Of a stretch of 32,000 nucleotides of DNA, positions 1 to 32,000 are shown in pieces. Below the pieces are notes generated by a model. The model made no database searches, was not told the DNA's origin, and saw only the letters and a list, made by a program, of their open reading frames with translations. Each line of letters starts with the position of its first letter. Positions within the stretch are counted from its first letter, which is position 1. Source of the DNA: Acaryochloris thomasi RCC1774. GTDB taxonomy: Bacteria; Cyanobacteriota; Cyanobacteriia; Thermosynechococcales; Thermosynechococcaceae. The position numbers and the translations under genes were made by a program. The stretch is from assembly GCF_003231495.1 (NCBI RefSeq), contig NZ_PQWO01000014.1, positions 132,550-164,549 on the forward strand, in the 5' to 3' direction.

Positions 1-56
1 ATCTTCAATCCGCTGCCGGTTCAAGGGTTGAGGAAATGACGCCACAGACTATTTCT

Positions 57-290
57 CTAATCGACCGTGCGCGCTGTTTCGGGGGCTAGCTCTGCATTGG
101 CCTCACACCCCTCAGCAAAACTTTGAATGGAGCCTGTGCTGAGGGATGGTTGCTGGGCGGACACGTGCAAAGCCTCGAACCCCACAACCGTTGAAGGTGT
201 ATCCAGCACAATGAGGAAAAGTGCAATCACTCTCAGCTCCTTATGAACAGCAGCGGCGGATGGAGAGAAATTTGCGATCGCAACTGACAT
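57..290 (-). CDS. hypothetical protein (weak call)
   Basis: 77-aa ORF divergent from sbtA. It has no recognisable motif and no clear RBS. Its ATG lies inside the 284-318 palindromic cluster. It may be spurious. Confidence 0.2.
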   Translation of the reverse strand: MSVAIANFSPSAAAVHKELRVIALFLIVLDTPSTVVGFEALHVSAQQPSLSTGSIQSFAEGCEANAELAPETARTVD

Positions 291-318
291 TAATCTGACA
301 TATGTCAGGGGTTGTCAA
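284..318. promoter_or_regulatory. nested palindrome CTGACA-N5-CTGACA-TA-TGTCAG-N4-TGTCAA, a possible operator
   Basis: Read directly from the sequence. The core 295-308 (ctgacatatgtcag) is a perfect 14-bp palindrome, flanked by a further CTGACA (284-289) and TGTCAA (313-318). It lies in the divergent region between ORF 57-290 and sbtA. Confidence 0.3.
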
Positions 319-432
319 ATATAAGATAAAATTATCTTTTGTATTTAACATTGCGCTTTGTTCTGTGCCTTACTCAGTGCCAAATAGGACGCATTTTAGG
401 ATAGGCTTAAGCATATAAGATTTCTGTTTTTA

Positions 433-448
433 ATAGATCTTTGTCTAT
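433..448. promoter_or_regulatory. ATAG-N8-CTAT dyad, candidate NdhR/CcmR (LysR-type CCM repressor) operator
   Basis: The sequence atagatctttgtctat lies about 130 nt upstream of the sbtA start. It matches the ATAG-N8-CTAT dyad that I recall being reported for NdhR. sbtA is a classic NdhR/CcmR target. Confidence 0.35.
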
Positions 449-576
449 AGAAGGCGTGATGAATTGGTAAGTTAACTGGCTGTCCATCCGGGTGTATAGA
501 GTCGGCCGCCCAGGATTCGAGGCCACGCTTGCTTGCCATCCTGCCCTCAATATCTGACTCAAGGAGGAATTACAAC

Positions 577-1698
577 GTGGATTTTTTGTCTGATTTTTTG
601 ACGCTCTTCTTGGCGAAGTTGCAGTCCCCGACACTTGGCTTTCTGATTGGTGGCATGGTCGTTGCCGCCGTCAATAGCCGTCTGACCATTCCAGATCCGA
701 TTTATAAGTTCATCGTCTTCATGCTGCTGCTAAAAGTTGGCCTGAGCGGTGGTATTGCAATCCGCGAGGCCAATCTAGCAGAGATGCTGTTGCCCGCAGC
801 GTTCGCCATGATAGTGGGTATCCTGATCGTGTTCATCGGTCGCTACACATTGGCCAAGCTGCCGAACGTCAAAACCGTAGATGCCATCGCGACCGCGGGC
901 TTGTTTGGTGCCGTGAGTGGCTCGACCCTCGCCGCCGCCCTGACCCTACTGGAAACAGAAGGCATCGAATACGAAGCCTGGGCCGCTGCCCTCTATCCCT
1001 TTATGGATATCCCCGCACTCGTGACCGCGATCGTCTTAGCGAGCATCTATAACAACAAGCAGAAGCAGCGCCGTGCCGCAGAAGAGCAGCTCAGCAAGCA
1101 GGAGTATCTCAGTAAGCAACCCGTTGCCTCAGGTGGTTATTCCAGTGGGCAGAACGTTGCTGCAGGCGGGCGTCCCAAGAAACAGCAAGTTGAGCGGGTC
1201 AAAGTATGGCCCATCGTCAAGGAAAGTCTTCAGGGGTCTGCCCTATCGGCACTGCTGCTGGGTCTTGCCCTAGGCATTCTAACCCAGCCAGAAAGTGTTT
1301 TTGAGAGCTTCTATGAACCCCTCTTCCGCGGCCTGCTTTCGATCCTGATGCTGGTCATGGGTATGGAGGCCACGGCAAGGCTCGGTGAGCTGCGTAAGGT
1401 GGGTCAGTGGTACGCTCTATATGCCTTTGTGGCCCCGCTTCTGCATGGGCTCATCGCCTTCGGCTTCGGCATGATTGCCCACGTCATCACGGGATTTAGC
1501 TTAGGTGGCGTCGTGATCATGGCCGTCATCGCCGCTTCCAGTTCAGATATCTCAGGGCCGCCCACTTTACGAGCCGGTATTCCTTCGGCCAATCCCTCTG
1601 CCTACATTGGCTCATCTACCGCCGTCGGCACGCCGGTTGCACTTGCCTTGGGCATACCGCTCTACATCGGACTTGCCCAGGCCCTGGCGGGTGGCTAA
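577..1698 (+). CDS. sbtA: sodium-dependent bicarbonate transporter SbtA
   Basis: The product matches Synechocystis SbtA along its length by eye (DFLSDFL..LQSPTLGFLIGGM; SSSDISGPPTLRAGIPSANPSAYIGSSTA). I place the start at GTG 577, 9 nt after AAGGAGG, because SbtA homologues begin MDFLS. The ORF track starts it at 529. Confidence 0.95.
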   Translation: MDFLSDFLTLFLAKLQSPTLGFLIGGMVVAAVNSRLTIPDPIYKFIVFMLLLKVGLSGGIAIREANLAEMLLPAAFAMIVGILIVFIGRYTLAKLPNVKTVDAIATAGLFGAVSGSTLAAALTLLETEGIEYEAWAAALYPFMDIPALVTAIVLASIYNNKQKQRRAAEEQLSKQEYLSKQPVASGGYSSGQNVAAGGRPKKQQVERVKVWPIVKESLQGSALSALLLGLALGILTQPESVFESFYEPLFRGLLSILMLVMGMEATARLGELRKVGQWYALYAFVAPLLHGLIAFGFGMIAHVITGFSLGGVVIMAVIAASSSDISGPPTLRAGIPSANPSAYIGSSTAVGTPVALALGIPLYIGLAQALAGG

Positions 1699-1751
1699 TT
1701 CCAAACGGGGCAAGAAACACGACGACCCAGTTCAATGAATATATACATTAG

Positions 1752-2096
<345 letters not shown>

Positions 2097-2233
2097 ATTG
2101 AGATGACGTTCCAGATGGAAGCTGTTTAATCCTGAATTTACCTACCCCATTGACGCTCTTAGATATAGTCTCTAGCTGTAGCAAATCTACATCTGGTCCA
2201 GTGCGCTTGAAAGGAAAGACCCAGGAAAACACA

Positions 2234-2467
2234 ATGAATCAGGTCAAAGATACAGTCCAAGATAATAGCGGCTGGTCCGTTCATATTTACCAGGGTCGCC
2301 GCTTGCTTTTTTCGCTTTATCCTTCTCACGCCTGGATTTTTTTACTGGGAGCTGTCTCCAGTAGCCTGCTGATTTTTGCAGGCCTGCAGTGGTCGAATTG
2401 TGTGTCTCAACCCTCTAAACCAGGTTCGGCTCAGCCCGCACAGGTCGCCCCCCTCCAGTTAGATTAG
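2234..2467 (+). CDS. small hypothetical membrane protein
   Basis: 77 aa from ATG 2234, with one clear hydrophobic helix (AWIFLLGAVSSSLLIFAGL). No recognisable family. The track ORF starts earlier, at 2150. Confidence 0.3.
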   Translation: MNQVKDTVQDNSGWSVHIYQGRRLLFSLYPSHAWIFLLGAVSSSLLIFAGLQWSNCVSQPSKPGSAQPAQVAPLQLD

Positions 2468-2633
2468 ATTGATTGAGGAAGCTACAGGGTATCAAGAGAC
2501 AGCGCCGATATCGCAATGTTAGAAGCTGCGCCCTATCTTTATGTCTGCGGGCACGAGCGTATTGGGGATACTGCTGCTTTCCGTCATTCCAGACAATGGA
2601 GATATCAAGGTTATGGAGTGGACATGATTCGGC

Positions 2634-3821
2634 TTGATCATCTTTGTGCGATTGAGCCCATCCATACTAGGATGCAGCAAAGCCCATTGCTTTCACGGGA
2701 TAGTCTTTAACTTGCCACGTCTGAAACGAATTCAAAAATCAGCGGGCAATGATCGCTACTATGCGGCGCTGAAGCAGAGATATCGAAAAACGCAGCAAGA
2801 ACTTTTTCTGGGTCTTTTAGCGCTGCTCAGCGTCATCTTGACCGGAACCCTTTGGTATTGGCTCGTTGAGGGCTGGCGCTTCATAGAATCTCTCTATATG
2901 ACCGTCATTACCCTAGCGACGGTGGGATTTTCCGAAGTGCAGCCCCTAGGCGATCGCGGTCGGCTGTTCACGATTTTACTGATCGTTTTGGGCATCGTTG
3001 CCGTCGGCTATATCGTCAACAGATTTACCGCCGCAATTGTGGGAGGCTACTTTCAAGAAGGAATGCGCTTAAATCAGCGTCGTAAACTCATGCAAGAACT
3101 GTCTGAGCATTATATTCTGTGCGGATTTGGGAGAACAGGACGTCAAATTGCCGAAGAGTTTTCTGTACAGAAGATTCCGTTTGTGGTGGTCGATGCCGAC
3201 GAGGAAGCGGTGCAGCGGGCGCAGCGGATGGGTTTTGTGGCCGTGCAGGGGGATGCAACCCAAGATAATACCCTCCATTTACTGAAGATTGAGGCGGCCG
3301 TTTGTCTGGTCTCAGCCTTATCTTCCGATGCTGAAAATCTATACACTGTGCTCTCTGCTAGAACGCTCAACCCGAATATTCGCATTATTGCCCGGGCCAG
3401 TGGCGAAGATGCCATCCAGAAATTACAGCGAGTGGGGTCCGATGCGGTGATCTCGCCCTATGTAACGGGGGGCAAGCGCATGGCTGCTGCTGCGCTGCGT
3501 CCGCAGGTAATGGACTTTATGGACGGAATCTTTTCTGGTGGAGATCGCACTTATTACATGGAAGAGTTTTTGCTTGATCCACTGGTCTGCTCTCAAATTG
3601 GTCAAACCCTGAAGGAATCGAAGTTGAGATCGCTGACCGGGGTATTAATTGTCGCTATCCGGCGAGAGCAAGGTGAACTGATCATCGGGCCAACTGCTGA
3701 GGTGCAACTCCAGGCAAGAGATTTTCTGATTTGTTTAGGCACGGCTGAGCAGCTCCAAATCATGAACCGCACTCTTTGCCCCATCAACTCTAGTCACCTG
3801 CAGCGACCACTCTGGGAATAG
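2634..3821 (+). CDS. two-TM ion channel with RCK (TrkA-N/TrkA-C) gating domain, K+ channel homologue
   Basis: Two TM helices flank the pore loop TLATVGFSE. They are followed by a Rossmann-type RCK motif (ILCGFGRTGRQIA) and a TrkA-C-like C-terminus. The start is uncertain: the track uses TTG 2634, and in-frame alternatives are GTG 2646 and TTG 2712. Confidence 0.85.
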   Translation: MIIFVRLSPSILGCSKAHCFHGIVFNLPRLKRIQKSAGNDRYYAALKQRYRKTQQELFLGLLALLSVILTGTLWYWLVEGWRFIESLYMTVITLATVGFSEVQPLGDRGRLFTILLIVLGIVAVGYIVNRFTAAIVGGYFQEGMRLNQRRKLMQELSEHYILCGFGRTGRQIAEEFSVQKIPFVVVDADEEAVQRAQRMGFVAVQGDATQDNTLHLLKIEAAVCLVSALSSDAENLYTVLSARTLNPNIRIIARASGEDAIQKLQRVGSDAVISPYVTGGKRMAAAALRPQVMDFMDGIFSGGDRTYYMEEFLLDPLVCSQIGQTLKESKLRSLTGVLIVAIRREQGELIIGPTAEVQLQARDFLICLGTAEQLQIMNRTLCPINSSHLQRPLWE

Positions 3822-3905
3822 CAGATGTAATGCGAGCAGGGTTGAACTCTCCCTCAACCCAGGATCAGAATGGGACAGTCATTCATCGGTTGTATTGAAA
3901 CAATC

Positions 3906-3954
3906 CGAGCAGACACGAGAATGCTAGGATTCCCTCGATTTTTTATACAGCTAC
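3906..3954 (+). repeat. 49-nt dispersed repeat, copy 1 (contains a hairpin plus T6)
   Basis: cgagCagacacgagaatgctaggattccctcgattttttatacagctac is identical to 17431-17479 except for one base. Weaker similarity extends about 25 nt upstream. It contains an imperfect hairpin (cgagaat/attccctcg) followed by tttttt. Confidence 0.8.
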
Positions 3955-4163
3955 CCCAAACATCTCAGAAGCGCACTGCCCACAGAATAAGACAGGGCAG
4001 ATACTTGCGATATTTACACGGACAATCAACAGGCATAACTGAGAGCTAGGTGTGGAAAGGCTCTCAACCTAACATTCGAGCAGCCTATCGTTGCATATAA
4101 CCTAGGCATCAACGGCAAGAGAATGTCACGATGGAGGAGCTGTATTGATACACGATTGCCAAT

Positions 4164-4775
4164 ATGTTTAAGCGCTGGTTTGCGATCGCAACTCTAACTC
4201 TCTTCTTCGCTCTTTATACATGGATGCCTGCCGTTTACGCCCAGGACCAAGCCAAGGCCATCTTTGCTGGCGGCTGCTTCTGGTGCATGGAAAAGCCCTT
4301 TGATGAACTACCGGGCGTAATTTCGACCACCTCGGGCTATACCGGCGGTACAAAGGACAATCCAACATATGAAGAGGTCTCGTCAGGCAATACAGGCCAC
4401 GCAGAGTCTGTGGAGGTCGTCTATGACCCAGAGCAGGTGAGCTATGACCAACTGCTTGATGTCTACTGGCACAACGTTGACCCCGTGGATGGGGGCGGAC
4501 AGTTTTGCGATCGCGGCAGTCAATATCGCCCCAGCATCTTCTATACATCGGATGACCAAAAAGCTTTGGCAGAGCAGTCCAAACAAACGCTAGAGAAATC
4601 AGGTCAACTCCCGAAGCCGATTCAGACCACCATTGTTTCAGCCAGCGAGTTTTACCCTGCCGAAGATTATCACCAGAACTACTACGAAACAAACTCTACC
4701 TGGTATCACTTCTACCGCTTTACCTGTGGGCGAGATCAGCGACTAGCCAAGCTTTGGAAACAAGACAATGCTTAG
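4164..4775 (+). CDS. msrA: peptide-methionine (S)-S-oxide reductase MsrA, with N-terminal signal peptide
   Basis: Has the GGCFWCME active-site motif and MsrA-type sequence throughout. The N-terminus MFKRWFAIATLTLFFALYTWMPAVYAQ looks like a Sec signal peptide. Confidence 0.95.
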   Translation: MFKRWFAIATLTLFFALYTWMPAVYAQDQAKAIFAGGCFWCMEKPFDELPGVISTTSGYTGGTKDNPTYEEVSSGNTGHAESVEVVYDPEQVSYDQLLDVYWHNVDPVDGGGQFCDRGSQYRPSIFYTSDDQKALAEQSKQTLEKSGQLPKPIQTTIVSASEFYPAEDYHQNYYETNSTWYHFYRFTCGRDQRLAKLWKQDNA

Positions 4776-4805
4776 GGGTTTATATTCTCTTTGTATTCGT
4801 TGTCT

Positions 4806-5060
4806 GATATGAGGATTATTCAGGCGACGTTTCATACGACTGCTAAAACTACCGTCCCAGAAGGTTTTCACCTGTTGTCCTTGCCACCAAAGTCACCTGA
4901 ACTACAACCGGCTGAACGGCTATGAACGATTGCGAACGAAGCAATTGCCAATCAGAGTTTCAAGTCTTTGGACCAGTTAGAGGACAGGCTCGCTCATTAT
5001 TGTCGTGCCTTGATTACTCAGCCTGACTTTGTTCAAGGGCTAACCAACTTCTATTGGTGA
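4806..5060 (+). pseudogene. IS630-family (DDE) transposase, 3' remnant with an in-frame stop
   Basis: It translates to ..VPEGFHLLSLPPKSPELQPAERL*TIANEAIANQSFKSLDQLEDRLAHYCRALITQPDFVQGLTNFYW*. This is the LPPYSPELNPIERLW..F.SL..L C-terminus of IS630/Tc1-like transposases. A TGA (4923-4925) replaces the conserved Trp codon. The N-terminal ~75% of the gene is absent. Confidence 0.6.
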
Positions 5061-5088
5061 GAAGGTTCTGTCGCTTAGTTGGCCGTCT

Positions 5089-5370
5089 CTAACCGGATTT
5101 CATATAATTGAGTGAAAGTTTGAAACTGTTGCCGCAGTTGTTACAGAGTGCATACGAAGTGCCCACTTTGCCTGATTTTTTTGTCCAGTTGCTTCCACAT
5201 TTGGGGCACTTGCCGACTGAACCTCTGGGGCGTCCCGTGATGGGTTTAGCCTCAACCGTGAAGGATTTCATCTCACAATCATCGTGAGGGCAAGTATAGC
5301 GCTGTGAACCACTGGCGTTGAGTCCTTTCTTTCGGACAGTGCGATCGCAACGTGGGCATTTTGCAGTCAT
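5089..5370 (-). CDS. tandem zinc-ribbon protein (transposase-type Zn-ribbon-like)
   Basis: 93 aa from ATG 5370, with GGAG 7 nt upstream. It has two CxxC..CxxC modules: KCPRCDRTVRKKG..QRYTCPHDDCEMKSF and KCPKCGSNWTKKSG..YALCNNCGNSF. A HIP1 site lies inside at 5341-5348. Confidence 0.6.
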   Translation of the reverse strand: MTAKCPRCDRTVRKKGLNASGSQRYTCPHDDCEMKSFTVEAKPITGRPRGSVGKCPKCGSNWTKKSGKVGTSYALCNNCGNSFKLSLNYMKSG

Positions 5371-5406
5371 TTCAGATCTCCTAGCCAGTACCAATCCTCT
5401 GCATAA

Positions 5407-5784
5407 TCAAGTCTGAGAAAAAATTGCCCTTGCTGCCGCCAGTCGTTTCTTCATCTGAGTGAGCAACTGCTCTGATTCATGGAAGGTATTATTCCCTCGT
5501 TTGCTGTTACAACCTTGGCAGATAGCTCTGAGATTGGAGTAGGTGAAAGCTAGATGAGGATACTTACTCTTAGGCAGGACGTGATCAATCGTGGCTCTAT
5601 CTGCCCTAGGAATGGTCAATCGTTCCCGCTTGGTCAGATACTTGGTTCGATGCATCGTCTTACCGCAGCAAGGGCATGGGGCTAGATGAGCATCATTTAG
5701 CAACTGGCATCCCGAGGTATAGCTACCGTCTGGCTTCAGGATTGTGACGGAATTAAGATCCCACTTCGGACAGCGCTGGCTCAC
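5407..5784 (-). CDS. HNH endonuclease
   Basis: Contains CPCCGK...TIDHVLPKSKYP...NLRAICQGCNSKRGN, a canonical HNH/zinc-finger nuclease motif. Its start overlaps the stop of the upstream ORF (ATGA overlap, 5781-5784). Confidence 0.8.
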   Translation of the reverse strand: MSQRCPKWDLNSVTILKPDGSYTSGCQLLNDAHLAPCPCCGKTMHRTKYLTKRERLTIPRADRATIDHVLPKSKYPHLAFTYSNLRAICQGCNSKRGNNTFHESEQLLTQMKKRLAAARAIFSQT

Positions 5785-6092
5785 TGGTAATTCTCCTGCA
5801 ATTGATTGAAGCGTTTCTTCATGCGATCAAGGGCGTACTCTGCCTTTTGAATGTGAGTCATTCCCGCTGTCTCTTTATCCAACTCCGACCAAACCGCTTG
5901 ACGGCTAACGTCATTCATCCGAGATGTGTCAAAGGTCGCGGTCAAAAGCTGCCAGGATTGCCTTACATTTGCCCAGCCACGATTGTTGTATCCCTGTTGG
6001 CGAAGTTGCCGCTGTTGGGCTTTAGGTCGTGGATGGAAGGCCTCAGAGTTGCGCTTCTGCCATTGTCGGTATGAAAGATTGAATATCTTCAC
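5781..6092 (-). CDS. hypothetical protein (basic N-terminus), translationally coupled to the HNH gene
   Basis: 103-aa ORF. Its GTG start overlaps the stop of the upstream ORF (TAGTG) and is preceded by AGAGG. No recognisable family. Confidence 0.5.
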   Translation of the reverse strand: MKIFNLSYRQWQKRNSEAFHPRPKAQQRQLRQQGYNNRGWANVRQSWQLLTATFDTSRMNDVSRQAVWSELDKETAGMTHIQKAEYALDRMKKRFNQLQENYQ

Positions 6093-6625
6093 TAACTCGC
6101 CTCTTTAATAAGTTTGGCGTTGGCGGCTTCAGTTGCCTTGGCATGTTTGACAACGTATTCTGCATCGATGATTGTGGCTTCTATTTCCTGTAGGTGATCA
6201 TCGGCATAGACTAGGTTTTCCTCAGCCAGTGTTGCCTTACGCTCTGCATGGTCAGAATTTCGTATGGCGTTATAAATCTTCCGGCCCAACTGTTCCAGCT
6301 TGCTAGGTTTCATCCGTTCGTCTAGCTCTGCATCGAGCTTGTCAGCCTTTATCCGAAGCTCTGGATCAGCATTGTCTTTCACCTGCTGCATCTCCGCTTT
6401 GAGGTCAGAGATTTGCGATCTCAACTTGTCGTTAGATTTGCGAGTATTGTTTGCTCCGTGTGCCCTCATTTTCTTAACCAATATGGTGAGATGAGGGACC
6501 ATTTCTACAGGAGCATTACCAAGGCTCAGAAGCGTATCGTCTTCTAAAGATCCCAGGATGGCTAACGCAAAGGTAGTGTCGCGGTTGAGCTGTTTGACAA
6601 GTTGCTGACGCTGTTCGGGGTCCAT
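6092..6625 (-). CDS. hypothetical coiled-coil protein
   Basis: 177-aa ORF rich in heptad-like charged helices (ISDLKAEMQQVKDNADPELRIKADKLDAELDERM...). The start is uncertain. An alternative start at Met42 (6502) would remove the 64-nt overlap with ORF 6562-6825. Confidence 0.5.
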   Translation of the reverse strand: MDPEQRQQLVKQLNRDTTFALAILGSLEDDTLLSLGNAPVEMVPHLTILVKKMRAHGANNTRKSNDKLRSQISDLKAEMQQVKDNADPELRIKADKLDAELDERMKPSKLEQLGRKIYNAIRNSDHAERKATLAEENLVYADDHLQEIEATIIDAEYVVKHAKATEAANAKLIKEAS

Positions 6626-6825
6626 TGATTTGAATTAACTTTGATGTTCCTAGCGTATCCCGCGACTTTAGAAAAACCGTCAGTGTGAATACGGAACTTT
6701 AGTGAGCGGGCCAAAACGGAAAAATGAGGCTCTTGCTTGCCGTAATCAACAGCCTCCGGTTCTACCGGAGATTGTTGATTCGACATAGAAGACTCTAGTA
6801 CACCAGTGGTACTGATAGGCTCCAC
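6562..6825 (-). CDS. hypothetical protein (weak call)
   Basis: 87-aa ORF (74 aa from ATG 6786) at the head of the cassette. It overlaps the next ORF in another frame. It could be real, or a frameshifted N-terminal extension of that ORF. Confidence 0.25.
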   Translation of the reverse strand: MEPISTTGVLESSMSNQQSPVEPEAVDYGKQEPHFSVLARSLKFRIHTDGFSKVAGYARNIKVNSNQWTPNSVSNLSNSSTATLPLR

Positions 6826-6869
6826 ATCAATGGATCACGCCCTTTGCTTTTGATAGAAGCAGTCGTAGC

Positions 6870-7643
6870 TCACGTCCATATAAAGCGATAGCCGACATCC
6901 AACTGCTTTTGTCTGCGTAACGCTCCATATCGTCGGTCCCACGCTCCGCTTTCAAGATCGGCCTTTAAACTCGCCATGCCCCGCTGACGTTCTTCCACAG
7001 CCATTTTCGCAAATGATGAAATTCCATTTCGAATGTCAACCTCTAGATAAAGTTCTGGCCGTGACCATCCAACGGCGGCAAAGGAATCTGACAGGTCACG
7101 GGGCAAGGGAAAAGGATGCACGGAAACAGCTTGACCTGTAATCGACTCAATATCAGACACCAAAGCTGGAATGGTCAGAAACGTAGCCTGAACATCTGGA
7201 ATCAGAGACGGAAAGTATTCCGTTAGCCAGAAATTTGCGATCGCATCCGGATCATAGGTAAACAAGATCAGTTGACCGTCCCCGATCACACGGCAAATTT
7301 CCTTCAGTGCTTGTCGATGGTCTTGAAAGTGATGGAACGCCAGCATGACAATTGCTGCATCGGCTGATTGATCCGCGAGGGGCAGATTCTCAGCAAACGC
7401 ATCTATCCATTGAATATTAGGATTTGCGATCGCTTGGTTCCTCATCATGGCTGCAGGCTCTACAGCAAGAACATAGTGCCCTTTCTCTGCCAGAGCCTGT
7501 GAATAGGAGCCAGTACCTGCACCAATATCAACAATGGTGGAACCTAGGGGACATCTCAAAACCTCAAATAGTTTTTCTACAATCCGAGGATCACGTTTTC
7601 TCGTTCGGGCGTAGTTTTGACCAATGGCGTCGTAAAGTGTCAT
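6870..7643 (-). CDS. class I SAM-dependent methyltransferase
   Basis: Motif I is IVDIGAGTGSYS, with a Methyltransf_11-like layout. I chose ATG 7643 (MTLYDAIGQNY) over the track's GTG 7661. Confidence 0.85.
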   Translation of the reverse strand: MTLYDAIGQNYARTRKRDPRIVEKLFEVLRCPLGSTIVDIGAGTGSYSQALAEKGHYVLAVEPAAMMRNQAIANPNIQWIDAFAENLPLADQSADAAIVMLAFHHFQDHRQALKEICRVIGDGQLILFTYDPDAIANFWLTEYFPSLIPDVQATFLTIPALVSDIESITGQAVSVHPFPLPRDLSDSFAAVGWSRPELYLEVDIRNGISSFAKMAVEERQRGMASLKADLESGAWDRRYGALRRQKQLDVGYRFIWT

Positions 7644-7723
7644 CCTATTGCCGCTACACACTGAGTAAAAGATAAGACAATTGACTGTGCAGAAGCATTT
7701 CTGACGTCATTGAGCGCTTCACC

Positions 7724-8326
7724 ATGTATAAGCTTTACGAATTTCCGTCATCTGGGAACTGCTACAAATTGCGGCTTGCAATGTCACAGTTGAATGTTGA
7801 TTATGAGCGCATCCCGATAGACGTTACTCGGGGCGAATCTCGTACAGAAGCATTCCTGCGCATCAATCCGAATGGTCGAGTTCCTGTACTACAGGTATCA
7901 GAGGGTGTTTCCCTTCCCGAATCTAACGCGGCTCTGTGGTACCTCGCTTGTGATACGCCACTTTGTCCTACGTCAAAACTAGAACAGGCGCAAGTGCTGC
8001 AGTGGATGTTTTTTGAACAATACAGTCACGAGCCATTTATCGCGACATCACGCTATTGGATCTCCATTCTCAAAGCTGCTGATGCTTATAGAGAACAACT
8101 TGAAGAGAAGCGTCCTAAGGGTTATGCCGCCTTAGATGTGATGGAGCAACATCTGGCACACAACTCATTTTTTGTTGGTGACGCATACTCAATTGCTGAT
8201 ATTGCTCTCTATGGTTATACACATGTCGCTCACGAGGGCGGCTTTGATCTGCAGGCATATCCCGCTATACGAGGATGGCTTGAGCGGATTTTGCGATCGC
8301 AAAACTACATCCCCATCAGTCACTAA
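7724..8326 (+). CDS. glutathione S-transferase family protein
   Basis: The N-terminal thioredoxin-like GST pattern is present (INPNGRVPVL...LPESNAALWYLA), followed by a helical C-terminal domain. Confidence 0.85.
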   Translation: MYKLYEFPSSGNCYKLRLAMSQLNVDYERIPIDVTRGESRTEAFLRINPNGRVPVLQVSEGVSLPESNAALWYLACDTPLCPTSKLEQAQVLQWMFFEQYSHEPFIATSRYWISILKAADAYREQLEEKRPKGYAALDVMEQHLAHNSFFVGDAYSIADIALYGYTHVAHEGGFDLQAYPAIRGWLERILRSQNYIPISH

Positions 8327-8472
8327 CCCAATACAAAGTTTGACGACTGACTCTGCAATCAAAGAAATCTACATCGATAGACTCACGCTTAAACCGAATG
8401 GGCGAATCTAGTTCGCTGCGTCGGTTAGAGTAGGGTAATCTGCTACAATTCTTAAGGATTCTATAAGGTTTT

Positions 8473-9513
8473 ATGTTCATGGAATCAAACCGCGCTCGGA
8501 TTGCCATTGATGCGATGGGAGGCGACCACGCACCCGATGAAGTTGTAGCCGGGGCCTTGCTTGCCCAAGCCGAGCTAGATGTTGAAGTCCTGCTTGTCGG
8601 TAACCCTGAACTGATTGAAGCCTCGGTTAAGGAGAACGGCGGGTCTCTTGACTCCGTGAAGATTGTGCCAGCAGAAGGCATGATTGAGATGACCGAAGAG
8701 CCCTTGAGCGCGCTGCGTAAGAAGCGAAAAGCCTCTATTAACGTCGCCATGAACCTAGTTAAAAAAGGTGAGGCAGACGCGGTTGTTTCCGCAGGACATT
8801 CTGGCGCTGCAATGGCAGCGGCTCTTCTGCGCCTGGGACGACTGCCTGGTATTGACCGACCCGCGATTGGTGCCGTTTTCCCAACATTGATTGCCGGGAA
8901 GCAGGTGCTGGTTTTAGACGTCGGTGCCAACGTCGATTGCCGACCCAATTTCCTCGATCAATTTGCCACAATGGGGTCTATCTACAGCCAGGATGTCCTT
9001 GGCACTGAGTCTCCCAAAGTGGGTCTCCTCAACATTGGCGAAGAACCCAATAAAGGCAACGAAGCCTCGGTTCAGACCTATCCTTTACTAGAGCGTAATC
9101 CCAACATCAACTTTGTGGGTAATGCCGAAGGACGTGACGTTCTTTCCGGTCAGTTTGACGTGATTGTCTGCGACGGGTTTACCGGCAACGTACTGCTGAA
9201 GTTTGCCGAAGCCGTCGGCGGTGTGGCCCTCCAAATTATCAAAGAAGAGCTGCCGCGCGGTGTGCGAGGCAAAGTGGGTGCTGTTGTCTTGAAGCCCAAT
9301 CTGCTCAACATCAAGCAGCGCATGGATCATGCTGAACATGGTGGTGGTCTATTGCTGGGTGTTGCAGGCGTCTGTATTATTAGCCACGGCAGTTCGAAAG
9401 CGCCGTCTATTTTTAACGCCATTCGTCTTGCAAAAGAAGCGGCAGACCATCAGGTTTCCGATCGGATTCGGTCCTGCTATCAACAGACAGTTGCAGTCGC
9501 AAACGGAGAATAG
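8473..9513 (+). CDS. plsX: phosphate acyltransferase PlsX
   Basis: Contains IAIDAMGGDHAP and GFTGNVLLK, both PlsX hallmarks. It is immediately followed by fabH, the conserved plsX-fabH arrangement. Confidence 0.95.
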   Translation: MFMESNRARIAIDAMGGDHAPDEVVAGALLAQAELDVEVLLVGNPELIEASVKENGGSLDSVKIVPAEGMIEMTEEPLSALRKKRKASINVAMNLVKKGEADAVVSAGHSGAAMAAALLRLGRLPGIDRPAIGAVFPTLIAGKQVLVLDVGANVDCRPNFLDQFATMGSIYSQDVLGTESPKVGLLNIGEEPNKGNEASVQTYPLLERNPNINFVGNAEGRDVLSGQFDVIVCDGFTGNVLLKFAEAVGGVALQIIKEELPRGVRGKVGAVVLKPNLLNIKQRMDHAEHGGGLLLGVAGVCIISHGSSKAPSIFNAIRLAKEAADHQVSDRIRSCYQQTVAVANGE

Positions 9514-9515
9514 CT

Positions 9516-10511
9516 GTGCAGAATTTGGCTTCTGGGCTGGCAATCACTGGCTGCGGCTCTGCGGTGCCAGCCGCCTCTTTAAATAATCATGGCCTCAGTG
9601 AGATTGTAGAAACGTCAGATGAATGGATTGCCTCTCGCACCGGCATTCGGTCGCGCCATTTGGCAAGCCCCCAAGAGTCGCTTGTTGATATTGCGGTGGA
9701 AGCTTCTCGAGGTGCGATCGCATCTGCCAAAATCAACCCTGAAGATTTAGACCTAATTATTCTGGCGACCTCCACCCCAGACGACTTATTTGGCACTGCC
9801 GGAAAGATTCAAATTCAGTTGGGGGCTAAGCGAGCCGTAGCCTTTGACCTGACGGCTGCCTGTTCTGGATTTGTGTTTGGCATGGTGACCGCGGCCCAGT
9901 TTATCCGTACCGGTGTCTATCGAAATGTGCTGCTGATTGGCGCTGACATTCTTTCGCGCTGGGTTGACTGGAACGATCGCCGTACCTGCATTCTGTTTGG
10001 CGACGGAGCGGGTGCTGTTGTTATGCAAGCCAATGAACAGGATCATCTCTTGGGTTTTATGCTCCAGAGCGACGGCACCAAGCACGACCAGCTCAACTTA
10101 GCCTATCAGCCTGAAGCTAAACCTCTAGCAAATCTCACCATTGGTCAAGGTGGGTTCGCCCCAATCACAATGAATGGTCAAGAGATCTATCGGTTCGCAG
10201 TCAAACGAGTCCCTGAAGTGATTGGCAAAGCTCTGTTTCATGCCGGCTGCACAGTGGAAGATATTGACTGGCTTGTCATGCACCAAGCCAATCAGCGCAT
10301 TCTTGATGCCGTTGCCCAACGCCTTAAGCTTCCGGCGGAGAAGGTGGTCAGCAACATGGCTGAACATGGCAATACTTCCGCAGCTTCTATTCCATTAGCC
10401 CTAGACGCTGAAATTCGAGAAGGTCGGATCAAAGTCGGAGACAAGATTGCCGCAGCGGGTTTCGGTGCGGGTCTGAGTTGGGGAGCAACCATTTTTGAAT
10501 GGGGCCGCTGA
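9516..10511 (+). CDS. fabH: 3-oxoacyl-ACP synthase III FabH
   Basis: The catalytic triad contexts are present: AACSGF (Cys), HQANQRI (His), GNTSAASIP (Asn). The GTG start is 2 nt after the plsX stop, with GGAGAA upstream. Confidence 0.95.
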   Translation: MQNLASGLAITGCGSAVPAASLNNHGLSEIVETSDEWIASRTGIRSRHLASPQESLVDIAVEASRGAIASAKINPEDLDLIILATSTPDDLFGTAGKIQIQLGAKRAVAFDLTAACSGFVFGMVTAAQFIRTGVYRNVLLIGADILSRWVDWNDRRTCILFGDGAGAVVMQANEQDHLLGFMLQSDGTKHDQLNLAYQPEAKPLANLTIGQGGFAPITMNGQEIYRFAVKRVPEVIGKALFHAGCTVEDIDWLVMHQANQRILDAVAQRLKLPAEKVVSNMAEHGNTSAASIPLALDAEIREGRIKVGDKIAAAGFGAGLSWGATIFEWGR

Positions 10512-10563
10512 ATTAATTTTCTCGGTGATTTTACGCAGGTTCTCACGCTAGACCACTGCTAGG

Positions 10564-10893
10564 ATGGCGCTAACTCGGGTAAAAACAACTATCCTTAGCC
10601 ATGACGCTGCCTTGACAACCGCCATGCTCAAAACTTTTAAGAAGACGCTGTACCGCATCAATCCTCGCTTTCCTGAAGACGTGCAGTTCGCCAAGCGCAT
10701 TGTGCGCAAGCAGATAGCACTGCTCAGTAAAGGAGAAAAGGTCGATCAGGTTGCACCACAGCTGCTAGACGGCTTGCAGCCTTTGCAACAGCGCGGATAC
10801 TCCCAGCTCCATATTCAGGTCATCTGTGCTGAGGCGATTCAGCACTTGCTGATCGAGAAGGTTTTGCGCGAACAGAAAGCGATACTAACTTAA
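10564..10893 (+). CDS. hypothetical protein
   Basis: 109-aa ORF with helical composition and no recognisable motif. Confidence 0.4.
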   Translation: MALTRVKTTILSHDAALTTAMLKTFKKTLYRINPRFPEDVQFAKRIVRKQIALLSKGEKVDQVAPQLLDGLQPLQQRGYSQLHIQVICAEAIQHLLIEKVLREQKAILT

Positions 10894-11035
10894 CGCTCTG
10901 CAGCAGATAGCAATCGAGCGGCTGGCTGAGACACCAGACCTTTATCCAAAGCGAGTTTCAGTCGCTAAATGTCTGAACCAATACCTCTCTCGCGATATGT
11001 CAAGATGAGTGGGTTAACGCCATTAGCAATTGCCC

Positions 11036-11479
11036 ATGCTCCATTTCGAGAAATCTTGCCTAGTTGACGCCCCCGTAGAGACCGTCTGGCAATTTCATGA
11101 GCGCCCCGATATTCTTAATTTGTTAACGCCACCCTGGCAGCCCGTTCAGATTGTCCGTCGTCAAGGCGGGCTAGAGGTGGGAGCGCTCTCAGAGTTCCGA
11201 CTTTGGATTGGGCCTATTCCTGTGCAGTGGATCTCTATTCATACGAGCTGTGATATTAATCAGCAGTTTACCGATGAGCAAGAAGTCGGTCCCATGAGTA
11301 GCTGGAAACATCGCCATCAGTTTGAGGCCCAAGGATCACAGACGCGCCTGACAGACGCCATTGACTTTGAAATTCCAGGGGAGTCGCTAGCCGAGATGCT
11401 GCTGGGCGAATGGGTGAAGTCCCGACTCAACGATATGTTTGCCTACCGACATCAGGTTACGCAGGAGCGGTGCATTTAG
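11036..11479 (+). CDS. SRPBCC (START/Bet v1-like, cyclase/dehydrase-type) family protein
   Basis: 147 aa from ATG 11036. The pattern FEKSCLVDAPVETVWQFHERPD..L..LTPPW.. is typical of SRPBCC-fold proteins. Confidence 0.65.
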   Translation: MLHFEKSCLVDAPVETVWQFHERPDILNLLTPPWQPVQIVRRQGGLEVGALSEFRLWIGPIPVQWISIHTSCDINQQFTDEQEVGPMSSWKHRHQFEAQGSQTRLTDAIDFEIPGESLAEMLLGEWVKSRLNDMFAYRHQVTQERCI

Positions 11480-11565
11480 GCTCTGTTGCAACTGGCGGCA
11501 CCTGTGATGGGGTTCTGTTGCGTTAACTTTCCAGGGCGCAAGAATGAGAGCTTAACCCTGATTTT

Positions 11566-11712
11566 TTAGACAGAAATCCCAAAGTTCTCCGAAATGAAGT
11601 GATTCTGAGAACGAAGGTCTCCTTTCTCAATACCGACGATCTGACCCTTACGAATCGCATTCATCGTCTTATTTCCTGGAACGGAGTGTCCACTCTTTCG
11701 AGACAAGGTCAC
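11566..11712 (-). pseudogene. IS6/IS240-like transposase, C-terminal remnant
   Basis: A 48-codon frame below the track cutoff reads VTLSRKSGHSVPGNKTMNAIRKGQIVGIEKGDLRSQNHFISENFGISV*. The ..IRKGQ....Q..FI...FGI.. ending is as I remember for the C-termini of IS6-family transposases. No catalytic core is present. Confidence 0.45.
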
Positions 11713-11750
11713 TTCAGACACAACTCATCATAGAGACAACATCACCCAAC

Positions 11751-12710
11751 CTAAGAAGTGGTCTCGTGCCGCTCGTAGGCATCAATAATCTTTTCTACAA
11801 GAGGATGGCGAACCACGTCGGCTTTAGTCAGGTTGCAGAAGGCAATACCGTCAATGTTAGAGAGGATTCTTTGAGCCACAGCCAGTCCTGAAGCTTGGTG
11901 ACTGGGTAAGTCAGTTTGCGTGACATCTCCGGTGACCACCAGCCGTGACTTGTTCCCGAGGCGCGTCAGCATCATTTTCATTTGGCCTGGAGTGGTATTT
12001 TGAGCCTCATCTAAAATCACAAAGGCATGGCTGAGGGTCCGACCTCGCATATAGGCCAAAGGAGCGACCTCAATAATGCCCCGCTCCATGAGACTCGTCA
12101 CGCGCTCTGGCTCCACCAAAGCATGAAGGGCATCGTAGAGCGGTCGAAGATAGGGATTGACCTTTTCTTGCAAATCTCCAGGTAGGAAGCCTAAGCGCTC
12201 ACCCGCTTCAATGGCCGGTCGGGTCAGAATTAAGCGCTCATATTCATTGGATAAAAGCGCCTGCACTGCCAGAATTGCAGCTAAAAAAGTTTTACCCGTT
12301 CCGGCTGGCCCAATACCAAAGGTCAAAGAATGGGTGCGGATGGCTTTAACATACTGACGCTGACGAAAAGTTTTTGCTCGAATGTCTTCACCACGCCGGG
12401 TCCGAGCCAGCACATCTTTCTGCAAATCTTTCCAGTTATCTTTCTGGTTTGTATTGAGAGCGTGGCGGGCCGTGAGGATATCAACCTCAGTTACTTCTCG
12501 CTCTGCCTGCCAAAGATCGCTGAGCATGGTGATCAGCTGCTGGCAAATCTGGACCTGAGTTTCAGTGCCGCTGATCAGCAAATCTTGCCCGCGAAGAACG
12601 AGCTGCGCGCCTGTCTGCCGGGCCAGCACTTTGATATTGTGTTCCTGTTCGCCTGCAAATGCGATCGCACTATCTGACGTCGGGAACGAAATCGTAAGAG
12701 TTTCAGCCAT
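11751..12710 (-). CDS. phoH: PhoH-like ATPase
   Basis: Walker A is GPAGTGKTFLA and Walker B is FVILDEAQN, followed by VVTGDVTQTDLP. These are PhoH family hallmarks. Confidence 0.9.
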   Translation of the reverse strand: MAETLTISFPTSDSAIAFAGEQEHNIKVLARQTGAQLVLRGQDLLISGTETQVQICQQLITMLSDLWQAEREVTEVDILTARHALNTNQKDNWKDLQKDVLARTRRGEDIRAKTFRQRQYVKAIRTHSLTFGIGPAGTGKTFLAAILAVQALLSNEYERLILTRPAIEAGERLGFLPGDLQEKVNPYLRPLYDALHALVEPERVTSLMERGIIEVAPLAYMRGRTLSHAFVILDEAQNTTPGQMKMMLTRLGNKSRLVVTGDVTQTDLPSHQASGLAVAQRILSNIDGIAFCNLTKADVVRHPLVEKIIDAYERHETTS

Positions 12711-12780
12711 AACGGCATAAAAAAATAGATAAAGCTACCGTTGAGAGAGCTTCCGACTCACCGCCGCAACTGCTATTCCG

Positions 12781-13170
12781 TTAGTCCTCTGAGACTTGCT
12801 CGCTTCGCTTCACCGGTTTCGGCACTGGCTTTTTGGGACCATCACCACTTCGTCGGCTACTGCTGCGCCGACCACCGCCGCGAGAATCCTGTGAGGTCTG
12901 ACTGCCGAACACCTCAAGATGGACAGATTGATCCGCTAGCTTGCCCGCTGTTTCTACCACGGAGCGCATCGCCTGGATGGTCCGTCCATTGCGCCCAAAG
13001 ACATGACCCTTATCAGAATCAGCAAAGGCAAGACGCACCCAGATTTTGCCGTTGGCATAGGTCTCACAGTGAATGCTCAGCTTGTCTGGCTCTTCTAGGA
13101 ACGGCGTCACTAAAAAGCGAACAAGTTCGGCATAGTCTGATTGCGGACTCGTCACATGCACTCCCGACAC
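12781..13170 (-). CDS. KH-domain RNA-binding protein (YlqC/UPF0109-like) with an Arg/Ser/Gly-rich tail
   Basis: Has a KH GxxG loop (FGRNGRTIQAMRSVV). Its GTG start overlaps the rpsP stop (TAGTG). The position downstream of rpsP is conserved. Confidence 0.85.
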   Translation of the reverse strand: MSGVHVTSPQSDYAELVRFLVTPFLEEPDKLSIHCETYANGKIWVRLAFADSDKGHVFGRNGRTIQAMRSVVETAGKLADQSVHLEVFGSQTSQDSRGGGRRSSSRRSGDGPKKPVPKPVKRSEQVSED

Positions 13171-13421
13171 TATTGGGCTTTCATTTGCTCAAAAACGTTA
13201 GCTTTTTCTAAAATCCGACGTACGGTGTCAGTGGGCTGGGCACCCTGCTGGAGACGCTTGATAATCCCATCCACGCGCAGTCGCGTTTCGTTGGCAATGG
13301 GGTTGTAATAGCCCAACTCTTCAAGGGGACGGCCATCACGGCGACTACGACTGTCAATCGCCACAATGCGATAGCTTGCAGCGCGCTTCTTACCGTATCG
13401 CTTTAGTCTGAGTTTGATCAT
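13170..13421 (-). CDS. rpsP: 30S ribosomal protein S16
   Basis: [41 protein letters not shown] is a canonical S16 N-terminus. The start is set at ATG 13421; the track ORF extends to 13469. Confidence 0.95.
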
Positions 13422-13585
13422 GCTTGGGGTAAAGGATTGTTTTGGATGGCTATAGGTCAACCGCACCAAAGGCGCGAGAGGCCGACAACAGTACAGTAAG
13501 CAATCATATCACTTCAGTCGGCGCTATTGCCACTTAATGTTAAGCCCAGAAAGAAGTGAATGTCATGTGCAGCCTGTATTCAGCA

Positions 13586-15043
13586 CTATAGCGTCCCAAA
13601 TCCCTTCCGCTTTTTGTTCTTCTTTTTCTTTTTGCCACCGCCACCTTGGCCCCGCCATCCTGGCCCCGGAGCCTGACCGCCGCCGCCCATCATGCCGCCG
13701 CCAAACGGGTTCATGCCGCCCCCCATGCCCCCCATGCCCGGCATTTGACCCTGGCCCATCTGCTGCATCATCGTCCGCATTCTCTGGAAGTCGGTGACCA
13801 GCTTACTGACGTCATTGAGTGAGTAGCCTGAACCCTTAGCAATTCGGCGTCGCCTGCTGGGGGAGCTAGATAGCAAATCTGGATCCTTGCGCTCTGCCTG
13901 CGTCATGGAGCCAATCATGGCTTCGGTCTGCTTAAGCTTCCCTTCGCCTTCTTCGAGCTGAGAAGACGAGAGCTTGTTCATGCCCGGAATCATTTTCATG
14001 ACGCCGCCGAGAGATCCCATATTTTTCAGGAGCCGCATTTGCTTCAGAAAATCAGAGAAGTCAAACTGCGCCTCCATGATCTTTTGGGTCATTTTTTCGG
14101 CATCGGCAATGTCGAATTCTTCCTGAGCTTTTTCGACAAGGGAGAGGACATCCCCCATCCCCAAGATGCGCGAGGCCATCCGCTCAGGGTAGAAGGGCTG
14201 CAGAGCCTCTACTTTCTCGCCGACGCCAATAAACTTGATCGGCTGTCCCGAGATCTGTCGGATGGATAGCGCTGCTCCCCCTCGCGTATCGCCATCCATC
14301 TTGGTGAGAATCGCGCCGGTAATCCCGATCTCTTCGTGGAAGGTGCGGGTTAGGTTAGCGGCTTCTTGGCCAGTCATCGCGTCCACAACCAGCAAAACTT
14401 CGTCAGGTTTCACCGTCTTTTTAATGGTGGCTAGCTCACCCATCATCTCGGGGTCAATCTGGAGTCGGCCAGCGGTGTCGATGATCACGGTATCAACATT
14501 CTGTTCGCGGGCGGCGGCTAGACCCTGGCGAGCAATCTCTACCGGGTTGGCATCTGCACCAATTTCAAAAACAGGGACGTTGATCTGCTTGCCCAGCGTG
14601 ACGAGCTGATCAATGGCGGCGGGTCGATAAACATCAGTCGCCACCAGCAGGGCCGAGCGCTCTTGCTTGCGCAGATGGAGGGCTAGCTTAGCGGTCGCCG
14701 TTGTTTTACCGGTTCCTTGCAAACCCGCCATTAAGATGACGGTGGGGGCTTTATTGGCTTCTGCTAGAGGAGCGTTGGTCTCTCCCATGACTTTGATCAG
14801 CTCATCGTTCACGATTTTGATGAACTGCTGATCAGGGCTGACCCCCTTGATCACTTCTGCGCCCAGGGCTGTCTCACGGACCTCTTCGATAAAATCTTTG
14901 ACTACCTGTAGGTTGGCGTCAGCTTCGAGAAGCGATCGCCTCACGTCTCGCAGGGCTTCTTGAATATTTGACTCTGAGATCTTGGCTTGACCTCGCAGAG
15001 ACTTCCAGGCAGATTCTAGACTTTCGGAGAGGGCCTCAAACAT
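13586..15043 (-). CDS. ffh: signal recognition particle protein Ffh
   Basis: The NG domain G-motifs are present (GLQGTGKTTATAKLA, DTAGRL, TKMDGD). It has a Met-rich M domain and a Gly/Met-rich, Lys-rich tail. Confidence 0.97.
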   Translation of the reverse strand: MFEALSESLESAWKSLRGQAKISESNIQEALRDVRRSLLEADANLQVVKDFIEEVRETALGAEVIKGVSPDQQFIKIVNDELIKVMGETNAPLAEANKAPTVILMAGLQGTGKTTATAKLALHLRKQERSALLVATDVYRPAAIDQLVTLGKQINVPVFEIGADANPVEIARQGLAAAREQNVDTVIIDTAGRLQIDPEMMGELATIKKTVKPDEVLLVVDAMTGQEAANLTRTFHEEIGITGAILTKMDGDTRGGAALSIRQISGQPIKFIGVGEKVEALQPFYPERMASRILGMGDVLSLVEKAQEEFDIADAEKMTQKIMEAQFDFSDFLKQMRLLKNMGSLGGVMKMIPGMNKLSSSQLEEGEGKLKQTEAMIGSMTQAERKDPDLLSSSPSRRRRIAKGSGYSLNDVSKLVTDFQRMRTMMQQMGQGQMPGMGGMGGGMNPFGGGMMGGGGQAPGPGWRGQGGGGKKKKKNKKRKGFGTL

Positions 15044-15160
15044 AGCGATTCAATACGGTGAATATGCTTCTTTTGTATTAGCCTAGCGTACTCTCTTGCA
15101 AACACCCCAACCGTAGAGCTGTGTTACGGTTACTCACGAACGCAACCCGTTATGTAGGCC

Positions 15161-16255
15161 ATGCAGACTCTTCCATTCCTACCTTTTGACTTGCCCTTTG
15201 CAACACCACTCACCAAGCTGGCATATCAGACCTTTTCGCAGAGCAAAAATGTATTTGGCATTGCCCATAGAGAATGGAATAGCCGTGTACGACAGGCTGT
15301 TGATCCACCTCGGCAGCAAAAGGTTAGCAAAATCGACGATCAGATGCTGGCGATGCTGCAAAAGCGCTTCGACCAGCTATTAGAATCTGACTGGGATGAT
15401 GCTCAGCAGGGCATTTATCCCACTGCTCTACTGTTTGACAATCCTTGGGACGAGTTTTTTCGTTTCTATCCGGCGGTGTGGTTGGATGCCCCTCAGACCT
15501 GGCGGCGCTACAACCAGCGTAGATATCAGGAATTCTCAGAGGCTGTTGATACAGCTGGGTATCCAAAGTACTATCTGCAAAACTTTCATCATCAGTCAGA
15601 TGGATACCTCAGTGATGACTCGGCTAATCTCTATGACCTACAGGTGGAGCTATTGTTTGGGGGAACGGCTGATGCGATGCGTCGTCGAATTTTGGCCCCT
15701 ATTAGGCAGGGACTGACACGATTTAATGATGTCCTGCCTCAGCACCAACGCATTATCGATGTTGCCTGCGGCACAGGCCGCACGTTGAAGATGCTGAGAG
15801 CAGCTTTTCCGCAAGCGTCTCTGTACGGTACTGACCTCTCTCCGGCGTATCTGCGGAAAGCGAATCAACTGCTGTCCCAGGATCGGGGAGAACTCCCTCA
15901 GCTTTTGCAGGCGAATGCAGAGGCTTTGCCTTATCAAGATAATTACTTCCACATGGTTTCCAGTGTCTTTCTGTTTCATGAGCTGCCTGCAACCGTTCGA
16001 AGAACAATCATTAATGAATGCTTCCGTATTGCTCAACCGAACGGCACTCTTGTCATTTGTGATTCGGTGCAGGTAAGCGATTCACCTGAGATGGAGACCT
16101 TTATGAAGAATTTTCCGGCGGTGTTTCATGAGCCGTACTATCGCCACTACTCAACCGATGACTTAGAGGGGCGCTTACGGCAGGCTGGCTTCACTGATAT
16201 CCAGACTGAGGTCCATTTCATGAGCAAGTACTGGATTGCGCGCAAGCCTGTTTGA
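15161..16255 (+). CDS. class I SAM-dependent methyltransferase with an N-terminal extension
   Basis: Motif I is IIDVACGTGRTLKML, and the post-I/II region (VSSVFLFHELP) is typical of the Methyltransf_11 type. Confidence 0.8.
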   Translation: MQTLPFLPFDLPFATPLTKLAYQTFSQSKNVFGIAHREWNSRVRQAVDPPRQQKVSKIDDQMLAMLQKRFDQLLESDWDDAQQGIYPTALLFDNPWDEFFRFYPAVWLDAPQTWRRYNQRRYQEFSEAVDTAGYPKYYLQNFHHQSDGYLSDDSANLYDLQVELLFGGTADAMRRRILAPIRQGLTRFNDVLPQHQRIIDVACGTGRTLKMLRAAFPQASLYGTDLSPAYLRKANQLLSQDRGELPQLLQANAEALPYQDNYFHMVSSVFLFHELPATVRRTIINECFRIAQPNGTLVICDSVQVSDSPEMETFMKNFPAVFHEPYYRHYSTDDLEGRLRQAGFTDIQTEVHFMSKYWIARKPV

Positions 16256-16299
16256 TAGCAGGTACTCTAAAAATTCTATCGTTCGCGCCGGTTCTGGCT

Positions 16300-17178
16300 A
16301 TGTCTGACACTGAACTACATCAGAATCTTGAGCATCGTTTCATTGTCAGCAATGGCGTAAAACTGCACTACGTGACGCAGGGGAAGGGACCGTTGATGCT
16401 GATGCTTCACGGTTTCCCAGAGTGTTGGTATTCTTGGCGGCACCAAATCCCGGCGTTTGCTCAAGAGTATAAGGTGGTGGCCCTAGATCTGCGGGGCTAC
16501 AACGAGAGTGAAAAGCCGGCAGATGTAAATGCTTACCGAATGCCTGAACTTATCAAAGATGTACGGGATGTGATTGAGGGTTTGGGCTACGACGACTGTA
16601 TTTTGGTGGGTCACGACTGGGGTGGTTTTATTGCCTGGTGTTTTGCCTATGCCCATCCTGAAATGCTGCAGAAGCTGATCGTGATGAATTTGCCTCATCC
16701 GGCGAAGTTCGCAGAGGCGCTTCGCAATAACCCTAGACAAATGTTGCGAAGCTGGTATATCAGCTTTTTTCAGGTGCCGATGCTACCGGAGCTGATGTTG
16801 CGAGCGAATGATTATGATGCGATCGCATCTGCTTTTGCAGATCGAGCAACCAACAAAAATGCCTTTACGCCCGAAGATTTAGCAGTCTTTAAAGATGCCG
16901 CCGCCAGACGGGGAGCGCTAACGGCCATGATCAACTACTACCGCAGCAACACCCGCACCTTCACCTCGCAAGACTGGGATGTCCTTGAGGTTCCGACGCT
17001 TTTGCTTTGGGGCGAAGATGATTTTGCTTTGGGTAAAGAGCTAACCTACGGTACAGAGGCTTATGTGCGAGATCTACAGCTCCACTATCTCAGCCACTGC
17101 AGTCACTGGATTCAGCAAGAGCAGCCAGATCTTGTCAATCAATATATGCGCGGCTTTTTGATATCAGGGAATGGGTAA
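16300..17178 (+). CDS. alpha/beta hydrolase, epoxide hydrolase / haloalkane dehalogenase-like
   Basis: Contains HGFPECWYSWRHQI and the nucleophile elbow VGHDWGG (Asp nucleophile type). I prefer ATG 16300 (MSDTELHQ) over the track's TTG 16252. Confidence 0.85.
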   Translation: MSDTELHQNLEHRFIVSNGVKLHYVTQGKGPLMLMLHGFPECWYSWRHQIPAFAQEYKVVALDLRGYNESEKPADVNAYRMPELIKDVRDVIEGLGYDDCILVGHDWGGFIAWCFAYAHPEMLQKLIVMNLPHPAKFAEALRNNPRQMLRSWYISFFQVPMLPELMLRANDYDAIASAFADRATNKNAFTPEDLAVFKDAAARRGALTAMINYYRSNTRTFTSQDWDVLEVPTLLLWGEDDFALGKELTYGTEAYVRDLQLHYLSHCSHWIQQEQPDLVNQYMRGFLISGNG

Positions 17179-17430
17179 CAGATAAACTTTTAATGCACAA
17201 AATCGAGCCAATAAATCAATACAGAAAGAGTAACTTGAATATGAAATAATACTCGTTATAACGGATTTGAGGATCGTCTTAAACTGGATATCTACGCTCA
17301 TTCATCGACATACTAATCAATAAGTTTTGAAGCCAGTCTTTATGATATCAAACCTCATTGAGATCACGAATTGGAGCAACATCTATCTCCCTTCGCTTCA
17401 TCCCTCATTTAGGGGCGTTTTGCAACAATT

Positions 17431-17479
17431 CGAGAAGACACGAGAATGCTAGGATTCCCTCGATTTTTTATACAGCTAC
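17431..17479 (+). repeat. 49-nt dispersed repeat, copy 2
   Basis: 48/49 identical to 3906-3954, in the same orientation. It lies in the 567-nt AT-rich spacer that separates the core genes from the tail-like cluster. Confidence 0.8.
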
Positions 17480-17745
17480 AGCTTTGTTGCACGAATCTTT
17501 CAAAGACCGAACTAGTTCCTAAGTGTCTTGCTTCCTAAGCAGCATCTTCTCTAAATTTTGGTAGCTCACAGGATAGCGGCAATACTATCGAACCACAAAG
17601 AGGATGATCTTCAATTGAAAATGACACCACTTGAACGGTTCAGCAGGGTTCATGACTAAAGTACAGGGAAACAAAGCAACTCTCTAGAACATAGCCACTG
17701 CAGATCGCACCTAGTTCGGCTTTTCTTGCAGCACGGCCATTTCAT

Positions 17746-19992
17746 TTACCATAATGGCTCAAGTCTTTTTTCTGCAGGCTGTGGTGCATTTGGAGAAAAT
17801 TGTGATTTTCTCTCCATCGGTGAATCGACTTGGACTAAGAAGGCTAGTTTGACCACCTGACCTTGTTTATTTGATACCGAGAGAACAATTTGAGAAAGTT
17901 CCTTCGTGGCTTTTAAGATCTTCGAGTCTTTAGCTGAAACATTTCCAAATGGTTCGAGATTGACAGTGAGATCATCACCTTCTGCCTGCCAATCAAGTTT
18001 TACGACTTGTCCGACTTTCAAGAAGACTGAAGGGGTTGTCTCTGCACTTTGACCATTGAGCGTAAAAGCAGAGATTTTAGGTGGCTTGCCCTTCACTTCA
18101 ACCGGGATTGGTTCGGAGGGTGGTGCCTGTTTTTGATTACTCTTAGAAACCGTTTGCAGACTAATCGTATAGTCACCAGGGGTTGCCGGTAGCCCAACTC
18201 TTACATTTGAGCACATCAGCTCCTCATTTACTGGCGGTTTGCACTTTTGGGTTAGCTCAGGTGGTATCTGCTGCTTAAAGTCATAGGTTTTAATCAACGT
18301 GGGCTTTCCTTCCTTGAGCTGACTAAACACTTGAAGCTCTGAAAGCTGACTGGCATTTTTCAGTTTCCAATTGAGGGGTAGGAGCTGACCTTTCTCAACT
18401 TTGGACTGGCTAGATGAAACGCCCGCTACTAGAGGGAGCGGCCTTGGCTGCACCACAACGTTCAGTTCTTTCTGACTACTATGCTTTTCTGATTTCGCTT
18501 CAATCTGGAGATTAAAGGTGTACTCCCCGGCGAGTCGGGCGCCGGTATCGATGTTTGTGCAGGTTAGGTTGCGATGGCCAAAGGCCGACCGAGAGTCATC
18601 GCGACTCTGACAAAAGCGACTCAACTCCGTTGGCACTCCTTCCGAGAAATCATACACCTGGGGCTTGCCGACAATCTGATCCTTTATAGAAGTAACCGTA
18701 AGCTGCTCAAGCTGGTCTACATTCGAGACACTCCAGTTGAGGCGCACCCGCCCACCTTCCACATAACGATTACTGTCTGGCTTAAATTCAGTCAAGACAG
18801 GCGGCAACGCAGGTCTAAAGAAGGCCAGCCAAATAAAGAATCCAAGGCCCGATAAGGTACCGACCCCCACCAATATCCACAACAGCAACTGCCACCAGGG
18901 GCGGGCTTTCCAAATCAGAAGTCCCTTCGTGACCTGCTCAGGAAGGGGTAATCCGTCAAGGTCTGTGAGATCAATTTGAAACGGCACCTCTAGCCCACGA
19001 CCCAAAAGCGGACGTTGCCATTTCCGTTTGGGTTGCACTTCCAGATCAATCGCCGCTGTTTCACCCATGAGCAAACGAACAGAAGACGGCTCGCAAGTGT
19101 AGTTGCACATCTCTGTTTCATCTCGACTGCTGGCACTCACCACTACTTCCCGGATCAGATTGCTCTGATTCATCAGCTTGAGCCGATACTGACCGGGTTT
19201 ATGGCTAACCTTGCCGAGCAGAGTTTCGAGGGTCACACTAAGATGAAGGGCGGGTTTAACCTCCAAATACACGAGATCTAAAAACACCTGTTCCGGGGCA
19301 TTATCAGACAGAATCTGTAGCGTCGGTGAGTAGTGGCCTGCAGGCATATCCAAGGGGTAATGGAACTCAACGCTGAGGGTGCCCTGGGTGCCAGGGTTCA
19401 GCTCTAAACTATCGCTATCGGACAGTACCCCTAGTTCGCTGAGATCGGTGCAGGGATATTGAATTGTAATCCACTCTGGATCGAGGTCTAAACAGTTGAG
19501 GCGAAAACGATCGACTCGCCTAGATCGATTGTTCACCTGAACTGATAACGTCTGGTGTTGACCGGGCTGAATAAGGAGGGGCTGCTCTGGACTAGTGGCT
19601 GGAGTGATCGCAAAGGTGGGTTGATCTAATCGTTCAACGGACTGCTCTTTGACCCGCACTTCGAGCTGGCACGGATAGTGGAGTGGTGTCTCTTCTGGAT
19701 AGTGATCAGGGGCATCCACAACCACTGTGTATGGATAGCTGCCTGGTAACGCATCAATGGGCAACTCAAAGGGGAGGCTGACTTCGCATCCTTGTTGAGG
19801 ATCGAGGGCGACTCGCTGCTTTGGCGACGGACACCAGGCTTGAGCCATGTGGTCAAGGTAAACATCTATCACTGCTCCCTCAGCTCCTTGATTGATGAGG
19901 CTGACGTGCAGCGTCACCGTTTCCCCTGGGAATCCCTCTAAGCTGGAGGGAGGATTGAGCATCACTTTGAGAGGCATCGTCATCACATTCAT
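17746..19992 (-). CDS. bitopic membrane protein: three N-terminal beta-sandwich (CARDB/NEW3-like) modules, a TM helix, then three Ig-like repeats with conserved Cys pairs
   Basis: No signal peptide. Three modules each carry h-x-h-x-N-x-[SG] (VSLINQGAE, VQVNNRSRR, LKLMNQSNL). One TM helix, WWQLLLWILVGVGTLSGLGFFIWLAFF (nt 18817-18897), is preceded by K/K/R. The C-terminal repeats show clear internal duplication: LNWSVSNVDQLEQLTV..YDFSEGVPTELSRFC..LTCTN..GEYTFNLQ versus LNWKLKNASQLSELQV..YDFKQQIPPELTQKC..LMCSN..GDYTISLQ. GGAAG lies 9 nt upstream, in the 18-nt gap after the previous gene. Confidence 0.8.
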   Translation of the reverse strand: MNVMTMPLKVMLNPPSSLEGFPGETVTLHVSLINQGAEGAVIDVYLDHMAQAWCPSPKQRVALDPQQGCEVSLPFELPIDALPGSYPYTVVVDAPDHYPEETPLHYPCQLEVRVKEQSVERLDQPTFAITPATSPEQPLLIQPGQHQTLSVQVNNRSRRVDRFRLNCLDLDPEWITIQYPCTDLSELGVLSDSDSLELNPGTQGTLSVEFHYPLDMPAGHYSPTLQILSDNAPEQVFLDLVYLEVKPALHLSVTLETLLGKVSHKPGQYRLKLMNQSNLIREVVVSASSRDETEMCNYTCEPSSVRLLMGETAAIDLEVQPKRKWQRPLLGRGLEVPFQIDLTDLDGLPLPEQVTKGLLIWKARPWWQLLLWILVGVGTLSGLGFFIWLAFFRPALPPVLTEFKPDSNRYVEGGRVRLNWSVSNVDQLEQLTVTSIKDQIVGKPQVYDFSEGVPTELSRFCQSRDDSRSAFGHRNLTCTNIDTGARLAGEYTFNLQIEAKSEKHSSQKELNVVVQPRPLPLVAGVSSSQSKVEKGQLLPLNWKLKNASQLSELQVFSQLKEGKPTLIKTYDFKQQIPPELTQKCKPPVNEELMCSNVRVGLPATPGDYTISLQTVSKSNQKQAPPSEPIPVEVKGKPPKISAFTLNGQSAETTPSVFLKVGQVVKLDWQAEGDDLTVNLEPFGNVSAKDSKILKATKELSQIVLSVSNKQGQVVKLAFLVQVDSPMERKSQFSPNAPQPAEKRLEPLW

Positions 19993-20010
19993 GGCATCTT
20001 CCGTAAAGAT

Positions 20011-22224
20011 CTATTGAGGGTTAAAGCGGTGGAACCGAACCTGAGTGTCTTCAGACCCGCTGGCGACCCACATCCCCTGTTCATTGGCGATTAGGTCTAA
20101 CGAAGTAACCCGGTTAGGGAGGATCGCAATCCGCTTCGGTTTTCGGGTCGAATCAAGAGTCATTGTTGAGGTTATGGGCCAAGCGGTGATCTGTCCGTCG
20201 TCGCCTGCGCTCACTAGCCATCGCTGGTCCGGGGTAAATTGAATTTGACGCACCGATGTCTCTGCGGCCTGCCATCGCGATTGTTGAGTACAGCTTTGCT
20301 GGGGCAGCAGGCCCGCTGCTGTCTCTTTTGATTTCGGCAGATTTGTACAGCGGCTCATGTCCCAGAGCGTAATGTAACCATCAGAGTCTGAGGCTGCGAG
20401 AATAGGAGCTTGAGGAGCAAAGGTGGCGTCCCAAAAAAAGTCATTTTCTCCTCGGTTTTGAGCCGGTTCTGCCAAGAGCTGTCGGGGCTGGGATTTGGCA
20501 ACATCCCACAGCACGAGACGCTTAAACTGTCCGGCACTGGCAAGGGTTTTCTCGTCGGGGCTGAGAGCTAAAGACCAGACTTGATAAGCAAAGCGATCGG
20601 GGAGTGAGAAGACTTTTGGCTGATTGCTGAAGCGAACGTCTCTAGTGCGCTGCCAACGGCGAATCTTGCCGCTTCCGTAGCCGCTATAGAGGGTGAGGGC
20701 GTTGCGGGTAAAGGTCAAATCTAAGATGCGATCGCTAGTCTCATCCGTCGGATCCCTCAACGTATATAACGGCTTGCCCTCATTGATATCCCATGCCTGA
20801 ATACTGCCGTTCTCTAAGCCGGCAAACACCTGATTATTGTTTACGGGCACCAGCGCTAAAGCTCGAATGGCTTGTTTCGTTAGGGCGAATAGACCTTTTC
20901 CAGAGCGCGGTTGCTTCTCAGTACAAGTTTGAGTAGACGCCCCTTTGTTTGAGGCACCTTCGGGCTCGAGCGTTCCCCAGCTCGATATTCCCCAGCTTCG
21001 AATAGAGCAATCATCCGCAGCGCTGAGCACTAGCGGCAGTCTGCCACTGGTACCGCTCAGTTGAACCGCATTCACGCCTGCCAGATGAGTGACGGGTGTG
21101 GGTCTAAAGATAATCGCTGCCAGCATGGCGAAAAAAGCCAATAGTAGCCATAGAGGAATGATGGGAAAAACTTTTAGGAGTAGAGTTTGAGTTGCTGGAT
21201 CACAGCTCCCTAACCTTGGATCTGACAGCCAGGGCTTTACCTCAAACTTCAGTTTTTGCGACCATCCAATCCAGGGGCGACGGGGGGAGAGGGTTAAGTC
21301 AACGTTCGTTATTTCTCCGAGCGGCAGGACAGCTTGTTCTGGATCAACCTGAGTCTGGCAGCGCTGAGCATCTTGGCCTCGCACTTCTAAGTCAACGGTT
21401 TGCAAAAGATTACTGGTGTTTTGAAACATCAGCTGGAACGTTGCCTGAGGCGATCTGAAATTTGGCAGCCAGGGCCTTTTCGCCGGAATTCGCTGTCGCT
21501 GAGGCTGGGCTTCAAACTGCATGAAGCCAACAGGCAGAACCTCCAGCACTCCTTGCGTTTCGAGGGTATGCCCTTCTCGATTCTGCGCGGTAATTATGAA
21601 AGGATAATTCTGGCTCGGAACCTGATCAGCCCCTGCAGGCTGACATTGAAAGGTTGTGGTGGTCTCGCTCTGGGCCGCAATTTCTAATCGTCGTTCTGCG
21701 CCGCCCACTAGCCAGCTTGCCTGTAGTTCTTTGCACTGCAGAAGTACTTCTGTTGGCTGCGATCCTACATTTTTGATCGTGACTGGAATATCAATCGTGT
21801 TGCGGGGATAAACCTGCAGGTGCTGGATGGGCAATCCAAGACGCAGATGGTTGGATTCAATTCTGGGTTCTAAGGTGAGTCGCAGCACCAGCCGTCGTTC
21901 TTCGGGGAGCTGTGGCGAAGAGACCCGAACCATAAGATTGACGGTCCCAACAAAGTCAGGAATAGGCGAGTCAAGAATCTTGACCTGGAAGTCAGTGCGA
22001 TCGCCGGTCGATTTTGCGGTAGAGACTTCAGGGGAGAGATGATACCAACCCGTCTGATCATTGGCTCCGGCGGCGAGAATCTCTAGCTGAAACGAGGCAA
22101 ACTGATCGCTACGATTCATGACTGAAACGCCAAAAGAAACAGGTGTTTCCCCAGGGCGAAAGGTGAGGCTTTGCGTAGTTAGACTCGCATCAATAGTTGA
22201 GCTGGCAATCATGATGAGACTCAA
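20011..22224 (-). CDS. bitopic membrane protein: three N-terminal beta-sandwich modules, a TM helix, then a C-terminal WD40 beta-propeller
   Basis: The N-terminal half is paralogous to 17746-19992 (VSVMNRSDQ, VTIKNVGSQ, LMFQNTSNL; PRRPWIGW before the TM; FRP after it). The TM helix is IIPLWLLLAFFAMLAAIIF (nt 21106-21165). WD-like blade ends are SIRSWG, SIQAWDI, KIRRWQ, LVLWDV, ITLWDM, ITAWPI. The track start is TTG 22224; ATG 22212 is an alternative. Confidence 0.8.
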   Translation of the reverse strand: MSLIMIASSTIDASLTTQSLTFRPGETPVSFGVSVMNRSDQFASFQLEILAAGANDQTGWYHLSPEVSTAKSTGDRTDFQVKILDSPIPDFVGTVNLMVRVSSPQLPEERRLVLRLTLEPRIESNHLRLGLPIQHLQVYPRNTIDIPVTIKNVGSQPTEVLLQCKELQASWLVGGAERRLEIAAQSETTTTFQCQPAGADQVPSQNYPFIITAQNREGHTLETQGVLEVLPVGFMQFEAQPQRQRIPAKRPWLPNFRSPQATFQLMFQNTSNLLQTVDLEVRGQDAQRCQTQVDPEQAVLPLGEITNVDLTLSPRRPWIGWSQKLKFEVKPWLSDPRLGSCDPATQTLLLKVFPIIPLWLLLAFFAMLAAIIFRPTPVTHLAGVNAVQLSGTSGRLPLVLSAADDCSIRSWGISSWGTLEPEGASNKGASTQTCTEKQPRSGKGLFALTKQAIRALALVPVNNNQVFAGLENGSIQAWDINEGKPLYTLRDPTDETSDRILDLTFTRNALTLYSGYGSGKIRRWQRTRDVRFSNQPKVFSLPDRFAYQVWSLALSPDEKTLASAGQFKRLVLWDVAKSQPRQLLAEPAQNRGENDFFWDATFAPQAPILAASDSDGYITLWDMSRCTNLPKSKETAAGLLPQQSCTQQSRWQAAETSVRQIQFTPDQRWLVSAGDDGQITAWPITSTMTLDSTRKPKRIAILPNRVTSLDLIANEQGMWVASGSEDTQVRFHRFNPQ

Positions 22225-22278
22225 TACTTGGATTGTCTTTCATTGAATGACAATTCAAAGCCAGAAAAATCCGACCTC

Positions 22279-22304
22279 GGTCTAATCTATTGAGGTCTAA
22301 TCTA
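22279..22304. repeat. 11-bp direct repeat ggtctaatcta-ttga-ggtctaatcta in the spike / membrane-protein spacer
   Basis: Read directly from the sequence. It lies 55-80 nt upstream of the 20011-22224 start codon, within a 129-nt gap that also holds a small hairpin (ttgaat-gaca-attcaa, 22243-22258). Confidence 0.6.
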
Positions 22305-22353
22305 CCGAAGCTGTCGGGATAGAATGTATTTCTAACTCTTGCCGGAGATTTCC

Positions 22354-24360
22354 TTACATGAGTTGCGGAATACCGTTAGCCGTAACAACACCTACCATCG
22401 CAACCGAGGGGGCCCCAATATTAATCATTGATGATGAGAATAAATTAAGTGGCCCGACTGAAGTAGCAGTTATGGTGCCTAATGCCTTGACACTGACCGC
22501 ACCGGCTGCATCAACATTAACCGCACCACCTGCCTTTACATCAACCGCGCCACCCGCTTTGAGACTAATAGCGCCACCTGCCATCATATTAATCAGCCCC
22601 GTAGTTCGAAGCGAGATACTCATTGTAGGGTCACTAAAGGTTAAAGCTTGTTGTGTTCTAGTTTTCACCGTGATTGTTGAGGCCGTGTCATTGAGGATGA
22701 CTTGATTCCTGCCAGCGGTCTTGATATCAATCCCTTTTGAAGCGAGATTATCATCCATTTCTATCTGGTGCTTTCCATTTGTCCTGATCTCAATCTTGCG
22801 ATCGCTATCATTCAAATGAACCTTGTGGCCTCCAGATGTCTCAATAAGAATGCCTTTATCAAAGCCAAATTTACCCTCTTCAACAAATTGAATAGTGTGG
22901 CCTGTACGAGTCTTGATCGTACGTAGGTTGACCTTCCCATTTTGGATAGTGTCACGAACGGTTTCAACGGTTTTGTCTTTGCCGTTCCAGACGCCGCCAA
23001 TGATATAGGGGCGATGAATGTCTCCATGCTCAAAGGCAACTAGGACTTCATCATCAATTTCAGGAAGACAGTAAAAGCCCCGCTCCTTAGCAGCTCCTAG
23101 ACCTACCACTCTGGCCCAGTGGCTTTCGTCCTTCTCAGTCAAAGTAGGAAACTTTACCTTGACGCGCCCCCAGCCCTCAGGATCATCATTATTGGTCACT
23201 ATGCCGACTAGGTTCGTTTGACCGGGCTGCAGATGCGTCTTAGGCGGCAGGGTAGAGAGTAAGCTACCTTGTCTTAACCCACGAACGTCAAAATGAGTCT
23301 TCAGTACCCCTTGTCGATAGAGATGACAGGCTTCGGTCACATAGTATTGACCGCTATAGCGAGTCCCCAGCTTTTCAAGTTTGACGACTTTGCCAGGACG
23401 GATTTCGGGGTTGCCTTCAGCCTTCGCTTTGGCCGTTACGAACTCACCCCCTAGTTCATTACAGAGAGCCTGAGCCATTTGCTTCGCTTCTTTTGAACTC
23501 TCAACGGTTTGATCCACTACAATCATCTGCGGAGAGGGCATGGACTTAAAGACCTGACTGCTGCTACCTTTCTTATTGCCAGTGCTAGTAACAAGCTGTT
23601 CTTCAGAGACCTTCTCTGAGATCAGTTTCTTCTGGCTGTAATCCCAGCCGTGGACTTCAACGGAGCTAACCTGCTCAGCAGTAGTCGTCCGTACATCGAA
23701 GCTACTGATGTCGGTAAGCCACTCTAGGCTTAAAGAGCCATCACTCTTCGGTTCACGGAAGTAGAGCTTGTTATCCTGCACAAAGAGTTCAAAGCCAATG
23801 CGGGCCGCTCGCTCGCGCAGAAACTCCATATTGGTTTGATTCTCTTGGAATGTATAGTCACGGGGAGTGCCGCTTGAATCAACTTGCCCCATTTTGATGC
23901 CCGCTTCTTTGGCAACTGTTTTGACAATGTCGCTTTCGGTCTGGTTTAAGAAAGAGCGGTTATGGCGTCCCCGATGCAGTCGATGGGAGATGTCATAGCC
24001 TCGGATGACAAGGTGAGCTTCAGAGGTCTCAGAAAACTTGACTTCGATGCCAGTAATTTCACCCTCAATTAACTGCAGCTCTTGTTCGCTCTCTTTAAAC
24101 TCAGGGTCTTCTGTTGTACTGCCCTTAAACCCGATCGTGATTGAATCGCCGAGCTTGAAATATTTCTCATTCCGCCATTCTTCGCTGTCCTCGCTGGCAG
24201 GAACGTAGACGTTATGAACCTTGAGAACAAACATGCTCGGCAGATGCAGGCTCTCATCTACAGTGATTTCTAATATGTCTTTCATCAGTGTTGCCGAAGC
24301 GGTAGCGCCTCCTATCTTGAGGATTGGCTCTGATAAATAGAGGGTTTTACTCTTAGGCAT
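22354..24360 (-). CDS. phage-tail spike protein, gpD/gp27 plus gp5 OB-fold plus beta-helix (VgrG/Afp8-like)
   Basis: The N-terminal late-control-D/gp27-like region reads LEITVDESLHLPSMFVLKV..., LVIRGYDISHRLHRGRHNRSF..TESDIV..., NMEFLRERAARIGFELFV. The gp5-type OB fold reads GIVTNNDDPEGWGRVKVKFPTL...SHWARVV...GFYCLPEIDDEVLVAFEHGDIHRPYIIGGVWNG. The C-terminal beta-helix has 8-residue repeats (KAGGAVDV KAGGAVNV DAAGAVSV). Confidence 0.9.
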   Translation of the reverse strand: MPKSKTLYLSEPILKIGGATASATLMKDILEITVDESLHLPSMFVLKVHNVYVPASEDSEEWRNEKYFKLGDSITIGFKGSTTEDPEFKESEQELQLIEGEITGIEVKFSETSEAHLVIRGYDISHRLHRGRHNRSFLNQTESDIVKTVAKEAGIKMGQVDSSGTPRDYTFQENQTNMEFLRERAARIGFELFVQDNKLYFREPKSDGSLSLEWLTDISSFDVRTTTAEQVSSVEVHGWDYSQKKLISEKVSEEQLVTSTGNKKGSSSQVFKSMPSPQMIVVDQTVESSKEAKQMAQALCNELGGEFVTAKAKAEGNPEIRPGKVVKLEKLGTRYSGQYYVTEACHLYRQGVLKTHFDVRGLRQGSLLSTLPPKTHLQPGQTNLVGIVTNNDDPEGWGRVKVKFPTLTEKDESHWARVVGLGAAKERGFYCLPEIDDEVLVAFEHGDIHRPYIIGGVWNGKDKTVETVRDTIQNGKVNLRTIKTRTGHTIQFVEEGKFGFDKGILIETSGGHKVHLNDSDRKIEIRTNGKHQIEMDDNLASKGIDIKTAGRNQVILNDTASTITVKTRTQQALTFSDPTMSISLRTTGLINMMAGGAISLKAGGAVDVKAGGAVNVDAAGAVSVKALGTITATSVGPLNLFSSSMINIGAPSVAMVGVVTANGIPQLM

Positions 24361-24444
24361 GGGAGGTTACTCTTCGCTACATTGACGGGTGATTATTGTT
24401 TTGCCTGCTATTAAGTAGATAAGCGTAATTGTCTTATAAAAGGA

Positions 24445-24511
24445 TTTCGACTCCGCTCAAACCTCGACTTCTAGCCCAACAAGAAATTCAGCTGGTTGAG
24501 CGGAGTCGAAA
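24445..24511. repeat. perfect 16-bp inverted repeat (tttcgactccgctcaa ... ttgagcggagtcgaaa) with a 35-nt spacer
   Basis: Read directly from the sequence. The arms are 24445-24460 and 24496-24511. It lies inside the 197-nt gap between the tube-initiator-like gene and the spike gene. Confidence 0.85.
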
Positions 24512-24557
24512 CCAGCGACTGGATTGACAATTGATTAGCCCCAGCGACTTATCGGCT

Positions 24558-25058
24558 TTACCCCAGCCTCTTATCTGCCTTTCCTGCTGTAGGTGCTTTG
24601 CTCCCTGCTACATTGCTTGGATCGACTTCTTGGAGGCCAATGTTGACGATGGCTTTGACCGGGGTGCCGTCTTCTAAAAAGAGAGTAAGCCGATAATTCA
24701 AGCTTGTCATCACGCAGTGAAAATACTTTTCAGACCACATTAATGTATAGACAGGGGGGCGACTAATGGCGCTAGATTTAGCGGTCACTCCCTCTTTGAT
24801 ATTGTTGATATGCTCTGCGAGGACACTTTTTTTTGTTTCATAGGTGTCAAAAAGCAAGTTCTGTAATGTGCAGGTGTAGGGATCAACTCCTGAGAAATTC
24901 ACCTTTGGTAATAGAGTGCTGCTGCGATTCCCCCGATCGCTGTGCCAAGCAACTTGGCGGGTGAACTCAAGTTCTGATGGATTAAACATGAACTCAATTT
25001 CTTTGGGGTTACCACTGAGAGCGCTATAGACCTCCAGCTTTGCTTTTGTCAGTCCCAT
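24558..25058 (-). CDS. CIS tube-initiator-like protein (Afp7 N-terminal / CIS_tube-type domain, no LysM)
   Basis: Its pattern is KAKLEV....G.PKEIEFMFNPSELEF.....W.........NF.G..P....L..LLFDTYE....V..HI..I........RPPV....W.......V..SL......F..DGTPVKA.V...L.EV. That matches the family signature as I remember it. Confidence 0.8.
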   Translation of the reverse strand: MGLTKAKLEVYSALSGNPKEIEFMFNPSELEFTRQVAWHSDRGNRSSTLLPKVNFSGVDPYTCTLQNLLFDTYETKKSVLAEHINNIKEGVTAKSSAISRPPVYTLMWSEKYFHCVMTSLNYRLTLFLEDGTPVKAIVNIGLQEVDPSNVAGSKAPTAGKADKRLG

Positions 25059-25095
25059 TTTTTCTACCTTAAAGTTCTGAGTGCGGAATGATTTA

Positions 25096-25506
25096 CTAAG
25101 TCAAACACCCTTGGGTAAATCCGTGGCGTTCTTGCTCGATTTCTAGCCGTCGATAAAGTTGGTAAGCCATTTCTTGCGTTAGCTGTGCAAAAATGTCTTC
25201 ATTGATTTGCCTAGAGAGGCCTGGGTTTACCGCTTGCCACAGGAGGCTCGTGCTTTTAGGGAAGCCATTGCGCTCTTGCTCAATTTCTAGGAGGGGAGAG
25301 ATGCGATGACAAATCATTCCAGCTAAAAGCTTTAAATCTGCAAGATTGACTTGGTCCACGTTGTCCAAAGCGTCTTCGAAGCTAGAAGCTTCAGGCTCTA
25401 CGTTTTCGGCAAGCGGCTTCTCTTCTGGTTCAACAAAATGGACTGTAAGGTCATGTTTCTGAATGTCCTCATCTGCCAGTAGGTCTTCAATACTTGTCCA
25501 CTGCAT
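25096..25506 (-). CDS. hypothetical acidic protein with a duplicated helix plus LEIEQER-x-GF module
   Basis: 136-aa ORF with a CAGGAG RBS. The N-terminus is acidic. The motif LEIEQERNGF (nt 25261-25290) recurs as LEIEQERHGF (nt 25117-25146), with about 21/26 nt identity. It occupies the Afp6-like position between the tube and the tube initiator. Confidence 0.65.
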   Translation of the reverse strand: MQWTSIEDLLADEDIQKHDLTVHFVEPEEKPLAENVEPEASSFEDALDNVDQVNLADLKLLAGMICHRISPLLEIEQERNGFPKSTSLLWQAVNPGLSRQINEDIFAQLTQEMAYQLYRRLEIEQERHGFTQGCLT

Positions 25507-25527
25507 CGTTAAACTCCTGATTTATGT

Positions 25528-26040
25528 TCATTCCCAGGCGCTAGTTGCGAAATATCCTTTGCCATCTCTTTCGTTAGTTCCAGATTTCGCGGCTTCTTTC
25601 TTGCCAATTTTTAAACCTTCGAAGGCGAGGGTCAGCTCTTCTACAGCCACCGTATTACCGTCTGCTTCTAAGCTGGGTAGCGTCCAGCCCACCGGAATGG
25701 CACCAATGAGACTCCAGCTTTTCATAATGTCTCCAGCCTGGTTGTAGGTGGTGATCGTTACGTTGCGTCGCTTAATTTTGTCTTCGAAGACTTGGCTCAG
25801 CCATTCTGAAAAAGCAGCATTGTCTGTGACCCCTCGTTTGAGTGTGATATCTGAAAATCTAGTGTGTCCTAAGCTAATCCGTTGCTGATCGTTGACGCCC
25901 CCCTCGTGATGAACATCTTTCTCAATCTCAACACTGATGCCTGAACATTCAGAGAATGAACCCAGTTCGTCTCCATCGACTTCTATATGGAATCGATTGG
26001 TGGTGACAAAGTTCTCAACGTGATCTTTGTATTCAGCCAT
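25528..26040 (-). CDS. phage tail tube protein, T4 gp19 / Afp1-Pvc1 family
   Basis: Its pattern is NRFHIEVDGDELGSFSECSGISVEIE...HEGG.....ISLGHTRFSDITLKRGVTDN..F.EW......KI.RRNVTITTYNQAGD.MKSW.L.GA.PVGW..PSLEADGN.VAVEELTLAFEGL. This is the characteristic eCIS/T4-like tube signature. Confidence 0.9.
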   Translation of the reverse strand: MAEYKDHVENFVTTNRFHIEVDGDELGSFSECSGISVEIEKDVHHEGGVNDQQRISLGHTRFSDITLKRGVTDNAAFSEWLSQVFEDKIKRRNVTITTYNQAGDIMKSWSLIGAIPVGWTLPSLEADGNTVAVEELTLAFEGLKIGKKEAAKSGTNERDGKGYFATSAWE

Positions 26041-26041
26041 C

Positions 26042-26206
26042 TCATTGTCTTCCTGTGCTGGGGTTGCCGATTCTCTCTCGCTGGATTCTCAGATCTGAGT
26101 AGAGTTGCTCGTAGATACGATCGCACAATTGCTCAGCCAGCACCGCTTCATTCAGACAGCGTTCAGCCAACTGCGCTAGACGTTCGTGCTTGATAGACTC
26201 TTTCAT
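26042..26206 (-). CDS. unlisted 54-aa ORF, paralogous to the repeat unit of the 136-aa protein
   Basis: My own translation is MKESIKHERLAQLAERCLNEAVLAEQLCDRIYEQLYSDLRIQRERIGNPSTGRQ*. A strong RBS (CCAGGAGGCTGT) precedes ATG 26206. The stop TGA (26042-26044) ends 1 nt before the tube ATG. AEQLCDRIYEQLYSDLRIQRERIG aligns with FAQLTQEMAYQLYRRLEIEQERHG of the 136-aa protein. Confidence 0.6.
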   Translation of the reverse strand: MKESIKHERLAQLAERCLNEAVLAEQLCDRIYEQLYSDLRIQRERIGNPSTGRQ

Positions 26207-26268
26207 ACAGCCTCCTGGTAGCAGAATGACGGGGTTCTGCAGTGCATAAGGGTATGCTAGAGCGGCTT

Positions 26269-26312
26269 AAAAAGAACGAGAATAGCCTAAGGTCGCATTG
26301 TGACGCTTAGGG
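26269..26312 (-). terminator. weak hairpin plus U-rich tract just after the kinase stop
   Basis: The stem is CCTAAG(G)GTC / GAC-g-CTTAGG (26286-26311; 9 bp with one bulge, 7-nt loop). It is followed on the minus strand, after about 9 nt, by TTCTTTTT. Only a weak intrinsic-terminator candidate. Confidence 0.25.
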
Positions 26313-26315
26313 CAC

Positions 26316-28487
26316 TCAATACTTTTCCCAACTGCGGATCAGCTTTTGTGCCTTGGGATAAGACGGGCTCGGTTCTTGGATTTGCTTGAGGGTTGCGATC
26401 GCATCTCGAAACTTGCCATTTCTGGCCAATTCTTTGGCAAGGGATAGACGACACCGATCAAGTTCCTGTTGAGATTTTTGATACTGCTCTGTACTGGATT
26501 GAACATCATCGCCTCTAGAGTGGCTGACGTAACCTGACGGTTGTGTCCTCTCTGTTCCTACGGCAGACAGTTGCGGACGGGAACGCCACTTCCTGAAATC
26601 AATCATCCTGCGAAGAGACTGAAAGCATCGTCTGGGTAGACTGACGAAAAGCATGCTGACAGATCTCCGACTCCGCCAAACATTTCGCACAAGGGCTCGG
26701 CCCGGAACTTTATTTTTATTGCGTACAATTGCCAAATCTGCCTGCTGAATGTGCGGCGTATTCTGCTGGCACAGGGTTTGGTCCAGTGGTTGCTCATCCA
26801 TTGGATCGATAGTTTGGGCAACCGTTTGATCCGCTGGGTTGTGGATGGCTGAGTCTAAATACTGAACAATCGTCTCGTCAGCCCCCAAGCCAGGAGAAAT
26901 CTTACCCTCAATCCTTCTCCCCTTTTGACTATTAGGCATATTGCTCTCTAAAATCGTCTGGGCTACTGTCTGATCGATAGGGAAATGAGCGATCGGGCTT
27001 GAGGTTTGAACAATTGTCTCATCCACTCTCAGAACTTGTGCCGAATCATCATTTTGATCGGCTGGATTATGGATGGCTACATCTAAATATTGAACAATCG
27101 TCTCATCCACTCCTAAGTCTTGAGCATCTTCGATCTCAAGGCTGTCACTGACCTTTTTATGATTCTCCAGTACGCTGCTTTCTGAGTATATTTGGGTCAC
27201 TGTTTGATCGATTGGGGGAAAAGCGACTGAGTCTGAATATTGAACAATCGTTTCATCCACTCCTAAGTCTTGGGCAGCATTATCGCTATCGCTTAAGGTT
27301 GCGCTACGCTCTGACCAAGCACTCGGCAACACGACTTGGGTCAACGCTTGACCAGCAGGTGCGGGGCGCTCTGAAGCTTGGATCATAGTTTCGTCAAGCT
27401 CCAGAGCCTGCATTGTGTTTGAGCGATCGGGATGGTCAACTATCGTTGATGTCACCTGAGTTGATGCACCTTTGATTCGGGTATCCAAACTCCCTTGAAT
27501 GAAGGTCTGATCATAATTGTCCCCGTGATTATCACTTGCAGCATCCGGTGCTGGGTGAGCGCCAATCTCCACCTGCTCCAGTGCTTGTCGCAATGCGTTG
27601 ATAGAGGCGTAGCGATCGCACGGATTCTTTGCTAAACACCGATTGACAATCTCCGACAATGCAGCTGTGACCGGACTCTTCATCAACAACACCTGCAGTA
27701 AACGAGGTGCCCGAAACGCATGGGCATGAATCCAAGCCCCCTCTCTCACCAGCCGCGAATCTAAACCCAGACCAAAGGGGTCGGTTCCGCTGAGCATCTC
27801 GTAGAGAATGATGCCTAACACATAAACATCTGCAAGATGATTCTTCTCTTCTCCTTCTAGCTGCTCAGGAGCTGCATAGTGAAAAGTTTCCGGCAACAAT
27901 GTTTCAAAACTTGCACCTTGGGTTTCGCAACAAGAGCTGCGAATGTCTTTCGTAAGTCCGCAGTCCAGTAACTTGACCGGCCCGCTTCGCGTTAGAAAAA
28001 TTTGAGTAGGCTTCAGCTCGTGGGGCACAATTACAAACGGTTCATCACTCTCGAACAAACTCGCAAATTTGCTTTGGTAAGACATTTCTAATGCCGCACA
28101 AATTTGACTAGTAATACCAACAGCCTGCTGGGGTGACAACTTCCCCTCTCTCTCAAGACACTGTTTGAGACTTTCTCCCTGCAAATATTCCATCACATAA
28201 AACGGGCAGCCACCTGCATTCGTTCCTGAGTCCAGCACTTGCGCAATGTATTCACCTCCGAGCGCTGCACACGACTTGACGGCCCTTTCAAACTGCTGGC
28301 AGGTCTCGGCATTTTCTATCAGAGGTTCTTTGAGCACCTTGATGACAACAGACCGATTCAATTGAGTATCCGTGGCTAGAAAAACCTGCCCAACGCCACC
28401 TGAATCAAGGACATGCTTAACGATGTAGCGGTCATCTGCACCCCATGGCTGAGCTTGGTGGGAGTTCTGGATAGGGGTAAGAGTCAT
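26316..28487 (-). CDS. Hanks-type Ser/Thr kinase homologue with degenerate catalytic motifs, a Thr-rich repeat array and a TPR-like C-terminus
   Basis: The kinase fold motifs are SGGVGQVF, VVIKVLK, YAAPEQ and LGIILYEMLSGTDPFG. However, HRDLKPxN reads PHELKPTQ and DFG reads DCG. The middle third carries 5-6 degenerate ~30-aa repeats. The C-terminus LAKELARNGKFRDAIATLKQI is TPR-like. No TM segment. Confidence 0.85.
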   Translation of the reverse strand: MTLTPIQNSHQAQPWGADDRYIVKHVLDSGGVGQVFLATDTQLNRSVVIKVLKEPLIENAETCQQFERAVKSCAALGGEYIAQVLDSGTNAGGCPFYVMEYLQGESLKQCLEREGKLSPQQAVGITSQICAALEMSYQSKFASLFESDEPFVIVPHELKPTQIFLTRSGPVKLLDCGLTKDIRSSCCETQGASFETLLPETFHYAAPEQLEGEEKNHLADVYVLGIILYEMLSGTDPFGLGLDSRLVREGAWIHAHAFRAPRLLQVLLMKSPVTAALSEIVNRCLAKNPCDRYASINALRQALEQVEIGAHPAPDAASDNHGDNYDQTFIQGSLDTRIKGASTQVTSTIVDHPDRSNTMQALELDETMIQASERPAPAGQALTQVVLPSAWSERSATLSDSDNAAQDLGVDETIVQYSDSVAFPPIDQTVTQIYSESSVLENHKKVSDSLEIEDAQDLGVDETIVQYLDVAIHNPADQNDDSAQVLRVDETIVQTSSPIAHFPIDQTVAQTILESNMPNSQKGRRIEGKISPGLGADETIVQYLDSAIHNPADQTVAQTIDPMDEQPLDQTLCQQNTPHIQQADLAIVRNKNKVPGRALVRNVWRSRRSVSMLFVSLPRRCFQSLRRMIDFRKWRSRPQLSAVGTERTQPSGYVSHSRGDDVQSSTEQYQKSQQELDRCRLSLAKELARNGKFRDAIATLKQIQEPSPSYPKAQKLIRSWEKY
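26772..27407 (-). repeat. in-frame degenerate tandem repeats encoding (L)G(V)DETIVQY.D......P.DQTV.Q units
   Basis: Repeated nucleotide blocks are visible at about 26851-26880, 27001-27030, 27081-27120, 27236-27270 and 27380-27400 (for example tgaacaatcgtctcatccac). In protein these are aa 361-572 of the kinase. Confidence 0.85.
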
Positions 28488-28588
28488 AAGCGTTACATCT
28501 TTCTAGACATTTCAGAGGCAACCACAATTCGGATCGCCTAACTTCATGCAAAGGGAGTTCATGGCAAAAGAGATCCGACTTCTGTCTA

Positions 28589-30070
28589 ATGCCTGAACCG
28601 TTCATCAGTTACACAATGAGCACAGCTACCGAATGCTGCCGTTCAGCGGCTAGAAACCCTCTATTGACGGTGCGAAAAGTGACTCATCCATCGATTTGTC
28701 AATCTAACCCTTTATTAGGTCGCTCTATTGGTGACCACCATCGATATCGCCTTGAAACCCAGCTTGGTAAAGGAGGGATGGGACACGTCTATCAAGCAAC
28801 GGATACTCGATTGGGCAAGACCGTTGCGGTTAAACTCCTTAATCCATCATTGAAGAGCGACCCCACAACGACCGAACTCGATTTCAAACGAAGATTTGAG
28901 CGAGAATGTGCCATCTGTGCTGCTCTTACAAATGAAAATATTGTCCAAGTCAGCGACTACGGCATGACCCCTGAAGGGCAGCCCTTCTATGTGATGGAGC
29001 ACCTTGAAGGACAAACCTTAGAGCAGGTTCTGAAGCAAGAGACCAAACTATCTGTAGAACGAACGAAGCAGATCATGAAGCAGGTCTGTGCAGGCTTGAG
29101 ATCGGCTCATGAAGGCGTACGATTCAAAACCCCACAGATGGAGACCGATGAATGCATCAAAATCATCCACCGCGATCTGAAGCCCGCCAATATTTTCTTA
29201 GTCCCCACTGAGCTAGGAGAGCGAGTAAAGGTCATCGACTTTGGTATTGCCAAGGTGCAGTCCTTAAATTTAGAGAATATGACCCTAGCAAGCTCTTTCT
29301 TGGGCACACATCACTATTCCGCTCCAGAACAGTTCGATAGCCAGGGCCAGCTTGACGAACGAGCAGATATCTACTGCTTAGGAATCATTCTGTATGAAAT
29401 GCTGACAGGTGCTGATCCCTTCGGTTTAAAGACTCGAGAGCAACGAGTCGCAGGCGAGTCTTGGATTAAAGCCCACTTACTCAAGCCAGCACAGCCACTG
29501 CGTTCTCAAGTAGGCTGTGAGCATCTACCGCCAGGACTTGAGCGCATTGTTGAGCGTTGCTTAGAGAAACACCCCGATCGGCGGTTCCCTTCAGTCAAAG
29601 CACTAGCCCAAGCACTAGATATTGAGCATGAGACTTTACCCAATAGCCTAGTAGCCACATCGAGGAAGAATCTAGCGGGTATGACTCAGACCTTAAGTGA
29701 AATTCCTGTTCATTTTCAACAGAGCGAATCACTTGCACAAGTGAGACAGTGGCTCCAAGCACATCTGAAACGCGCTGTCAGTCCTATCCAGAGCAAGGCA
29801 GGACGTGCTTCAAGTCATTCTCTAAACGATCTGTCTCTGTCTTCAAAATTATCAATTGTCAATTCACAACTCATTGAAAGATGCCGCACCGAGCTAGCTT
29901 TCCACATTGGCCCGATTGCGAGCTTGGTGATTGAGCAAGCACTCATCAACCGGCAATATCAACAGCCCAAAAAGTTCATTGAAGTTCTGTCTCATCATAT
30001 CCCCGACGATGATACGGCTACTCATTTTCGCCGAACACTGCTGTCTCCAACCCCCACTCAGTTAGGTTAA
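28589..30070 (+). CDS. Hanks-type Ser/Thr protein kinase (canonical catalytic motifs)
   Basis: Motifs are GKGGMGHVY, VAVKLL, IIHRDLKPANIFL, VIDFGIAK, YSAPEQ and LGIILYEMLTGADPFG. The ~120-aa C-terminal domain (ELAFHIGPIASLVIEQAL...) is non-catalytic. The gene is divergent from 26316-28487. The start could be ATG 28589 or ATG 28616. Confidence 0.9.
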   Translation: MPEPFISYTMSTATECCRSAARNPLLTVRKVTHPSICQSNPLLGRSIGDHHRYRLETQLGKGGMGHVYQATDTRLGKTVAVKLLNPSLKSDPTTTELDFKRRFERECAICAALTNENIVQVSDYGMTPEGQPFYVMEHLEGQTLEQVLKQETKLSVERTKQIMKQVCAGLRSAHEGVRFKTPQMETDECIKIIHRDLKPANIFLVPTELGERVKVIDFGIAKVQSLNLENMTLASSFLGTHHYSAPEQFDSQGQLDERADIYCLGIILYEMLTGADPFGLKTREQRVAGESWIKAHLLKPAQPLRSQVGCEHLPPGLERIVERCLEKHPDRRFPSVKALAQALDIEHETLPNSLVATSRKNLAGMTQTLSEIPVHFQQSESLAQVRQWLQAHLKRAVSPIQSKAGRASSHSLNDLSLSSKLSIVNSQLIERCRTELAFHIGPIASLVIEQALINRQYQQPKKFIEVLSHHIPDDDTATHFRRTLLSPTPTQLG

Positions 30071-30207
30071 TTCTAACCGATCTAACCCCAGAAAGATTGG
30101 AGATATTCGCATCACGCTAAAGAGCCAAAGGCTGCGGAAATACATATTGACTGCCATAAGTAAAGATTCAGAATAAACAACCCGTTGAAAGCATTAGGAG
30201 AATATTA

Positions 30208-30963
30208 ATGGGAAGTCCAATACAGTCTAAGACAATCACAATTGATCCTGCCTGTTGGCCTGACTCAAAACCTCCTAAGTATCCGCTACCAGCTCCGACT
30301 CAGCCGAAGCCAAAGCGGATGCAGCAGGTTAGCTCTAAAGAGCTAACCTTAGAAGCCCTACCTAGCTTCCCAAATTCACTATTCCATTTCAAATCATATG
30401 ATGGTGCGAAGGCTTTAACTGCTATTTTTCTTCTGCTTTCTTCAATCTATCTATTTACTGGTTTTGCAGGCTTTATCGTTGACCATACGGCCTGGCTGCA
30501 CGATCTTTTCTATCACCAGCCTCCACCGACTACAGCAGCCCATTCAATTTGGTGGAAGATGTGGAACCCAGTTGGGTCAACGTTGCACCATCTAGCCTCT
30601 TACGTTGATCTAGCTGTTCGGGGTTTCCTGTTCGTTTGCACGTACTGCTTAGCTTGGGCAACCTTTGACCCTCGGAATATTGAGGGCTATGTAATGGGCT
30701 GTTTCAACTCCTTGTTGGGGATGGTCTATCTGATTTCTCCTATCGATATGATCCCTGATTTTGTTCCAGTAGTAGGAGGTCTTGATGATACATTTATGGG
30801 CTTTGGAGTTCTCTTTTTAGGCTTGTCATCTATCTATAGAAATAAGTTTAGAGATGTAAAAACAAATACAATTCTAGAGCTAATTGATGATGGGAACAAT
30901 CAAAAAGCATTAAAAATGCTCCTTGAAGACAAAGGGATTTCTATCAATGAGAGGAGGCAGTAA
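30208..30963 (+). CDS. DUF1232 (YkvA-like) membrane protein with a Pro-rich N-terminus
   Basis: Contains the signature LISPIDMIPDFVPVVGGLDDT and several hydrophobic helices. TAGGAGAA lies 8 nt upstream of the ATG. Confidence 0.75.
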   Translation: MGSPIQSKTITIDPACWPDSKPPKYPLPAPTQPKPKRMQQVSSKELTLEALPSFPNSLFHFKSYDGAKALTAIFLLLSSIYLFTGFAGFIVDHTAWLHDLFYHQPPPTTAAHSIWWKMWNPVGSTLHHLASYVDLAVRGFLFVCTYCLAWATFDPRNIEGYVMGCFNSLLGMVYLISPIDMIPDFVPVVGGLDDTFMGFGVLFLGLSSIYRNKFRDVKTNTILELIDDGNNQKALKMLLEDKGISINERRQ

Positions 30964-31036
30964 TTTCTCCTAGCAGACTCATTTTCCGCTTCACTCCAAA
31001 GCAGACAAAAAATAATGACGTTTATACAACAAAAAA

Positions 31037-31522
31037 ATGCCTGACACTACTATCGATCACACCAAAACCTCTAATGATCAAGCTGCAGCACACACAGGCG
31101 ACAACATGAATATTCCCCAAAACCAAAATACAGCATCAATAGGAGACAGTATGAATACTTCCGAAAATCAATCTGTGGCATCAGCAGAGAATAGCATGGC
31201 TATTTCTGATCAATTCAAAAAACTGAAAGAGCTATTCCTACTTAAAGATACAGGAAAGACCTTCGCGAAGAGCTTGCAACTACTATTCTTCGTACTTAAG
31301 GAATCAACTATTTTGGTATGGCTTACACTTTGTTGGTGTGTTGTAGGTATAAGTCTAATCGGTAATAGCGTGACTCAGACAGCAAAGCGACTAAGTTGCT
31401 GGTGGAGTTCTTTATCAAGTCAGAAGAAGTCAAAAAAAGAAGTTTTGGCTACGACGATTCGGCATGCGATGAGTAGTCTAATCTCTAAGGCAAGAAAGCA
31501 GGTTGGGTTGCAGGTTGATTAA
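31037..31522 (+). CDS. hypothetical membrane protein with N-terminal (G)D.MN...NQ..AS triple repeat
   Basis: 161-aa ORF. Three ~14-aa units occur at aa 19-59 (GDNMNIPQNQNTAS / GDSMNTSENQSVAS / AENSMAISDQ). One or two TM helices are present (ILVWLTLCWCVVGISLIG). A strong terminator follows. Confidence 0.55.
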   Translation: MPDTTIDHTKTSNDQAAAHTGDNMNIPQNQNTASIGDSMNTSENQSVASAENSMAISDQFKKLKELFLLKDTGKTFAKSLQLLFFVLKESTILVWLTLCWCVVGISLIGNSVTQTAKRLSCWWSSLSSQKKSKKEVLATTIRHAMSSLISKARKQVGLQVD

Positions 31523-31561
31523 TATAGCCGTGTGAGGGATAAAAGCTGGTCCGCTTTTGAA

Positions 31562-31608
31562 AGAGTCATCTTATAGCTGAAAAACGGCTGTACGATGGCT
31601 CTTTTTAT
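31562..31608 (+). terminator. Rho-independent terminator
   Basis: agagtcatcttatagctg-aaaaa-cggctgtacgatggctct forms an ~18-bp stem (three G.U pairs, one mismatch) with a 5-nt loop. It runs directly into ttttt at 31602-31606, about 40 nt after the stop of 31037-31522. Confidence 0.65.
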
Positions 31609-31880
31609 CATCGATGTCTTTTCTGGGAATAAAAGAGGGAACAAAGTAAAACTCCTGCTCTTTTCAAGGAGTAGGAATCTCGCATAAGAAGCATTATGAG
31701 ATAGATTTTGCAATATTCACTATTCTTTGAATAGCGATCAAACCCTCATGGAGATAAACAGTCCCCTCAAAGCTGTAAGAGGTTATTTAAAGATTGCAAT
31801 CTAGTGTATATTCTCCTCCACAGCCTTATGAGCTTGAAGCAATTAACTGCTCTCTTCTATTACTTAAAAATTCGGTAGTC

Positions 31881-32000
31881 CTAAATAGGTAAGGATTGAT
31901 TGTAATGGTGAATAAAGTACCAAATAGCACCGATATGATTCTCTAGCTTTTTGGAGAATGACAGTGTCTTGCGCACCAATCTTGAGACGCGTTGGCGTAG
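31881..32000 (-). mobile_element. IS1-family transposase (InsB-like), 3' end; the gene continues beyond the window edge
   Basis: My own minus-strand translation is LRQRVSRLVRKTLSFSKKLENHIGAIWYFIHHYNQSLPI*. It parallels the IS1 InsB C-terminus (..[35 protein letters not shown]). Only 39 codons are visible. Confidence 0.6.

What the first reader, a model, noticed from the sequence alone, without database searches (positions are those of the whole stretch)
17746..26206. Sheath-less, baseplate-less tail-tube/spike operon joined to a pair of membrane proteins
Seen:
- Seven co-directional minus-strand ORFs run from 26206 to 17746, with a kinase just upstream.
- 25528-26040 carries the T4 gp19/Afp1 tail-tube signature.
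- 24558-25058 carries the CIS tube-initiator (Afp7 N-terminal type) signature.
- 22354-24360 is a gp27 + gp5-OB + beta-helix spike.
- The order tube, small protein, initiator, spike reproduces the Afp5-6-7-8 order of extracellular contractile injection systems.

Established knowledge:
- All described contractile injection systems (T6SS, eCIS/Afp/PVC, thylakoid-anchored CIS, R-type tailocins) also require a sheath, a gp25/gp6/gp7-type baseplate wedge and a tail terminator. They usually also have a PAAR tip, a tape measure and an AAA+ ATPase.
- These genes are normally in the same locus.

What differs here:
- No ORF in this 32-kb window resembles any of those components.
- Where PAAR/gp25/baseplate genes would follow the spike, there are two paralogous bitopic membrane proteins.
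- Where the sheath would precede the tube, there are Hanks kinases.
- All ORFs are intact and tightly packed (1-nt, 21-nt, 37-nt and 18-nt gaps). Perfect HIP1 octamers lie inside the 737-aa gene (20728, 21997) and the spike gene (22798), so these genes are long-resident host genes rather than fresh phage debris.

Inference, three alternatives:
- (a) a non-contractile tube/spike device tethered to a membrane by the two bitopic proteins
- (b) an accessory spike/tube module serving a complete CIS encoded elsewhere
- (c) a domesticated remnant with a new function
Basis: partly seen in the sequence, partly recalled or inferred. Interest (0 to 1): 0.85.

Follow-up and report, generated by a model that had tools for sequence, protein, structure and literature searches.

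The report
Spike module of a split injection system
This operon is the spike, tube-initiator and adaptor part of an ordinary contractile, phage-tail-like injection system whose sheath and baseplate genes lie on another contig of the same Acaryochloris genome, so it is not a sheath-less device; the attached kinases and paired membrane proteins remain a modest lead.

Summary
Seven real, co-directional minus-strand genes (26206-17746) encode a small conserved protein, a gp19-type tube protein, a 136-aa protein, a Cis7-type tube initiator, a VgrG-related spike and two paralogous single-pass membrane proteins. Hanks kinases lie upstream. No sheath or baseplate gene is in the 32-kb window.

The window is from Acaryochloris thomasi RCC1774. 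That genome encodes an orthologous sheath (PZD70851.1), gp25 (C1752_08863), Baseplate-J/Cis11 (C1752_08864) and DUF4159 (C1752_08866). All four are recorded on a 52,986-bp contig; the spike is on a 164,549-bp contig.

In relatives the same three modules are found adjacent, pairwise linked or dispersed:
- M1: cap, sheath, tubes, cap, ATPase
- M2: this operon
- M3: gp25, J, P2_I, DUF4159

The closest solved structures are the Streptomyces coelicolor cytoplasmic CIS (dbeCIS subtype IId). Split eCIS loci and cyanobacterial IId loci are already in the literature.

What remains of interest:
- The 737/748-aa membrane pair recurs next to CIS modules in distant cyanobacteria. It may be a CisA-like membrane adaptor.
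- The system is embedded in Hanks-kinase/FHA signalling.

Verdict: a new member of a known kind, of modest interest.

The parts
26042..26206 (-). 54-aa conserved small protein ('w54'), first gene of the spike module. Its C-terminus is ...DLRIQRERIGNPSTGRQ.
   Evidence: No Pfam hit. It is 55-60% identical to the 65-73-aa genes at the same position in Nostoc and Pleurocapsa. The family is present in 51 related loci. It has a conserved C-terminal [EQ]R[EQ]R.G-type motif.
25528..26040 (-). gp19-family tube protein, most likely the one-ring adaptor (Cis1b/Cis5-like) rather than the polymerising tube.
   Evidence: Phage_T4_gp19 E=3e-38 and TIGR02241. CIS5_fam scores 86 bits against 42 bits for CIS1_fam, both below cutoff. 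The best Streptomyces match is 9gtp_a, a chain present only in the baseplate model (6 chains), at E=3e-16. The main tube 8bl4_v scores E=7e-6.
25096..25506 (-). 136-aa protein ('w136'). It is a short member of a family that in other loci is a 300-1600-aa repetitive protein at the same position between tube and initiator. It is a candidate tape-measure or lumen protein.
   Evidence: 33% identity to the Nostoc 139-aa gene. It shares the C-terminal motif LA.EIY.RLR.RLEIERER.G...G(C/R)LPW with the giant proteins. No Pfam or PDB match.
24558..25058 (-). Tube initiator (Cis7/Afp7 N-terminal type), without a LysM domain.
   Evidence: CIS_tube PF19266 E=8.5e-22 over residues 3-146 of 166. PDB hits are 8kea_P 'tube initiator', 9gtp_P (S. 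coelicolor CIS) and 7aeb_M (AlgoCIS). Some relatives have it fused to VgrG (P0023, P0049, P0060, P0077; L010, L027, L029).
22354..24360 (-). VgrG-related spike (Cis8): gp27-like, gp5 OB-fold and beta-helix, with a long C-terminal extension.
   Evidence: NF033848 VgrG_rel at 351 bits (cutoff 275), Phage_GPD and Phage_base_V. 100% identical to A. thomasi PZD71728.1. The best PDB hit is the S. coelicolor CIS spike 9gtr_q, E=2e-56. Long VgrGs (>=620 aa) never have an adjacent PAAR gene (0/32), against 34/46 for short ones.
20011..22224 (-). 737-aa bitopic membrane protein: N-terminal ~345-aa all-beta region (predicted cytoplasmic), one TM (~352-372) and a C-terminal WD40 propeller (predicted extracytoplasmic).
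   Evidence: WD40 E=3e-22 and many beta-propeller families over residues ~446-725; weak Ig-like hits (Cep192_D3, FixG_C) in the N-terminal half. Hydropathy. 68% identical to the Pleurocapsa orthologue. It recurs next to CIS modules.
17746..19992 (-). 748-aa bitopic membrane protein, paralogous to the 737-aa protein in its N-terminal ~320 aa. It has one TM (368-392). The C-terminal region reads as about three repeated modules, two of them with Cys pairs.
   Evidence: BLASTP against the 737-aa protein gives E=7e-7. Hydropathy. Weak Ig_VWA7 hit. It always follows the 737-aa gene in related loci. The family has 182 50%-identity clusters at E<=1e-30. The C-terminal repeats and Cys pairs were read by eye from the sequence.
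26316..28487 (-). 723-aa Hanks-type Ser/Thr kinase. It is fused to eight D[EQ]T[IVM]xQ repeats and to a C-terminal domain that is a free-standing 370-390-aa protein ('N390') at the head of the same operon in other cyanobacteria.
   Evidence: Pkinase E=1e-27. The C-terminal ~190 aa are 41% identical to Nostoc N390, E=6e-34. Repeats are: 8 in the window, 2-5 in close relatives, and 2 of 1370 other ORFs.
28589..30070 (+). 493-aa Hanks-type kinase, divergent from the operon. It is syntenic in the Acaryochloris/Thermosynechococcaceae lineage and often sits next to the 737/748 pair elsewhere.
   Evidence: Pkinase E=4.5e-45. Same synteny in L011, L014, L017 and L089. A kin493-like gene lies directly upstream of the pair in L097 and L098, and beside it in L099.
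30208..31522 (+). Two small membrane proteins (DUF1232, 251 aa; 'w161', 161 aa) that are syntenic with the spike module in close relatives.
   Evidence: DUF1232. Hydropathy. Conserved order w161-DUF1232-kinase|kinase-w54-tube-w136-Cis7-VgrG in L011, L014, L017 and L089. In L089 the cap and sheath genes follow 0.9 kb beyond w161.

Best explanation
The seven-gene operon is the central-spike module (M2) of a complete, sheath-bearing contractile injection system. The system is related to the Streptomyces coelicolor cytoplasmic CIS (dbeCIS subtype IId-like). In Acaryochloris thomasi RCC1774 it is encoded as a split locus.

Proposed roles within M2:
- VgrG forms the trimeric spike.
- The Cis7-like protein and the gp19-family protein form the two hexameric adaptor rings that nucleate the tube.
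- The 136-aa protein and the 54-aa protein share a conserved C-terminal helix motif. They are accessory assembly or lumen proteins (possibly tape-measure-like).

The other parts are encoded on another contig:
- M1: cap, sheath, main tube paralogues, second Pvc16_N protein and AAA+ ATPase.
- M3: baseplate wedge (gp25, Cis11/Baseplate_J, P2_I-like Cis12, DUF4159).

The two Hanks kinases, the Thr-rich repeat/N390 domain, and the FHA and pseudokinase-PBP proteins seen beside M2 or M3 in relatives probably form a threonine-phosphorylation switch for assembly or firing. This would resemble PpkA/Fha in T6SS.

The paired bitopic 737/748-aa proteins most likely act at the membrane. Their cytoplasmic N-terminal beta-domains would dock the particle and their extracytoplasmic WD40 and repeat domains would anchor or sense. 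That would make them functional analogues of Streptomyces CisA.

Shown: gene identities, orthology, genomic linkage patterns, and the presence of sheath and baseplate genes in the same genome.
Inferred: co-assembly of the modules, the phosphoregulation, and the role of the membrane pair.
For: (1) Identities of tube, initiator and spike are.

(2) The window is from A. thomasi RCC1774, because its VgrG is 100% identical to PZD71728.1 (164,549-bp contig).

(3) In Nostoc L007 the same N390-w54-tube-w136-Cis7-VgrG operon is flanked on both sides.
- On one side: Pvc16_N, sheath, two tubes, Pvc16_N and a WHD/AAA ATPase.
- On the other: gp25, J, P2_I and DUF4159.
- L015 is the same.
- L089 is a close relative with the window's exact kinase/DUF1232/w161 synteny. 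It has cap and sheath 0.9 kb beyond w161.

(4) A. thomasi has orthologues of the other modules, all recorded with a longest contig of 52,986 bp.
- Sheath PZD70851.1 is 74% identical to the L007 sheath. It is in the same 90% cluster as the L089 and L088 sheaths.
- Baseplate_J is C1752_08864, 74% identical to L007 J.
- gp25 is C1752_08863 and DUF4159 is C1752_08866.

(5) The closest MAG (VgrG 86% identical) shows the same split. M1 and DUF4159 are on a 67-kb contig and M2 is on a 39-kb contig. L094 has M1+M3 without M2.

(6) gp25, J and P2_I lie within 10 kb of the VgrG in 54-57 of 83 related loci.

(7) The closest solved relatives are S. coelicolor CIS chains.
- Sheath 8bky scores 380 bits; tCIS All3325 scores 178 bits.
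- Cis11 (9gtp) scores 387 bits.
- VgrG (9gtr) scores 195 bits (PDB codes assigned in PMC12237407).

(8) Split eCIS loci and cyanobacterial IId loci are documented (PMC6899500).

(9) The 737/748 pair is linked to CIS modules in the window, L004, L015, L025, L026 and L030. In an independent scan anchored on the 737-aa protein, 3 of 4 long contigs carried M2, M3 and/or the M1 ATPase. Orthologues are ~60-70% identical across orders, like the structural genes.
Against: - I could not read the A. thomasi 52,986-bp contig. Cap, main tube, ATPase and Cis12 in that genome are therefore inferred from relatives and from the gap in accession numbers.
- That the sheath and baseplate genes share one contig is inferred from identical 'longest contig' lengths.
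- No expression or particle data exist for any member of this cyanobacterial lineage.
- Only about 10 of ~90 loci have the 737/748 pair nearby, so it is not a core component. Its role is purely inferential.
- The AlphaFold model of its N-terminal region was low confidence (pLDDT 53).
- The tape-measure idea for the 136-aa protein has no homology support.
Confidence: 0.85

Rival explanations
1. A genuinely sheath-less, non-contractile tube/spike device tethered to a membrane by the two bitopic proteins. It would work independently of the sheath and baseplate genes encoded elsewhere.
For: The operon is intact, tightly packed and host-adapted, with HIP1 sites. The membrane pair directly follows the spike in the window, L025, L026 and L030. 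No sheath is in the window.
Against: The same genome has an orthologous sheath, gp25, J and DUF4159. The identical operon sits next to sheath and baseplate modules in L007, L015 and L089. Only one VgrG/Cis7 set is seen per system, and M1+M3 loci such as L094 have none of their own, so the sheath module needs this spike. Most loci with this operon lack the membrane pair.
Confidence: 0.03
2. A decaying or domesticated remnant: the spike module was separated from its system by rearrangement and is now non-functional or used for something unrelated.
For: M2 is unlinked from M1 and M3 in A. thomasi. The downstream neighbours differ between the window, L017 and L011. PAAR is absent.
Against: All seven ORFs are intact. 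They are 55-86% identical to orthologues across cyanobacterial orders. The same M2 versus M1+M3 split is conserved in the closest MAG. Modular dispersal is the norm in this lineage. PAAR absence correlates with the long-VgrG subtype rather than with decay.
Confidence: 0.05
3. The operon is the CIS spike module as stated, but the 737/748-aa proteins are not adaptors. They are either (i) CIS cargo or effectors, like the paralogous single-TM Sco4256-4258 of Streptomyces, or (ii) envelope sensors or partners of the neighbouring Hanks kinases that only happen to be near CIS genes.
For: Sco4256-4258 are paralogous single-TM proteins with similar N-termini and variable C-terminal domains. They are encoded in the CIS cluster and required for filled tubes and for cell death (PMC10066040). 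A kin493-like kinase sits next to the pair in L097, L098, L099 and L004. The wider family has variable C-terminal lengths of 700-1200 aa.
Against: At ~740 aa with folded beta-domains on both sides of the membrane, they are large for lumen cargo. Their conservation (60-70% identity over both halves) is not what fast-evolving effectors show. The pair is linked to M2, M3 or M1 in 9 of 10 informative loci. No direct comparison with the CisA or Sco4256-58 sequences was possible.
Confidence: 0.3

Closest known systems
Streptomyces coelicolor cytoplasmic contractile injection system (CIS-Sc; dbeCIS subtype IId; PDB 8BKY, 8BL4, 9GTP, 9GTR, 9GTS)
   Same: It gives the best PDB matches for the A. thomasi sheath (380 bits), the Cis11/Baseplate_J (387 bits) and the window's VgrG (195 bits). 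The window's tube matches the baseplate-only tube chain, consistent with the Cis1b adaptor, and the Cis7 also matches. Shared features: single-ORF VgrG, a two-ring Cis1b+Cis7 adaptor, no recognisable Afp14 tape measure or tail fibre, and bitopic membrane proteins encoded with the system (CisA; Sco4256-58).
   Different: The cyanobacterial system is split into three operons that are often unlinked. It carries Hanks kinases, FHA and a pseudokinase-PBP protein. It has DUF4159 after Cis12. Its membrane proteins have a different architecture (beta-domains, TM, then WD40 or repeats) and no demonstrated homology to CisA. The host is a unicellular marine cyanobacterium with thylakoids. No experimental data exist.
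'Split loci' of extracellular CIS and T6SS-iv of Amoebophilus asiaticus (Chen et al. 2019, PMC6899500)
   Same: CIS components are encoded at two or more disparate genomic locations yet form one machine. That paper also lists cyanobacterial subtype IId loci, for example in Calothrix NIES-4101.
   Different: Chen et al. reported only 13 split genomes. Here dispersal into M1, M2 and M3 looks like the rule for a whole cyanobacterial lineage. Whether A. thomasi is in their database was not checked. Geller et al. found no eCIS in 2 Acaryochloris genomes.
Thylakoid-anchored CIS (tCIS) of Anabaena sp. PCC 7120 (all3313-all3327; PDB 7B5H, 7B5I)
   Same: A cyanobacterial, intracellular, membrane-associated CIS with tube, sheath, Cis7, VgrG and baseplate homologues.
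   Different: It is a different clade: tCIS sheath All3325 scores 178 bits against 380 for Streptomyces, and VgrG All3320 scores 120 against 195. tCIS is one contiguous cluster, is anchored by Cis12 and Cis13 extensions, and has Cis19. No kinases or FHA are mentioned (0 occurrences).
T6SS threonine-phosphorylation pathway (PpkA kinase / Fha / PppA)
   Same: A Hanks kinase and an FHA protein are encoded with a VgrG/tube machine, which suggests post-translational control of assembly or firing. This rests on established knowledge and on titles retrieved.
   Different: There is no TssB/C, TssJLM or ClpV. The VgrG falls below the T6SS VgrG model cutoffs (TIGR03361 63 bits against 186). Homology is limited to generic kinase and FHA domains. 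Phosphorylation here is untested.
Afp/PVC extracellular CIS (Afp5-6-7-8 gene order)
   Same: The order tube, small protein, initiator, spike matches Afp5-6-7-8. Tube, sheath and spike homology is detectable.
   Different: Sequence relatives are distant (Pvc8 45 bits, Afp8 36 bits). The initiator has no LysM domain. There is no Afp13 fibre or Afp14 tape measure. The system is not a single operon.

Membership tests
Contractile injection system (eCIS/CIS superfamily, lineage II, subtype IId-like) | Contractile sheath protein (Afp2-4/Cis2; Phage_sheath_1/1C) | tested here: met
   Not in the window, but A. thomasi RCC1774 encodes PZD70851.1. It is 571 aa, has Phage_sheath_1 and 1C domains, and is 74% identical to the sheath adjacent to the same operon in L007.
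Contractile injection system (eCIS/CIS superfamily, lineage II, subtype IId-like) | gp19-family inner tube / adaptor | tested here: met
   Window 25528-26040: Phage_T4_gp19 E=3e-38. Further tube paralogues follow the sheath gene in relatives' M1.
Contractile injection system (eCIS/CIS superfamily, lineage II, subtype IId-like) | Tube initiator (Afp7/Cis7) and VgrG-like spike (Afp8/Cis8) | tested here: met
   CIS_tube E=8.5e-22; VgrG_rel 351 bits, above cutoff. PDB matches to Cis7 and Cis8 of S. coelicolor, AlgoCIS and tCIS.
Contractile injection system (eCIS/CIS superfamily, lineage II, subtype IId-like) | Baseplate wedge: gp25 (Cis9) and Baseplate_J (Cis11) | tested here: met
   Absent from the window. 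Present in A. thomasi as C1752_08863 (gp25) and C1752_08864 (735 aa; 387 bits to 9gtp Cis11).
Contractile injection system (eCIS/CIS superfamily, lineage II, subtype IId-like) | Cis12 (Tail_P2_I-like), cap/terminator (Pvc16_N/DUF4255) and AAA+ ATPase (Cis15) | tested here: inconclusive
   Present in relatives' modules (L007, L087, L088, L092, L094). In A. thomasi they are only inferred: locus tag C1752_08865 lies between J and DUF4159, and the sheath and gp25 accessions are 18 apart. The contig could not be read.
Contractile injection system (eCIS/CIS superfamily, lineage II, subtype IId-like) | All core genes in one contiguous cluster (the usual eCIS definition) | tested here: not met
   M2 is on the 164,549-bp contig; the sheath and wedge are on a 52,986-bp contig. 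This fits the 'split locus' category of Chen et al. 2019.
Contractile injection system (eCIS/CIS superfamily, lineage II, subtype IId-like) | Formation of contractile particles | not testable with these tools
   Needs sheath preparation with EM, or cryo-ET.
Type VI secretion system | TssB/C sheath, TssJLM membrane complex, TssK/F/G, ClpV; VgrG reaching T6SS model cutoffs | tested here: not met
   VgrG scores 63-73 bits against cutoffs of 122-186 for TIGR01646 and TIGR03361. No Tss genes are in the window or in 90 related loci. The sheath is of the phage/eCIS type.
Thylakoid-anchored CIS (Anabaena tCIS) | Close homology to All3313-All3327, including Cis19 and TM-bearing Cis13 | tested here: not met
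   tCIS chains score much lower than Streptomyces chains. No Cis13- or Cis19-like genes were recognised in the recurrent gene clusters. Thylakoid localisation is untestable here.
CisA-type CIS membrane adaptor (Streptomyces) | Bitopic protein encoded with the CIS: cytoplasmic N-terminus, one TM, extracytoplasmic C-terminal domain, required for firing | tested here: inconclusive
   The 737- and 748-aa proteins each have one TM, no signal peptide and recurrent linkage to CIS modules. Their N-terminus is folded beta-rich rather than unstructured (low confidence). Their C-terminal domains are WD40 or repeats, not SBP-like. Sequence homology to CisA was not tested and function is not testable. This is an analogy, not membership.

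The most novel reading that the evidence does not exclude
The 737/748-aa pair forms a heteromeric membrane adaptor and trigger. Their paralogous cytoplasmic beta-domain arrays dock the baseplate or spike of a free cytoplasmic CIS-Sc-like particle. Their extracytoplasmic WD40 and Cys-containing repeat domains sense envelope or thylakoid-lumen damage. The adjacent Hanks kinases, the Thr-repeat/N390 protein and the FHA protein gate recruitment or firing. This would be a phospho-regulated suicide or lysis CIS in a unicellular cyanobacterium, with an adaptor family unrelated to CisA.
Probability: 0.25. Interest if true: 0.6.

Novelty: new member of a known kind. Interest (0 to 1): 0.33.

Why it matters
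It removes a false lead. There is no evidence here for a sheath-less tube/spike machine, and a window-limited reading of modular CIS loci can easily suggest one.

On the positive side, a CIS lineage close to the Streptomyces cell-death CIS is widespread in cyanobacteria. At least 441 spike loci were confirmed in species-representative genomes. The lineage has several notable features:
- It is routinely split into three operons, which eCIS finders that require contiguity may miss.
- It is wired to Hanks-kinase/FHA signalling.
- In a subset it comes with a conserved pair of bitopic membrane proteins.

How cytoplasmic CISs find and fire at a membrane is an open question that so far has only CisA as a handle. 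The pair is a concrete, testable candidate in a second phylum.

Tried and rejected
1. Divergent sheath hypothesis. I asked whether the unannotated 371-390-aa protein upstream of the tube in Nostoc and Pleurocapsa is a divergent sheath. This was rejected. It has no Pfam or PDB match. It is homologous to the C-terminal domain of the window's kinase and carries Thr-repeat motifs.

2. Fetching more of the A. thomasi contigs. Exact-protein look-ups (VgrG, w161, sheath) found nothing on record.

3. The A. thomasi genome paper's supplements do not mention phage, sheath or tail genes. The Geller et al. supplements only show 0 of 2 Acaryochloris genomes with eCIS.

4. Adjacency across contig breaks. 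I tested whether M1 abuts M2 across a contig break in the closest MAG or at the window's end. No sequence overlap was found, so adjacency is neither shown nor excluded.

5. The promoter and terminator scan gave counts no higher than shuffles. Tandem repeats, Rfam and tRNA scans found nothing relevant.

6. PADLOC gave only generic kinase-domain hits (PD-T4-6) and nothing for the membrane pair or the small proteins.

7. AlphaFold2 on the N-terminal 380 aa of the 737-aa protein, aligned with its paralogue, gave pLDDT 53. That is too low for a fold search, so none was run.

8. Contexts of distant homologues of the 748-aa protein were on 3-4-kb contigs and were uninformative.

9. Literature searches for 'sheathless' CIS, or for kinase/FHA-linked cyanobacterial CIS, found nothing relevant.

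Full report
**1. The observation**

The window has seven co-directional minus-strand ORFs between 26206 and 17746. The gaps between them are 1, 21, 37, 197, 129 and 18 nt.

- 25528-26040 is a Phage_T4_gp19 tube protein (E=3e-38).
- 24558-25058 matches CIS_tube PF19266 (E=8.5e-22).
- 22354-24360 passes the NCBIfam 'VgrG-related protein' model (351 bits, cutoff 275) and has Phage_GPD and gp5-OB domains.

The 737-aa protein has a C-terminal WD40 propeller. The 748-aa protein has only a weak Ig-like hit. Their N-terminal ~320 residues are paralogous (E=7e-7). Each has a single hydrophobic segment and no signal peptide.

Two Hanks kinases lie upstream. The remaining ORFs of the window are housekeeping genes. 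No sheath, cap, gp25, Baseplate_J, P2_I, PAAR or ATPase is found, even with lineage-specific tblastn queries.

**2. Source and relatives**

The VgrG is 100% identical to PZD71728.1 of Acaryochloris thomasi RCC1774, on a 164,549-bp contig. The family is large and cyanobacterial: 2368 proteins at E<=1e-10. A scan of species-representative genomes gave 441 confirmed loci, of which 80 were fetched.

I tabulated neighbours by tblastn and by clustering all ORFs. This revealed a modular system.

M2 is the module seen in the window. It has two forms:
- Compact form: [N390 protein, or a kinase fused to its C-terminal domain], a 54-80-aa protein, tube, a ~125-210-aa protein, Cis7, VgrG.
- Nostocales form: a 300-1600-aa repetitive protein replaces the ~136-aa one. 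A PAAR protein and DUF4157/eCIS_core effector genes are also present.

M3 (gp25, Baseplate_J, Tail_P2_I, DUF4159) lies within 10 kb of the VgrG in 54-57 of 83 loci, in either orientation.

**3. The missing sheath**

My first candidate was an unannotated 371-390-aa protein upstream of the tube. It proved to be homologous to the C-terminal domain of the window's own kinase, not to a sheath.

The real answer came from L007 (a Nostoc MAG). A divergent operon lies immediately upstream of the same M2 operon. It encodes Pvc16_N, a 568-aa sheath (Phage_sheath_1/1C), two gp19 tubes, a second Pvc16_N and a WHD/AAA ATPase. M3 lies on the other side. L015 (Dulcicalothrix) has the same layout.

I then searched with the L007 sheath. 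It returned 'Putative prophage major tail sheath protein [Acaryochloris thomasi RCC1774]', PZD70851.1. This protein is 571 aa, 74% identical, and on a 52,986-bp contig.

Searching with the L007 Baseplate_J returned C1752_08864 of A. thomasi. It is 735 aa, 74% identical, and again recorded on a 52,986-bp contig.

Cluster look-ups added gp25 (C1752_08863) and DUF4159 (C1752_08866), also recorded with that contig length.

The genome therefore has the sheath and the wedge. They are simply not on the window's contig.

**4. The split is conserved, not accidental**

- The closest relative is a Thermosynechococcaceae MAG (VgrG 86% identical). Its M2 is on a 39-kb contig (L017). Its M1 and DUF4159 are on a 67-kb contig (L088).
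- L094 carries M1 and M3 back to back, without M2.
- L092 carries HK/RR, pseudokinase-PBP and FHA next to M3.
- L089 shares the window's exact synteny: w161, DUF1232, kinase | kinase, w54, tube, w136, Cis7, VgrG. There the cap and sheath follow 0.9 kb beyond w161. The equivalent position in the window would be just past its end. No overlap could be demonstrated.

Only one VgrG/Cis7 set is seen per system. M2 is therefore an integral part of the machine, not an accessory.

**5. What kind of CIS it is**

The best solved-structure matches are the Streptomyces coelicolor cytoplasmic CIS:

| Query | Best Streptomyces match | Score | Comparison |
|---|---|---|---|
| A. thomasi sheath | 8BKY/8BL4 | 380/372 bits | Anabaena tCIS 178 bits; Pvc2 167 bits |
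| A. thomasi Baseplate_J | Cis11 in 9GTP | 387 bits | |
| Window VgrG | spike in 9GTR | 195 bits | |

The PDB codes are assigned in PMC12237407.

The window's tube matches the six-copy, baseplate-only tube chain 9gtp_a far better than the main tube 8bl4_v (E=3e-16 against 7e-6). NCBIfam also prefers the Cis5 'adaptor' model. It is therefore probably the one-ring adaptor between Cis7 and the real tube, which is encoded beside the sheath.

Streptomyces CIS belong to dbeCIS subtype IId (PMC10066040). Chen et al. 2019 already describe cyanobacterial IId loci and a class of 'split loci' (PMC6899500). This is a known kind of system.

**6. The accessory genes**

*Small proteins.* The 54-aa and 136-aa proteins share a conserved C-terminal helix motif (...L.I[EQ][RQ]ER.G...). 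In the 136-aa family and in the giant proteins this motif ends in G(C/R)LPW. The 136-aa protein is thus a ten-fold shortened version of the giant protein at the Afp6 position. A tape-measure or lumen role is plausible but unsupported by homology.

*Kinase.* The 723-aa kinase carries eight D[EQ]T[IVM]xQ repeats. Its C-terminal domain occurs elsewhere as the separate first gene of M2 (N390), which has related T[IV][VLM]Q repeats. Relatives also have FHA and pseudokinase-PBP genes. Together this suggests threonine-phosphorylation control, as in T6SS. This is an inference.

*The 737/748 pair.* It is always in that order. It occurs next to M2 (window, L004, L025, L026, L030) and next to M3+M2+M1 (L015). 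A metagenome scan anchored on the 737-aa protein gave four long loci:
- L096: next to M3 and the M1 ATPase.
- L097 and L098: next to M3, M2 and a kinase.
- L099: next to a kinase only.

Orthologues are 60-70% identical over both halves. The wider family has 182 50%-identity clusters at E<=1e-30, with variable C-terminal lengths.

The topology is most simply N-in, C-out. There is no signal peptide, there are more K/R residues before the TM, and Cys pairs sit in the C-terminal repeats (the last point was read by eye).

By analogy with Streptomyces CisA (bitopic, cytoplasmic N-terminus predicted to bind Cis11, required for firing), I favour a membrane-adaptor or trigger role. The Sco4256-58 effector precedent and a kinase-linked sensor role remain open.

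**7. Verdict**

The sequence-level observation is right. The feature is the spike module of a split, IId-like contractile injection system.

Novelty: a new member of a known kind. There are some lineage-specific features worth following up: three-operon modularity, kinase/FHA wiring, the bitopic pair, the shortened Afp6-position protein, and long VgrGs that replace PAAR (0/32 against 34/46).

The main residual uncertainty is that I could not read the A. thomasi 53-kb contig itself. Cap, main tube, ATPase and Cis12 in that genome are inferred from relatives.

Noticed in passing
window 22354-24360 and loci L001-L086: VgrG length predicts PAAR. Of VgrGs shorter than 620 aa, 34 of 46 have a PAAR gene immediately downstream. 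Of those 620 aa or longer (including the window's 668 aa), 0 of 32 do. The ~70-90-aa C-terminal extension may therefore replace the PAAR tip.
   Followed up: partly
window 26042-26206 and 25096-25506; L080:4912-9141 and 50 other loci: The 54-aa, ~136-aa and giant (300-1600 aa, PEIVQAP-type repeats) proteins share a conserved C-terminal motif (...RL.I[EQ][RQ]ER.G...). In the latter two families it ends in G(C/R)LPW; the window's copy ends GCLT. The [EQ]R[EQ]R.G core occurs in 81 of 121 family members, always within the last 25 residues, against 6 of 1285 other ORFs. The ten-fold size range at the Afp6 position is unexplained.
   Followed up: partly
window 26316-28487 (protein residues ~365-560): There are eight D[EQ]T[IVM]xQ repeats (for example LGVDETIVQYSD and PIDQTVAQTI) between the kinase domain and an N390-like C-terminal domain. 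The motif is nearly absent from other ORFs (2 of 1370). The free-standing N390 proteins carry related (N/R)TIVQYSDS repeats. These are candidate phospho-acceptor or FHA-docking sites.
   Followed up: partly
P0023, P0049, P0060, P0077; L010, L027, L029: Some relatives encode a single 833-855-aa protein in which the Cis7 tube-initiator domain (PF19266) is fused to the VgrG.
   Followed up: no
L080, L064, L074 and about 24 Nostocales loci: The Nostocales form of the locus carries one to three DUF4157/eCIS_core-domain proteins (probable cargo or effectors) on both sides of the structural genes. No such gene is in the window.
   Followed up: no
L004:16700-18829, L092:5553-7646 and 16 loci: A ~700-aa protein with a degenerate kinase-like N-terminus, a hydrophobic stretch and a C-terminal PBP_like_2 domain always precedes a small FHA protein near M2 or M3. 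Its layout recalls Streptomyces CisA, which has a cytoplasmic N-terminus, a TM and a periplasmic SBP-like domain. It is not in the window.
   Followed up: no
window 5089-6625 (minus strand): A small cluster sits among housekeeping genes. It comprises an HNH endonuclease (5407-5784), a zinc-ribbon protein (5089-5394) and two proteins without Pfam hits (5781-6092 and 6092-6625). It may be a mobile or defence islet.
   Followed up: no
window 17001-18000 and 30001-32000: GC content drops to 0.41 at 17-18 kb and to 0.43 then 0.39 over 30-32 kb, against ~0.50 elsewhere. These dips fall at the two edges of the CIS/kinase block. The last ~480 nt of the window match nothing in relatives.
   Followed up: partly
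window 529-2096: An SbtA bicarbonate transporter is followed by a PII-like (SbtB-type) gene. This is an ordinary cyanobacterial carbon-concentrating pair.
   Followed up: no
L063: One VgrG locus is labelled as an 'uncultured Acetobacteraceae' MAG. Its sequence is 57% identical to the cyanobacterial family. It is probably a mis-binned contig from a lichen or cyanobacterial sample.
   Followed up: no

Follow-up and report, generated by a model that had tools for sequence, protein, structure and literature searches.

Two adjacent genes of Acaryochloris thomasi RCC1774, located directly downstream of the gene for a VgrG-related spike, encode large proteins in which beta-sandwich domains and a hydrophobic helix are combined with dissimilar C-terminal domains. 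What does such a pair contribute to a contractile injection system (CIS)? The window analysed here, a stretch of 32,000 nucleotides, contains only a fragment of a CIS of type IId ("Streptomyces-like, cytoplasmic"). All genes of interest reside on the minus strand. They comprise the genes for a gp19-type inner tube protein (25528..26040; PF06841, E 3e-38) with matches to tube proteins in the PDB, for a 136-aa protein (25096..25506) that corresponds in BLASTP to the C-terminal end of the large tape-measure-slot protein of related clusters (1065-1874 aa in those clusters), for a CIS_tube family protein, i.e., a tube initiator or adaptor (24558..25058; PF19266, E 8.5e-22), and for the VgrG-related spike itself (22354..24360; NF033848, 351 bits), the nearest solved relative of which is Cis8 of Streptomyces CIS-Sc. 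A gene for a Ser/Thr protein kinase identified by Pfam scan (26316..28487) adjoins the cluster, and the matches of this kinase to PD-T4-6 models in the PADLOC and PHROGs scans reflect generic kinase similarity. Sheath and baseplate genes are absent from the window, and scans of the window for tRNAs, Rfam families and tandem repeats yielded nothing relevant.

In other cyanobacteria, the genes follow each other in the order tube initiator, VgrG, PAAR, gp25, J, P2_I, DUF4159, WD40 protein and Ig protein, and the full operon with the same gene order is present in Anthocerotibacter, a cyanobacterium without thylakoids. In the contiguous operons (loci L006, L007, L020, L037 and L091), the pair directly follows gp25, J, P2_I and DUF4159 and thus occupies the slot of tail fibres and CisA. 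A sequence-only reading of the window had assigned the pair to the baseplate position downstream of the spike. This has to be corrected, because it is these four genes that lie directly upstream in the relatives, while for the window they are located elsewhere. The P2_I protein comprises about 340 aa and lacks a Cis12-like extension. For the J-like baseplate protein, taken from a contiguous relative, the match to Streptomyces Cis11 (9GTP) has an E value of 1e-120, the sheath is much closer to Streptomyces Cis2 (E 8e-120) than to All3325 (E 1e-51) of the thylakoid-anchored CIS (tCIS) of Anabaena, and the VgrG of the window matches 9GTR with an E value of 2e-56 compared with 1e-33 for tCIS All3320. 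Since J, sheath and VgrG are all far closer to the Streptomyces proteins than to those of the tCIS, the system belongs to the IId lineage. Identity with the Anabaena system was considered and rejected on the same grounds, the core proteins being much nearer to CIS-Sc than to the All33xx chains.

The downstream member of the pair, protein A (17746..19992, 748 aa), consists of an N-terminal module of three beta-sandwich domains (18910..19971, residues 8-361), a hydrophobic helix (18826..18897, residues 366-389) that is preceded by the conserved motif WKARPWW and followed by F-R/K-P, and three C-terminal Ig-like domains (17824..18798, residues 399-723). The upstream member, protein B (20011..22224, 737 aa), ends 18 bp before A, and its true start is probably the ATG at 22212, which matches the start of its homologues. 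Its N-terminal module (21169..22194, residues 11-352) is likewise made up of three beta-sandwiches and is followed by a helix (21103..21168, residues 353-374) that begins with P-x-W and precedes R-P, and by a WD40 propeller (20023..21075, residues 384-734). In the AlphaFold2 model of A (pLDDT 85.9), three sandwiches, a helix at residues 366-389 and three Ig-like domains are predicted, and that of B (pLDDT 83.2) shows three sandwiches, a helix at residues 358-372 and 28 strands forming seven blades. The propeller assignment is corroborated by a score of 78.4 bits against Pfam WD40 (PF00400, cut-off 27) and by a Foldseek match to the seven-bladed WD40 protein 5yzv (TM 0.83). Each protein contains exactly one strongly hydrophobic segment (Kyte-Doolittle score above 2), at about residues 366-390 in A and 353-374 in B, and neither has one at its N-terminus. 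The sequence-only reading had described just this arrangement, a single transmembrane helix followed by a WD40 propeller in one protein and by three Ig-like repeats in the other, and it was also right that both proteins lack a signal peptide. A signal peptide is absent, too, from almost all of about 160 homologues; in a few B-type ORFs, all called from the longest possible start, the 12-residue hydrophobicity reaches up to 2.7 within the first 41 residues. The first beta-strand already begins at residue 8-11 in A and B.

As judged by BLASTP, the N-terminal halves of A and B are paralogous, as had been proposed (about 320 aa, 22% identity, E = 7e-7). In an alignment of 21 sequences from both families, the asparagine of each module motif (N34, N155 and N275, numbered as in A) is invariant, and so is the P-x-W with which the helix begins. 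All sequence motifs listed before were recovered in the translations, i.e., the six module motifs, PRRPWIGW, PKRKWQRP, WKARPWW, FRP and the two Cys-pair strings. The label CARDB-like for the three beta-sandwich modules is approximate, all matches in the Pfam scan (Ig_VWA7, Cep192_D3, FixG_C and NPCBM_assoc) remaining below threshold. Conserved cysteine pairs had been noticed in the C-terminal Ig-like domains. In A, two such pairs, Cys461/478 and Cys584/594, show 99-100% conservation among 81 homologues, and the WD40 protein also contains conserved pairs (Cys406/434 and Cys626/645), each of which brackets a loop. Toxin or enzyme domains were not detected in either protein with Pfam, NCBIfam, PADLOC or PHROGs; the latter two gave no match at all. 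A comparison of predicted structures with known CIS components by Foldseek had been proposed, and when the models of A and B were searched against the PDB, no CIS component was matched. The search returned WD40 propellers and otherwise only generic tandem beta-sandwiches (hydin/ASH, alpha-2-macroglobulin, S-layer). An exact look-up of A found no record and its profile no significant match among PDB sequences, while 246 cyanobacterial homologues carry the database name 'COG1470 family protein'.

The arrangement of the two genes is strongly conserved. B is followed immediately by A in 79 of the 83 loci, the four exceptions ending at contig ends, and across the loci the two genes are separated by 18 bp or overlap. 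The domains of the pair are constant from thylakoid-free Anthocerotibacter to the Nostocales. Linkage to CIS genes persists in more than one phylum and with no fewer than five different gene junctions. On a Brasilonema plasmid, the pair resides about 27 kb from the baseplate module and does not adjoin it. Homologues without linkage to tail-like genes had been named beforehand as an argument against a CIS-related role. Of 80 loci, 47, mostly from one Nostoc clade, lack a core CIS gene in the 10 kb on either side. All plasmid records that could be checked encode a IId sheath. These records stem from a tblastn search of 72,556 plasmids with the N-terminal module of A, which matched 19, three cyanobacterial ones and 16 from Streptomyces clavuligerus; a IId sheath is present on all 17 that occur in the sheath table (three cyanobacterial and 14 S. 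clavuligerus plasmids), the other two S. clavuligerus records lying outside its rows. Genes that are repeatedly found next to the pair encode Ser/Thr kinases and FHA proteins as well as a hybrid histidine kinase, a GerE response regulator and a PBP-like protein. These analyses show membership of a IId CIS cluster and a conserved pairing of the two genes, and they support A and B as dedicated accessories of a tail-like injection system.

Which known proteins do they resemble? With the N-terminal module of A, tblastn yielded a direct match in Streptomyces (E 5e-6). A profile built from the N-terminal modules of A and B aligns in hhalign with a 'hydrolytic protein' of a Streptomyces IId cluster (probability 98.8%, E 1.3e-16), which corresponds to Sco4256 by annotation, size and cluster position but is not the Sco4256 sequence itself, and with the profile of the 'hydrolytic protein' family (98.9%, E 1.9e-17, 231 columns). 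Both alignments span sandwiches 2 and 3, the juxtamembrane stretch and the helix; via this family, sandwiches 2 and 3 of A are homologous to domain 1 of Sco4256. Among 1073 ORFs from 83 loci, the reciprocal hmmsearch with the Streptomyces profile returned matches to the A and B clusters alone. Profile comparison in both directions thus shows homology between the Streptomyces family and the part common to A and B, N-terminal module plus helix, and the best explanation is that A and B represent the Sco4256/4257/4258 family in cyanobacteria. The PD40/DUF11 protein encoded in the Streptomyces cluster was also compared, and a relationship to it was rejected.

Sco4256, Sco4257 and Sco4258 are paralogous proteins with a single transmembrane helix, a common N-terminus and variable C-termini, which are annotated as 'hydrolytic protein' or 'COG1470 family protein', were termed 'CIS-associated effectors' by Casu et al. 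2023 (PMC10066040) and appear as 'putative toxin' in Vladimirov et al. 2023 (PMC10020575). The single-helix architecture of A and B is therefore already described, contrary to the earlier statement that no CIS accessory of this kind was known. Another membrane accessory already known from this CIS lineage is CisA, which is bitopic as well. When sco4256-4258 are deleted, CIS-dependent cell death is lost while assembly is unaffected; the triple mutant phenocopies the CIS deletion, with about 85% empty tubes compared with about 3% in the wild type, and expression of any one of the three proteins is toxic to E. coli; the authors took the empty lumen and the toxicity as signs of cargo or effectors (PMC10066040). 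Sco4256 has also been detected in purified particles. Association with CIS particles, the need for cell death and toxicity on expression have been reported for the Streptomyces proteins only. Cyanobacterial homologues of the family were noted in 2023; two cyanobacterial accessions were found in the supplements of PMC10020575. Literature searches combining DUF4159 with contractile, COG1470 with VgrG, or CIS with WD40, cyanobacteria and transmembrane found no papers.

Like A and B, the Streptomyces proteins are encoded by adjacent paralogous genes in a type IId cluster and start with an Ig/PapD-like module, which is followed by one hydrophobic helix that opens with P-x-W and exits with R-P and by a variable C-terminal domain of a binding type. 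Weak Pfam signatures (Ig_VWA7, Cep192_D3, FixG_C, HYDIN-like) are also common to both groups. The cyanobacterial proteins differ in possessing a third, additional N-terminal sandwich, in their C-termini (WD40 propeller and Ig repeats versus ricin or lectin-like domains), in forming an invariant two-gene pair, and in gene position, A and B following the baseplate genes while the Streptomyces genes reside at the opposite end of the cluster.

The N-terminal module of A and B is almost certainly cytoplasmic, because it lacks a signal peptide and because A-position orthologues within CIS clusters carry an additional N-terminal winged-helix-like domain. Note that the latter assignment is based on sub-threshold matches (best 24.4 bits, cut-off 25.6) and that one relative with such a domain is not linked to CIS genes; A and B of the window contain neither a winged helix nor a signalling domain. 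Conserved cysteine pairs are confined to the C-terminal domains of both proteins, which argues for an extracytoplasmic C-terminus. We infer that the helix spans the membrane and that the C-terminal domain lies on the far side. The positive-inside rule, which had been invoked for the same orientation, does not carry the argument: K+R counts are equal on the two sides of the helix in 81 A-type proteins and reversed in 79 B-type proteins (0.56 on the N-terminal versus 2.18 on the C-terminal side). The Streptomyces consensus shows the same reversal as B. Evidence on topology is therefore conflicting, the rule being neutral for A and reversed for B. In addition, canonical WD40 propellers are normally cytoplasmic, which counts against an outside location of the C-terminus of B.

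We assign a rough probability of 0.42 to the reading that A and B are single-pass membrane proteins dedicated to the type IId CIS and that the pair acts as a docking or trigger site. The signal-less triple beta-sandwich module would remain in the cytoplasm, the conserved helix would cross the membrane, at least ancestrally the cytoplasmic one, and the WD40 or Ig-repeat domain would be placed on its far side. The cytoplasmic membrane is suggested as the ancestral site because thylakoid-free Anthocerotibacter has the full operon. The translationally coupled pair could assemble a hetero-oligomeric site, the cytoplasmic rods of which would bind the periphery of the CIS baseplate and tether the particle to the membrane or recruit it there, such that firing of the docked particle would damage the cell's own envelope. 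Baseplate contact and docking are inferences, and the anchor or conduit proposed earlier is a possible function, one of two live models. Against docking we counted the 47 of 80 loci without a core CIS gene nearby, the generic folds returned by Foldseek, the empty tube lumen and E. coli toxicity reported for Streptomyces, the reversed charge bias of B and the fact that the window lacks sheath and baseplate genes. A bolder version, which we regard as tentative and on balance unlikely, takes the A/B heteromer as a true trans-membrane docking and trigger complex composed of Ig-like rods, helix and WD40/Ig heads on the outside, which would be the functional equivalent of the membrane complex of type VI secretion systems (T6SS). 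Sco4256-4258 would then be receptors or anchors and not cargo.

A rival explanation follows the published view of Sco4256-4258. As effectors or cargo, A and B would travel with the CIS and stay soluble in the cytoplasm, their helix being shielded, e.g., in or at the tube or spike, and firing would cause their insertion into the membrane, envelope damage and cell death. The empty tubes and the deletion phenotype of the triple mutant, the toxicity of each single protein and the presence of Sco4256 in particles all fit this idea, which would moreover accommodate both the reversed charge bias and the cytoplasmic-type WD40 domain of B; directly after VgrG, as in the window, is a common position for effectors. 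Toxicity in E. coli and presence in particle preparations are, however, also features of CisA, which is not an effector. A folded seven-bladed propeller like that of B exceeds the width of a tube lumen of about 4 nm. Neither protein has a toxin or enzyme domain, the C-termini being WD40 and Ig scaffolds, the cysteine pairs suggest that these C-termini reside in an oxidising compartment, and the pair is vertically conserved with domains fixed across the phylum, unlike typical polymorphic effectors. We consider the cargo function possible but doubtful.

Regulatory genes next to the pair could point to a trans-membrane sensor or regulator, in which the outer WD40 and Ig domains perceive a cue from the envelope that the cytoplasmic module passes on to control CIS expression or firing, either via kinase, FHA and two-component proteins encoded nearby or, in winged-helix relatives, directly to the DNA in the manner of ToxR. 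The recurring kinases, FHA proteins, histidine kinase, GerE regulator and PBP-like protein, the N-terminal extension of A-position relatives and the like role proposed for CisA are in line with this. That extension was called below threshold and does not occur in the window, where signalling domains are lacking as well, and the linkage to regulators partly reflects shared ancestry among closely related Nostoc genomes, such that a sensor appears improbable. Least credible by far is that A and B are ordinary COG1470-type envelope or surface proteins with their sandwiches outside, located near tail-like genes by chance. While their database name, the generic sandwich folds and the many loci without a nearby CIS gene would allow this, it is at odds with the absence of signal peptides, the N-terminal winged-helix domain of some orthologues, the linkage retained through at least five gene junctions and across phyla, and the IId sheath on all 17 plasmid records in the sheath table.

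Type IId CIS are fired within the cell that makes them and in Streptomyces bring about regulated cell death, and the same lineage is present in cyanobacteria, where its form is marked by an invariant WD40 and Ig pair in the fibre slot and no toxin domain. This pattern fits a structural role or one in membrane coupling more readily than it fits cargo. If docking is correct, A and B would work like Cis13 of the tCIS or CisA of Streptomyces, albeit with different parts. CisA (SCO4242) of the cytoplasmic Streptomyces CIS is likewise a bitopic accessory of the same lineage; its N-terminus has been shown experimentally to be in the cytoplasm and its C-terminal domain outside, it is needed for firing and cell death, it is predicted to contact Cis11, and a sensor role has been proposed (PMC12237407). 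Homology to CisA was rejected, since the N-module profile of A and B aligned with the CisA-position protein of locus L087 with an hhalign probability of 0.1%. CisA differs in its disordered N-terminus with zinc ribbons and its outer domain resembling solute-binding or carbohydrate-binding domains; the zinc ribbon and F5/8-type-C-like Pfam domains of the CisA-position protein are absent from A and B. In the tCIS (PMC8894136), a protein with a transmembrane helix is attached to the baseplate and holds a cyanobacterial CIS at the membrane, as proposed here for A and B. Unlike these, Cis13 is a short, fibre-like trimer whose helix is C-terminal and which has no domain on the other side of the membrane, and the tCIS represents a different, AFP-like lineage with a Cis12 extension, the Cis13 transmembrane fibre and a Cis19 crown. 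Homology to TssJ, TssL or TssM was not found in the Pfam and NCBIfam scans of A and B, and the architecture of the T6SS membrane complex formed by these proteins is different. The concept would nevertheless be the same, i.e., an envelope-embedded dock for a contractile machine in the cytoplasm, and the linkage of the pair to kinase and FHA genes recalls PpkA and Fha of the T6SS.

Gene A (748 aa; 17746-19992, minus strand) and gene B (737 aa; 20011-22224, minus strand) encode paralogous single-helix membrane proteins. The true start of B is probably the ATG at 22212, where B homologues begin. All motifs quoted for the two proteins in the sequence-only reading are present in the translations, and their N-terminal halves are indeed paralogous (BLASTP: 22% identity, ~320 aa, E 7e-7). 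When 21 A-type and B-type N-termini were aligned together, the asparagine in each module motif (N34, N155, N275) was invariant, as was a P-x-W where the hydrophobic helix begins. A single strongly hydrophobic segment is present in each protein, away from the N-terminus. Confident AlphaFold2 models built with family alignments show, for A (pLDDT 85.9), sandwiches at residues 8-112, 126-245 and 251-361, a helix at 366-389 and three Ig-like domains at 399-723, and, for B (pLDDT 83.2), a helix between three sandwiches and 28 strands that form seven blades. The earlier proposal of a ~7-blade WD40 propeller in B is corroborated by the model as well as by PF00400 (78 bits). The propeller is a canonical WD40 (Foldseek TM 0.83 against a 7-bladed bacterial WD40).

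The nearest known family of A and B comprises Sco4256, Sco4257 and Sco4258, three paralogous proteins of the Streptomyces contractile injection system (CIS) cluster. Joint deletion of sco4256-4258 abolishes CIS-dependent cell death and leaves the tube lumens empty, and any one of the three proteins is toxic to E. coli (PMC10066040). In the models of Vladimirov et al. (PMC10020575), a PapD/Ig-like domain 1 precedes a helix; the same authors reported homologues from IId regions in filamentous cyanobacteria and Chloroflexi. Our A+B N-module profile matched the 452-aa 'hydrolytic protein' of the Streptomyces plasmid IId cluster L087 with 98.8% probability (E 1.3e-16) and a profile built from 16 Streptomyces proteins of this kind with 98.9% (E 1.9e-17), the comparison protein being equated with Sco4256 by annotation, size and cluster position. 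The 231 aligned columns run from sandwiches 2 and 3 through the juxtamembrane stretch into the helix. In the reverse search, run against 1073 ORFs from 83 cyanobacterial loci, the Streptomyces profile matched the A and B clusters only, with a B protein as best match (E 6e-14). When 72,556 plasmids were searched with the A N-module by tblastn, 19 records were obtained, three cyanobacterial plasmids and 16 from S. clavuligerus, the latter with matches ~3 kb from the sheath gene. A IId sheath is present in all three cyanobacterial records and in the 14 of 16 S. clavuligerus records that the sheath table covered. Both families also go by 'COG1470 family protein' in databases and have their weak Pfam signatures in common. 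As profile, reverse and tblastn comparisons agree, A and B are members of the Sco4256-4258 family, with which they have homology, helix and cluster context in common, and the claim that no CIS accessory of such architecture had been described is therefore wrong. They differ from the Streptomyces proteins in an additional first sandwich and other C-terminal heads. Adjoining the Sco4256-like gene of L087 is a gene (13743-16940) for a 1065-aa protein with PD40 (TolB-like propeller) and DUF11 sandwich repeats, another propeller and beta-sandwich pairing in a IId cluster; it was rejected as a relative of A and B, showing no homology to their N-module.

The system itself groups, on sequence grounds, with the cytoplasmic CIS of Streptomyces coelicolor, type IId. 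In searches against solved structures, the J-like protein matched 9GTP Cis11 (E 1e-120), the sheath scored 8e-120 with Streptomyces Cis2 versus 1e-51 with All3325, and the VgrG of the window scored 2e-56 with 9GTR versus 1e-33 with All3320. The thylakoid-anchored CIS of Anabaena (tCIS) was rejected as the lineage of this system because sheath and VgrG score far better against Streptomyces. Gene order is collinear with L087.

Upstream of B, the minus strand carries genes for a VgrG-related spike (22354-24360), a CIS_tube protein (24558-25058), a 136-aa product (25096-25506), a gp19-type tube (25528-26040) and a 723-aa Ser/Thr kinase (26316-28487). Sheath, cap, gp25, J, P2_I, PAAR and ATPase genes are absent from the 32-kb window, which therefore holds a fragment of a system; its remaining DNA is cyanobacterial housekeeping. 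The 136-aa ORF lies between tube and tube initiator, and its similarity is restricted to the C-terminal ~135 residues of the 1065-1874-aa tape-measure-slot protein of related clusters, so that a length-determining protein has seemingly been cut down to its C-terminal end here. The two share the motifs WSSIEDLL ... LExERERRG..G.LPW, and Chlorogloea has a 189-aa version. The VgrG gene contains a 24-bp tandem repeat (2.5 copies, 22496-22554) inside its C-terminal beta-helix-like region of AGGAV.VKA peptide repeats, and the kinase carries repeated '(V)DETIVQ' motifs behind its kinase domain. Amid the housekeeping genes, a run of small ORFs (5089-6625, minus strand) with an HNH-like nuclease (5407-5784) and a Cys-rich zinc-ribbon-like protein (5089-5394) may be a mobile-element remnant.

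The pair had been thought to occupy the baseplate position. Related loci hold both, with the pair following the baseplate genes, and it is thus located downstream of the baseplate and is not its substitute. In the early-branching, thylakoid-free Anthocerotibacter panamensis, a contiguous operon reads large protein, CIS_tube, VgrG, PAAR, gp25, J-like, Tail_P2_I, DUF4159, B, A, FHA. The baseplate-DUF4159-B-A order recurs in loci L007, L020, L037 and L091, with gp25-J-P2_I-DUF4159-B-A in L007, whose A is 82% identical to that of the window. The VgrG-B-A junction of the window is found again in Rhizonema, and the neighbour of the pair in Nostocales is often a second module, composed of cap (Pvc16_N), sheath, two tubes, two ~120-aa proteins, an FHA protein and an AAA ATPase. 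In cyanobacterial IId clusters, the P2_I-like baseplate gene is separated from B by the gene for the DUF4159 protein (~400 aa; L006 8730-9938, L007 6517-7698, L093 12312-13511), which has no counterpart in L087 and no match in PDB, PADLOC or PHROG.

Homologues of A occur in 199 species-level genomes. The best 80 are nearly all labelled cyanobacteria (one is labelled Acetobacteraceae MAG), and the closest, with 82% identity, stems from a Thermosynechococcaceae MAG. B is followed directly by A in 79 of 83 loci, the remaining four being interrupted by contig ends; the genes are 18 bp apart in the window and overlap in Anthocerotibacter. At least one core CIS gene lies within 10 kb of the pair in 33 of 80 loci. 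Linkage has outlasted repeated rearrangement, because at least five distinct junctions occur (DUF4159 to B, VgrG to B, cap to B, A to cap, A to FHA protein). Loci without CIS linkage belong mostly to one Nostoc clade, and in one such genome an unlinked and a linked copy coexist (L022 and L064). An exhaustive HMM search revealed a large N-module family, with 357 representatives at E ≤ 1e-30 and as many as 5113 at E ≤ 1e-3; of four longer relatives examined, three have a neighbouring B, two are located in CIS clusters and one has no CIS linkage. Recurrent neighbours of CIS genes or of the pair are Ser/Thr kinases, FHA-domain proteins, a hybrid histidine kinase, a GerE-type response regulator and a ~700-aa PBP_like_2 protein (in the window, the 723-aa kinase gene and 28589-30070, plus strand; also L005, L026-L037 and L092), the kinases and FHA proteins recalling the kinase/FHA control of T6SS.

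A cytoplasmic N-terminus of A and B is well supported: as already noted from the sequence, both lack a signal peptide, as do almost all of ~160 homologues, the first strand begins at residue 8-11, and several A-position orthologues bear an added N-terminal domain of ~100 aa whose winged-helix matches (TrmB, MarR, IclR, DeoR) are sub-threshold but consistent. Many A-type relatives have such an extension, among them P0285 (L091 10001-13666), P0152, P0160, P0162, P0172, P0176 and P0214; one extension-bearing orthologue is located within a CIS cluster, and the extended layout (winged helix, sandwiches, TM helix, outer domain) resembles that of ToxR. If the helix crosses the membrane, the C-termini would lie outside. 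In agreement with this, conserved Cys pairs are confined in both proteins to the C-terminal side: C461/C478 and C584/C594 in the Ig-like part of A, where such pairs had already been noted (99-100% conserved), and C406/C434 (95%) and C626/C645 (100%) in B, each flanking a loop. The positive-inside argument did not hold, as A-type flanks are even (K+R 2.0 on each side) and B-type flanks reversed (0.56 before the helix, 2.18 after it); in Streptomyces, too, the consensus is more positive beyond the helix. Structural relatives of the B propeller in Foldseek are cytoplasmic proteins. The topology evidence is thus contradictory, with the Cys pairs on one side and charge bias and propeller relatives on the other.

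The data are compatible with two models, in which the pair serves either as membrane dock or trigger or as cargo or effector. We favour the former, with a probability of roughly 0.4. Cytoplasmic rods of three sandwiches would extend to the baseplate periphery, anchored by the helix, and the outer domains would bind or sense envelope components. The genes occupy the fibre/CisA slot of the operon as an invariant, translationally coupled pair, toxin domains are absent, conservation has been vertical since the thylakoid-free basal lineage, and the Streptomyces phenotypes, except for lumen density, are also common to the adaptor CisA. The published reading, that the proteins are cargo or effectors, draws on the empty lumens and on toxicity in the Streptomyces system, and it would account for the reversed charge bias; we consider it somewhat less likely than a dock or trigger. 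A variant in which the pair acts as sensor or regulator appears improbable, and that A and B are surface proteins unrelated to CIS is very improbable indeed.

CisA, Cis13 and Cis12 of the tCIS and the T6SS membrane complex are functional analogies only: profile alignment with a CisA-position protein and domain scans for T6SS membrane components gave no homology with A and B, and Cis13 and Cis12 belong to another CIS lineage. New is the cyanobacterial form of the Sco4256-4258 family, with three sandwiches, WD40 and Ig heads and an obligate pair, and its conservation pattern bears on the dispute over effector versus anchor.
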